In this document: piece by piece, positions 1 to 64,000 of the stretch
Position numbering within the stretch: position 1 is the first letter of the stretch
Layout: every line of letters begins with the position of its first letter
NCBI GenBank assembly: GCA_001643675.2
Contig: LSRY02000007.1
Span: forward strand, 1,612,001 to 1,676,000
DNA: 64,000 nt
DNA from: Monocercomonoides exilis PA203
Lineage: Eukaryota > Protista > Preaxostyla
Direction of reading: 5' to 3'
Position numbers and translations under genes: made by a program
The notes under the pieces: generated by a model
Database searches by the model: none
What the model saw: only the letters and a program-made list of their open reading frames with translations
Told to the model about the DNA's origin: nothing

Positions 1-2673
1 CAGCGGATTTGTGTGTGAGGAGACGATTGTTCTGCTGTTCAAAAAGGCTCAAAAATTCTTTGCAAAAGCGAATCGGTCGTGTTTGGTTAACAAAAAGGAA
101 AAAAAGGTGATTAACCACTATTTGCTTGATTCAGAAGATTTGGAGCTGTTTGAGGAATATGTAGAGCTCACTTTATTTGCTCGACTGAATTCAGTGAAGC
201 ATATTTTTGCGTTCGTGCGGATAGTGGAGTTGAAACAGAAGTCGAAGATAAGTGAAGAAGGAGAAGGAGAAGGAGGAGAAGGAAGAGAAGGAGAATTCAC
301 AGTGGAAGAGAAGAAGGTTCAGATGGAGGAGCTTATGACAACAGCACAAGCAATGAGTTGATGTAGATTTTTACATGTTGTTTAACAGATCGCATCATAT
401 TTCTGATGCAGAAGCTGTCTGTTCTGCCCCCCTGTCCAGTGACATTCCAGTCGAAGTTCTTCATTTCTCCGCTTTTACCAGCGGACTTGCTGAAGCAAAA
501 ATGAATAAAGCAAACGAGCTGGAAAAGAGAAACGAAAAAATTGTGGAGAAAAAAGGCAGCGTAGATGAGGCGACGGAGCAGAAGAGGATGGTAAGAGAAG
601 GAGAAGGCGATGAGAGAAGATGTGGATTTTCCGCTTATGAAGAAGTATTGTTGCATTTTGGGTCTTGAAAGAAGGAAGAGAATGTGACAGATTTGTGGTT
701 AATGGGGCAGTTGTGTCGTGGGAAAGTTATGATTCGAGCATTACGTGCTTTTTAAAATGTGTTTGCGGGTGAGTGGGGAGATGCTGATGATGCTGTTGGA
801 GGAAATTCAATAATAATTTCTGCAGCTAGTTTCTGCATTTCAGTTAACGTTGAACCTTCTTCAACTAGGCACTAAGACTATGAATAAAAATCATCTATTT
901 CCGCTTCGCTTCAGAACGGCCTTTTCGTGCGTAAACATTCGCTCTTTTAATTCGTTGCATTTGGCTTCTGTAATGTTTTTGGCTTCTTCTGGTCTTGAAC
1001 ACAACTTTTCCTCGCCAAGTCAGTCGGAAGGTGTGAAGAGAAAATGACTCTCTCATCAGCCATCTGTTTCATCGAGTAATTCTTCACTTGTGCTTGAACT
1101 CTTTCTTCCGTTGTAATAGAAAGGAATGAAGTTGATCTTTCAATTCCATGAAAGGCTCGAACAAAAACATTCAGCGATTCTTTGTTCGTTGATAATTACA
1201 AAAATTACAATAAAGACGAGATCATTTTTGCACTGTTCACATTTTCCATTTGCGATATCTCATTCTGAACATTGATCAGCTCTGTGGTGAACGCTCTTTC
1301 TGATGATTGCTAACTTCCAGAAGTAATGTTCAGTCTGCTTATCTGCATCTCTCCTGTTCCACTTATCTCAACATTCTTGAATCACGATTATTTGAATGGA
1401 TTGGATCATGCACAAAGGGCAAGGTTATTTACGGTCAATATTCCCGCTGATACAAAAAAAAGAGACAACCCATATGTTTCTAATTCAATTTGGGCTGTTG
1501 TACTCAAATGGCTTTGGCCATTTATTGAGAAAATATTAAAATTGCAGTCTGCGCTTTTTGTTTCTGAAATCGTACCTGTGAGTATCTCTATATCAGAAAC
1601 ATATTCTGGAATCAGCTGAGTGTGAAAGCAGATGATCATGTTGCTGGATGGCTTTCATCCCGTACGCACACATATATATCAATAACAATAGATTATGTTT
1701 CGTTCAAAGAAAAATAAATCTGATTTTTCCGAAATTATTTCGAAGCCATTCACTTTTATCAACAATTTTTGAATAATTTGTTCTGATTCTATTTCCAATT
1801 TGCCTTGCTAAATAGCAGATGAAATCAATGTTGTTTGATGTCTAATTATGGAGGGAAATATCATGGCCCCCTGAAATGCATGTTATATTACGAAAGAACA
1901 GTAAAAATTAATAAATGTTCTGAAATAATAATTATAATAATTAAAAATTCAGACAGAACCTTCTCTTCTTATCGAACAACAACTCCATAATAAAAAATAT
2001 GAAATTAAAACTTGATCCTATCATAATCAATACAATTTCTCTTCTCGAGATAAAGATGAACACAATAACTATTCAATTGATTGTCTGAATAATCAAACAG
2101 ATTAATAAATTTAAAAACTTAAAATATTTATCACACTATAAATGTGTTGCAAAAGAAGTAGAGTTTTGAAAAACAACAAATGCAATTTCAATTGAAAATC
2201 AAATTTTAAACTGATCAAAAATAAAATAAAATGTTTTTTTGTCATAAATCGGATATTTTTTTATAAAACAATTGTTCTTGGGTTAACAGACATAAATGAA
2301 AGATATTGTTTTTTGCTGATCAATAATGGAAACGGAGTGTCACACAATTAACAACCATGGGTCAAATATCTGATCAATGGTGACTTTTCAAAAAAAAATA
2401 CACATATGATAGCTAAAAACTTCCGATAAAAAATATTTGCTGGAAAAGCAGCAAGTCAATGATCAAAACATAAAATTATTAAAATCCTCGATCTTTTTGA
2501 AAAACATGAAATATAGAAAAAAATAATCAGAAGAAGAAAATTAAAACATTAAAAACGTTTCTGGCTATTTTTTATTTCAAACAGGCTTGTGCATAGCTGA
2601 AAGCATGGGAAAAAAGAAAAGGGTCGTGATAAAGAAAAAAGGTCAAGATAAAATCATAACCCTATAAAAATAA

Positions 2674-3945
2674 TCAAGAAGTTTTGTTTCCCTCAAGAAG
2701 AAGAGCAAAGTCATTGTCATCGTTTTGAAATAGTTCTTCGTCAGCAGAAGCTGACGTCTTTGTGTCTTTTAACACTTCTGGTGCTTTTTCCTCCAGCACA
2801 GGACTGTTTGTGTTGTGTTTGAGATCGTCTTCTTCCATTGCAGACTCCAACAGCTGAAGCGGAGAAGATAGAACAACAGCCTTTTTGGGGTGTGCTAGAA
2901 TGGCATTGCTGAAATCTTCTTCGCTTTGGCTTTTGCTCTTCGGTGTAGGCAGTGAAAATGAAGCTGTTTGCTTGTCTTTTTCTGCATTCAAATCTGAATT
3001 GTTTCCTGAAGAATCTGTTTCTCTAGGCTTTTTTCCTTCTCTGCTAACTTCGGAATTTTTTCAAAATTTTGAATTTGAGCTCCTCCTCTTCCTCGTCTTC
3101 ATCCTCATCTTTGCTCTCATCGATTATTAATTAGTCTTATTAGCATCTTTCATTCCCCTTAGCAAAATACTTAAAAAAAAAAAGAAAAGAAAAGAAATTA
3201 TTTACCTGAATGTGCCATTTATCAAACCTCATTCTCTAAACTTGGAAATATTTGCTTCTCCTTCTTCTTCATCTGCATTGCCTGTTGTCAAAATCATATT
3301 ATTCTGTTTGACACATGCGTGCTACGGTTTCAGTCTGAGTGGCATTGATGTGAACATGTTCTGGCTCGCATTAGAGACATGCCACTATTCGCCTATGGCA
3401 TATCTGCAGTTCGCTCGTGCCTCATCTAATTTAGCATTTTCTGTGTTTTCTGTGGCGACTGCTCTGCGCCCGCCTTCGCTGGCATTTTCTTCTCTGTTTC
3501 TGCTGGTTCTTCTGCTTCTTCTGTTTGCATCGCTTCTGCTTCTGTGGATGGTCGACACGAGTGTGTTCTCGTTTGGGAAGGTGCCTGCACACGAAGCAGT
3601 GGCTGCAGTTAGTGCAGATCCAGAGGAACTTGCAGCAAGCGGCAAAGTGATCTCTTCATTGGAGGTGGACGAGAAAGCACTGGTGGAGAGCATCAAGAAG
3701 CTGGTGAAGTCAGCAAGAGTGCCTGAAAGATCAGGTCTTTCAAATAAAAACGAAAAAGCAAAAGGTTGCATGACTTCTTCTTCATCATCATCATCTTCTT
3801 CTTCTGTGTCCTCCTCAGCATCTGCATCTGTATCTGCATCTTCGACTTGCTCGTCAATGCACATGCGTTGCCCTTCAGTCTCGTTGTGCTCCTCTTCGCA
3901 GGCAGGCACCAATTCTGCTCTTGAAACGTCTTTCTCATCTGCCAT
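2674..3945 (-). pseudogene. decayed acidic/low-complexity gene remnant
   Basis: The minus frame of 3385..3945 continues past stops (IGE*WH..KP*HA..RE*GL) to a cag|GTAAAT donor-like site near 3207. A further acidic ORF lies at 2674..2991. Confidence 0.3.
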
Positions 3946-5101
3946 TGTGGAGTCTGCTGGAACGCTTGGGCAGTCACTCAGCCACAGACGAATCGCGTTA
4001 TCACCTCTTTCTGTGGAAGAAGATCACAAGCTGCAGGAGATTCTCCAGTCTGTTTCTCCGACATCTTCAGACACAGCAGCCACAGATAGTCAGCAGACAG
4101 ATTCCAGAACAAGCAAAGACGAATCAAGGAGCGAGTCGCATGAAGGCAAACAGGATGAGAAATGTGATGCATTTCCAACATCGGATTTGCTCTGTGACTC
4201 TTTTTCTGGCTCAGCCGCATCTTCTTCTTCGTCTGAGCCAGCTCCGTCTTTCAGCAGCAGCAACTCTTCAGAGCAAGAAGACAGCGACACAGCTCGATTG
4301 CTGAGCAATCCCGATCTGCCTTCAATCAGCAAACCAAATTCAGATCTTGGGTCTTTCAATTCGAATCTGTCTTCCTCCTCCTCTTCCTCATCTATTTCTT
4401 CCATGATATTCCCTCAGTCCATCTCTGCTGCCACGCTCTTCGAGACTGTGTCCAACCAGAATCCGCTTCTGCAGCGGCCCAGATTTCCTCATCTTGCTCC
4501 GACGCTGTCTCGTCCTCGCATCACTCCCTCGATGCTGCTGGAAGAGGACGAGGTGGTGAATGAAGACAGCTTTGGAGGGGACAGCATAGAAAGAAGGAAG
4601 GGCAGGGTCGAGCAGAAGAAGACAAGATACTTCACTTCGATGGAAGGAGCATGTTTGCAAGCAGTGGAGCAGCAAAACGCAAAGTGGATTGAAGGAATGA
4701 ACAGAGAAGAGAAATCCAGCGACCAACAACAGATGCAGCAATGCGATGAGAAAGGGAAAGAAGATGACGAAGGAGAAGATGACCATAGTTCATGTGTGGC
4801 AGATGGAAAAGATGAAATGGAGGTGATTTTGGAGCAGAATGAAGAAAATGGAGCAATTGACTTGAAGGACCAGAGCAAATCCGGGAATAATGACAATGTT
4901 GATGAAGATATCTCAGTAATTGGCCCTCGAGCCCAAGCGAGCGAGTCTCCTTTGAAGATTTGCTCACCTTCTTCTCTATCAGCAGATTGCTCCGCTGCAT
5001 CTTCGCAAAGCGAACAACTGCAGCTTTCTGGAAAGTTTAACTCCGAAAAATTCACTGAGAAAGCATTAAACCAAAAGCAAAATGTCATTTGCTCGAATTA
5101 A
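3212..5101 (+). CDS. Ser/acidic low-complexity hypothetical ORF (true start uncertain)
   Basis: 629-codon open frame ending in TAA, convergent on cathepsin B. No recognisable domain. The listed start is GTG, and the 5' third overlaps a decayed minus-strand frame. Confidence 0.35.
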   Translation: MPFIKPHSLNLEIFASPSSSSALPVVKIILFCLTHACYGFSLSGIDVNMFWLALETCHYSPMAYLQFARASSNLAFSVFSVATALRPPSLAFSSLFLLVLLLLLFASLLLLWMVDTSVFSFGKVPAHEAVAAVSADPEELAASGKVISSLEVDEKALVESIKKLVKSARVPERSGLSNKNEKAKGCMTSSSSSSSSSSVSSSASASVSASSTCSSMHMRCPSVSLCSSSQAGTNSALETSFSSAIVESAGTLGQSLSHRRIALSPLSVEEDHKLQEILQSVSPTSSDTAATDSQQTDSRTSKDESRSESHEGKQDEKCDAFPTSDLLCDSFSGSAASSSSSEPAPSFSSSNSSEQEDSDTARLLSNPDLPSISKPNSDLGSFNSNLSSSSSSSSISSMIFPQSISAATLFETVSNQNPLLQRPRFPHLAPTLSRPRITPSMLLEEDEVVNEDSFGGDSIERRKGRVEQKKTRYFTSMEGACLQAVEQQNAKWIEGMNREEKSSDQQQMQQCDEKGKEDDEGEDDHSSCVADGKDEMEVILEQNEENGAIDLKDQSKSGNNDNVDEDISVIGPRAQASESPLKICSPSSLSADCSAASSQSEQLQLSGKFNSEKFTEKALNQKQNVICSN

Positions 5102-5333
5102 ATTGTTTGTTTCATGTTATATTAATTTTTAATTTGCAAAAAATGCTGAAAAATGAAAAAAGAAAATCATCACAACTCCATTTATTCTCATTATTTTTAT
5201 CTCTAAATGTGACAAATAAAAAAAATAATAAATAAAATAAAAAGCTCATGAGAGTCGGAACTATACAAAAATCTAAGAATAAATCTTGGATCAAATAATT
5301 ACCGAAAAACAATTTCAAAAAATTGAAAAGTAT

Positions 5334-6182
5334 TTAGCATTTTGGAAGTCCAGAATAAAATATTTCATCAATGTGGCAATCGTTTGTTCCTCTTCTAATT
5401 CTGAAGAAGCCCTTCTCCCCCCATCCTGATCCCCATGAGTTCTGAAGAAGCCAGTATGGCACTCCATTTTCTGTTCCCCATCCCATCAACATAACATGAT
5501 GCCATCCTTGAGATCTTCCTGTTTTGTGTTGGTAAACGCCACTTCTATAGTTATAAAAATCTTCAAACACTTCAAAGCATGCATAAACTGGTCCATTATT
5601 TGCAACTTCGTCCATCACGGTTTTTGAGTTGAATGATCCCCATGACGAAACAAATGAGCGCACAATATTTGATCCATTTTTGCATTTTGATGGGCATGTT
5701 GGGACACGTCCTGAGCCAGAAACATATGGAATGCATTGTTCGGTCGTTATTCCTTTCTTCTGAATCCAATTCCAAACTCGATCAGCATATCCTCCATTGC
5801 AGCCCATATTGTTTGATTCACATGACACAAGATCCTGAGGAGACATTACACCTTTGGAGCACCTTCGTATTCCCATTCTGAAGCCCATCGTCTCTGATGC
5901 TGCATGAGCCCAGCAAGATCCACACGAACCCTGATTTCGAACTGGCTCTGCTTTGCCTGGCCATTTTTGTCTGCAGTCAAAGGAAGCTGGCGCATTTTCG
6001 TTTTCGGCAAAGGTCCATTCTCCCTCAAATCCGTTACCAATTTGAGAAATCATTGCTCTCATCTTCGCAGGCGTCAAAATTTCACGTGGATATTCGGTAG
6101 CAACCCAAGTCGATGAGGGGTCGTTGTTGACGATATCAACCACTGACTCAGCCAACACTGATGCAATTAGAAAATAAAGCAT
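5334..6182 (-). CDS. cathepsin B-like cysteine protease (papain family C1A), intronless
   Basis: Signal peptide, short propeptide, FDCRQKWP, QGSCGSCWAH (catalytic Cys), GCNGG, NGPV, GVYQH, GWHHVMLMGWG (catalytic His), YWLLQNSWG (catalytic Asn), GFFRIRRG. Confidence 0.96.
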   Translation of the reverse strand: MLYFLIASVLAESVVDIVNNDPSSTWVATEYPREILTPAKMRAMISQIGNGFEGEWTFAENENAPASFDCRQKWPGKAEPVRNQGSCGSCWAHAASETMGFRMGIRRCSKGVMSPQDLVSCESNNMGCNGGYADRVWNWIQKKGITTEQCIPYVSGSGRVPTCPSKCKNGSNIVRSFVSSWGSFNSKTVMDEVANNGPVYACFEVFEDFYNYRSGVYQHKTGRSQGWHHVMLMGWGTENGVPYWLLQNSWGSGWGEKGFFRIRRGTNDCHIDEIFYSGLPKC

Positions 6183-6532
6183 TTCGAAAGAATATTGATC
6201 TTAATCACCCAATATATATAACAGATGAATATTAATGATGGTCTCATTTTGATTCAGATTTCGAAAATAATAAAGAGGATGGCTTATCGGAAATATTGAT
6301 AAATTGTTGACGAGTTAAAGATGTCAACTGAAAGACTCATTTAAAAACTGTTTCTTGCTGCACTCAATCAAATAGAACGTGAAGAGAAAAAATTTTTTAT
6401 TTAAAAAAAACAATAGAACATTCCAAGCTCATTATATTATCACATGATAATGAGTTCAACATTATGTTCAAAAAAAGGATAAAATATTTTTCACACAGTG
6501 AAAAAAATTGAAAAAATTGTGTTAAACAAAAT

Positions 6533-7354
6533 ACTCCATTTATTATTCAAATTTGGTAAAACTTATTATTCGAAATTGGTCAACTAATAATTCAAAATTA
6601 ATAAACTTTTTATTCGAAATTGGTAAACTTCTTATTCGAAATTAATAAAATTGAGTATATTCTGAAAAAAAATTTTTTGAATTAAGTCTTCCATTGATTG
6701 AGTGTCGAAAAGTGATTAAAATATCGTATTCAGTCAATATTCGAAATATAGATGAGAATTTGAACCAAGATTTTTATTATTTGTGAATAAACATGAAATT
6801 TTCTGATTTTTCAGAAAAGAAATCATCATCATGGAAATATGTTAATTTTTGAGTTATTTCACCTCACATCGATAAATAATGCATTATTCAACCAAGAAAA
6901 GGAGTTTGCATCAATATTAGTTTATTCAGATAAACAATAAAAAACAAATAAAGAATTCAGAAAGTGCATTCGTGGATTTATTCAGTTCTGAAAAACATTT
7001 GCATTCAGTTTGTATCATTGATGCAAACTCCTTTTCTTGGTTGAATAATGCATTATTTATCGATGTGAGGTGAAATAACTCAAAAATTAACATATTTCTA
7101 TGATGATGATTTCTTTTCTGAAAAATCAGAAAATTTCATGTTTATTCACAAATAATAAAAATCTTGGTTCAAATTCTCATCTATATTTCGAATATTGACT
7201 GAATACGATATTTTAATCACTTTTCGACACTCAATCAATGGAAGACTTAATTCAAAAAATTTTTTTTCAGAATATACTCAATTTTATTAATTTCGAATAA
7301 GAAGTTTACCAATTTCGAATAATAAGTTAATTAAATTTGAATAATAAATAGTGT
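6533..7354. mobile_element. foldback/MITE-like element: long inverted arms, ~101-bp spacer, subterminal 22-bp tandem repeats
   Basis: 6612-6915 is the near-perfect reverse complement of 7017-7320. A ~22-bp unit (ttattattcgaaattggtaaac-like) occurs 5 times at 6540-6650 and 3 times inverted at 7282-7347. No clear TSD. Confidence 0.8.
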
Positions 7355-8309
7355 CCTGAATGAATATTATTTCGTTCCATTTGTTTTCTTAAATGAAAAT
7401 TTTCATTCAATAATTTCATTTTGTGACATGTACGTTTTTTTATTTATATTGATAAATTAGTTAGTAACTTCAAAATAATTAATATTTTGGATAAAAGAAA
7501 ATAGCTTTGATTAATTATTTAGGCAAACAAACAAAAAGATAAGCTGAAAAAGGGAATTTTCATTGAGAAAAAAGAATCAAGCAAATGGAAAGAAGAAGTT
7601 GAAGATAAATAAAACTGGGAAATTTGAACAAAGAGAAATATTTCTTTAACATTTATTATTCTCTGGATTTAGTACTCGGATATTAACAATCGAGATTTTA
7701 AGGGTATGGGTAATTCTTTTTGATTTCATATTTTTTCTATCAAAATTAACGAATAGATAATTTTTCACAAATACTTCGAAATCAATCAGATATTTTTATC
7801 AAAATCATTTATGAACTTCTCTGTCTTTCTTTAACAACATATAATAAAAAGGACAATAATTAGAAAGCAAGTGAAGCTTTTTTGATTATTATTTTTTAAA
7901 TAATTGTGAATTAGAAAAATAAACATATATTGAAAAAATATATGATTTCAGAAATAATCACCCATATAAGCTGAAGAAGGGAAGAGTTGTGAGAAGAAGA
8001 AGAAGCAAAATGAGAAAGAAAAAGTATCTTTTCAAATGATTTGTGCGAATTGGAACAGAATTATCAGAGAAAAGTTAGATGGAGAGGAAAGAAAATTCGG
8101 TATAAGTGTATCATCTGGGAGTTATCAAAATAAGAACAAACTTCATTTAAACATCTTTCAAACCGTTGTTTTGATAAAATATCAGCAAGATAGTTGTCGG
8201 AAACTCGTTTTTTTGACAAAACAGTAAGTGATGAATAAAGTTCATTTTCAAATAATTTTGGGTAATCAAATTTTTTATTTTTTTATTTTATTTTATTATT
8301 TTTTTTTTG

Positions 8310-9603
8310 TGGCTGTTCACATTTTTGATATTACAAGAACGAATGAGCCTGACGATCAATTCCACGTTGAAGATGCAACATGAAGGTATTTTTTCATGAC
8401 CATTTTGGGTGGAAGAATTATGTGGTGCATCAAGTTAAAAAGATTTGTGAAGGTTTTGAAGAAGGAGAAGTTCAATAAATGCTGGCACTGTTCAAAATAT
8501 GGAAGAAAAAATAAGTTTTCGATGGAACTGACTTCTTTCAAAATTTGATAATATCAAATTTTTTTTGAAAAGTTCCTTTTGTTTTATTTTCAAATAAAAT
8601 AATAATTTCATTTTTCAATCAAATTTCAGTTCTCTCTCATGAAACTTCACAAAAATAACAATAATAACATTTTAAAGATTTTATTTTCATTACAGGAAAA
8701 TTTGGTGAGTGGGGACAGAAATTTGATTGAAAAATGAAATTTTTATTTTATTTGAAAATTAAACTAAAAGAACTTTTCTTAAAAAATGAAGACTTATGAT
8801 CAGGGAAAACAAAGAGGATTCTTTTGTGGTGTGAAAAGGGAATTTCGATAAAGCGCATTTCAAGATTTTTAGGAATTGACAGAAAGACAATTGGATTTTG
8901 CAGGAGTGTGGTCGGGGTTGTGTGCATGAATGTGTAGAATGAGAACCAAGTCCAAATAGAAGGGGAAGGAAAGACAGTTGAGATTTATGAGGCTGTTTGG
9001 AGAAGGAGAAAATTCAAGAGGGGAAGGAGAAAAGAACAGATTTGGATTTTTGGAGGTGAAGAGAGATTGAAAGGCGGAGGAACTGGTCCAAGATTCGTGA
9101 TTATTGCACCCAAATACAGAAAAGAGACTTTTCTTCCAAACAAAATGGAAAGAATACACACTGGAACAACAAGCATATCTGACGAGTGGAAATCCTATTC
9201 CACTTTGAATCCTCACAATTGCGCGCACAAAACAATCTGCCACAAACGGCATTATGAAGATTAAGAAAGTGGAGCCTGTACCAATACAATTGAGGGATTG
9301 TGTGGTACTCTCAGAAAGTCTTTTCCCCACAATGGAGAAAGGAAATCACTGACACCTGATCATTTGGAAATGCAAATTGTGAAATCATCGAAAGATTATG
9401 AATTATCTGATATTTTGATGCACATTTCTAATTATAAACCTGTGGAACACCATGTGCCTGAACCAGAATCTGATACAAAAGATGAAGATACTGATACTTC
9501 TGGCATTGATGATGTTTTTCATGAAGAATCGAGTGACGAAAAATTGTCAGGATTTACTTCAGAGGAAGAAATAACCTCTGACTTTAAACATTTATTTTTT
9601 TAA
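8310..9603 (+). pseudogene. decayed Merlin/IS1595 (ISXO2-like) DDE transposase
   Basis: One plus frame reads GKTVEIYEAVWRRRKFKRGRRKEQIWIFGGEER...GTTSISDEWKSYSTL...HKTICH...*ESGACTNTIEGLCGTLRK. This matches the ISXO2 motifs VEIDES, RKYxRGR, WVFG, TIxSDxWxxY, HxxVNH, HTNxIExxW. The first catalytic D is Y and there is an internal TAA at 9262-9264. An upstream WHCSKxGRKISFR zinc-ribbon-like relic lies near 8480-8520. Confidence 0.85.
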
Positions 9604-10202
9604 ATTTCTTATTTTTGTTCTTTTTATTTTTTTCGAAAAAACGTTTCCGACGCTCAACAAAACACAATATAATCATAAATTACGTCATTGATCCATAAAA
9701 AAGTTGTTTTTACCCAAAATGAAACCTACCATATCATACCCATATACCTATTTTTTGACTATAGTTAGATATTTTCCAAATAATTTCATGAAAAAAAGTT
9801 TCAATGTGAATATTATTTGCCAAACAAAAATTTTTTCACTAAAAATTAAATTCTTAAAAAAAATATTTTTTTTTTTATTTTGGTAACTGCAAACGAAATA
9901 CAAAAGCAGAGAACTCATGTGCTTGTTCAAAAAATCAAAAAATTCACTTCATTTTTAAACGTGATATTAAAACTTCAATTAATTCTACAGCCAACATATA
10001 CACAAAATTAAAAAAATATATAAAAAAGGAACAAATTATCACATTGTTATATTAATCTTTACGGTTATATTTGGTTGAAAATAAAATTGAAGCAAGAGAA
10101 AATTGAAGTACAGTCAAACAAAAAATAAAAAGAAAAAATTATTTCCGTCCACGACAGAAACTTCAAAAGTGCACAGTAATCTTGCTTCTATTAATTTATC
10201 AA

Positions 10203-11873
10203 TTAAAATTGATACGAGACATCAAAAATCTTGATGTCAATTGGCTTGTATTGCCATTGCCAGAAGACGTATTCTCTATCAAGTCCCCATTTGCATCCCT
10301 TTGTGCAGGTTCTGAAAGCAACATGCCCAACAAAACGAGCAGAAAACGGTCCAGTGTGAGAATTTGCGTACATTCCCACTTTGCATTGACCCGCTGAGAT
10401 GTAAGCAGTTGGATCAAGTTTCTCATCAATGTTCGCCTCTAATCGTAATCCTCCCTTTGCAATAAGAATTTCTGTTCCAACTTCAGCAAATGCAGAGACA
10501 CGTGCATATGGCTCAAAGGCAATAGATGCAAACCATGTCTGGGCACACAACTCGTATGGTACGTTCGCATCGAACTGAACACGCACACCAACGCTGAATT
10601 TGATTGGCACAACTGATACGTGCACAACATATTTGTAAGAAAATTCCTTGTCCAGATCAGCAACGTGAATACTCTTACGGATGCATGGCATGTCTGGGAA
10701 TGGCTTTTTGTAAACAGAGTATGAGAACACTTGGACCTCAAGTGCATTTCTTTGTGCAGCTCCATTAACATAACCATACTCAACATAAGCGCTAGCTAAT
10801 TCCAGCTTTGAGTTCAAAATCCAAAGGTCGAGGTTTGCATATGCGCCAACAAGAAAGTTGCGTGTCTCTGAGTGGCATCCTGGATTTGTTCCAGCGACAA
10901 CGCTTCCTCCAACATTAATTCCAATGGACGTGTTGCCCAACCAGTAATTAAGAGCATATTTCTTGCAGAATTCAACACCATAGGGGCAATCTTCTGGAGG
11001 TGTAGGCTTCACATGTGCGAGTGCTTCAAATTGAGATGTGTACAAAGAATCAGAGAGGATATCCACCTCAACGTACTCTGATTCGTCAACTGCAGTTATG
11101 GGAACACCTCTTCTTGAGGAAACCAATTTCAAATTTGTTTTACCATCAGAAAACACAGCCAAATTTCCTGCTTCATCAGCATCTGCATCAACATTCTTCT
11201 TTGAAAATGTAACAGACATAAGTTGTGTAATTTCGTTAATAATACCGTAAGAGATAACAGTTGTATCGTGTCCATCAAGGCTTATTTTATCCTTGTTGAT
11301 ATTTGGATCGCGGAATGAAATAAAATCTTGCTCGGTGTAAGAGCTTGTAACGACACTTGAGGCACCGGAAAACTCAACATCAACATGAACGTAATGTTTG
11401 CCATCCATGTCAACAACAGTTTGAAGTTGTGCATTCTCATTTTGTGGCATTGTTGTTTGAAGAGCTGAAATAATTGCAACTTTAAGATCTACAATATCAG
11501 TTGTGTCATCTTTATGCGCTTTCACATTACTAACAACTCCGGTTTCCGAGAGCGAAAAAAGAAGGGGTCGAGAAAATACCTTGTCAAGTTCTCCTGATCT
11601 TGATTTTACTTCTACACGCTTTCCATTTTCATTATCGAAAACCTTAACATTTTTCGCAGTCATGCTCATAGAAAACGAATTACTCACGACATTTGTGCAT
11701 AAAATTGTCAGTTGCGCTTCAACGGCAAAGCCTTGAAACTTTTCTTCGCCTGCAACATTCTGTGCAGTCATTGCAACATCCGAATTAAAGTTATAAACGT
11801 ATGATGCTCCTTTTTGATATGACAATGTGGAGCAAGATACAAGCGATAAAACATTTAGAATGAAAAATAACAT
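10203..11873 (-). CDS. secreted all-beta protein with vitellogenin/large-lipid-transfer-protein N-terminal-like domain
   Basis: First ATG is at 11873 (MLFFILNVLSLVSCS signal peptide), followed by LSYQKGASYVYNFNS, RPLLFSLSETGVV and DLKVAIISALQT, which resemble the Vitellogenin_N beta-barrel. The C-terminal half is Cys-containing and beta-rich. Intronless, ends in TAA. The CDS is solid; the domain call is moderate. Confidence 0.7.
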   Translation of the reverse strand: MLFFILNVLSLVSCSTLSYQKGASYVYNFNSDVAMTAQNVAGEEKFQGFAVEAQLTILCTNVVSNSFSMSMTAKNVKVFDNENGKRVEVKSRSGELDKVFSRPLLFSLSETGVVSNVKAHKDDTTDIVDLKVAIISALQTTMPQNENAQLQTVVDMDGKHYVHVDVEFSGASSVVTSSYTEQDFISFRDPNINKDKISLDGHDTTVISYGIINEITQLMSVTFSKKNVDADADEAGNLAVFSDGKTNLKLVSSRRGVPITAVDESEYVEVDILSDSLYTSQFEALAHVKPTPPEDCPYGVEFCKKYALNYWLGNTSIGINVGGSVVAGTNPGCHSETRNFLVGAYANLDLWILNSKLELASAYVEYGYVNGAAQRNALEVQVFSYSVYKKPFPDMPCIRKSIHVADLDKEFSYKYVVHVSVVPIKFSVGVRVQFDANVPYELCAQTWFASIAFEPYARVSAFAEVGTEILIAKGGLRLEANIDEKLDPTAYISAGQCKVGMYANSHTGPFSARFVGHVAFRTCTKGCKWGLDREYVFWQWQYKPIDIKIFDVSYQF

Positions 11874-12194
11874 TTTTTCAGTAAAGATTAAGATGATCAA
11901 CCCATTTATTTTGCAACTTCAGAAAAACTCACTTAAGGGTATTCTTCAATATTGATTTACAAGAGAGTAATAATAGAATAAGCTATTATTAAAACAAAAT
12001 ATTGCAATACTTTCAAATGTAATATTCATGCACAGGAAATCAAAATATTGTAATAACACTTGTAATAAAGCTAAAGAGAACAAAAAAATTGAATGAAAGA
12101 AAGAAAAAGAAAAAAAAAAAAAAATGAACGAAAGAAGAACAAAAATTCATCACTTTACGCTCACATTTTAAATTGTTGTACAATCAACAATTTT

Positions 12195-13308
12195 CTAAAC
12201 AATGAAAGGAATTAAAGCCTTTCTATTTGGTGGATATTTGGAGCCAAATTTTTGCTTATACCATTTGTGATGTGAAATTGCCCGAGGTGCTAAATTCGCT
12301 CCGGTCCACTGGCAAATAAAAGTAAGATCAATAATAAAAGGGTAAAAAAATCAAATTAAGTTTACAAACAGAAGTCTGTGAATAAATGAAAGAAAAAGTT
12401 GAACAAACAATAAAGAAGACTAATGATGCTGGATAAAATCCCGTTGATACAGCAAATCCAAACCACTCCAATATTTCACAAAAGTAATTAGGAGAGGACA
12501 CATATTCAAATAAAAATCCGTGGGGAATATAATAATCTGTTTTATCAAGAAAGAAACATCAAGAAATGAATCATAAAACTTTTGCAGACTGTTATCTCCA
12601 GGTTTTCTAAGATGAAGCAAAATTTCATCGCTTCTTACATTTCCAAAAAAGCCGGTAAAAAATATTAATGCTCCGATATATGTGTGAGCTCGTAAGAAAA
12701 CGCTGTTATCAAATCTTTCACGATCAACGAAACACATTCCAAACCACACGAGATAGCACTAAGCAATTGAGTTGTAAAAAAATGCATAAAAAATTATAAC
12801 AATAGATGTTAATGTGAAATTAGATCCAAACATTGACAAATTGAAACGTCGAAGCCATTAATGCAATGATAAGTGGCATATTTTTATTTGATGACTGTTT
12901 CCGAAGTTGCATAATGAAAACTCTGTTAATGTAATGAATCATCCTATAAATTTTCAAATAGATATTTTTTTTTTCACAAAATAACATGTAAGATGAATTC
13001 ACAAACCATAGAAGAAGATAAAACAAGATTGGTAATGATGGAGATGAAAGCGCAACAAAAGTCAAAGGAAGAATAACTCCTGGAAGTTCCATCACTAAAA
13101 ATGCATATTTACCCGACATCCATGGACCCCAAACTCGAGACTTTTGATTTGCATGCCTTCCGTAACTGAAAAAATAATTAATTATGTTCAATGGACAATA
13201 GACCAAAATTGCAAACGGAGCAGTTATGAAAAACAGCACAAAAAATACGATGATTCCAACAAATATCCATATAAACAATGTTGGAATATAAATGGAATAT
13301 AAATCCAT
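12195..13308 (-). CDS. 3-oxo-5-alpha-steroid 4-dehydrogenase (SRD5A/DET2 family), 5 short introns
   Basis: Spliced motifs APYGRH, AFLVMELP, HYINR, NVRSDEILLHLRKPG, YYIPHGFLFEYVSSPNYFCEILEWFGF, NLAPRAISHHKWYKQKF, RKALIPFIV*. GT..AG introns restore the frame. Stop TAG at 12195-12197. Confidence 0.92.
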
Positions 13309-13444
13309 AAGAATTCAAAAGAAAATATTTATTTTTGGGTGTGAATTTTTTTTCCTTTTCAGATTATTACATTTGCCCGCTTTTCATTAATAAAAATTAA
13401 AATGAAATGAAATTTAAAAAAATGAAGTGAATGAGATTGCATTG

Positions 13445-16304
13445 TTAGATGAAAAGGCGAATTACGCCATCATCAAATCCTCCAAATACCCATGGCTGAG
13501 TTGGATGGAAAATGCAGCACTTTGCAGCCGGAACAATCAATTCCTCTGAATCTCCTCCATCTTTCTTTTCCTCCTCTTCATCTTCATCATCACTGTCATC
13601 TGAGCTCGAGTTGTGAATGATCCGCCTTTTGGGTCCATTCAATATCTTCACAGGAACAATCACTGGAGAGCCCTCGGGATCGTCTTCAGGCACGCTTCCA
13701 TGGACGATCTGAATGGAGCCTTTCATTGTGGAAGCAGCAAACAGAGGGAAAGAGCGGTGGAAGCAGACGTGGTAGAAAGGCGTGGCTGCAGACGAAAGAG
13801 TTCGATACGGCAGCATCGTCTCTGCATTCAGATCGAACCAAGAAATTCTTCCTTCGCCAGAGCAGACAACAAGATGGTCCCCTGTTCAGTTTGAAAGCGT
13901 TAACGGACAAATACCATGGAATAATGACATTTGAGAGAATAATTGTTTGCAAATCAATAATAATAAAAGCAAAAATAAAATAAAATAAAATAAAATAAAA
14001 TAAAATTAAATAAAAAAAAAAAGGATTATTTCAAAGAAGAGACAAAAAATTCGAAATTAGTTTCATATTCACAAAAACATAAGTTTATTTAAAATTGCAT
14101 TTATTTATTTAAACTAATTCATTTAATCTGTCAAACCTGAAGGATGAATCGCCATTGAAGTGATTAATTGCATTGAGCCACGCAGTTTTCTGACAGATTG
14201 TCCCTTGTCGAGTGAATACACCTCCACATCTGTGAAAATTGATTAAAGATAATCAAGTGTGAAGAATTATTATGATCAGTTAAAAAATTATATTTGATAA
14301 ACATTGAATATGATAACATATTTATGTATATAAGATTTATTAGATAAACATTAGTTTGCGAACAAACAAAATAAACAAGCAAAGAACACAAACGTTTTTC
14401 AAACGCCACAAAGAACTGAGGTTTCGTCGGGTGGAACAGACCGCATTTTGCCTGGCGTTTCTTGTTGGAAGGCTTGACAGTCTGCCTGCCGGTGATGTTG
14501 TGGATGAGCAGGACAGACGAAGAGTTGTCAGACATCACAGCAGACAGAAACACTCCCCCGGCGTGCCAGTTCAGATGCGTCACAAGCTTTGAGTGCTCGA
14601 TCGTCATCAGAATACCCTCATGCTCAGGAAACGGGGCAGCAAGTGACCAGGCGACTGTGGCAAAGCGAAAAAGAAAGAAAGAAAGAAAAGAAAAGAAAAG
14701 TTTGTATAAAAAGACGAATAAAATAATGAACAAAACAAATGATGAAAAAAAAAAAATAAAATAAAACGTTTTGAAATACCAAAAAATTGATTCAAAAGAA
14801 ATAGAGTATAAAATGCAATTATGTTATATATATATGCATGTGTAAGCTTTAATAACAACAGCAAAACAAATCATCTTGAAATTATCAGAATACCTTTTTT
14901 AGTCATGGCAGATGCCGGAATTGTCTTCCTCGGATTCACAAAGTTGACAGCAGCCTGTGCATCTGCCTGATTCAAGGCAGGCGAGTATATGCAAAGCGTA
15001 TTTCCCGACGCCACCGCCAGGACAGGCTTGTCTCGCGACGGGTTCCATGCGATGTAGCTGATTTTGTGTGGAAGCTGCAGCGAACGAACACAACGCCCTG
15101 TTGTCACGTCCCACACACGCACACACCCATCAGCAGAGCCTAAGGGCAATTGCATTTGCACGGCAAGGCAAAACAAGGTATATATATATATTTATAATCA
15201 ATTCCATGATTAAAAAAAATAATTTATTAGGAAATTCAATTGTAATTTTTGTTGTCAAAAGAGAAAATAAGAGTGTTATTCAAACCTGATGCTAGGTATT
15301 GTCCAGTGAATCTGTCTGTATCAAGAGCAGTAACAGCAGACGCGTGGCCCTTCCATTCAGTAGAAAGAATCTGAGGAAATGGAAGAAGATCCATTGGATC
15401 TGGCAAGCTTGGAAGAAGAGAATCAGGATCAACTTTCACTCGGCGATGCTTCATTCTGGGAAATAGAAATAGGTCCAAATACCTTTGATATTGATCCCTA
15501 AACGTCGATGCATATGGCGTGACAGCTCTGAAAGTCTCAAATCTTATGAATATTTTGATTTCAAAGCATTTAAAAAGAATTCCCAATGAAAAATGAATAT
15601 TATAAATTGAAGAAATTCATTCACACTTTTGAGGAATATAATCAAGTTTCCTATCTTCTGGATGAGATTCCTCCCATCTTTTTCGCTCATTCTCAGTAAA
15701 TAAATATTCTTCTGGAGGATTATAGGATTCGCTGTGATCTGATTTTAAAAAATTTTGAAAACGACAAATATCAAGATGAAAATAATAATAATTATAATAA
15801 TCTTCGCAAACGAGGTAACAAATGCATAGGAGCAGGTATTTTTTTCGATTTACTTCTCCATCTTTTGGGATCATTATCAAATCGCCAAAGATCTTTAATC
15901 TCTTCTTTTTGCTTTGGCTTTTCTTTAAAAGCACCAATGCGAAGTTTATGAACAAATTCATTAATTTTTCGAAATTCCGTTTTCGAAGGAATGAATGATG
16001 ATTTTGGACGTAACCTGTTAGAAACAGGATGAATACTATCATATTCAAATGAAACATCCTAAAAATAAAAATGAAATTCAAATATTATTCATCGTAAATA
16101 ATCAATATATATTAAATATATCAAAGAGCATACAATTGGATCATCTGAATGAAGACTTGGAAAACGTCCTGATTCAATTCTTAATAAAACTTGTAATTCT
16201 TCGTCAGTCAATTGAATTTCTTCTCCTGTTTCATCATCTCTAATTGTCCTTCTCACAGCCGGATCGGCCATTTTTTGTAACAATGTTTTGTACTCATTTT
16301 GCAT
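13445..16304 (-). CDS. BOP1: ribosome biogenesis protein BOP1/Erb1 (BOP1NT + WD40), multi-intron
   Basis: [118 protein letters not shown]. About 7 GT..AG introns traced. The start at 16304 is tentative. Confidence 0.93.
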
Positions 16305-17156
16305 TGATGATGAGTTGTTTCAATTTTCTTTTATGATCCAATTATATAATTGAAAATAGTGCTTTTCACAAATCTCTCATCAAAAACATTCAAATTCGAA
16401 AAAACAATATCTCAATTTATGAAATAATAACAAAATACTTAAATTTGAATTTTTTTTTGGGGAATAAAACAAGTATTAATTATTAAAGAAGATAATTGTA
16501 TTTGTCACGTCATGCAAAAATTTGTCAAAGTTGTTTTCATTTTTCATTGGAGCTGTTTTGCATGGATATGAGTTTATGGAATCAAATATGTCCAAATAAA
16601 GTTCCTCAAACTCAAAAATGATGAACAAAAAATTGGAAAAAAATTCTGAACTGATATTATTCATTTATCATTTCTCATCATTGACAATCGCTTATTTTGA
16701 ATAACAATTTATTTTTCATCAAATATGTGAAACAATTATTGAAAACGCTATATTTTTCTGCAAATATACCATTTTCTTTTCATACGAAAAATTTATTTTT
16801 TTGATTCATATATGATTAATTCCTTGTAAACAACTGTTAAAGATCAACATCAATTCATCAATAACTTTCATATATAATTTTCATTTGTTTTCTTTATTTT
16901 TTCAAGATTTTCAAATCTTTCTAAATTTTATTCATTAAATTTTGAGTTTATTAAAAAATTAAAACCCCAGTAAAAGATAAAAGAAAAAAGAATAAGCTGA
17001 AAGAACAAATTGCAATCATAATAGTCACTTTCTATTTATATTCCTTTATCAAAAAGAAACATTTTCATATATTTTAGAAATCAGAAAAAAACTGAGGATA
17101 ATCTAATAAAGGGCGCAGGAATTTTTTATTTTGAGTTTTTGTTTGCATCCACATCC

Positions 17157-20100
17157 ATGGTGAGACGCTCCACCAGCGCAAAAGCTGCGTTCAATATTGC
17201 TGCATTGCTGTTACTTTGTGTAATATGCCTTAATGCTGAGGGTAATGCCAATGCACAAATTCTGCAAAAAATGAACGAGGAGATCCGGAACTGCATGTTG
17301 AGCAATGCACACGAAAATGCCAAACGTATCAACAATTTTACTATTCAGAGGGAAACGATTGGGAGCGCAGCTGACAATTGCATCTGCTGTGTTCAAACAA
17401 GTCTCAAAATCATCAACAGCTCGTTGTGTGCGAGCCATCTCACCATGGCGCCTCTCTGTGGATGCACGCTCCTCACTTCTCACCACCGCTCATCCACCAC
17501 CATCCGCTCCACCACCTGCCAGATCCACCCCCACCACAATCACAAACACCACCCACTTTTCCTCTCTGCCCATGCCTCCCTTGCCCTCACCAACTTCTCT
17601 CTCCAAATCCTTCAACCAGCATTCTTCTCCTTCCCCCTCTTCTCCATTCCTCCAAATTCCCTCTCTTCCACTCACTCCCCAATCCCCACCTCTTTCTCTA
17701 TCTCCCATTCTTCCTTCTCCTCATTCATCTCCCTCATTCAGCCCTTCATTTTTTCTCCTTCTTCCATTTCTCCTTCTTCTTCCCTTATTCATCTCCATCT
17801 CTCACACACACTCTTCACCAACATCACCACTGCACCACAATCCACACACATCATTCCTGCCAATCACACACACTCACACAACTCATTCACCACCACCACA
17901 AACACCACCACCACAAACACAGACACAAACACAAACACACGCATTATTCCCTCTTTTTTGCATCATTCTTCTATCTCCGTCCACTCAACCATCTTCCTCC
18001 ACATTCACAACCCCATCGATGGTGCCATCCTCCCCTACCTCAATAGCCCATCCACATCTCTCTCTGCCTTCAACACATCTTTCCTCCACCTAACTCGATC
18101 TTCACCAAATGATCCTGTTGAACATATTGGAACTGAATCTCAAAGAGTGAAACTAGGAAGAGAGAGTATTTATGATCTGAACAGCTATCACTTTGAATGG
18201 TGCATATGGGAAAATTCAAGCAGTGGATCAAGTCATGGCGGAGCACTTTATATTAATTGCGTGAATGCAAATCTCACAATAACTTCTTGTTCGTTCAACA
18301 ATTGTTCAGTTACGGGTGAATATTCTGGTGGAGCGTTATGTTGTGATTATTTGTTGAAAATTGATATCTCAAAATCCAATTTCACAAATTGTTCAGCTGC
18401 ACAAGGAGGAGCTGTTTATGTTGGCTGGCCACAATCCAGTTCTGTTTGGATTATATCAAAAAATAGAATGGATAATTGCTCAATAACAAATTGGTGTGGA
18501 ACTGGTTGGAATATCGTGCTTGACAATATGACATCAAATGGTCAATTCCTGTTTTCGAAATGTGTTAGTATTGCAAATACCGGTGGTGATGCGGCTGGCG
18601 CAGTCACCTTTCATTACCCTCCACCAGTAATACCTCTTCAATATTTACTCCAAGAGTGCCAGTTCATCAACAATAAATTGATTGCTTCATTGACTTATGG
18701 AGGTGCTGGCATTCATTGCACCACAACATATGATTGGATGAATGAAGTCATATTCATCGCATTCTGTTTCTTCGATGGCAACACAGCAACAGATGGCAGA
18801 GGAAACGATGTGTTTTTCAATGGCAGCATCACCAAGTCCCCATTCAATCAGTGTGGATCAACAACAGAATCAAATAGAGTGTGGAATGCTGGAACTGCCG
18901 ATAACGTTGAATACAACAATTGGCTCCCTCTCATAACAACTTATAAAATCGTATCAAATAATGGAACAAACACCGATCTCTGCGGAATTACACAACTCAA
19001 TCCATGCGCCACAATAGAATTTGCTCTTTGTCGCGTGACAGATACACAAGATGCCTCCCTCACACTCCTCAGCTCAACATTTGTCCCCAATCAAACGCTC
19101 ACCTTCAGCGCAGCTGACACAAAAATCACAGGAAATGGAACAACTGCCACAACCATCGCTTCCAGTGGCATTCCTCAGCCAACTTCTTCATCCTCTCCCT
19201 CATCATCGACATCTTCTTCACCAGATCCATCTTCCGCTTCTGCCCTTTTCCAACAAACTCAGGGCTCACTCACAGTCTCTGCCCTCGCCATCTCCCACAA
19301 CTCCTCAAATCCCATCACCCCCATCCTCTTCCACCTCTCTGAAAACTCCCCTTACCTCATCCTCAACACAACCACCATCACTGGAACAACCTCATCTTCA
19401 TCATCAATCACCACACCCCTATTCTTCCTCACAGCTGGCTCCCTCGCCCTCAACCACACAGCAATCACCAGCCTCACCCTCAACAGCCAAAGCATCTTCC
19501 ACCTCACCTCCCTCACAGCTCCCCTCACCCTCAACTCCTCCAACATCACCGACATCACCTCCACAGCCTCCCCCACCAGCTGTGTCCTCTCCTCTGCCAC
19601 CTCCCCTGCCCTCTCCATCTCCCTCGCCAACTGCACCATCACCAACATCAACTCAGCTCCACAACACCAACAGATTGCCACCGATGGCGGGTGCATCTCA
19701 TTCGCCTCATCTGCCTCTGCCAACTCGTTTTCAGTGAGTGACACAAATTTCTCCACCTGCTCTGTGAGCGAGGATACAAGTTCTGGAGGAAGAGGCGGTG
19801 CTCTCATGATCGAGTTCAAGGATGATTCAGAAGTGTCAGAATCCTCCTTTTCCATGGCAAATGTGGTGTTTTCAGCCAACAAGGCCAGTGTCGGAAGAGA
19901 TATGTATTTTGTGTGCGAATCATTTGTCGCTTCTGTGAAAGGGCCCTTGTTCGCCTTCATGAAAAGCATCACTCAGAAAGACAACTCGATTGTTGGGCAC
20001 GATAGAACAGAGGCATTCCGTGATTGGGATGTCGATTTATTCATATTTATAGATGGTTTTTTTGATGATACAATATATGTGGATGGAACATCTGGAGTGG

Positions 20101-23100
20101 AGAAGGCGTATTGTGGGATTGAAAAGGTGCCATGCAAGAGTGTGGGCTATGGGGCAGGGCATCTGAAGAGAACACAGAATAAAAAGCAGGAAATTATTTT
20201 ATGTGCAAACTCGTCTGTGGCAGGGTGCGTGGATGTGGGAAGAGTGCTTATAAAAGCAAAAGAGAAGGAAATGATAAGAATCGAATGCCAAAGAGAACTG
20301 AGTGGGTCTGAAGAATGCATTCTGAAGACAGAATCACTGACAGAAATAGAGTTCATTGGGATTGTTGTTCCATCGAATTTTGAGAGGACAATAGCATCAG
20401 TGATCGAATCAAGCACTCAAAATGGGGAGTTGCACATGAAGAACTGCATGATGAGTGTGGTTGGAGGGAAGGAAAACACAATTGAATTTTCCTTGATCAA
20501 ATCGACAGGGAAGATGGTTGAACTGGAGTTTGTGACGATTTCAGAAGTGAAATCATCTGTCTCGCTGTTTTCATTTTCACATTCCTCAGGAAATGTGAAT
20601 GAAGGAGATACTGAACAAAAATACAAAGCGAAGCTGTTGAATTGTTCAATGGAAGGATGCAGTTTGGCAGAGCATTCATATGGTGAATCTCCATTGATGA
20701 TATCTTCTTCTGTTTTGCTTGAAAACAGCAACTTTTCAAATATCGAGAACAAGGGCAGTGGAGAAGGAGGTGTTGCAAAAGTGACTTTGCAAAGGAATGA
20801 AGAATTGGTTATTAAATCAACAAATGCATCATCTTGCTCACTTTCATCAGGCAATGGAAAAGGAGGATTCTTGTATTTGAACTGTCAAAATTGTTTGAGT
20901 GAAAAGCCATTTCTTTTTGAAAACGTTTCATTTGCAAACAACAAAGCAGCCATTGGAAAGAATATGTTCATTTTGGGAAAGGATTTCAACAGTTCTGTGA
21001 CAAATGACTCATTCAACTTCGGTTATTCCTCAATGAAAGGCGATAACAATTTGTTTGTTGGAAGTGATGATTTTCATTCAAACAAAGATTTATTCATGTT
21101 TCTGATTCCATACAGCTCAATTGAGATATTTATCTCATCGAGTGGATTTGATGTTGCGAGATGTGGAAGTGAAGAAGAACCATGCTTCACAATGTGGAAA
21201 GGGATGGAAAATATGGAAAAGGAGGTTGGAAAGAAAACAATTCAGGTTGAAGGATCGACAATTATTCGAAATTCATTCAATGTTTCCAATTATCAGATCA
21301 AAAAAAGTGTAAAGATGGGAGAAGAAGATACAAAAGCAATATTGAATTTTGAAAAGGTAGTTGGAAATCAATTGGAATATTTCATGGAAAACGATGTTCG
21401 TCTTGAATTTTTCAACATCCAACTTCAACTAACATCTGGATTTGACAACTCAGCCAAAACGATTATTTCAAACAGAGGTGGAGAATTAGTGATACGCGAA
21501 TGTTCATTCCATTCAGAGGCAGGAGTGAACAATGGATTTGATTGTGTGTTTGTGGATGTGATTGGAGGAAGTGTGAACGTGAATGATTTGTCGATGGAAT
21601 CATGCAATGTTGGAGAAAACATTTTTGTTATTAACAGCGCTGGAGTTTCTTGTCATTTTGTGAATGTTCGAGTGGAATCATTGAATGAAAGTGGTGGATG
21701 TCTTCTTCTGATCAAAGGATCTGAATTAACAACAAAGATAAATGAAGTGAGTGAGGAAATGAGTCTCAACATTGATAATTCGTCATTTTCAGGAGTGAAG
21801 AGAAGTGACAATGGATCAAGCATTTTGGAGTCAAAAAATGAGAAAAAAATAGATTTGGTTGTGAATGAGAGCAACATCACAGAAGACAAAGCAGAAACAA
21901 GTGAAAAAGGAGGGGCAATATTCTTCACATTGGGTGCATCTGGATCAATGAAGATGATTGACTCAACAATCAGTCAATGCAGCTGCACAAATGGGAAAGG
22001 AGGAGGAGTGTATTTGGCAACAAAAGAAAGAGGAGATTTGAATTTCACATTTGTGGGGATGAAGTTCAGTGCAAACACAGCAAAAGTGGGTAATGATATT
22101 TTCATTGAATGTTTCAACATCACATCTCAGATCAATGAACGACAATTTCAGTTTGATCTTCGAGAGAATCATTATTCGCGAATTAATGCAATATATGGAA
22201 GAGATGAAAGTGATTATCAGAGCGACACCGATCTGATTGATTTTGTGACGATTCATCAGGGTGACACGATCATTGTGAGCAGCGTGAATGGATCGAATGA
22301 GAGACAGTGTGGAACAAACACACTTCCTTGTTTCTCAGTTGATTATGGACTGATGCATCTGACTTCAGATTTCATAAGTCAAATGTTCATTCTTGAGGAG
22401 AGCGTGATTGATGAGGAGATTAATTTGGAGGAGGTGAGCCTGAGTTCGAAGAGCAGAGGCTTGTGTGAAGTTGAAGTTGAAACAGTGATTGAAAGAACAA
22501 GAGAGGCATTGATATCAACAGCTGGAACAGCCTCAATGCTGAGAGTTGGCTTTGTGTTTGATTCGAATTTCGCTTCCACACATGAATCACTGATATCACC
22601 AGAGGGAGGGATTCTGGAAATTATGAATTGTTCGTTCACAGAAAAACAATTGATAGAAGGAGTTAATGCAGAATTTGCAAACATTCCATTTCACATTATT
22701 AATATGGAAAAAGGAGAATTACAACTTGATGGATGCGCGATATCAAATCTTATTCTTCATGAATCTGCATTATCTCTTTCATCGCAACTTCCATCAGTTA
22801 TTGATACATTAACGTTTTGCAGTTCAACAATAAAAACTTCTCTGATAGATATTGATGAATGTGGACAATTAACAATCAAGGATTTCAATGCAGAAAATAT
22901 ATCAGTTAAAGGAAAAGAAGAATCATTGATATCTTGCCTGTCAATGAAAAAGACGATGCAGTTAGCAAATTGCACAATGGACGGAGTAAGTTCAAAGACC
23001 ACAAAAGGGAAATTGATGAAAGTGGAGGATTGCACAGATGTGAAAATGTACAGTTGCATTTTTGATGGAAGTTTAAAGGAAATAAATGAAATGAATTCAA

Positions 23101-25073
23101 ATACAGAAGAAGAGAAGTGCAGATGGGAAGGATCTCTTGTGGATGTTGTGAAGAGTTATGTGATGATGAAAGATTCAACAATCTCGAATTCACCTGATGG
23201 TGGAGTCGCAATGAGTGGAGGAAATATGATAATTGAGAAAGGAGAGTTCATTGGCAACAATCCATCCATTGAAGGATATCCATCATTGAGAAGAAACATC
23301 ATCTGTTTAGATTCAGGAACATTGAATGTGATGAGTTTGAAAGGAGGAGATGGATTGAAGGATAATACTTCTCTTTGGATGTTGAATGAAGGGTGCAGTT
23401 TTGAAGGGATTGCTTCAGAAAGAGATTCATCATTTTTTATTCCTGTATTAGAGAGTGTTGAGGCAAAAGAAGAAACAGATAGAATGAAACTGACATTCAA
23501 AGGAATGCTTCTTGTTCCATGCAATTTGTCATTCGCAGTTGTGAAGAGAAAAGGAGAAGAGAATGAGATTGAAAAATACATGTTTGATGAAAATGGATTC
23601 TTATCAGAAAGGGAAGTTGAAGGAAGTGTGGGAAAAGATCTCATCAGAAGTTGTGAAGACGAAATTGAAGTGAGCGTGTGCATTTTGTTTGGAAACTCAA
23701 ATTCTCCATCTTCGACAAACTCATTTATTTTGAAAAATGCGAGTATCACTCCACCAAAAGGAGATGAAAGAAATGTTGAAAGTGGGAAAGAAGAAAAATC
23801 ATCATGGGCATTGGTTGTGATTGTGATATTTGCAATAATGTTTCTGATTGTTCTGATTGTATCAATTATATTCATTGTTCGGTGGAGGAAGGCGAAGAAT
23901 GATGCAGAAGATCTGAGAGAGATCGTGAACGATAACATCAGAAAAGATCCGAAGGCATTTGAGATGGTGACGATGGAGATGTCACCAGAGGCGCAGTGGA
24001 GAAGAGCAGAAAGGGAGGCAGAGAAGAAGAACGAAGAAAACATGAAGAAAAGAATAATTGGAAAAGAGATGGTTCATTCAGAGTCTGAAGAGTATTTGCT
24101 GGCTGAAAGTGGATCAACTGAATATATATTGGGGAGAGATTCAGATAAGATTCCTGATTGGGCATTGGAGAAGGTTGATGAGAAAGAAGAAGAGGAAGAA
24201 ACAAGAAAGAGATCGCCTTCACCTTCCATTTCATCAACTTGTTCAACTGATTCGGATTCAACATTTGTTCGATCGGAGAGTCTGTGTCCAACCACTTCGT
24301 CCATGTCAAATCTGGTGGATGCAATGGCATGCTCATCTCCTCATGAGAAGCTGATTGTGGATCTGCGAGATTCGCTGTTCATGCTGCTTCATGGGAGGAA
24401 TGAGAAGAAGGAGATGGCGATAGGCACATTGACTGAGAGAGAGCACACAGCTGCACAGGTGTTGTTCTGGGTGGCAAATGTGGCACTCCATTCATTTGAT
24501 GAAATGGAAAATCCTCTTTCTTCCCTCACAAATTTGAGTCCTCACATTGTTCTGTTTTCGGAGCACATGGTGATCTGCATTGTGATGCATTCAGATTTGC
24601 TTTCATCTGATGATTCTGATTCATCATCCATCTCATCAACAACATTTGTGACATCTGCAAGTGATGATGAAAGTGACTCATTGCCATCATCAGCGTTTGA
24701 GGATGAAGACGACAGTTTCAAAAAAGAGTGTCTGAGGTGGAAGGCACCAGAGCTGCTGATGAACAAGAAGAGGGAAGCAACGAAGGAGTCGGTGGCATTC
24801 TCGATTGGGATGATGCTGTGGGAGTGCCTGACGCTTCATGTTCCGTTTGGGGAATATGAGGCAGAAATTGCTGGACAGAAGATTGTGAATGGGGAGCGTC
24901 CGAACATTGGGGTGGTTGAGTGCGAGTGGGGAAGAGAGTTTGTGAAGAAGTGTGTGCTGGGGGATTTGACAGAGAGACCTTCGCTGACAGATGTGAAGCG
25001 GTGGCTGATTGGACACTTTCCAGAAGAGGCAATAATTGTGACAGCAACAGATGCAATATTCACCGAAGACTGA
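17157..25073 (+). CDS. giant single-pass surface receptor: signal peptide, beta-helix (GGA/FxxN) modules, TM, C-terminal pseudokinase (copy 1)
   Basis: Intronless ~2640-aa ORF, first ATG 17157. Repeated GGA(L/I/V) and FxxN motifs; four CGxxxxPC modules; TM WALVVIVIFAIMFLIVLIVSIIFIV at ~23805-23879; kinase C-lobe motifs RWKAPEL, SIGMMLWECLT, PF, GERP, RPSL. Confidence 0.9.
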   Translation: MVRRSTSAKAAFNIAALLLLCVICLNAEGNANAQILQKMNEEIRNCMLSNAHENAKRINNFTIQRETIGSAADNCICCVQTSLKIINSSLCASHLTMAPLCGCTLLTSHHRSSTTIRSTTCQIHPHHNHKHHPLFLSAHASLALTNFSLQILQPAFFSFPLFSIPPNSLSSTHSPIPTSFSISHSSFSSFISLIQPFIFSPSSISPSSSLIHLHLSHTLFTNITTAPQSTHIIPANHTHSHNSFTTTTNTTTTNTDTNTNTRIIPSFLHHSSISVHSTIFLHIHNPIDGAILPYLNSPSTSLSAFNTSFLHLTRSSPNDPVEHIGTESQRVKLGRESIYDLNSYHFEWCIWENSSSGSSHGGALYINCVNANLTITSCSFNNCSVTGEYSGGALCCDYLLKIDISKSNFTNCSAAQGGAVYVGWPQSSSVWIISKNRMDNCSITNWCGTGWNIVLDNMTSNGQFLFSKCVSIANTGGDAAGAVTFHYPPPVIPLQYLLQECQFINNKLIASLTYGGAGIHCTTTYDWMNEVIFIAFCFFDGNTATDGRGNDVFFNGSITKSPFNQCGSTTESNRVWNAGTADNVEYNNWLPLITTYKIVSNNGTNTDLCGITQLNPCATIEFALCRVTDTQDASLTLLSSTFVPNQTLTFSAADTKITGNGTTATTIASSGIPQPTSSSSPSSSTSSSPDPSSASALFQQTQGSLTVSALAISHNSSNPITPILFHLSENSPYLILNTTTITGTTSSSSSITTPLFFLTAGSLALNHTAITSLTLNSQSIFHLTSLTAPLTLNSSNITDITSTASPTSCVLSSATSPALSISLANCTITNINSAPQHQQIATDGGCISFASSASANSFSVSDTNFSTCSVSEDTSSGGRGGALMIEFKDDSEVSESSFSMANVVFSANKASVGRDMYFVCESFVASVKGPLFAFMKSITQKDNSIVGHDRTEAFRDWDVDLFIFIDGFFDDTIYVDGTSGVEKAYCGIEKVPCKSVGYGAGHLKRTQNKKQEIILCANSSVAGCVDVGRVLIKAKEKEMIRIECQRELSGSEECILKTESLTEIEFIGIVVPSNFERTIASVIESSTQNGELHMKNCMMSVVGGKENTIEFSLIKSTGKMVELEFVTISEVKSSVSLFSFSHSSGNVNEGDTEQKYKAKLLNCSMEGCSLAEHSYGESPLMISSSVLLENSNFSNIENKGSGEGGVAKVTLQRNEELVIKSTNASSCSLSSGNGKGGFLYLNCQNCLSEKPFLFENVSFANNKAAIGKNMFILGKDFNSSVTNDSFNFGYSSMKGDNNLFVGSDDFHSNKDLFMFLIPYSSIEIFISSSGFDVARCGSEEEPCFTMWKGMENMEKEVGKKTIQVEGSTIIRNSFNVSNYQIKKSVKMGEEDTKAILNFEKVVGNQLEYFMENDVRLEFFNIQLQLTSGFDNSAKTIISNRGGELVIRECSFHSEAGVNNGFDCVFVDVIGGSVNVNDLSMESCNVGENIFVINSAGVSCHFVNVRVESLNESGGCLLLIKGSELTTKINEVSEEMSLNIDNSSFSGVKRSDNGSSILESKNEKKIDLVVNESNITEDKAETSEKGGAIFFTLGASGSMKMIDSTISQCSCTNGKGGGVYLATKERGDLNFTFVGMKFSANTAKVGNDIFIECFNITSQINERQFQFDLRENHYSRINAIYGRDESDYQSDTDLIDFVTIHQGDTIIVSSVNGSNERQCGTNTLPCFSVDYGLMHLTSDFISQMFILEESVIDEEINLEEVSLSSKSRGLCEVEVETVIERTREALISTAGTASMLRVGFVFDSNFASTHESLISPEGGILEIMNCSFTEKQLIEGVNAEFANIPFHIINMEKGELQLDGCAISNLILHESALSLSSQLPSVIDTLTFCSSTIKTSLIDIDECGQLTIKDFNAENISVKGKEESLISCLSMKKTMQLANCTMDGVSSKTTKGKLMKVEDCTDVKMYSCIFDGSLKEINEMNSNTEEEKCRWEGSLVDVVKSYVMMKDSTISNSPDGGVAMSGGNMIIEKGEFIGNNPSIEGYPSLRRNIICLDSGTLNVMSLKGGDGLKDNTSLWMLNEGCSFEGIASERDSSFFIPVLESVEAKEETDRMKLTFKGMLLVPCNLSFAVVKRKGEENEIEKYMFDENGFLSEREVEGSVGKDLIRSCEDEIEVSVCILFGNSNSPSSTNSFILKNASITPPKGDERNVESGKEEKSSWALVVIVIFAIMFLIVLIVSIIFIVRWRKAKNDAEDLREIVNDNIRKDPKAFEMVTMEMSPEAQWRRAEREAEKKNEENMKKRIIGKEMVHSESEEYLLAESGSTEYILGRDSDKIPDWALEKVDEKEEEEETRKRSPSPSISSTCSTDSDSTFVRSESLCPTTSSMSNLVDAMACSSPHEKLIVDLRDSLFMLLHGRNEKKEMAIGTLTEREHTAAQVLFWVANVALHSFDEMENPLSSLTNLSPHIVLFSEHMVICIVMHSDLLSSDDSDSSSISSTTFVTSASDDESDSLPSSAFEDEDDSFKKECLRWKAPELLMNKKREATKESVAFSIGMMLWECLTLHVPFGEYEAEIAGQKIVNGERPNIGVVECEWGREFVKKCVLGDLTERPSLTDVKRWLIGHFPEEAIIVTATDAIFTED

Positions 25074-27689
25074 ATGGGGGCAGTGCATGATGAAGAAGAG
25101 TGTGCATGAGGGGATGAAATTCAGATGAGCATGCGAATGCTTTGAACCATCTATTGGAACAATATGGTGTTGCAGAAAGCATTGTTGAAAAGAAACTGTC
25201 ACTGTGCATGGGGAAGGGGAGAGGAAAGAAAATGAAAGACCGCTGGCTATAAAAAAGAAAAGCATTACACCACCACAAGCACGTCAATTTTGATTTTATT
25301 TAAGTTATTGTTGTTGTAATTCACACTTTTGTTTGTGTTTTTGTCACCTGTCTGAAGCCTGGAAGCCATTTCGAGTTTTCACATCGCCTCTTCATTTTGT
25401 TGATGCTTTTGTGATGCTGAGGGTTTCGAATGCCGATCAATCATGAGGAGTCTTCTTGCTAATGAGATGTTCTTTTGATGATTATATTGGCTGTTTGAAT
25501 CCTTTTGTCACTTTTTGCATCGATATTTGCGATTTCACTTATCTTTTTGTTTGCTTGATTGATTGCTTCTTTCTTTCTTCACTGTTTTTGCGTTTAATAT
25601 TTTGTCACATAACAACTGTGTTTTGAGATATGCTTCTTCAAATGTTTTGACAAATTATTTCTCTCGCTCACTTTTTCTTTTTCGAATGGTTGAATTGTTC
25701 GTGTTTTTTTGTTGATTGTTTTGTTATATTTATATATTTATCAATTTTTCTGATTTTAATGTGTGTAACTCATTTGTTGATGTGCCTCACACATTGATTT
25801 TTCACAACACTTTTTATAGTCAGCAATGGCCGCTTCATTTTCAGAAGGAAAAGCGATCATTGAAGCAGATAAAACACGACGAACGTGCTTTTTCAATGCT
25901 TGAAGAGGGTTCTACTTTTTTTTCTATCTGAACATCTCGGATGATTGTTGTTGAAAGAAAAAAATTAAGATGAAATGTTTGAATATCTTTTCAATGCGGA
26001 AACCATCGTTGTGTTTTGAAATAATTCAATTATCAATAACTTTATGGAATCAACTGGGTCTCTCTTTTGTTCACAAGCATTTTAATTTTAAATTTTTTCA
26101 TTTTTCATTGACTTTGAAATCATCTTTTTTAATCATTTTTTACGCATCATAAATTCTTTCTTTCTTTTATTTTCTTTCAATGCTTTCAACAATCTTGCCA
26201 ATTCCATCATGCTTCATATTTTCTTCATTTGTTTTGTGGAATTAATCTCTCGTTCAAAGAAATATTCTATTTTTTTTGAATTTTTATCGATTCATAAGAA
26301 ACGAATATTTGTAATTGTCAAACTTCATTCTCCTCAAAAAACATCCTCATTTTTAAAAAGATTCATATTTTTATAAAAACGCTGTGAGACAGGTTTGCTC
26401 CGAGATAATGAGTATTTTTCACGATTTGTGGGTGGTTTAAGTGAGAACTTCGCCCTCCCAGATATGACGAGGAAAAAGTGCGAGATGAAAATATTGACAA
26501 AAACATTTGAACTATTAAAAAGTGTTTTATGCATTGTCAGCTTCACTTCGCCACCGACTTCGCCTTTTTGCCTTGGTCGCGAAGACCAGACGGCAGGGGA
26601 CATTGCCCCTCGGAGCTCTCTCCTGCAGGCCGTGCAGGGATCCGGTGAGGCGAATATAATCAAGGAGTAGAAAGAAAAACCACTCTCGCTTCCGAGAGGC
26701 GTGGAAAAGAAAACTGCTTGTGCAGCGCTCTGCCTCCCGCTCTTTTGCTGCATCAGCAGGTTAACATCAATCATCACACACTGCATAATTAATAATTAAT
26801 TCTTCTCTGAAAAAAAAACAAAAATAATCTTGTAAAGGAGAAGGATCATTCTTGAACTTTTTATTCGTTTCCATGTTTCTCCAAAAAGGTTCTCGGTGCA
26901 CATGAATATCTTCGGGCTGTTGATCTTTTTCCATCTCCTCTGCTTTCTCGCCCTTTATCCCGTCATCTTCCTAATCTGTTTCTCTCTCTTCCGCACACAG
27001 CCGCTCTGAGTCTCTCCATCCGCGTTCGTATTATTTCGAAGCAAATCCTGTCTCACTGCGTTCTATCAATTCGCAATAAAGCGAATCTATGAACTCAAGG
27101 AGCAGGTTTGCTCCTCGATAATGAGTCTTGAAAGCACTTTTCCATATATATTTATTTTGATTGAGTTGAATTTTATTTATTTATTTGTTATGATCTTAAA
27201 CCCTTCTGCCTAGCACATCGACGTGCGGAGGATGAGTTGAGAGCGTGCGGGTGAAGTATGCGGCACCTGGCTCTACTCCTTTTCTTTCTCTGCGTGCTTC
27301 TGAGACATTCATTTCCGGGAACTCGATTCTGATAAGTTCTTTATCATTTGTCCTGAACGACTCACTCCACGCTTCCTTCTGTCTATGAACATCTTACTCT
27401 GTGGTGCTGTGTGTTTGCTTCCAGTCAGCTCGCAAGCGCTGCTGGGTATTATGAAGTGTGTTTTCCAACGCTAGTGTGGTCGGGATTAGGAGTTCAATGA
27501 CAAAGCAATTTCTCCTTGCTTTCTCTCTTCTCAAAGCTTAAAGTCTCATTTCTTTGACCGCTTTCTCTTTTCTCATATCTTCTTCTCACCCAGCTTCCGA
27601 TATATTTTCAGTGCATTCTTTCATTAACGATTCCGCTTGATCGATTCTCATATTATTCCTTTCTCTACACATATCCAACTTTTCTTCTT

Positions 27690-28300
27690 CTCCACGAGGG
27701 GGTTCTTGGACGTCGATCGTCAATAGAAATCCATTTCATATCTTGAACAGGTTAAATATTTTCAAATTTTGGACCACTCTTGATCCTTGCGCCACTGTTG
27801 TGTAGGAATTGCTCGCTTTCCAAAACGAACCTTCTCATCTTGTTTTGTGTTTTATAACTTTATATCTAATCGAGAACACGTTCAAAGTATCGTTTTTTTC
27901 AAACTCTCTTTGAATAGCATCTAACTCTTCTTTTATTCTCTGCATACTTGCAGGCAGACCTTCTCTAATACAAACCACACATGTTCATCCTTTAAAGTTT
28001 GTCCTTGCAGAATTAAACCAACGTTGGAGTGTTTCTTCTGTATTGATGAGTGCATTTTAATGTTTGTAAATATCGATTTTAATAGTCTTCCTTAATGATA
28101 TCATTATCTGCACTTCTATTAATACCGTTTCTTCTTTCAATATAGAACACTCCCTTCTTTATCTCTCCAGCTCAGCTGGCTCTAAAGTTGCAAAAATAAT
28201 AGTGAGGATAAGGGCTCTCCTCTGGAGTGCTGGTGGGTCTGTTGAGTTATATGTGGTTTCTTCTCATTTTGTTGTAGTTGAAAAATCCCACATTGATGTA
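27690..28300 (-). pseudogene. DIRS tyrosine recombinase remnant
   Basis: RALILTIIFATLEPAELER* near 28160-28220 resembles YR box I (LRxxEL). Many stops. Position 3' of RT/RH is as expected for DIRS. Confidence 0.5.
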
Positions 28301-28830
28301 TATTGCTTGCCCCTTCTCAGCTTATCTCCATTCGTCTTAATCACTTCTGAAAAGGTTAATTAACTATTATTCTTTTCGTTCAGCTTTTTTGATCTCTCAC
28401 CTAGAAATATTTGTTTTGGATAGAGTTTCAATAAATTCTTCCATAATCCATGAGGCATCTTTTGTTGTGAGGGTGTCAGGATCACCAGTGCTTTTCTTGT
28501 CCAAGAATTGTTAATCTTCGCAGCACTCTCCATGTGTTTCTTTCACTATTTTGGTTTCTCAGTATAGATGCTGCTATATCTCTTGCTCCAACGTATTTTC
28601 CCCATGCTTGAATGAGTTCTCTTCTTGAATATTCTCCTCTCCAGTCTTTAACTAATTATTTTTCATGGGGGTAACTTCTAATCATCATTTCTCATCTCTG
28701 AAAAGGTCAATCCTATTTTTCTCGATAACGGACTTGCACAATCTCGTTTTCTGGCATCTCTTTCTTTCTTTCTTTCTTTCTTTCTCTCTCTCTCTCTTTC
28801 TCTCAGAGAGTATTGTTTCCAAATACTTCC

Positions 28831-30218
28831 TCAGGGCGCGGGCACAATCTGTTCTGAAACAATATCTAGTGTTCTCGGTGCGATTGTCTGAAATATCTCT
28901 GCGACTTTCTCCCCCTTCAGTGCATAGTATGGATTTCTCGCCATCCGGCTGAGTGCATCTGCTTCCGTGTTCTGCTCTCCCGGGAGATGTTCCGTTTGTT
29001 TCGTAATGTCCAGGCTGTTCAGTTTCTTCTCCAATGATCTCAGTGTTGGAATGAGCGATGACGCTCCCCTTTTCTTCTGAATCGTCCATCTCGTGGAAAT
29101 GTTGTCTGTCTTCAGACGAATATGATCTATCTTCTGTTGTTGCAGCCATGCTCCCTTTCTCTCTTGTGTCCTCAACACTGCTCTGGACTCCTTCTCGTTG
29201 ATTGCTAGCATGCTCTCCTGGAGGGTCCAACTTCCGTGGACATATATCTTCTCTTCCATGTTCTCTGTCGGTATTGTTTGCACTGCGCCCCATCCCAGCT
29301 CTGACGCATCCGTTGTGAGTTCTGCTAGCCTTGCTCTTCTCCTAAGACTCCTTGGTCTGTTCTCCAGCGGGATTTTTCTCAAATGTGTGAATTCTCCCAA
29401 CAACATTGGGTTGACTATCGCGATTCCCTTCCATCCTCATCGGGCTATTGCCTGCCTCAGTATGTATTGCATACGCTTCATCCACAAGCTCGCTGGTGGG
29501 TGTTGTAACCTCACAAAATTCAACCTCCCGAGGAGTACTGCTAAGTCTCTCGTCTTCCATCTCCTCCTCTTCTTTGTATATACTATCCAAGTTCGCACAT
29601 CCTCCAACAGCAGCACTCTCTTCCTCTCTTGGAGCATCACTTCCATCTTCTCTGAATTCCACAGCCATCCCACAAACTCCACACTCATTCTTGGTTCCAA
29701 ATTCAGTTTCTCTTCCGACAGTATCCAGCCCAGATTCCTCAGGAACTGGGCTATCTCCTGTGAGATCAATCCAATCCATCCCTGTCTTGGCGCATGAGGA
29801 GGATGTCGTCCAGGTTTATTACTAGCTTCACTTTCCAGTGTTCTCTGACGAACGAGGCTGCCCGTCTCATTATTTTTGTAAATATTCTGGGCACGTCCTT
29901 TGCTCCAAATGGCATCCCTACGAAAGCGTTGCATTGACTTTGAAAGCTGAAGTACAAATAGGGACTGAATTGCTCGTCCACTTTGACATGCTGATATGCC
30001 CTCGATATGTCCAGTGTTGTCATCCAGTCGTTCTCCTCCAGGAGTTCCACCACTGTCTCCTGGGAATCTATCTTGAAGTGTTTTCCCTGCACTTCCTCGT
30101 TTTGAGCTCTGCAATCCAGGATCTTTCTCCACTTTCCGTTCTTCTTTATCGCCATGAATGTCGGGTTGAACCACTTCACCTCCGACTTCTGTATGGTCTT
30201 CACCACTCCGTCCCTCAA
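28831..30218 (-). pseudogene. DIRS reverse transcriptase + RNase H (frameshifted)
   Basis: KKNGKWRKILDCR, LDISRAYQH, MPFG..PRIFTK, INLDDIL (YxDD degenerated to NLDD), LGWILSEEK, LTTDASELGWG, INEKE, TDN, HLPGEQNTEADALSR, split over three frames. Confidence 0.9.
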
Positions 30219-32933
30219 CTTCTCCTTATAAAGGTTTAAGCAATTGCTCCTTCGTGAGGATCTTCAATAGCTCTCTTCAACTTCCCACTCTGATAGTTCC
30301 TATTTGGGTTCTCGACCACAATCCTGGAAGCTTTCTTTATTCCTCTCTTGATTTCCTTCAAGCACATCATCTTATTCTTCGTTCTCATTTCGCGGAAATA
30401 AGCGGAGCCTTCCTCCATTTTCGTCACACTGTGCTGTGCGACTTCTTTCTATATCCTCATCTCGGAATTTTCTGTGGTCTCTTGTTCTATCTCATCCTCG
30501 CAATTTAACGCGGCTTTTTCTTCTTCGATTTTCTAACAATATCTCACGGTTTTTATATCTGCACCTATCTCTTGATTATGCGCTGTTTCTTGTTGCATTA
30601 TCAATTCGTAATTTCTTTCCATTTCTTTCCCTATTCTAATCTCGCAGTAACCTCAGCTTTCTCTTCATTCAAACTCTTTTGATAGAAAGCGGTTTCTCTC
30701 TCCACAATAATCTCGTTTCATCTCACGGTTATCTCTTTTCTCTCTGTCTCGTTATCTTTCGCGGTTTCATATTTGTGATTATCTCCGTAAATAAACATAG
30801 AAACTTTTCTTATTATTAATCAATAATATTTCATCGTTTCTGTTTGTCATGCTGTTTCGTAACACAGCTTGTCTATATTTCCTTTGCTAAACATATATAA
30901 TTTGTCGAGAATTCTCTTTATAACAATTTCGATTCTAAGTGAGGCTCTCTCTTCTCTCTCTACTCTCTCTCCTATCTTGGTTTCGCTGCAAAACGCGGCT
31001 CTCTCTTTTTTCTGTATTTCAATTTTTCAATGGAACTTGAATTTATATATGTATTTATTTTTGATTGCAGCGTGTTAACAAAATTTTGTATTTATGCAAT
31101 TATCTTTTGGAAAGTCGCAGCTTCATAATTAGTAATTATTTTTCAACAGTAATAAAATTATCCTTGTTTAAAAACATCGCTGCAAAACGTGAATAGATCT
31201 TCACAAATATCCTTGTGAAATATATACGCATATGTTTTGTTGCTGCATTTATCCATATTTCGAGGAACTACACTATTCCTTTCCCTTATTTCCTTCTTTC
31301 AGTATTTTGAAGAATCTCTATTTATCCCTATCTCGTTGCAATCCACGGCTCTTTTTCAACTTCAGTCTGCATTAATATTTTTCTCTCTTTATTTCAATTA
31401 ATTATATCTTTATTAAAAGGAGATTCTTTCTCAATTATAATCTCTCTATAATATATGGATATATCTTCTTTAATTCTTGAAATATCTTGCGATTACTAAA
31501 TTTTCCAATATCTCGCTACATAAATGGCTCATTTTCCGAATAAATGAACAAAATATTTTGAAGTTTCATTTTCTTTGAAAATCTATTGAAACACATATCT
31601 TCATTTTGCAAAAATATCTCACAAATATCATAATATCAGTTTTCAATTTTGCATCTTCAATTCTTGTGTTGTCTTTTCACTATGCGCGGCTCTCTGTTCG
31701 TCTTTATCAGCTGTGCACTTCCTTCTATTCCCGATGATGTATTTCAAGCTCAAGTCCTGGTAAGTTCTACAATAATATTTTCATTTCTTTCCAGTTTCAG
31801 AATTCGATCTTAATCTTTTCCATCGCCGTCTCTGTATTTTTTTGTAACAGGCTGTTGTTTCTTAATCATTGCGGACAATAAAGATCTTCTTTGAATATAA
31901 GAATTGGTGAAGTTAGATCTTAAACCACCTATAAATCGTGAAAAATACTCATTATTGAGGAGCAAACCTGCTCCTTGCGTTTGTTGATTCGCTCTATTGC
32001 GAATTTAATGTTTTTTTTATTGATTGTTGAACTTTTATTTCTCAAAATGAGATGCCGATGGAAGCAAAGCAGTATGCAACATCACATATTCAACTCCTTC
32101 TTTTTTCTTTGTTTTTTTGAAAATCAGAGGACATAGAATGGTCAAAACAAAGAAAACTGTAACTTTTCTTGAAAAAAGAGAAAATGAAGAACAACTTTAA
32201 ACTATGATAATTATGAAATGGAAGATTCGAAAGTTGAAAAAAAAAAACAAAATCATCGCTTATTTTTGAAAAAAAGGAAATGTTCCATTCAATTGGATGC
32301 TATGTGATTTTTGTGCCACATTGTTCGAATGACTGGGCAATGATATTTGTTTTCATTAACTTTCGAATCAATTCAAGATGAGCATTTGATAAAAATGAAT
32401 CAGAAATATTAACCAGAAATAATAGTTTTCTTAAACATAGAATAAATACTTTATTCAAATTAACCTTTGTCAGATAATTTATTTCTTTTTCGATATTTTC
32501 TATCGAACATTATGAAAGAGTAAAATACATGTTTAAAGATATTTAATCTTCGTTTTATCTTGATCAAATTATTTCCATTTTTGTCCTTGCCAAATTTTTC
32601 ACAAACTTGTTGAAAATCAAAAAAGAACAAAAAAAATGGAGGTGTGAAAATATTATTGTTTAATTTTTGTTCAAGAATTTGATCATAATTATCAGCAAGA
32701 TATCCATTTAATCATTTGTTCTCGCAGCTCATCAACCATTTTCACAAAAATGTTGAAAAGAAAATTATATTTCTATTTTTGTGTGATAATTTTTGAAATC
32801 TTTAATTTTTCGAGGTGTTGATAGTAAAACTCAGGATATATAATAAGTTCTTATTATTTATATTTCTGCAAAGATTGGATAATAAAACATGATCCTATAT
32901 AAAACGAACCAAAACGATTTGGTTGATTCAACG

Positions 32934-32934
<1 letters not shown>

Positions 32935-33003
<69 letters not shown>
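32935..33003. repeat. (AC)n microsatellite, ~34 units
   Basis: Pure acacac run. Confidence 0.97.
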
Positions 33004-33005
<2 letters not shown>

Positions 33006-34229
33006 TTTTTGTTTTTTATTATCGAATGTGATTAACTGATGATACGTATTTTCTTTTGCCGATTTATGAAACTTTTTTTCTTCAAATCTCAATCTCCACT
33101 ATTTGATTTGAAATAGAGCGTGAAAAAAAGAAACGTGATACCCACTCACACAGAAATAATATCTGATTATGGCCAACAATCAGTCGTCGTTGAAATTCGA
33201 AAAATATTTACTGATCTATCTTTCTGTTTTCACCAACTGAATGGATTTGTCAGTTATGAATTTGGCTTGCTTCTTCATAATCTTTTATCCACAGCTGCAA
33301 CTCATAGTGGAAAACCATAATCCATAGAATCCAATGAAAAGAAATCGTTTAATTATCGTTCAAAAACCGGGGAATCTTTCAAAAACGTGAATTTCAAGAA
33401 AAAGATAAATGCGATTTTTTCTTTATGAAGCATTTTCAATTATGTTTTTATTCCTCATTGAATATTGACTTCAATTTTCCATCAAAAAAAGATCATATTT
33501 CGTTTTTAGTTCAATTCTCATTGTTTTGAAAATCAATTTGAAACTTTGCTCATTTCTCAAAAAGAAATATAAAAAAATCAATACAAACAATTCTCTGAAT
33601 GACTTTAATTGTTCGATGCATTCTTCACAATTGCTTTCCTTGTTGCACAAACAAAAAATCATAATTTATTCCAACTTTTTTTTCTATCATGATCTAATGA
33701 CAAACTCTTTTTAATGACTATTAAAAAAAAGTTTTCACTGCATGAGTTTAAGTGGTGATATGCTTTTGTTGATATAGGTCAGTTTAAAACAATTTCTCAA
33801 AAAGCATGTGAACTGCGAAAAGATCGCATCAAAATGAGAAAAGTTACTATTGATTCTGGCACAATATCAAACAGATCTTGATATGGAGGAATTGTTGCAG
33901 AGAACCAGAAAAGGCCTGCGGAAGTGAACTGAAAACAGCCATGGATTACACCTAATCTATTTGAAAAAATTAATTACCATATATTTGCTCTTTATTTTAA
34001 AGGGGAAATAAATAGAGTGAAGAAAGTTAACATAATGGTTTCTGTGATTTATTATCAAAAGAATAAAACTATATTTTGAAAATTTCAGTTTTTGGAACAT
34101 ATCGAGCATTTTTGCACAACGAAGAAGTGATAATTCCATGTTTAACAGCAGCATATTATGCAATTCAGAAAAGTTCAATATTGAAGTCATCTGTTAAAAA
34201 TTAATCGGACACTTCAAAAATTTCTTCCG

Positions 34230-35290
34230 AATCTTCTTATTCCGTTAGATAATTGTTTGATGAACTTTCACAGATTGTGAATGAGAAAGAAATTGTTGTA
34301 TCAGGCATCTATTGCTTCGATGAAACTTCACTTCATTTGGGTGAGGATTCTTGCAAACTTGTGGTTTGTTAATAAAATAAATGACACCATTTTTTTCGTC
34401 TCTAAAAAAAACTTCTCACTCGATCTTGTGCTTGTTGACCTTCATGGATGACTCATATTTGTCATCTTTTCTCTTTTTTCTGCAAAAAATATGCATTTAC
34501 AATATATTTTGAACTTTCTTTATTCATCATCATCAACATATTTTCTTCATCGTGCAAATTCATTACGTTAATCTTCTAAAAAATAATACAAAAAAACTGG
34601 CTTATTTCAATTGAAGAAAAAACGAAAATAGTGGGTATTAAATCATCATCATTTCAAAAGGATAACCAATCTTCTCACAGCAGTGAAGCAATGGATATTT
34701 TTGCCAAAAAGAAAAAATATCATCATTTAAAAAGTTTCTGAAAATTTTTCCACATATTTTCCGATTGAACGATAATTCAATTACTGTGCAGTTCAAGAAA
34801 AAAATAACAACAGCTTCAAAATCACAATTGATTGTTATTCTGACGCATTTCATTCCGTTGTCTTCGATATGTGTGATTATTTATCAAAACATATTTTTTC
34901 ATTCATTATTTTCGATTGGAAAGTTTTCCTTGAATGTTTGGAAATGAACACGGAAAAGTGAACGGGCAAATTCAAGAGATCATCGTATTTATTTCTGCTT
35001 TCACATTTGAATTTAAAATTATCGCGATGAATTTAGCAATAGAATTCAAAACCTCTTCACAATAATCAACAACCTTGGAAAAATCAATACACCGAAAAGA
35101 GTTATGATTTCAAAAATAATCTCTTTTATTCTACGAGAAGATCTTTCTGCAGCTTCAACTCTTTCAAATATGAAACGTGCATTCAAACAAACAGGTTTTT
35201 TTCAGGTCAAAGCTGTACCGGTATTGGGAAGAAAAAGTGGTGAACGACAAAGAAACCAATCATTATGCGCGAAGAAAAACACAAAACAAT
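34230..35290 (+). pseudogene. possible heavily decayed pogo/DDE_1 transposase relic
   Basis: IYCFDETSL at ~34308-34335 resembles the first DDE_1 motif. The remainder is riddled with stops. Confidence 0.3.
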
Positions 35291-35554
35291 AATATGGAAG
35301 ATTTTTTCCAACGAAAAAGAAATGTGAACTTAAAGCAATAGCGATCATGAAAATTGATAATGAAAAAGGAAATACATTTGAGAATTGAAATGATTTGGAA
35401 AACCAAAAGTATTTTACAATCGTTTTTATGTAATTTTTAATAAAAAAGAAAATAAAACGTTAGTGAAATGATTTTTGGTGTTGGCACGTCTGAGCTTCTT
35501 ATGCAATTTGCGATGATAGAAATTAACTTCATGATGAAATAATAGATAAAATTA

Positions 35555-38500
35555 AATTGAAACTTTTGGGTGGACGAATTTTTTGAAATTGTTTTTTATT
35601 GTTGAAAAAAATCAATTTTGAAAAATCACCCATAAATATTCCAATTTTTAATTAAAATAAATAAATAAAGATAATTTCTTATTAATAAATACATGCAATG
35701 ATTTTAATTGTTATATTAACCTTTTGTATCAATAAATTTCTGAGAAATAAAACATTTTTCAAAAATTAAAATTAAAATCAAAAATTTTTGATCAATCCCA
35801 CAATTAACTTTTTTATTTCTAAAAATTAAGTATAAGCTTTTTATTTTGATGCATAGGGCGCACACTTTCCAAAGTATTTCAATTTGAATATATAAATATT
35901 ATATTTTTGTGTGCACTGATTGTTCTTTTAAATATTCTTCTTCTGTTAACAAATATTGATTGTTTGAATATGAAGCTGATAATTTTGCAATGTGAAACTT
36001 CATGAGTCCAACATTGGTGAAATCTGTTAAAGAATTATTGACAATTTAGAATTATATGTGCTATGTGATAATTATTATTGTTTAAAAAGAAAATCATTCA
36101 TTTGCATTTCAAAAAAATCATATACTTCGTTTCTGTGAACGAAATAATCGCAGAAAAAAAGCTGAATGAAACGAAAAAGGAGGTGTGTTGTTGAAATCTT
36201 TATCAAGACACACTTCGAAGTCGTACGCATGTGGAAATTATTGATTGATGAGAAGTCGAAATGAAGATAATGAAATGGAAATAGAAAAGAAATTATAATG
36301 ATGAAGAAGATTTGAATGAGGAAAAGAATCCAATTGGCGCAGATGATTGAAAAGATGATTTCATAAAGGAAACTTTAACATTTATAGTCGATGAATTTGA
36401 TTATTTAAGGTAAAAGGTTAGAAAAAAATTAGAATAACTGATAACAAAAAGTGAAAGAAGAGATATAGGAAAATAAGTGTTGACTGATGTGTATATTGAG
36501 TTTCGATGTTGAAGTTGAAAAAGTTAACAAAGTGGAACATTATATTTTTTGTTGTTGATTTTTCTTCTATTATTTTGACTGTTTTTTCAAAAATTTAACA
36601 TTTCAGAAGAATATTATTCAAATTTTTATTAGGGAAGTTATTTAAAAATTGGTACACATTTTTTTGCAACTCATTATTTATGAGAGCAATGTCTTGGAAT
36701 TATTATATATTTTTGGCTTTCTTATTATAAAATATTCATTATTCCTTTGAAACGCTCATCATTTAAAAAGAATGATACAAGAATACTCGCTGATTGTCAC
36801 TTGAAAATAAACAGTCATGCACTTTATTCTATCTCCCTCACTTACACATCCATCGATCACAAGCGCTTTAAGAAATAAACAAGAATCTTCGATTGTGCCT
36901 CCATCCATCAATTTCACTTTTTTTTTCTCCTTCTGTTCCATTTCTGTCAATGCTATCATTTTAACTTTTCATCGATTGGGACAAAAAGATCTCATCTCCA
37001 CAATCCCAATTCATCATATCTACATTCTTCCCGATCCCCACTTCCCATTCAACACTCCTCCATTCCCATTCTCTCTCTGAATTGATTTGAATGTTCAGTT
37101 TCAGATTTTAGCATTAATCCCTTCTCCAATCTCAATCTCATTTCCATTCTCAAAACGAGATTCATTCATCGTCGTGTTTTTAATCTCAACATCTCCTCCA
37201 TTTCTCAGCTCAAATAAGCTTCTTCCCACATTTTCTCTTGTCACATTCCTCACAATCACCTTATCAATCAATCCTCCAACCCCTACTCCATCAAAAGTCA
37301 CCATCCCTAATTTGGTCATTGCAAAATCTCCAAATTCACATTTCACCAGCTCCACTCTCCCTCCTTTCCCACAAATCAATCCCACTCCAATCTCTTGTAA
37401 TTCTGCTCCAAATGAACATTTCTCAAATCTCAATGTGCTTGAACTGCACAGAAATACATACTCCTTTCTTGATTCGGCAAATGTTGATATCGAAAATGCC
37501 AATGACGAAAACGATATTGCTCGTTCGCTCTTTATCAAAAATACGTTTTCTCCTCCTTCGCAAATTCCAATTTTTGCCTTTGCAACATTTCCATAAATGT
37601 TCATTTTTTGAGCGCTGAGCGTCATTTTATCGAAAATAGAACTTTCATCAACAAGTTTCAGTGTTGCTGGCGATGTGTCAAACACACTTATTCCTTCATA
37701 TATCAAAGTTGAGCACGGAAAGTCCAGATATCCGTGCTAATGATAGCCCATCCCTCCATTTTCCACATTTACAAACGCAACATTGTTTCTCTCGTCGATC
37801 AAACTGAATTTGACTTTTATTGATCAACGATGTGATATTGTAACATTCAATGAAAATATCATTCCCCACTCTTGCTGTATTAGCTCTAAACTTCATCCCC
37901 ATAAATGTGAAATCCTATTTTCCTCTTTTCTTTATTGGCAAATATGCTCCTCATTTCCTATTGAAGCAGCTACAATGACTGATTTTTCTGTTAATCAACC
38001 CATTGATCCAGATGCTCCCAATATGAAGAATATTGTTCCTCCCTTTTCATTTGATATCATACTGTTTGCAACATACCTAATTGAAAATATTACAAATATA
38101 TGACATAATTTGATTAAATGTAAAACATTCTCAAAAATTTCAGAAAAATTATTCTTTTAACGTTTTTCTATATTGTCAATAATTCTTTAACAGATTTCAC
38201 CAATGTTGGACTCATGAAGTTTCACATTGCAAAATTATCAGCTTCATATTCAAACAATCAATATTTGTTAACAGAAGAAGAATATTTAAAAGAACAATCA
38301 GTGCACACAAAAATATAATATTTATATATTCAAATTGAAATACTTTGGAAAGTGTGCGCCCTATGCATCAAAATAAAAAGCTTATACTTAATTTTTAGAA
38401 ATAAAAAAGTTAATTGTGGGATTGATCAAAAATTTTTGATTTTAATTTTAATTTTTGAAAAATGTTTTATTTCTCAGAAATTTATTGATACAAAAGGTTA

Positions 38501-38662
38501 ATATAACAATTAAAATCATTGCATGTATTTATTAATAAGAAATTATCTTTATTTATTTATTTTAATTAAAAATTGGAATATTTATGGGTGATTTTTCAAA
38601 ATTGATTTTTTTCAACAATAAAAAACAATTTCAAAAAATTCGTCCACCCAAAAGTTTCAATT
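35555..38662. mobile_element. long inverted repeat (two 497-bp arms) enclosing a host-gene fragment
   Basis: 35555-36051 is the near-perfect reverse complement of 38166-38662. The interior carries receptor-family fragments. Confidence 0.8.
36760..38060 (-). pseudogene. fragments of giant beta-helix receptor-family gene(s)
   Basis: EKGGTIFFIL..MGMKFRANTARVGNDIFIECYNITSLINKSQIQFDRRE matches EKGGAIFFTL..GMKFSANTAKVGNDIFIECFNITSQINERQFQFDLRE of the 2640-aa genes. A further beta-rich ORF lies at 37101..37706. Confidence 0.8.
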
Positions 38663-39849
38663 AGGCCTTTGCGACAGACCGACATTTTTTTTCATGGCTC
38701 GACAAGTCGACCGACAAGACAGTTTGCTTGCACTATATTTTTTGATAAGCGAAAAAACAACAAATCAAGATTAAGTTTTTCCATTTTAATTCAATTAATT
38801 TTCATTTTTTAATATATTTTATTTTCAAAGATTCCAACTTACAAATATTTAAATAATTGATATTTAAAAATTTCTATGGGAAATCGACAGATCTTTTTCA
38901 AGATCAGTCAATCGACACAGATCAGCCGTTCGAAAGATCAGTCAGTCGAAAAGATCTATCTGTCGAATAGATATTCTTTTCTGAGAACTTTTCTTTTTAT
39001 TCAGAAATTGACTTTCATAACAATTTTGTTAAAAATATAATTTATTGCAAGAAAAAATTAAAGTTTTTTAAAGAAATTGAGTGTTTATCTGTTTGATATA
39101 ATTTATTTGCAGTCCAAAGCCACACTTTTGCAAAGTACTTCATCAGCCTTCATATTTTATCGTTATCAACGTTATTATTAATCAAAGTTTTTTTGAGAGC
39201 ATTCCATAATAATAACAAATTTTAAGTTATGAAAACAAACTCAGATTTGTGGAAATAGCAAGTTAGCACATGAAAAAGGTTTGACAAAAATCATTGTTCT
39301 AATTATTGTATTCGATAAATAAAGATAGATATTTGACAGAATCGTTATTTCCACTAATGAAGATTTTTCATTATTAGTGAAGATTTGCACATAATAATTC
39401 AAATTACACAACGGAAAGGATCACATTCAAATGGAAATGGAAATAAGCTGTGAAAATTTGGAGATATTTGGAATTCAACTTTGAGACTGGAAATTAGAAA
39501 AAGAAATAACAAACTATTTTGAAGAAGAAAGCTGAATTAACATTGAAAACAAATGGTAAAAATGAAGAATAACAATTTGTTAGGTAATTATTTGTTTTTT
39601 TATGCTCTTTTAACTGTTCATTTATTTTCTCTGCTTCCACCTCTTTCAATCTCTTTAACTTCGCCTTTTTACAACATCTCCTCTTTCCCTCTTTCCAATC
39701 CAACTTCTTCTCCTTCATCTTCTCTTTCCTCTTCTTCTCTTCCTTCTTCTTCTCCTTCTATCCATTTTCCTTCTCCTTTTTCTCTCTCCTTAATCACCTC
39801 AAGCACATCCTAGAAAGTCACTTTATTCAGCCCAAATTCTTGTCTTTAT

Positions 39850-42400
39850 GGCAGCAGTTACAACATTAAGTGCTTCATCATATTCAAAACTAACTCCGAA
39901 ACATGCAATTGCTTCATCAACAGCAGCAACAGCAACAGCAGAAATTCCAGCTGAAGCTTTAACCTCCTCCTGAAACTTCCTTGTCAAGCAATATTTCTCC
40001 TGCGATGAGCCTGCAATCTCATCCTTCTGTTATTTCTTTCAATCAGATGCTTTCTCCATCAATGTCATCTGCTTCACATTCACAATATGAACAACAAATA
40101 ATGCACAAACATATTTTCATTCCATTGTCGACTCGCAGAAAGACTTTGCCACAAAGCGAAGAAAATTTACAAAGAACAGAACAAAATTCTTTTATTTTTT
40201 ATTCTCAGACGCATCTACAGTTAAACAATAGACAATAGCATCAACAGCAACTGACAGCAAATAAGATGCAACACGACAAAATATGCTCGTTTTTCCTCAG
40301 ACGACTTCTCCTCAAAACAGCAGCATATCTACATCACAAGCTTTTTCTGCTTCTTCATCTTCGCCTTTTCCAGCTTCATCGTCCGTCAATGCTATTTCAA
40401 ATGTTGTTTCATTTTTTTCTTTTTATGATGTACTCATCTCTTTGCAAACGTCTTCGATTTCACCTTCAGCTGCACCAGTTAACGTAGATTCGACGCATCT
40501 TTGGATACCGGACACGATTGGCATAGGGCGGAAAGTTGTGTCGAAGCGGCTGCGGGACCTGTAGCAGTGGGCGATCCAGAATGTGCTCGAAAGAATGAGG
40601 AGGAAGCGGGAGAGCTGGAACTGGCAGCACATCAACCAAAAGCGAAGGAGCGACATGTTGCGATATTTGAAAAAGAAGGCGCGGTATTTGCGGTTGATGG
40701 AGCAGGAGGCATCAGACAAGGAAATGAGAGACAGAGTGAAAAAATCCTTTGCAGAGATCAGAGGTGTCTTGATGAGCAAGCACTTCAGAAGGAACAAGAG
40801 GACTTAAGAGAGAATGAGGAATAATTTTCCGGAGGAAGGTGCAAAAGATAATGCTTTGTTTTCGAGACTGATTGAAGAAGACGACAATAAGAAGAAAAAA
40901 GGAAAACAGAAGCGAAAGAAGCACAATCAGATGACTCGAAAGATGCTCTTGACGAAAAAAATCGACAGATTGTTGCAGCCCGTGGCATGGAGAGTGAACG
41001 AAGGAGTTCGGATGGGAGAGAGAGAAAGGGAGATTCAGATGAGGCGAGATAAAGAACAATAGAAGTGGAGAGATAAAGCAATGGAAGCGAAGCGGAAGCA
41101 GCTGAAGATTAAAGAGCGATGGCAACAGAGATGATTGGAGCTGGAAAATGAAGAGAAAGGAAACATTACTGTTGGGAAGATTCTGAGAGACGAGCCAAAG
41201 AGAATGGAAGATCAAGAATGGCCAAAGCGGAAGGAGGAGAAAAAGATACTCTATGAAAATCGAAAACAGGAAGAAGCCGAGTTGAACCGAATCCAATCAA
41301 AACAGAAAGCGGGAAAATCACAAAAATTGGAAGACGAGAAATTTGCGGGAATTTGCGATAAGCTGAAGAAAGAGTTGAATGCGGCTGCTGAATGAGAAGC
41401 AGCTGGATGCTCTGAAAACGATAGAAGATTTTGAGGTGGTGTTCGAGTTTGTTGATGTTCAATCCTTTTAGGTGCTTGTGGACGCGCAGAAGATACGGAA
41501 GGCGAAATGCAGAGGGAAAAGGAGAGAGAAGGAGATAGAAAATGAGAGAGAAGGAGATAGAAAATGAGAGAGAGAGGGAAAGAAAGAGAAAAAGAAAGAG
41601 AAAGAGAACCAACATTAAAAAAGGAGGAAGAAAAAGATCGTTCAGAAAGTGCAAATGATTCATCTTCTAAGAATGAATCTTCTGATGCTCCATCTGTGCT
41701 TCTATCTCCTTCTGCTTCTCAGTCAACACTTAATCGAATAGCAGCTCCTTCTGCAACACGTGATGTTCCTATTCTTGATCCCATCACAGACAACACTCAA
41801 CAAACAGCAAATGCACAAGGCAACCAGCCAATGAGATCGATTTCCCCATCGCCTGCAACTGCGCCTCATCGCTCTACATCGATTCCTCCTTCGTTTTTTC
41901 CTCCTCAATTTCCTGTGTCTATTTCTCCATCTTCTCAGGTTTCTCTTGCATCAAATTCTGCTATTTTTGCACAAAACTGTATGCAATTGTCATTCCCGTC
42001 TTCATCACTCACGCCATTTGCTTCTCTTTCTCCTTTTTCTTCTTCTTCAATTGCTCCTCAAATATTCGACAAAGCTCTCTCTGGAGCAACATCTTCGATA
42101 AGTCCATCTTCATCATCATCATCATCAAATCATCATTTGCCTCAACAACGGCAACAACAGCACCTTCAACAAACAGCTGTGTTCCAGTCCCTTCCTTCTG
42201 ATTTTCAGCCTGATCTTTCTGCTGAAAAATCTTCTGAGTTTGATTGAAGCCAGCTGACGGTAATAAATGCAGAAAGGTCAATCATGTTCATCTTTGAATG
42301 GCTCATCCCTTCTTTTTCTGTTGTTGCAAACGACAGCGCTGATAGAGTCTATGGGAAGGGGTGGATGAAGAATAGCAGGAAGATGCTCAGCGCTGGTTAC
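39850..42400 (+). pseudogene. decayed coiled-coil / Ser-Gln-rich gene inside the TIR element
   Basis: Consecutive plus-strand fragments (40583..40807, 40814..41062, 41135..41395, 41564..42247) separated by TAA/TAG/TGA stops and frameshifts. Confidence 0.5.
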
Positions 42401-42957
42401 AACTCTTCTTTTTCTTCTTCTTTTTCTTCACATTAAAGAAAAACAATTTTTATCATAATTTGTTTCACCTCATCATAATTAAATTGCATTTGACAGACAC
42501 GAATTCAATTTTATTGAAGGCAACTGGCAACAGGCATCTGTCAATTGGAAGCGTCAATTATGGGTCATTAAAAGATGCACAAATAATGAAACAGACAGTT
42601 GAAAATGAAAACAAGCGGCATAACTTCAATTTTCGTTATTTAATATTTTTCTATAATCAAAACAGAAACAGAATATTTTCAAAAATCTAACTTCTGTTTT
42701 CGCAATTCAATTTTTTAATTTTTTTGTTTGATTGCAATATTTTCATTTTTTCTTTTCATCTTCCAAAGTGAAAAAAATAAATTTTGTTTTCAATAATTCT
42801 CTTTTTGGCTTTTTCCTTTCATGATTGAAGTTACAAATATTTTTTTTTCCATAACAATTATTAAACAATTTTTCGTTCATTCAAAAATATATTTTTATCA
42901 AATTTTCATTTCAGAAAGAAATTCAGATACAAGCTGAATATTTCAGAAAAATTTATT

Positions 42958-42960
<3 letters not shown>

Positions 42961-43014
<54 letters not shown>
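42961..43014 (+). repeat. poly(A) tract, 54 nt
   Basis: Uninterrupted A run ending ~55 bp inside the right TIR. Confidence 0.97.
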
Positions 43015-43017
<3 letters not shown>

Positions 43018-45542
43018 CCTCGACATTGGTTTTGCTTTTCGACCGACATGGATCGCTAAATTTTTCCTTGTCGCAAAGGCCTAGATTGAATATTGAATAG
43101 AAATATTTTTTGTGAATATTTTGAATTATTGAAAAGTATTCAATCCTTTTCGAAGCATAATTTTTAAAAAATAATTGGTTTAAACAACAATAATAAATAA
43201 ATAAATGAATAAATTAAAATAACTGACGGACACTGACTGACTTAATCTCACATTTTCCATTATGATACAGATGTTTAGAGTTAAGTATTTTTTTTTTTTT
43301 TTTATTTGCTTTTTGCTTTTTGCTTTTTTTTTAAATTTGATGTCTTTTCATAAATGATTTTTGGTAAACATACTGAACAAAAAATAATCTAAATATTATC
43401 ATCGCTCAATTTGAATAGTTGAAAGGGGGGAAAAAATATGAAGTTTCCATCATAGTGAGACAAAAGAAATTAGAAACATGTTGACAAACATTCATCTTTA
43501 TTAAAACACTGATCGATAACATATGGAAAAGTCTGTCGGAAAAAAGTGTGATTTTTTGAAAACCCAAAATTAAAATTTTTTGAATTTACAAATAATTCAA
43601 GAAATTCATCAAAAATCACCCGCATATGTTCCAATTCCATTTGTGCAACTATTTGCAGATGTCTGCCATTCCGCCTTCATTCACGTGCTCATCAAAAAAG
43701 AATAAAAGCAAACATCTTTTGAAAGGCCACTTATCTTTCCATTCATTCACTCTCATATTTCCAATCGCAAATAAAACCATTCATTTGATCCTCTGCCGCG
43801 CAGAAATAATTGTCTCGTAAAATATCACTCCAATTGCTGTTCTTCTGTTTTTGTGTCTGAGTGTCAACTGCTTTGGAACAACCTCTCTCTCCAAAGAGGC
43901 CTTTGCGTGTGCAAATCGCTTTGTTGAGAGAAACAGTTGGCTCACGTGACAATCTGATCTCATTCTTCTCTGATGCAAAAAATACTTCTGCTTTTCAGTC
44001 TTTCCCCAATTTAAAACAAAAAATCCCAATTTTTCCTTTTTCTTCTCCTTTCTCCCCTTCACTTCCTTTCTGTCAAATTGCATGTTCATTCATCTTCATC
44101 AATTATATCCTGCCTCTCTTCTTTCTCCTCTTTTTCCCTCTCCTCCCTGTGCTCCGCTTCCCTCTTTCCCCCTTTCTTTTGGGCAACTTTTCGCCTACAA
44201 CACAAATTCCTCTCCTTATTTCAGAGACCTTTCACTCTGCACTCAATTCTGCCACCCCGCAAGAAGGACAATGCTTGTCATGACAGCTTCCATCAGATGC
44301 TTCTGCCAAACGATTTTGGAAATGACAAAGAGGAACGATGAATCACACGAAAAGTCTGATGCATTCTGAATGCGAATCCTCAGAAAGCACATCTGCTCTG
44401 GTGAAGACACCGCTTCTGTCAAACATTCCGAACATCAGAAACGAGCAAATGACTTTTTGCCAAAAAGCTCATTTTTGGCATAAACCAGGTTAAAAGGCAT
44501 CCAAAGAAGATGGAAGAATTCGATGCTTCGCTTTTGAATGCAACACAAACAGGCAAAGTCACAAAATTTCTGGTTCTTTTGACAAGAATTTCAGTGCTTT
44601 TCTTCTGCCTCTCCCTTTCGTAGCAAAGCTGGACTCATTGAAAGATCTTCCTTTCAAAAAACTATTCAACCATCTGTTTTGTCTTTCAATAGTTTCCATT
44701 TGTAATTGTCTGTAACTTACAAGCTCATCCAGTTTTCTTGTCCTCCCAAATAGCTTGTCAGCACAAAATTAAATAAGTGGAAGACAATTTATCAGCTCTC
44801 AGGCACAGAATAGCATCTGAAGTTGAGAATCCATCTTGAGATCGTTTGTTGAGCCAGACGAAAATGCACACTCTTCAAACGCAGCAGGATGGTTATCATT
44901 TTTCAAAATCTTTTCAAACCCCAAATCTCCAATGATGGTCAGCATGACTGTTTCCAATATTTTTCTGCTCAAAATTTCACTCAACTTGCTTCATCAGTTG
45001 TCCAACAGATAATTGCATTCCTTTTCGATAAAATGCAGGTTTCCCGATGATCACTGAAACTAAATCCTACGCATCGCTTTCAAGGCGTGCTGTCTGTGAG
45101 TTGCATTTCACATGAAATGAGCAAGCTATCCAATCGAATCTTTCAGACACATTTCGTTCACATTTTTGGATGTTAATCATTCCAATTCTGCATTTGAAAA
45201 GGCTCAGCAGGTGTTTCCAAACATTTTTTGTAACATGCGACAGCAAATTTAATTTTTTGACAAAATTATTATTCAATTCCATTTTCGCAAACAGCAAATG
45301 CAAATAGCCCCAAGCTGTTCCTTTTGCAAAAAGATATATTCCCTTTCGTCTGTGCAACAACTCGCATTTTTGCATCTGTTCCACAGCCGCTAAACAGTTC
45401 GAACCTTTTCTGTTCGCGATAATCACAAAACAAGAATCATTCACATTTTAAAAAATTATAGGTTGATAACCCTTATTTATATATCCGAAATACAGAATAT
45501 TTTTTATTCTTGAATTCGCTTGTTTTGAGGCAATAGAAAAAG

Positions 45543-47103
45543 ATGGAAAAGGAAGAAGTATTCAATGCTTATTTGCTAGATATTACAACGGGAGTTATAG
45601 TATTTTTTTGATTTGAACATTCCTTGAATTACACGAAAATAAATTTGTTTGCTTTTTTTATTTTTATTTTGCGATTGCACAGACGCATTCAAGGGAGCAA
45701 ATATTTCTGGGTGTGCCAGATCTTTGAGCAGACGAATGGACGATTAATTTATTTTGATAATTTATTTTTTGAAAATTTAAACTTTCCAGAAGATCTGTCG
45801 CAACTGACAAATTGCACTGATTCAGAGCAAAAAGCGAAAATTGAGGAAATTGTTGGAATAGTTATGAAGATGAGCACACTTGAACTGAGCTCCATTTTAA
45901 AGACAGAAAATTTCGATAAAATAAACAAAATGCTCGATGAAAAGAAACTGTCGTTGGAGAATGCTGTTGTGTTGCTGAAGTGCATAGGATATTGCAAAGA
46001 GGTGGCAAATATATGGAGTCATTGCTTTAATGAATCTCCATTGAACGAAAGATTTGAGGGGATAATAATTGAATAACAGAAAAAAGAAGAAAAGAAAGAA
46101 AAGCTTTTGATCGATCTTTGCGAATGTTATTTAATGTTGCATAATTGTATAGGAATCACGTCAAAAGAAATTGTTTTAATTAGCGTGCCTTACCTTCTGA
46201 AGGTTGCATTGAACAAGGAGAAAAGCGAAGAAACGCGAAAAGAGGTGGAAATGGCTTTGCTGGCTTTGAGAAACATAGACAAATTTACAGTGTGGAATTG
46301 TTTCTTCTTTGTTTATTTGTTGTCATTTTCTTATTTACTGTCAGTATTTGAAGGAAAAACTGTACTTGAGCGAGATTAAAGAAATTATCCAATATCATCA
46401 GGAACAACGGAATCTAACTCGCCTTGCCTATCAGTCTGCTTGGCAATTTTTGATGTACCGATTTCTCAGCGACGAACTCTTCAAAAGAGTCATTGAGAAT
46501 GAACTGCATTTTGGAAGAGAGGTAATAAGAGAATTGGAAGAGCTAAATGCACTTGTGGATTGGAAGAGAAAAGATAAAGAAGAAAAAACAAAGGAAGAGA
46601 TATTGATAAAGAGATGGCTGAAAGTGCTTTATAAATGCCGTTGCTATTTCTACATGATGCTGAAAGAAGAGTTTGTTAAGCTATTGGAATTGGTTACAAG
46701 GCTATACTGGGAAACAAAAGATTGCGATTATTCAATGCGAAAGTTGTGCATTACTCTTTTGAAATTTCTAACTGACGAAAATATAACATCAGATTCTGTT
46801 GTTTCGGAAAGCGGAGTTGTTGACATTGCCTTGGGGGAGCTGCAGGAGCCAACGTTGGACCATGGCATAATTGAGATCTGTCTCAGAATATTATCAATCC
46901 TTTCAGTGAGATTGAACAAATGGACAGATAAAGAATTAGCGAAGGCAGAATGGAAGAAGATCCAAATTGGAATGTTTGAAAAGATGGAAGAAGAAGGATA
47001 CGAAGATTATATAACGAGCTTTCACGAAACACTTTCTTTATTAAGCACGCGAATCTGGTTAAGAATATATGAAAAATCATTTGATTATTATATAAACATA
47101 TAA
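45543..47103 (+). pseudogene. helical-repeat lineage-specific family member with probable premature stop
   Basis: Protein-like segments VEMALLAL, AYQSAWQFL, ELHFGRE, MEEEGYED. Intron-like T-rich gaps near 45590-45790 and 46290-46345. In-frame TAA at 46074-46076 within an E/K-rich stretch. Confidence 0.6.
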
Positions 47104-47472
47104 AAGGCATTTGCAAAACTGTCTTGGAATTGCCAAAAGAAGCAGCAGCAGCAGCAGAAGAAGAAGAAGATATTCAGTTCAGAAATAACATCCGCAGAAG
47201 GACTTTACATGAATGCTCAGCAAAACAACTCATTTTGCATCCATTTTGTCTTGTTTCTTTTCTTTTTCTCCTCTCCACTGTCACAACCTCGTTGATGCTG
47301 ATCATCAACAAATTCTTCTTTCTCATCTGCCAATGAGGCTGCACTTCTCACTGCCAACCTGCAAAACTCATTGCATTCTGAAGAGACTTCCATTCCTTTT
47401 CACACTTCGCCCAACACCTCATCAATATTCGCACACTCATCTCTTTTGATTTCAACAATTGCATTCACATGA

Positions 47473-47473
47473 G

Positions 47474-47504
<31 letters not shown>

Positions 47505-47676
47505 CTCTTCTTCTTGTTCTTCTTCTTCTTCTCCTCCTCCTCCTCCTTCCTCGTCATCATCATCATCATCATCATCATCGTTGTCTTCTTCTTCTTCTTC
47601 GTCTTCGTCTTCTTCGTCTTCGTCTTCAAATTCTTCTTCTTCCTCCTCCTCCTCCTCTTCTTCTTCCTCCTCCTCA
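47473..47676 (-). repeat. mixed trinucleotide (GAA/GAG/GAT/GAC) low-complexity tract, poly-Glu/Asp
   Basis: tct/tcc/tca/tcg runs on the plus strand; part of a decayed minus-strand ORF at 47400..47822. Confidence 0.85.
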
Positions 47677-49164
47677 TGTTTTGCCATGTTTTTGTTTTTG
47701 GTTGTATTTTCGATCTCATTTTTTCCCTTCTCTGGAAGATGGAGCAAGCGAAAATTGAGCGAATTCAATGAAAAAGCATTCTTTTTGAGCATTTTCCGAA
47801 AAGTTGCCATTTTTGGAAGCATCTTTTGGAATTCATTTGTGGCCTTTGCCAGAAGTGAGGAGACTGAAGCAAAGGAAGAAAAGGAATAAGCTTCATCTGT
47901 TTCTTGGAGAAGGCAAGAAAGAATGTCAATAATTCATTTGTCCAACAGAAAAGAGTTGAAGATTCCACTTTCAGAAATGCATCTCACACTGACTCTTCTT
48001 CATTGAATTTCTGATTGGCAATTCATCCGCCTGATTTGAAGGAGCAATAGTTTTGTTGCGGAAAACAACAGAAATACTCCTAATTTAACAGCCATTTGAA
48101 TAAAAGAGCAGAAAGCAGATATTTGATGGTATTTGTATCTTCACAATCTTCTTCTTCAATCAAATCATCTCTCAAATAGCGTTTTTTTTTTCAAATTCTT
48201 CTGCAATTCATTCATCAATCGGCTCTGCTGCTGACTTCATATTCTCCATCTGCTTCACAGAGAATTCATCTTCTTCCACAAAATATTCCTCTGTTTTCAA
48301 TCACTTCTCAACACATCAGCCATCTCATATGAGAATCTCTATTTTATCGTTTTTTCTTCATTCCTTCATTCCTTCCAACTTCCATTAATATTATCATCAT
48401 CATCAAAGGAAGAACAAAAATTACAATCAGGAATTGTTGCTTCATCTTCGTTTGAAAAGAACAGTTTTGTGAACTTCCAACGCAAAAAACGAATTTGTGT
48501 TATTTGAGGAATGTTTTACTGTTGAAGAATAAAAAAGAGGCAAATGAAACCTTTTGGACAGAAAATGCAAGACAGTTCTGAGAATGTGATTTCTTCGTCT
48601 TCTTCATCACTTGTGAAGCCTTCTTTTCTCTTGCTCACTCAGAATGGGCTGTGGATATCAAGTACTTGATGACTATTTGAGGAGGCACATTGGAAGGAGA
48701 AAAAGAAGGAGAGAAAGAAGGAGAAAGAGCGATGGAAAGAGAAAGTGGGCATTTTTGGCTGAGAAGCTGCAACAGACAAGCCAATGGCTAAAAGAAAGCA
48801 TCATTTTCTTTTTAACCATATTCAACTCAAAATCATCTTTCCCTTTAAAGTGTTTTGATTTTTCTTTTGAAGTTCAATGAAATCAGATGGAATTTCGGAA
48901 AGCAAGGGAAGAAGCCGGAGGAACGCAAAACTGCTCAAAAGATCGGAAATAAGACTGAAACAGACGATAATTGAGCAGGCAAAAATTGATTTTGTTCATG
49001 AATCTTTTAAGGGGATAAGTCATTTGTGGAAGACTTTTCAAAAAGAAAAAAAAAAATAGAAATCAAAATATTTAGCTTATTTTTATAGCATTGCGATATT
49101 TCTTTTCCTGATGTTTGTGCCTTTTTGAAAATATCATGCAGGGCTATCATTTAGAATATTCAAT

Positions 49165-52100
49165 TTAATTTTTTTATTTTTTCTAGATTTTCAAAACTTA
49201 CTAAATTTCATTCATTTATTTTTGAGATTACTAAAAAAACAAAAAATCCCAGTAAAAGATAAAATATAAAAGAAAAAGCTGAAAGAACAAATTGCAATCA
49301 TAATAATCACTTTCTATTTTATATTCCTTTATCAAAATAGATAATTGCAATGATTTTTGAAATAAGATAAAAACTGAGGATAATCTAATAAAGGGTGCAG
49401 GAATTTTTCATTTTGAGTTTTTGTTTGCATCCACATCCATGGTGAGACGCTCCACCAGCGCAAAAGCTGCACTTTATATTGTTGCATTGCTGTTGCTTTG
49501 TGTAAGATGCCTTAATGCTGAGGGTAATGCCAATGAACAAATTCTGCAAAAAAGGAGCGAGGAGATCCGGAACAGCATGTTGAGCAATGCACATGAAAAT
49601 GTCGAGCGTAACAATAATTTTACTATTCATAGGGAAACGATTGGAAATGCAGTTTGCAATTGTATCTGCTGTGTTCAAACAAGTCTCAAAATCATCAACA
49701 GCTCGTTGTGTGCGAGCCATCTCACCATGGCGCCTCTCTGTGGATGCACACTCCTCACTTCTCGCCACCACTCATCCACCACCATCCGCTCCACCACCTG
49801 CCAGATCCACCTCCACCACAATCACAAACACCACCCGCTTTTCCTCTCTGCCCATAGCTCCCTCGCCCTCACAAACTTCTCTCTCCAAAACCCTCAACCA
49901 GCATTCCTCTCCTTCCCCCTCTTCTCCATTCCTCCAAATTCCCTCTCTTCCACTCACTCCCCAATCCCCACCTCTTTCTCCATCTCCCATTCTTCCTTCT
50001 CCTCCTTCATCTCCCTCATTCAACCCTTCCTTTTTTCCCCTTCTTCCATTTCTCCTTCTTCTTCCCTTATTCATCTCCATCTCTCAAACACACTCTTCAC
50101 CAACATCACCACTGCACCACAATCCACACACACCATTCCTGCCATTCACACACACTCACACAACTCATTCACCACAACCACAAACACCACCACCACCACA
50201 AGCACAGACACAAACACAAACACCAACATAATGCCCTCTTTTTTCCTTCATTCCTCTATCTCCGTCCACTCATCCATCTTCCTCCACACTCACAACCCTA
50301 TTGATGGCGCCATTCTCCCTTCTCTCAATAACCCATCTACATCTCTCTCTGCCTTCAACACCTCATTCCTCTGCCAAACGCGATCTTCACCAAATGAAGC
50401 TAAGGTGTATATCGGAACGGAATCTCAAAGAAAAGAATTAAGAAAATTGTCCTTTACTGATTTGAATAGCTATCAATTTGAATGGTGCGAATGGAATAAT
50501 TCATCTGGTGGGAATGAATATGGAGGCGCACTTAAAGTTAACTGCACAAATGCTAGCCTCACAATCACTTCATGCTCATTCAATAATTGCTCGACAAATG
50601 AATATGGTGGAGCAATACGTTGTGATTACCTGCTGAAAATTGACATTATAAAATCCAATTTCACCAGTTGCACCGCTCTGCATGGAGGAGCAACTTGCAT
50701 AGCTTGGCCCCAATCCAGTTCTGTTTATTCATTCTCAGAAAACAAAGTGGAAAATTGTTCAATAACAGATTGGTGCGGAACTGGTTGGTATTTTGCTCTA
50801 TATAATAATCAGATAAATTTTCAATTCTTGTTCACCAAATGTAAGTGCATTTCAAATTCTGGTGGTGATGCAACAGGTTCTCTAACATTTCATTGGCCTC
50901 CGAATAACAAGCCTAACCAGTTTTCAATCATTGAATGTCAGTTCATCCATAACAAATTAACTTCTTCTTCCACTTATGGTGGAGCAGGAATAGACTTTGA
51001 TGGAACTTATTCTTGGATGAATGGAATAAAATTCATCACTTTTTGCTTTTTCGATGGCAACTCCGCAACAAATGGAAGAGGAAATGATGTTTTCTTCAGC
51101 GGAAACAGCATCACCCAATCTCCGTTCGAGTGTTGCGGGTCAACAACTTTAACAAAAAGAGTCTGGAATTGTGAAACAGCTGATAACGCCAATTTCAACA
51201 GCTGGCTTCCAATCATCGACCAGAACAAAATCGTTGGCAACAGCGGAAGTGATTTCGATGCATGTGGCAAAACACATCAAAGCCCATGTGCCACGGTGGA
51301 GTATGCTCTCGGATGCATTGCTCCCTTCAGTGATGCCACCCTCTCTCTTCTCGTCTCCACTTTCACTCCCTCAAAGACTCTCACATTCCGTGCACCAAAT
51401 ACAATAATCACCGGAAATGGAACAGACGCCACAACCATCGCCTCCAGTGGAATTCCACAACCAACTTCTTCTTTCTCATCATCATCATCAATATATTCTT
51501 CTTCACCCGATCCATCTGCCTCGTCTGCCCTTTTCCAACAGACTCAGGGCTCCCTCACAGTTTCTGCCCTCGCCATTACCCACAACTCCACAAACCAAAT
51601 CACCCCCATCCTCTTCCACCTTTCCAATGACTCCCCTTCACTCAACCTCAACACAACCACCATCACCGGAACAACCTCATCTTCATCACCAATCACCACA
51701 CCCCTCTTCTTCCTCACTGCTGGCTCCCTCGCCCTCAACCACACAGCAATCACCAGTCTCGCCCTTAACAGCCAAAGCATCTTCCACCTCACTTCCCTCA
51801 CCGCTCCCCTCACCCTCAACTCCTCCAACATCGCCGATATCACCTCCACAGCTTCTCCCACCAGCTGTGTCCTCTCCTCTGCCACCTCCCCTGCCCTCTC
51901 CCTCTCCCTCACCAACTGCACCTTGACCAACATCAACTCAGCTCCGCTAAACCAACAGATTGCCACCGATGGCGGGTGCATCTCATTCGCCTCATCTGCC
52001 CCTGCCAACTCGTTTTCGGTGAGTGACACCACCTTCTCCACCTGCTGTGTGAGTGAGAATACAAGTTCTGGAGGAAGAGGCGGTGCTCTCATGATCGAGT

Positions 52101-55100
52101 ACAAGGATGATTCAGAAGTGTCAGAATCCTCCTTTTCCATCACCAATATCGTGTTTTCAACCAACAAGGCCAGCGTCGGAAGAGACATGTATTTTGTGTG
52201 TGAATCCCTTGTCGCTTCTGTGAAAGAGCCCATGTTCGCCTTCATGACAAGCATCACTCAGAAAGACAACTCGGCTGTTGGACATGACAGAACAGAAGCA
52301 TTCGGTGATTGGGATGTCGATTTATTCATATTTCTGGACGGATATAAAGCTGACAAGGTGTTTATCGATGGAACATCTGGGATGGAGGTATTGTATTGTG
52401 GGATTGAAAAGGTGCCATGCAAGAGTGTGGACTATGGGGCAGGGCATCTGAAGAGAGCACAGAATAAAAAGCAGGAAATTATTTTATGTGCAAACTCGTC
52501 TGTGGCAGGGTGCGTGGATGTGGGAAGAGTGCTTATAAAAGCAAAAGAGGAGGAAATGATAAGAATCGAATGCCAAAGAGAAGCGAGTGGGTCTGAAGAA
52601 TCCATTCTGAAGTCAGAATCACTGACAGAAATGGAGTTCATTGGGATTGTTGTTCCATCGAATTTTGAGAGGACAATCACATCAGTGATTGAATCAAGCA
52701 CTCAAAATGGGGAGTTGCACATGAAGAACTGCATGATGAGTGTGGTTGGAGGGAAGGAAAACACAATTGAATTTTCCTTGATCAAATCAACAGGGAAGAT
52801 GGTTGAACTGGAGTTTGTGACGATTACAGAAGTGAAATCATCTGTCTCGTTGTTTTCATTTTCACTTTTCTCATCAAACGTGAATGAAGGAGAAAATGAA
52901 GAAAAATACAAAGCGAAGCTGTTGAATTGTTCAATGGAAGGATGCATCTTTGAGCGTTCATTTGGTGAATCTCCATTGATGATATCTTCTTCTGCTTTGT
53001 TTGAAAACAGCAACTTTTCAAATATTGAGAACAAGGGCAGTGGAGAAGGAGGTGTTGCAAAAGTGACTTTGCAAAGGAATGAAGAATTGGTAGTTAAATC
53101 AACAAATGCATCATCTTGTTCGCTTTCATCAGGCAATGGAAAAGGTGGATTCTTGTATTTGAACTGTCAAAATTGTTTGAGTGAAAAACCATTTCTTTTG
53201 GAAACAGCTACATTTAAGAACAACAAAGCAGCCATTGGAAAGAATATGTTCATTTTGGGAAAGGATTTCAACAGTTCTGTGACAAATGACACATTCAAAT
53301 TTGATTATTCCTCAATGATAAATGACGGCAATTTGTTTGTCGGAAGTGATGAGTTTCATTCAAACAAAGATTTATTCATGTTTCTGATTCCATACAGTTC
53401 ATTTGAGATATTTATCTCATCGAATGGATTTGATGCTGCAAGATGTGGAAGTGAGGAAGAACCATGCTTCACAATGTGGAAAGGGATGGAAAACATGGAA
53501 AAGAAAATTGGAAAGAAAACAATTCAGATTGAAGGATCAACTGTTATTCAAGATTCATTCAATGTTTCCAATTATGAGATTAAAAAGAGTGTGAAGATGG
53601 GAGAAGAGAATGTGAAAGCAGAATTGAATTTTGAAAAGGCAATTGGAAGTCAACTGGAATATTTCATGGTAAATGTTATTCATCTTGAATTGACAAATAT
53701 CCAACTGAAACTGTCAACTGGATTTGACAACTCAGCCAAAACGATTATTTCAAACAGAAAAGGTGAGTTGACAATTACTGGATGTTCATTCCATTCAGAG
53801 GCAGAAGTGAACAATGGATTTGATTGTGTGTTTGTGGATGTGATTGGAGGCAGTGTGGAAGTGAATGATTTGTCGATTGGATCATGCAATGTTGGAGAAA
53901 ACATTTTTGTTATTAACAGCGCTGGAGTTTCTTGTCATTTTGTGAATGTTCGAGTGGAATCATTGAATGAAAGCAGAGGATGTCTTCTTCTGATCAAAGG
54001 ATCTGAATCAACAACAAAGATAAATGAAGGGGGTGAGGAAATGAATCTCAAAATTGATAATTCATCATTTTCAGGAGTGAAGAGAAGCGATAATGGATCA
54101 AGCATTTTGGAGTCAAAAAATGAGAAAAAAATAGATTTGGTTGTGAATGAGAGCAACATCACAGAAGACAAAGCAGAAACAAGTGAAAAAGGAGGGGCAA
54201 TATTCTTCACATTGGGTGCATCTGGATCAATGAAGATGATTGAGTCCGAAGTCAGACAATGCAGTTGCACAAATGGGAAAGGAGGAGGAGTGTATTTGAC
54301 AACAAAGGAGAGAGGGGAATTGAATTTTTCATTTATGGGAATGAAATTCAGTGCAAACACAGCAAAAGTGGGGAATGACATTTTCATTGAATGCTTCAAC
54401 ATCTCATCCCAGATCAACGAAAACCAATTTCAGTTTGATCTTCGAGAGAATCATTATTCGCGAATAAACGCGATATATGGAAAGGATTCATGTGATTATC
54501 AGAGCGACACTGATCTGATTGATTTTGTGACGATTCATCAGGGTGACACGATCATTGTGAGCAGTGTGAATGGATCGAATGAGAGACAATGTGGAACAAA
54601 CACACTTCCGTGTTATTCGATTGATTATGGACTGATACATATGACCTCAGATTTCATGAGTGTAATGATTGTTGTTGAAAAGAGTACGATTGATGGAGAG
54701 ATTAATCTGGAGGAGATGAGTTTAAGTTCGAAGAGCAGAAATTTGTGTGAAGTTGAAGTTGAAACAGAGATTGAAAGAACAAGAGAGGCTTTGGTGGCAA
54801 CAGATGGAACAGTTTCATTGTTGAGAATAGGATTTGTATTTGATTCAAATTTCGCTTCCACACATGAATCACTGATATCACCAGAGGGAGGGATTCTTGA
54901 GATAATGAATTGTTCATTCACTGCAAAACAATTGATAGAAGAAGTTAACGTAGCTTTTGCAAACATTCAATTTTATATAATTAAAATGGAAAAAGGAGAA
55001 TTGCAACTTATAGAATGTTCAATATCAAATCTCATTCTTCAAGAATCTGCATTATATCTTTCGTCACAACTTCCATCGGTGATTGATTCATTAACGATTT

Positions 55101-58100
55101 TAAATTCAACAATAAAAACTTCTCTGATTGATATAAATGAATGTGAACGATTGAATATGGAGAAGTTTCATACAGAAAACATCACAGTTGAAGGAAATGA
55201 AGAATCATTGATATCTTGCTTATCAATAAAAAAGACAATTCAATTGGCAAATTGCACAATGAATGGAGTTAGTTCAAACACCACAAAAGGAAAATTGATG
55301 AAATTGGAGGATTGCACAGATGTGAAAATAGACAGCTGCATTTTCGATGGGAGTTCAAATGAAAGAAATGAGCAATATTTGAATAGAGAAGTTGAGATGT
55401 GCAGATGGGATGGATCTCTTGTGGATATTGTGAAGAGTTCTGTAATGATGAAAGATACAACAATCTCGAATTCACCTGAAGGTGGAGTCACAATGAGTGG
55501 GGGAAATGCGATAATTGAGAAAGGAGAATTAATAAACAATAATCCATCGATTGAAGGATATTCATCGTTGAGAAGAAATATCATCTGTTCCGATTCAGGA
55601 ATATTGAATGTGATGAGTTTGAAAGGAGGAGATGGATTGAAGGATAACTCCTCACTTTGGATGTTGAATGAAGGGTGCAGTTTTGAAGGGATTGTTCCAG
55701 AAAGGGATTCATCATTCTATATTCCTGTGTTAGAGAGTGTTGAGGCAAAAGAAGATACAGACAGAATGAAGTTGACATTCAAAGGATTACTTCTTATTCT
55801 ATGCAATCTGTCATTCGCAGTTGTGAAGAGAAAAGGAGAAGAGAAAGATGTTGAAAAGCATGATTTTGATTCAAATGGATTCTTATCAGAAAGAGAAGTT
55901 GAAGGGAGTGTGGTAAAAGATCTCATCAGCAGTTGTGGAGACGAAATCGAAGTGAGCGTGCATATTTTGTTTGGAAACTCAAATTCTCCATCTTCGACAA
56001 ACTCATTTATTTTGAAAAATGCGAGTATCACTCCACCAAAAGGAGATGAAAGAAATGTTGAAAGTGGGAAAGAAGAAAAATCATCATGGGCATTGGTTGT
56101 GATTGTGATATTTGCAATAATGTTTCTGATTGTTCTGATTGTATCAATTATATTCATTGTTCGGTGGAGGAAGGCGAAGAATGATGCAGAAGATCTGAGA
56201 GAGATCGTGAACGATAACATCAGAAAAGATCCGAAGGCATTTGAGATGGTGACGATGGAGATGTCACCAGAGGCGCAGTGGAGAAGAGCAGAAAGGGAGG
56301 CAGAGAAAAAGAACGAAGAAAACATAAAGAAAAGAATAAATGGAAAAGAGATGGTTCATTCAGAGTCTGAAGAGTATTTGCTGGCTGAAAGCGGATCAAC
56401 TGAATATATATTGGGGAGAGATTCAGATAAGATTCCTGATTGGGCATTGGAGAAGGTTGATGAGAAAGAAGAAGAAGATATTTCGAGAAAGAGAACTTCA
56501 TCACCTTCCATTTCTTCAACATGTTCAACTGATTCAGATTCCACTTTTGTTCGAGGGGAGGATCTGTGCCCGACCACCTCGTCGATGTCGAATCTGGTGG
56601 ATGCGATTGCCTGTTCATCGCCTCATGAGAAATTGATTGTGGATCTGCGAGATTCTCTGTTCATGTTGTTGCACGGAAGGAACGAGAAGAAAGAGATGGC
56701 GATAGGCACATTGACTGAGAGAGAGCACACAGCTGCGCAGGTGTTGTTCTGGGTAGCGAATGGGGCTCTCCATTCATTTGATGAAATGGAAAATCCTCTT
56801 CAGTCATTGTCCAGTCTGAGTCCGCACATTGTGTTGTTCTCTGAGCATATGGTGATCTGCATTGTGATGCATTCAGATTTGCTTTCATCTGATGATTCTG
56901 ATTCATCATCCATCTCTTCATCGACTGTTGTGACATCTGCAAGTGATAATGATAATGATGAAAGTGACTCGTTGCCATCATCTGCGTTTGAGGACGAGGA
57001 TGACAATTTCAAAAAAGAGTGTCTGAGATGGAAGGCGCCTGAGCTGCTGATGAACAAGAAGAGGGAAGCAACGAAGGAGTCGGTGGCATTCTCGATTGGG
57101 ATGATGCTGTGGGAGTGCCTGACGCTTCATATTCCGTTTGGGGAATATGAGGCAGAAATTGCTGGACAAAAGATTGTGAATGGGGAGCGTCCGAATGTTG
57201 GGGTGGTTGAGTGCGAGTGGGGAAGAGAGTTTGTGAAGAAGTGTGTACTGGGGGATTTGACAGAGAGGCCGACGCTGACAGATGTGAAGCGGTGGCTGGT
57301 TGGGCACTTTCCAGAAGAAGCAATAATTGTGACAGCGACAGATGCAATATTCACCGAAGACTGAATGGGAGCAGTGGACGAAGAAGAAAGTTCACGAGGG
57401 GATGAAAATTAGATGAGCATGCGAATGCTTTGAATCATCTATTGGAACAGTCAAGAGTTGCAAAAAGCAGTGTTGAAAAGAAACTGTCACTGTGCATGGG
57501 GAAGGGGAGAAAAAAGAAAATGAAAGGCTGCTGGCTATAAAAAAGAAAAGCGTCGCACCTCCACAAACACATCAATTTTGATTTTATTTTGGTTGTTGTT
57601 GTTGTTGTAATTCACATTTTTGTTTGTATTTTTGTCACCCGTCTGAAGCCTGGAAGCCATTTCGAGTTTTCACATCGCCTCTTCATTTTGTCGATGCTTT
57701 TGCGATGCTGAGGGTTTCGAATGCCGATCAATCATGAGGAGTCTTTTTGCTAATGAGATGTTCTTTTGATGATCAGATTGGCTGTTTGAATCCTTTTGTC
57801 ACTTTTTGCATCGATATTTGTGATCTCACTTGTCTCTTTTTGTTTTGTTTATTTGTTTCTTCACTGTTTCAGTGTTTAATATTTTGAAACATAACAACTG
57901 TGTTTTGAGATATGCTTCTTTAAATGTTTTGACAAATAATTTCTTTCACTCACTTTTTCTTTTTCGAATGGTTGAATTGTTCGTGTTTTTTTGTTTGCTT
58001 GTTTTTTAATATTTTTATTTGTATTTCTGATTTTTATGTGTGTAACTCTCTTGTTGATGTGCCTCACACATTGGTTTTTCACAACACTTTTTATAGTCAG

Positions 58101-58722
58101 CAATGGCCGCTTCATTTTCAGAAGGAAAAGCGATCATTGAAGCAGATAAAACACGACGAACGTGCTTTTTCAATGCTTGAAGAGGGTGCTTCTTTTTTTT
58201 TTCAATATGAATATCTCGGATGATTGTTGTTGGAAGATCAAAATAAAGTTGATTTGTTTGAATATCTTTTCTATATGGAAACCATCTTTGCGCTTTGAAA
58301 TAATTCAATTGTCAATAACTTTTTGGAATCAACTGGCTCTCTTTTGTTCACAAGCATTTTAATTTGAAATTTTTTCATATTCCATTGATTTTGAAATCAT
58401 CTTTTTTAATCATTTTATACACATCATAAATTCTTTCTTTCATTGATTTTCTTTCAATGCTTTCAAAAAACTCTCCAACGTCATCATGTTTGTGTTTTTT
58501 TCATTTGTTTTGTCAAATAAATCTCTCATTCAAAGAAATAAGAAATAATATTTGGTATTTTATCTATTCATTAAAAACGAATATTAGTAATTGTCAAACT
58601 TCATTCTCCTCAAAAAAAAAACATCCTCGTTTTAAAAAAGATTCATATTTTTTATGTTTTTTTATTGATTGTTGAACTTCTATTACTCAAAATGAGCTGC
58701 TGAGGAAGCAAAGCGGAATGAA
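49165..58722 (+). repeat. segmental duplication copy 2 (empty DIRS site)
   Basis: Direct-orientation homolog of 16885-26374 joined to 32008-32078. Confidence 0.9.
49439..57364 (+). CDS. giant single-pass surface receptor with pseudokinase (copy 2, paralog of 17157..25073)
   Basis: Same architecture and collinear with copy 1; first ATG 49439; intact ORF ending in TGA. Confidence 0.9.
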   Translation: MVRRSTSAKAALYIVALLLLCVRCLNAEGNANEQILQKRSEEIRNSMLSNAHENVERNNNFTIHRETIGNAVCNCICCVQTSLKIINSSLCASHLTMAPLCGCTLLTSRHHSSTTIRSTTCQIHLHHNHKHHPLFLSAHSSLALTNFSLQNPQPAFLSFPLFSIPPNSLSSTHSPIPTSFSISHSSFSSFISLIQPFLFSPSSISPSSSLIHLHLSNTLFTNITTAPQSTHTIPAIHTHSHNSFTTTTNTTTTTSTDTNTNTNIMPSFFLHSSISVHSSIFLHTHNPIDGAILPSLNNPSTSLSAFNTSFLCQTRSSPNEAKVYIGTESQRKELRKLSFTDLNSYQFEWCEWNNSSGGNEYGGALKVNCTNASLTITSCSFNNCSTNEYGGAIRCDYLLKIDIIKSNFTSCTALHGGATCIAWPQSSSVYSFSENKVENCSITDWCGTGWYFALYNNQINFQFLFTKCKCISNSGGDATGSLTFHWPPNNKPNQFSIIECQFIHNKLTSSSTYGGAGIDFDGTYSWMNGIKFITFCFFDGNSATNGRGNDVFFSGNSITQSPFECCGSTTLTKRVWNCETADNANFNSWLPIIDQNKIVGNSGSDFDACGKTHQSPCATVEYALGCIAPFSDATLSLLVSTFTPSKTLTFRAPNTIITGNGTDATTIASSGIPQPTSSFSSSSSIYSSSPDPSASSALFQQTQGSLTVSALAITHNSTNQITPILFHLSNDSPSLNLNTTTITGTTSSSSPITTPLFFLTAGSLALNHTAITSLALNSQSIFHLTSLTAPLTLNSSNIADITSTASPTSCVLSSATSPALSLSLTNCTLTNINSAPLNQQIATDGGCISFASSAPANSFSVSDTTFSTCCVSENTSSGGRGGALMIEYKDDSEVSESSFSITNIVFSTNKASVGRDMYFVCESLVASVKEPMFAFMTSITQKDNSAVGHDRTEAFGDWDVDLFIFLDGYKADKVFIDGTSGMEVLYCGIEKVPCKSVDYGAGHLKRAQNKKQEIILCANSSVAGCVDVGRVLIKAKEEEMIRIECQREASGSEESILKSESLTEMEFIGIVVPSNFERTITSVIESSTQNGELHMKNCMMSVVGGKENTIEFSLIKSTGKMVELEFVTITEVKSSVSLFSFSLFSSNVNEGENEEKYKAKLLNCSMEGCIFERSFGESPLMISSSALFENSNFSNIENKGSGEGGVAKVTLQRNEELVVKSTNASSCSLSSGNGKGGFLYLNCQNCLSEKPFLLETATFKNNKAAIGKNMFILGKDFNSSVTNDTFKFDYSSMINDGNLFVGSDEFHSNKDLFMFLIPYSSFEIFISSNGFDAARCGSEEEPCFTMWKGMENMEKKIGKKTIQIEGSTVIQDSFNVSNYEIKKSVKMGEENVKAELNFEKAIGSQLEYFMVNVIHLELTNIQLKLSTGFDNSAKTIISNRKGELTITGCSFHSEAEVNNGFDCVFVDVIGGSVEVNDLSIGSCNVGENIFVINSAGVSCHFVNVRVESLNESRGCLLLIKGSESTTKINEGGEEMNLKIDNSSFSGVKRSDNGSSILESKNEKKIDLVVNESNITEDKAETSEKGGAIFFTLGASGSMKMIESEVRQCSCTNGKGGGVYLTTKERGELNFSFMGMKFSANTAKVGNDIFIECFNISSQINENQFQFDLRENHYSRINAIYGKDSCDYQSDTDLIDFVTIHQGDTIIVSSVNGSNERQCGTNTLPCYSIDYGLIHMTSDFMSVMIVVEKSTIDGEINLEEMSLSSKSRNLCEVEVETEIERTREALVATDGTVSLLRIGFVFDSNFASTHESLISPEGGILEIMNCSFTAKQLIEEVNVAFANIQFYIIKMEKGELQLIECSISNLILQESALYLSSQLPSVIDSLTILNSTIKTSLIDINECERLNMEKFHTENITVEGNEESLISCLSIKKTIQLANCTMNGVSSNTTKGKLMKLEDCTDVKIDSCIFDGSSNERNEQYLNREVEMCRWDGSLVDIVKSSVMMKDTTISNSPEGGVTMSGGNAIIEKGELINNNPSIEGYSSLRRNIICSDSGILNVMSLKGGDGLKDNSSLWMLNEGCSFEGIVPERDSSFYIPVLESVEAKEDTDRMKLTFKGLLLILCNLSFAVVKRKGEEKDVEKHDFDSNGFLSEREVEGSVVKDLISSCGDEIEVSVHILFGNSNSPSSTNSFILKNASITPPKGDERNVESGKEEKSSWALVVIVIFAIMFLIVLIVSIIFIVRWRKAKNDAEDLREIVNDNIRKDPKAFEMVTMEMSPEAQWRRAEREAEKKNEENIKKRINGKEMVHSESEEYLLAESGSTEYILGRDSDKIPDWALEKVDEKEEEDISRKRTSSPSISSTCSTDSDSTFVRGEDLCPTTSSMSNLVDAIACSSPHEKLIVDLRDSLFMLLHGRNEKKEMAIGTLTEREHTAAQVLFWVANGALHSFDEMENPLQSLSSLSPHIVLFSEHMVICIVMHSDLLSSDDSDSSSISSSTVVTSASDNDNDESDSLPSSAFEDEDDNFKKECLRWKAPELLMNKKREATKESVAFSIGMMLWECLTLHIPFGEYEAEIAGQKIVNGERPNVGVVECEWGREFVKKCVLGDLTERPTLTDVKRWLVGHFPEEAIIVTATDAIFTED

Positions 58723-59628
58723 ATATTTTCAAAACATTCAAAAATCCATCTATGCTCAATAAGAAGCAGAGAATGAAGAAGGACCCTTCAAAAAATGAAT
58801 CAGCTTTCTATGCTTTAAGTGAAAATGCTGATCAACAATTTGATTGCATGATATAAGTTATAAAAGATTCAAAGGACTTTTTTCTATAATATTAGTATTC
58901 ACTTAACACATGATTCAAAATAATAATGTTTTTTATATTGAATTAAATTTGAAAAACAATTACGATGTAGTTATTTTGTATTGTCCAGAATTTTTTCCTC
59001 CTTTCATTTCCTTTATATTTTGATATTTCCTGGTCGTTGTTGAAATATTCAAATTTTCTCTTCTTTCATCTGAAGCTGAATTTATAATCATTTATCTTGA
59101 CTATTTGAATTGTTTTTGCCAATTTATGAATAATTCTCGATTTATTTTATATCAATATTAATTCAAAAATATGCAATGGGAACAAAACGCAATCATTTCC
59201 TTCATTTTTTTAGAAATTTCAATTTGATCGAGAAATAATTTTATTTAATGGAAAAAGAAACATTTTTCAATACATAACTTCCATTACTGGAAAAATTGAC
59301 AAGAAGGAATAGAAATGTTTCTAAATGCAAAATCCATCATTCAACCTGAAAATATATCAAAAACAAAATTAAAAAAAATTGTTGCAGACATGTGCAAAGG
59401 CAATCAGCATCTTTGATAGTTCAACTTCCCAAAATAATAGTTAGGGAAAAAACCCGCACAAAATACGAAACCTGTGCACATGGCCTCATAATTATTAAAT
59501 AACTTTACACATCACCAATATTCATTTTTTTCTGCTCAATTTGAACTTTATTAAGTATATTTTCAGTTTTTTTCAAAAAATAATATAATTAAAGGTTTTC
59601 TGAACCATAACATTTATCTTAAAAAGCA

Positions 59629-62326
59629 ATGGCATCACCTTGTAGAATTTTTTTCCAGTCTTTTAAGGAAAAATTAGAATCGAAAACAAATGCTGCAAAA
59701 TACATAAATAGAAAGGATTACTTCAAAAACTTAAGGGCTAAAAAAATGACAAAGCGTGGATTGGAAAAAAGAAAAAACGGAAGGCCTTCATATCTTTCTG
59801 AAGAAGAAGAAGAAGAGCTTGTTTTAATGATTGTTAGTTGGAGCGACATTACAACTCAACGAACATTCCAAACAATTCCTTTATTGGTTTGTTATTATTT
59901 GTTTAATTTATTTTTTTGATAAATAATAAATGTCAAGGCTTATAGAATAAGAATGAAAAGGAAATCAGAAACAGTTGAGTTTGTTGAAATGCCGAGTGTG
60001 AAGTGGGCAAGAAATTTCGTCAATCGACACAAACAACTGAAAACAATAAACCCAATAAATTTGGATATTGCCCGATTGAGGGCTTCAACTGAAACGAATG
60101 TCAAAACGTTTTTAACAAATCTTCGTCGATTAATGTTCATAAGAAAATATCATCCATCGCTTATTTTGCAACTTGACGAAACAAGTTGCCAAACAGACCA
60201 AAAAACCAAACATAAAAAAGTAGTATCAAAAATGTGTACATTCCTTCCAATGTTGGAAGTCCCTCCATTGAGACATCTGACACTTTTGTTCATCGTCTCT
60301 GCAGATGGGGGTCATCTTCCCATTCATCTCATACTCACTCCGAAGTTTGAAAAAGAAATAAACAAACAATGGTATGATGACAATTTTGTACTACACACAA
60401 CAAAAAAAGGATGGATGACATCAGAATTGTTTGAGGAAATTATATTGAACAATGAAATGGAATACATCACAAAACAACGAAGAAAAATCGAAAAAATAAA
60501 CAATTATCTTCATTCACATCAATCTTCAACTTCAACAATTCATTTGAAACAAGTTAAACCAAAAAGAAATTCAAACTCAATTAACATGACATTCAACTCA
60601 AATATCACGTGTGCAACAAAAGATAAAAAATATTACTCAATTAATTTTGATTCATTATCAATAAATGCATCAAATAATTCTTCACATCTTCCTCCACCCT
60701 CATCCTCATCCTCATCCTCACTCCCACCCTCAGCCTCAGCCTCATCGTCCTCACTCCCACCCTCAGCTTCATCATCCTCACTCCCACCCTCAGCTTCATC
60801 ATCCTCACTCCCACCTTCAGCTTCATCATCCTCACTCCCACCTTCAGCTTCATCATCCTCACTCCCACCCTCAGCTTCATCATCCTCACTCCCACTCTCA
60901 GCCTCATCCTCATCCTCATCATACTTACCTTCAGATTCATCGATCTCTCACTTCAGTAATGTTGTTGGTATCTATTCTCTGGATAATAATGAAGAAGAAG
61001 AGTGTGAATATGAATTAGTGCAATTTGATGAAAATGGATTCATTACAACAAAGGAAGAATTTGAAGAAGATTGGAACAACGGGATATCTTCAACTGAATC
61101 CCAAAGACTTTTCACTCAAACGAATGTTAACGGTGGTAATGAGTGGTGGTTACGTGCAGGATACCTTAATGTGAGTTCTAATCAACAATGTGTCGAAGAA
61201 ATTTCAGACAAAGAAAAGAAAAGATTAAATAGTGAAAATCAAAAAGATCAACATACAATGATTTCGTATGTTTCAAGACTTCCCGCTCTCCTTATTTAGG
61301 ATGGACATTCATCTCGGCGCAACAGACATCTTTGGGAAAAGCTATCGGAGGAAGGTGTGGACGTAGTTGTTCTTCCATCTCACACATCGCATCTACTGCA
61401 ACCTTTGGACCTTGGCCCTAACGGAGTTTTAAAAAAAGAATTAAAACACGTTTACAAAGAACCATCGATTAAAAACCTTCAAACAGACTTTTTAACGTTT
61501 GTCAAATCCATTGCTGATTGCACTTATCCAGCTTTGGCGCCAAGAACAATTCGACACGGGTTTTTTGAAGCTGGAATCACTTCATCAAATATTGATCATG
61601 TCCTATCAAAAACAATAAAGGAACTTCCCCCAAACATTAAACCAACAAAAAAAAACAAACCGATGGTCGATTTCTGGAAAATGTGTGACTTCCCACAATG
61701 TTCTGGAAGAATGGAAGCAATTTGATGAGGAAAAGCTTTTGAACGAGTCATTCAGCAGAGCGACTGGAAGAAAAATGATAGCAAAGCAAAATAAAAAAGT
61801 TCCAGATAAAAAGAATGAAACAAAAATTGAAGAAATTAAACAGACCTCTCATTTTTCTCATGAAGGAAATATTGATTGTACAACAGAAATTTGTAATTCC
61901 ACACAATCTGACAGTGAGGACGAAGAAACAGATTCACAAGATGGTGAGGATTATGTAATCACCATTCCATTATTCAACAATGAAAATAATGGAGATGAAA
62001 ATTTGAACGAAGATGAGGAAATAAAGAAGATTGACGAAAAATTATTCATTGAAGAAAGTTCTGAAAGTTCTGATAATTATGCGACATTAAGGAAAAAAAA
62101 GGAAAGGAAAACCAAAGAAATCAGGCAATTTAAAAAAAGAAGTTGGAAAAAAAAACATTTCTGCGACAGTGAATATGATGAAAAAAATGAAACAACAAAC
62201 ACCGAAGCCACAGATGAGTCTTGTGATAACGTGAAGATTTATTGCACTCGTTCGATTATTGAAATGAAGAAAAAAAGTGAAGATTTTGAATACAGTTTTT
62301 CAGAGGAAACTGAAAACGACTTATAG
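59629..62326 (+). pseudogene. pogo/Tigger-like (CENP-B HTH + DDE_1) transposase with intron, nonsense codon and frameshift
   Basis: GRPSYLSEEEEEEL, PSVKWARNFVNRH, LDETS, LTLLFIVSADG, KGWMTSELF, ALLI*DGHSSR, LPSHTSHLLQPLD. Phase-0 intron 59887-59937 (GTTTGT..AAG). TAG at 61297-61299. Frameshift in an A-run near 61650. Confidence 0.88.
60689..60925 (+). repeat. 27-bp coding minisatellite (LPPSASSSS)n
   Basis: ctcccaccctcagcttcatcatcctca repeated ~8 times with variants. Confidence 0.93.
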
Positions 62327-62339
62327 TTCTGTCAATTGG

Positions 62340-63700
62340 TGTAATTCATATCCGTAATCATTCATATGATATGATTTGAACTCAGCTCCCACATTTGAAA
62401 GCTTATTTATCCTCCTTGATTTTGCTATTGTTGGAATTGAAAATGCTCTTCTTTCATTTTGATCAACTGGAAATGAACGTTTAATGAATCAAATGAATCA
62501 GAAGGTTCTGGAGCAGAACGTTCATCTTAAAGAATATCAATTGTTTTTTCGCTTGTGTACGGAACCTCACCAGAGTCCCAAACAGAAGTTCCTTACAGAA
62601 TTGGCTCTTTGAAATATTGCAATCGAATAACACATCCTTTCCAGCACATTACATTCATTTCTCCTTTTATCGCCTTGCAAGTCAGTGAATTTTCGGAAAT
62701 AATAAAGTCAATAATCGTCGCATCTGCATTGTTCACATTCAGTCCACAGCACGAGTTTAATTTGATTGTGCACCTATTAATCGTTGTTGATTCTCCAAAA
62801 CTGAAATTGTGCCTGCCATATATCTACAAACAAATTCAGCATCTTCTCCTTTACACTCATCTGTGAAAACTCCTCCTGTGTTTGTCTTGATTTCGCATAA
62901 CTCCATTGAGGTTTTTGCTTCAGATAACTTCATCAGCTGTGCATGAATATCAACTGATTGCATTTTGCAAACTCAACTCTTCCCATTGTCACTGTCCCAT
63001 CTATTGTTTGAATCAGCGGATTCGTGGATTTTTTCTTCCATCTCCTTTGATCATCTGGTTTTTCATGACAAGGTCTCCATTCCCACTGAGCAGCACCATC
63101 GAACATGTTGCGCTCGGGGCACTTTCATTAAATGAGTCCAGCTCTAACTTCCCTGTTGAAATGTTGAAAAAAATACACATCAGGAGCCATTTCCGGAATA
63201 ACTTATGCTGCTTCAACAAGCTTGTCCAATTTTCCATCTTTCAATATAGTTTTTGCACCAACATTAATTCCCGTATCCGACACTATTCCAAAAAGAGAAG
63301 CTGATCCTATAACTATCACGGAAATCGTTGTTTCTCAAGACTTTTGATCCATACTATTCTTTATTGATTGGCAACCCATTAAGCTCAATTCGCAATCGGC
63401 CATATCCTCGCCTCTGCACGAAACACGAAATTCCATATCGTAGCTGCAAATCGCACTCCATCCATTTTGATCAAAAGAAACAGATTTCTTTACAACATTC
63501 ACACAGATTCCATCTGGTGTATTGCTTTGGCTACGACATTCAAAAAACAACTCATTCTCCAGCTGATAATCATCAATATTTTTTGCATCGTGAGCTTTTC
63601 CGCAACTGAGGAGCAATAATCAAATGTTGCATTCTTGTTTTCTTCTTTGATAATATCATCACTCTCTTCACATAGAAAATAAAGAACTCCTCCGTCTCCA
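62340..63700 (-). pseudogene. decayed, distantly related beta-helix surface-protein gene
   Basis: Fragments EFVCRYMAGTISV, CGLNVNNADATIIDFIISEN and MNVMCWKG parallel the order CRWEGSLVDV, GGVAMSGGNMIIEKGEFIGN, RNIICLDSG in the giant genes. Multiple stops. Confidence 0.45.
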
Positions 63701-64000
63701 TTTTAAGCGTTAAACTGTACAAAAGACATTTCAAATGAAAGCATTTCGTCTTTTCGAATTTTAAATAAACCTCCTACATCCTACTCTTCAACACATTTTG
63801 AAAATGGACATTGAAAAACAATATGCTAGAATTTGCTATTGCCATCATTTGTAATTCGTGAATTGGCAGATGAAAGAACTGAAGAATGCGTAGAAAATTT
63901 GGTTGGATAGCATTCATTTCATTCGTTTTCCTAATAATTTCTTTATCTATTCACTCTTCCGAGTGTTTCAAAATTGCATTCAGAAATCACAAACAGCTTG

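Follow-up and report, generated by a model that had tools for sequence, protein, structure and literature searches.

A modular, recombining head framed by almost G-free coding blocks in receptor-like genes of Monocercomonoides exilis

Two receptor-like genes and their family

The window analysed here, a 64-kb stretch of Monocercomonoides exilis DNA, carries two paralogous genes, A and B. Gene A is a single open frame for a type I membrane protein of ~2,638 amino acids, with a signal peptide followed by a head module, a long ectodomain, a single transmembrane helix and a degenerate kinase-like tail. The features of the two genes are as follows.

17157-25073, plus strand: gene A (ORF 17139-25073)
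17460-18090, plus strand: G-poor block 1 of gene A, with C 0.46 and G 0.04; coding and rich in S, T, H, L, I, P and F
18091-19050, plus strand: variable cassette of gene A, located by its divergence profile; ordinary base composition, predicted right-handed parallel beta-helix
19051-19740, plus strand: G-poor block 2 of gene A, with C 0.445 and G 0.097; coding, with beta-strand-like periodicity
19422-19459, plus strand: 38-nt core of block 2, by which copies were counted in a genome motif search
19741-23800, plus strand: backbone ectodomain, with G over C skew; tracks the gene genealogy and is itself mosaic among close paralogs
23805-23882, plus strand: transmembrane helix, from the translation, inside a stretch identical in genes A and B
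24732-24995, plus strand: kinase-like C-lobe, probably of a pseudokinase (Pfam PF00069, profile positions 161-257)
49439-57364, plus strand: gene B, paralog of gene A (ORF 49421-57364), inside a 9.5-kb duplicated segment
49745-50380, plus strand: G-poor block 1 of gene B, by composition and codon usage
50381-51330, plus strand: cassette of gene B, its 3' third with a recent tract common to the gene at C69:1,577,603
51331-52040, plus strand: G-poor block 2 of gene B, by composition and codon usage, with one canonical G4 motif on the template strand (51888-51908)

The two copies of the duplicated segment (16865-26372 and 49144-58652) share 88% nucleotide identity, and the 1.3 kb of non-coding DNA 3' of the stop codon is 89.8% identical between them. 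Identity reaches 1.00 in windows starting at 23730-23805, around the transmembrane helix. Gene A scored 23.2 bits against PF00069 (Pkinase), under the cutoff of 31.7, and the match covers the C-lobe only. The HRD, DFG and VAIK motifs are missing from gene A; of the kinase motifs, APE alone was found. Judged by its sequence, the tail is probably that of a pseudokinase. A Pfam search of the ectodomain found no domain.

The paralogs are annotated as uncharacterised MONOS_ proteins, mostly with PF07714, and a few are named 'putative protein tyrosine and serine/threonine kinase'. At least ~85 intact ORFs of 2,500-3,100 amino acids with the head module are present in the genome, and the family comprises at least ~200 full or partial genes. 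These are the same genes as the known tyrosine-kinase-like (TKL) expansion of M. exilis. The organism has 332 predicted tyrosine kinases (320 TKL, the largest family), and its TKL genes overlap 'unclassified repeats' (PMC6759080, PMC8767320). A term search of these two papers found no mention of the ectodomain, the cassette, the G-poor blocks, the truncated copies or gene conversion, and a literature search on gene conversion in Monocercomonoides returned nothing relevant; the modular recombining head of the TKL-type genes is absent from the literature searched. Unitigs from RNA libraries match both the cassette of gene A itself and the point where it joins block 2, and none matched upstream of gene A.

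G-poor coding blocks around a divergent cassette

The original prediction described a cassette of ordinary composition between two C-rich, G-poor blocks, with the same layout at a second locus. The base fractions agree with it (G 0.036-0.099 and C 0.435-0.464 in the blocks, G 0.20 and C 0.19 in the cassette), and the layout recurs in gene B at the positions predicted. The stretch 17641-17940 does contain exactly 4 G among its 300 nt, and the equivalent stretch of gene B has the same count, which is below the 0.5th percentile of all 300-nt windows in this DNA (6 G). The C bias was also said to reach synonymous sites, and codon counts bear this out. At four-fold sites of Ser, Pro, Thr and Leu, the blocks have C 0.51-0.53 and G 0.01-0.03, while the remainder of this ORF has C 0.07-0.09 and G 0.22. 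Leucine is encoded by CTC in 16 of 21 codons in block 1 and 22 of 24 in block 2, compared with 5 of 129 elsewhere in the ORF. GC skew in the blocks goes down to -0.96. Outside the blocks, the window has five further strongly C-over-G patches of 350-600 nt, and skew by itself is therefore not unique to the blocks; the other G-poor patches are unrelated to cassettes, and the four blocks of genes A and B are the longest and most C-rich.

The blocks are coding. Among 11 genes, 46 of the 54 indels in block 1 have lengths that are multiples of three. Introns were rejected, since the frame is kept and RNA-library contigs contain no splice joints in the blocks. All three sense frames of the blocks are nearly stop-free. 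Several other origins were considered and rejected: the blocks contain only short micro-repeats, which argues against tandem repeats; block 2 as a recoded copy of the backbone repeats has no significant similarity behind it (BLASTP E=0.09); and a mucin-like Ser/Thr/Pro linker does not fit blocks that are S/T-rich yet not tandemly repetitive and the most conserved part of the gene, nor the strand-like periodicity of block 2. Block 2 shows no similarity to the cassette, and its structure was modelled at low confidence only.

The cassette is ~1.1 kb long in both paralogs and, as first proposed, far more divergent than its flanks. In 50-codon windows, genes A and B are 50-79% identical in amino acids over ~18036-19083, and 82-96% identical over the adjoining N-terminus, the blocks and the ~250 codons that follow; parts of the backbone farther downstream fall to 68-76%. 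At third codon positions, identity is 0.34-0.64 within the cassette and mostly 0.78-0.96 beside it. Equal synonymous divergence in cassette and flanks had been named as a result that would favour selection alone. It is not equal: dS is several-fold higher in the cassette (0.54-1.29) than in the blocks (0.09-0.21) or the backbone (0.15-0.35), with a cassette dN/dS of 0.22-0.33.

Structure modelling shows the cassette as a predicted right-handed parallel beta-helix. The AF2 model of the 621-residue head has a mean pLDDT of 50 and is usable for the cassette part only, where pLDDT is 74-88 over model residues ~70-200 and 55-86 to ~260. In VIA-align comparisons this part aligned with beta-helix proteins at Z 12-15.7 (for example 7o0y_A, Z 13.5, rmsd 2.3 Å over 171 residues), and the best 50 structural matches (Z 10-15.7) are nearly all beta-helix proteins such as tailspikes, lyases, glycosidases and adhesins. 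The WCGTGW motif pattern has 260 matches in the genome and none in the control.

Separate histories and mosaic tracts

Nowhere is the DNA of the family more conserved than in the blocks. In three classes of gene pairs, taken in order of relatedness, pS is 0.18, 0.48 and 0.53 in the backbone, 0.51, 0.55 and 0.50 in the cassette and 0.15, 0.16 and 0.16 in block 2. Block 2 pS thus stays at ~0.16 even between paralogs with saturated backbones, and its nucleotide identity is 0.88-0.95 in all 55 pairs, whatever the backbone. Codon bias was rejected as the reason, since, given the codon usage of each region, pS would saturate at 0.48 in block 2 and at 0.80 in the cassette. In block 2 both pN and pS are lowered, and their ratio is ordinary (pN/pS 0.43-0.50). 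Block 1 occurs as two sequence types, with pS of 0.09 within the subfamily and 0.17-0.36 between groups. The 38-nt core of block 2 has 217 matches in the genome at three or fewer mismatches and none in the control; among the 100 matches listed, all are perfect, and they lie on many different contigs. DNA unitig depth at 19461-19854 is roughly 100-150 times that of unique parts. Across 19674-19794 the mutual identity of the two backbone types drops from 0.87 to 0.36, and this is the outer boundary of the shared module.

A comparison of cassette and flank trees had been proposed as a check, and the trees of both the cassette and block 2 proved incongruent with the backbone. In AU tests, the subfamily clade that the backbone supports is rejected with p=0.0027 for the cassette and with p=0.003 for block 2; the block 2 tree is star-like, and genes with 40%-identical backbones nest among others in it. 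The backbone tree and the tree of the N-terminus and block 1 both recover the subfamily clade. Cassette identity is uncorrelated with backbone identity (Spearman 0.03). Gene B has the nearest backbone to gene A genome-wide (87%), while its cassette, 63% identical in amino acids, ranks about 115th of 117 scored matches. The cassette of gene A groups instead with cassettes from other contigs (split support 100/100). The cassettes of the other four of the five subfamily genes (B, C, D and E) remain together in a long-branched clade, so the vertical signal has not been erased. The analysis drew on 31 short loci and three 5-kb genes, among other sequences; the choice of the six distant full-length genes from the best cassette matches to gene A biases part of the sample. 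These observations support a history of the cassette that is separate from that of its flanks.

The cassettes are mosaic. The PHI statistic gave z=-22, a value reached in none of 1,000 permutations, and sharp tracts of 340-820 nt can be delimited. The cassettes of genes B and C share a 395-nt tract that is 96.5% identical, against 68% outside it, and two loci (L012 and L014) are 100% identical over 823 nt. The best-matching copy shifts along each cassette, and some patches are common to full-length and cassette-only copies. The backbone is mosaic as well: at codons 994-1034, for instance, A matches B while C, D and E match one another, and tracts shared among neighbouring genes have 97-100% third-position identity. 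Recombination does not need the blocks, since the G-rich backbone has conversion tracts too.

The boundaries of cassette divergence coincide with the inner edges of the blocks. Change-points fall at 17888-18152 on the left, with 6 of 10 at 17888-18032, and at 18728-19214 on the right, with 4 of 10 at 19118-19157 and 4 of 10 at 19214. Two candidate recombination arms can be placed there.

17950-18090, plus strand: left arm, the 3' end of block 1, which travels with the cassette and is kept in cassette-only copies
19051-19136, plus strand: right arm, formed by the initial ~85 nt of block 2 and reaching to the ITGN boundary at which cassette-only copies end

In the left arm, majority-base frequency is 0.86-0.93 at 17980-18100 across 35 copies, and pS is 0.30-0.41 in all classes with a pN/pS of ~0.2.

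Dozens of cassette-only copies, spanning residues ~270-666 of the protein, lie at C25:1.48-2.51 Mb, an archive of ~1 Mb that is partly palindromic. They start at residues 266-301 and end at residue 666 in 12 of 16 loci (at 662-665 in the rest). Of block 1 they keep the inner ~100-250 nt; most of block 2 is missing from them, with ~85 nt retained. Almost all have an open frame free of internal stops. Cassette-only and full-length copies are intermingled in the cassette tree, and cassette pN/pS is 0.38-0.40 in all classes, the cassette-only copies (0.38) being like the full-length ones. A conserved tail of ~250-400 nt follows the cassette-only copies on the 3' side; it has no match within the 64-kb window and no consistent antisense ORF.

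No copy in the assembly matches the cassette of gene A at more than 81% overall, or at more than 80, 85 and 87% in its successive thirds. This suggests that the replacement is old, or that the donor has been lost or overwritten. For one archive copy, a search for a recent donor found nothing above 81-87% besides its palindrome twins and the duplicate contig C98. Contigs from sequencing runs of 2016 and 2022 (one sample) both carry the present junction of gene A's cassette and block 2, and so give no sign of rapid turnover at the bulk level.

Possible explanations and known systems

Combining these data, the locus probably encodes the head module of a giant, pseudokinase-tailed receptor-like protein, the parts of which have been uncoupled by gene conversion among family members, with the blocks as homology tracts. 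In the head, two coding, almost G-free blocks form a conserved frame around the ~1.1-kb beta-helix cassette. Homologous recombination among family members would have uncoupled these parts. The backbone and the signal-peptide end stay with the gene tree, and block 2 is kept nearly identical family-wide, block 1 less completely. The cassettes would represent one deeply diverged pool, common to full-length genes and truncated cassette-only copies, that is shuffled both whole and in patches of 100-800 nt. As long, highly similar homology tracts, the blocks would receive the exchange boundaries, and their outer edges would bound the shared module. Conversion between family members may then serve to diversify the receptor tips, and in genes A and B a cassette was likely replaced after the 9.5-kb duplication. 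The original prediction that the blocks act as recombination arms for cassette swapping is thus consistent with the separate histories, the block conservation and the boundaries at the inner edges; its G4 component was not supported.

Alternatively, A and B could be old duplicates whose backbones and blocks were repeatedly converted around cassettes that were skipped, with nothing swapped in, either because their divergence is too great to allow heteroduplexes or because selection removed those that had been converted. The A/B pattern would arise equally around old cassettes. Such homogenisation would suit the absence of a near-identical donor for A's cassette, the remaining clade of the B, C, D and E cassettes, the family-wide uniformity of block 2 and the backbone tracts between neighbours, which represent active homogenisation. 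However, the ~90% similarity of A and B extends ~1.3 kb into downstream non-coding DNA and resembles one 9.5-kb segmental duplication. The grouping of A's cassette with those of other contigs also speaks against it, and the tracts within cassettes, shared by B and C or by full-length and cassette-only copies, indicate that the cassettes themselves are converted. We consider this alternative unlikely.

A dedicated exchange system, in which the G-free frames are cis-acting elements (non-B DNA or the target of a sequence-specific factor) directing the copying of beta-helix cassettes from the C25 archive into expressed genes, is a speculative and rather doubtful extension. If true, it would mean programmed receptor or antigen variation in a mitochondrion-less gut commensal, with a new kind of initiator.

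The blocks might also be conserved for a DNA or RNA function apart from recombination, for example as a C-rich, unstructured part of the mRNA to which a poly(C)-binding factor attaches, or as a signal for translation or secretion; the pattern of the cassettes would be incidental. The joint lowering of pN and pS in block 2 is expected under nucleotide constraint, and the sharply non-standard codon choice and the three nearly stop-free sense frames point the same way. Constraint alone, though, predicts a shorter but congruent block 2 tree, which the AU test rejects, and does not account for the nesting of genes with very different backbones; as the whole explanation it is improbable. A function of this kind for the blocks is compatible with uncoupling by gene conversion.

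In a mechanism built on the original proposal, G-quadruplexes or R-loops on the G-rich template strand of the blocks would start a programmed exchange of cassettes, in the manner of Neisseria pilE or immunoglobulin switch regions. The extreme skew fits this idea, as do the exchange boundaries within G-poor DNA and the likewise G-poor short arms kept by the cassette-only copies. In the suggested G4Hunter scan, 17-31 windows of each block, and no window of the cassette, scored at or below -1.5, but the motif counts equal those of shuffled sequences: the four blocks contain 0, 0, 0 and 1 three-tetrad motifs on the template strand, compared with 1.0-1.6 in shuffles, and 9-14 two-tetrad motifs each, compared with ~11. 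C runs in the blocks are mostly 1-2 nt long. Class-switch regions have a G-rich non-template strand and a G-rich transcript; the blocks are the opposite, their G-rich strand being the template and their sense transcripts therefore C-rich. The unrelated G-poor patches of the window and the recombination tracts in G-rich parts of the genes also count against such a role, which we regard as very improbable, and the G-free make-up is not supported as a driver of exchange. Finally, diversifying selection on a ligand-binding tip with purifying selection on the linkers, all without recombination, would suit a surface-exposed beta-helix but is refuted by the synonymous-site and tree tests, as several-fold raised cassette dS with an ordinary dN/dS excludes selection alone and the PHI result and sharp tract edges speak for exchange.

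Most known cassette-and-frame architectures belong to pathogens that have a single expression site. In M. exilis, a commensal oxymonad, hundreds of complete receptor-like genes appear to follow this logic, with the frame inside the coding sequence. The family offers a tractable case of gene conversion homogenising one part of a multigene family while the neighbouring part stays diverse. It may partly explain why about one third of the M. exilis genome is 'unclassified repeat'. It also provides a concrete test of extreme local strand composition in recombination, for which the present evidence indicates no role.

As in silent-donor systems, a variable region lies between conserved sequences shared with the donors, the archive of incomplete copies is in frame and mosaics are found. 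One or a few expression sites with all others silent do not describe this family, which has its many intact module-bearing ORFs and gene A represented in RNA libraries. The 'functional pseudogenes' of Anaplasma msp2/p44 have a central variable region between short conserved 5' and 3' stubs; these in-frame donors yield mosaics by segmental gene conversion at a single expression site in a bacterium. The truncated M. exilis copies with their conserved stubs, open frames and segmental mosaics are similar, but here each of the complete or partial genes (at least ~200) has a cassette. Borrelia vlsE/vls and Neisseria pilE/pilS have promoterless in-frame cassette arrays, and strand-biased G/C content or a G4 element is implicated in these systems. 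They share with M. exilis the conserved frame around a variable cassette and the in-frame cassette array. Unlike them, M. exilis is a eukaryote, canonical G4 motifs are not enriched and the G-rich strand is the template; unlike the vls and pilS arrays, the archive is ~1 Mb long, partly palindromic and made of copies without most of block 2. Immunoglobulin switch regions are repetitive, intronic and AID-dependent. They resemble the blocks in having kb-scale strand-asymmetric G/C composition beside exchanged segments, whereas the blocks consist of unique coding sequence whose non-template strand is rich in C. In Trypanosoma brucei VSG and Pneumocystis MSG, conserved junction sequences provide homology and mosaics arise from an archive of incomplete copies; both organisms are parasites with monoallelic telomeric expression. 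The M. exilis genes are likewise a eukaryotic surface family with conserved junctions and an archive of incomplete copies. However, they belong to a gut commensal and encode receptor-like proteins with a transmembrane helix and a kinase-like tail, and their conserved junctions lie within the ORF as G-free coding sequence.

Genes, neighbours and base composition

The window contains a pair of ~2,645-codon open frames, both within a duplicated 9.5-kb segment of 88% nucleotide identity.

17139-25073: gene A
17460-18090: block 1 of gene A, C-rich and nearly G-free
~18091-19050: cassette of gene A
19051-19740: block 2 of gene A, composed like block 1
19741-25073: backbone of gene A
49421-57364: gene B, the paralog
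5334-6182 (-): papain-family cysteine protease (PF00112, 1e-59), single-copy-looking
10203-11900 (-): lipoprotein N-terminal domain protein (PF01347, 8e-9), single-copy-looking
37101-37706 (-): 201-aa beta-helix-like ORF, adjoining the next
37784-38053 (-): fragment matching gene A 21898-22171, in opposite orientation, at 81% identity
59953-61299 (+): 448-aa ORF without Pfam hit, with a perfect Ser/Pro/Ala-rich tandem repeat at 60640-60960

The protease and lipoprotein-domain neighbours are useful synteny anchors. The fragment at 37784-38053 is probably a decayed family member lying between genes A and B. The products of A and B consist of a signal peptide, the blocks and cassette (head module), a long ectodomain, a single transmembrane helix and a kinase-like tail. 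The kinase match in gene A covers only the C-lobe, is sub-threshold and lacks HRD, DFG and VAIK; PF07714 is present in many paralogs. These genes belong to the tyrosine-kinase-like family, the largest reported for the M. exilis genome (PMC6759080), whose members overlap 'unclassified repeats' (PMC8767320). On the terms searched, no mention of ectodomain features such as the cassette and blocks was found in either paper. AF2 modeled most of the cassette's N-terminal half with pLDDT 74-88 and the rest of the head with low confidence. A structure search with the cassette model returned right-handed beta-helix proteins almost exclusively (Z 10-15.7). Around the transmembrane helix (approximately 23730-23955 and 56010-56240), A and B are 100% identical, against 82-90% in adjoining windows; this resembles a short tract of recent conversion within the backbone.

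The original prediction described a divergent cassette between G-poor blocks with a bias at the DNA level, and every part of this description was upheld. The count of 4 G in 17641-17940 is exact and falls below the 0.5th percentile of the window's 300-nt windows. At four-fold Ser/Pro/Thr/Leu sites, C and G frequencies are 0.51-0.53 and 0.01-0.03 in the blocks; elsewhere in the ORF they are 0.07-0.09 and 0.22. Leu codons in the blocks are nearly always CTC. The blocks are coding. Block indels have lengths that are multiples of 3 in 46 of 54 cases, and RNA-library contigs read from the cassette into block 2 with no splice joint between them. A repeat check ruled out that the blocks are tandem repeats. 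The gene A backbone has the opposite bias (G 0.25, C 0.14), with a GC skew that reaches +0.5; within this single ORF the skew thus changes sign twice, by >1.2 units. Five further C-over-G patches lie in the window away from these blocks, so cassette flanks are not alone in having this composition. Third positions in the 60640-60960 repeat are nearly G-free (G 0.02), with A favoured over C. Across this genome, S/P-rich low-complexity coding DNA may generally avoid G.

Cassette divergence and block conservation

At the amino-acid level, A and B are 50-79% identical in the cassette; in the N-terminus beside it, in the blocks and in the ~250 codons that follow, the figure is 82-96%, and parts of the distal backbone dip to 68-76%. 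In a five-gene subfamily (A and B with L032-L034, three neighbours on their contig), pairwise third-position identity is 0.70-1.0 (mostly ≥0.85) over codons 1-235 and 0.65-0.97 (mostly ≥0.80) over codons 694-870. Over most of codons ~250-690 it is 0.31-0.7 in every pair, except in a common B/C/D tract. By the Nei-Gojobori method, the cassette has a dS of 0.54-1.29, compared with 0.09-0.21 for the blocks and 0.15-0.35 for the sequence downstream. Selection alone, for which the original prediction expected equal synonymous divergence, is ruled out by this raised cassette dS and by a cassette dN/dS of 0.22-0.33. Just past the ITGN boundary (19155-19200, codons ~673-690, and paralog equivalents), a Ser/Phe-rich insertion varies from 0 to ~20 codons, making the right junction, where cassette-only copies stop, a hotspot for indels.

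Block 2 identity is 0.88-0.95 in 55/55 pairs, even where backbones are ~40% identical. Its pS is 0.15-0.16 for all relatedness classes, while backbone pS climbs from 0.18 to 0.53. Redrawing synonymous codons from block 2's own usage gave a pS of 0.48, so codon bias is not the cause of the low value. Since pN/pS is ordinary (0.43-0.50) and block 2 yields a star-like tree that conflicts with the backbone, the identity points to recent shared ancestry via exchange rather than protein-level constraint alone. A 38-nt core has 217 genome copies and 0 control matches (100/100 perfect among the matches listed), and DNA unitigs over it are roughly 100-150 times deeper than those of unique parts. Block 1 behaves similarly, with two sequence types. 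Identity between two backbone types rises at about 17373 on the left and, at 19674-19794, exactly where block 2 ends on its 3' side, falls from 0.87 to 0.36; the outer block edges therefore bound a shared head module.

Genealogies and the cassette pool

Across the 82.3-Mb, 101-contig assembly, B is nearest to A by backbone (87%) and ~115th by cassette (63%); A's cassette is matched best (77% amino acid, 81% nucleotide) by a truncated copy from a different contig. Cassette and backbone identities are uncorrelated (Spearman 0.03; 55 pairs, 11 full-length genes). Six distant genes were drawn from the best cassette matches to A, which biases this sample but not the ranked genome-wide lists. Maximum-likelihood trees recovered the subfamily from the backbone and from the N-terminus plus block 1. 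AU tests rejected the subfamily for the cassette (p=0.0027) and block 2 (p=0.003).

Many matches, mainly at C25:1.48-2.51 Mb (another contig), span only aa ~266-301 to 666. These cassette-only copies have open frames and a common 3' boundary, are followed by a conserved tail of non-gene sequence, and are arranged in tandem and large palindromes. Both blocks are reduced to short stubs; few retain the block 2 core. In the tree they lie among full-length cassettes with 9 state changes (11 full-length, 15 cassette-only), and pS and pN/pS are equal across all class comparisons. The tail (0 to +400 nt past the boundary, ~250-400 nt conserved) follows nearly every copy, including those at L002, L006 and L008; its opposite strand resembles Glu/Lys-rich coding fragments, with no long ORF left. 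Locus L031 (G000:C25:1,580,001-1,590,000) holds a palindrome carrying such copies (3215-6272 and 6954-10000, arms 99.3% identical, ~680-nt spacer). Small contig C98 is an exact duplicate of this region and may be an assembly duplicate.

Two-change-point fits to ten subfamily pairs located the left boundary within 17888-18152 and the right one within 18728-19214. Three of these boundaries fall inside the cassette, and most are in the innermost 170-250 nt of a block. PHI on 31 distinct cassettes gave z=-22, the observed value being reached in 0/1000 permutations. Some tracts are sharply delimited: gene B has 395 nt in common with gene C, at C69:1,577,603 on the same contig, at 96.5% identity versus 68% outside, and two truncated copies have an 823-nt tract at 100% versus 78%. 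The closest copy shifts along each cassette and is by turns full-length and truncated. The G-rich backbone carries conversion tracts too.

Direction and mechanism of exchange

Because 1.3 kb of non-coding DNA past the stop codons is ~90% identical, the sequence favours a single A/B duplication event after which either A or B had its cassette replaced. An assembly search found no donor above 87% for any third of A's cassette, which counts against replacement. The same cassette-block 2 junction of gene A occurs in contigs from runs dated 2016 and 2022.

The original prediction took G-rich or G4-prone strands, as at Neisseria pilE and in Ig class switching, as its model for the blocks. A G4 or R-loop trigger is not supported: G-run motifs in the blocks are equal to or below shuffled sequence, it is the template strand that is G-rich, G-poor patches also occur elsewhere in the window, and recombination is not limited to the blocks. 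What the data do support is a recombining pool of cassettes framed by conserved, homologous blocks.
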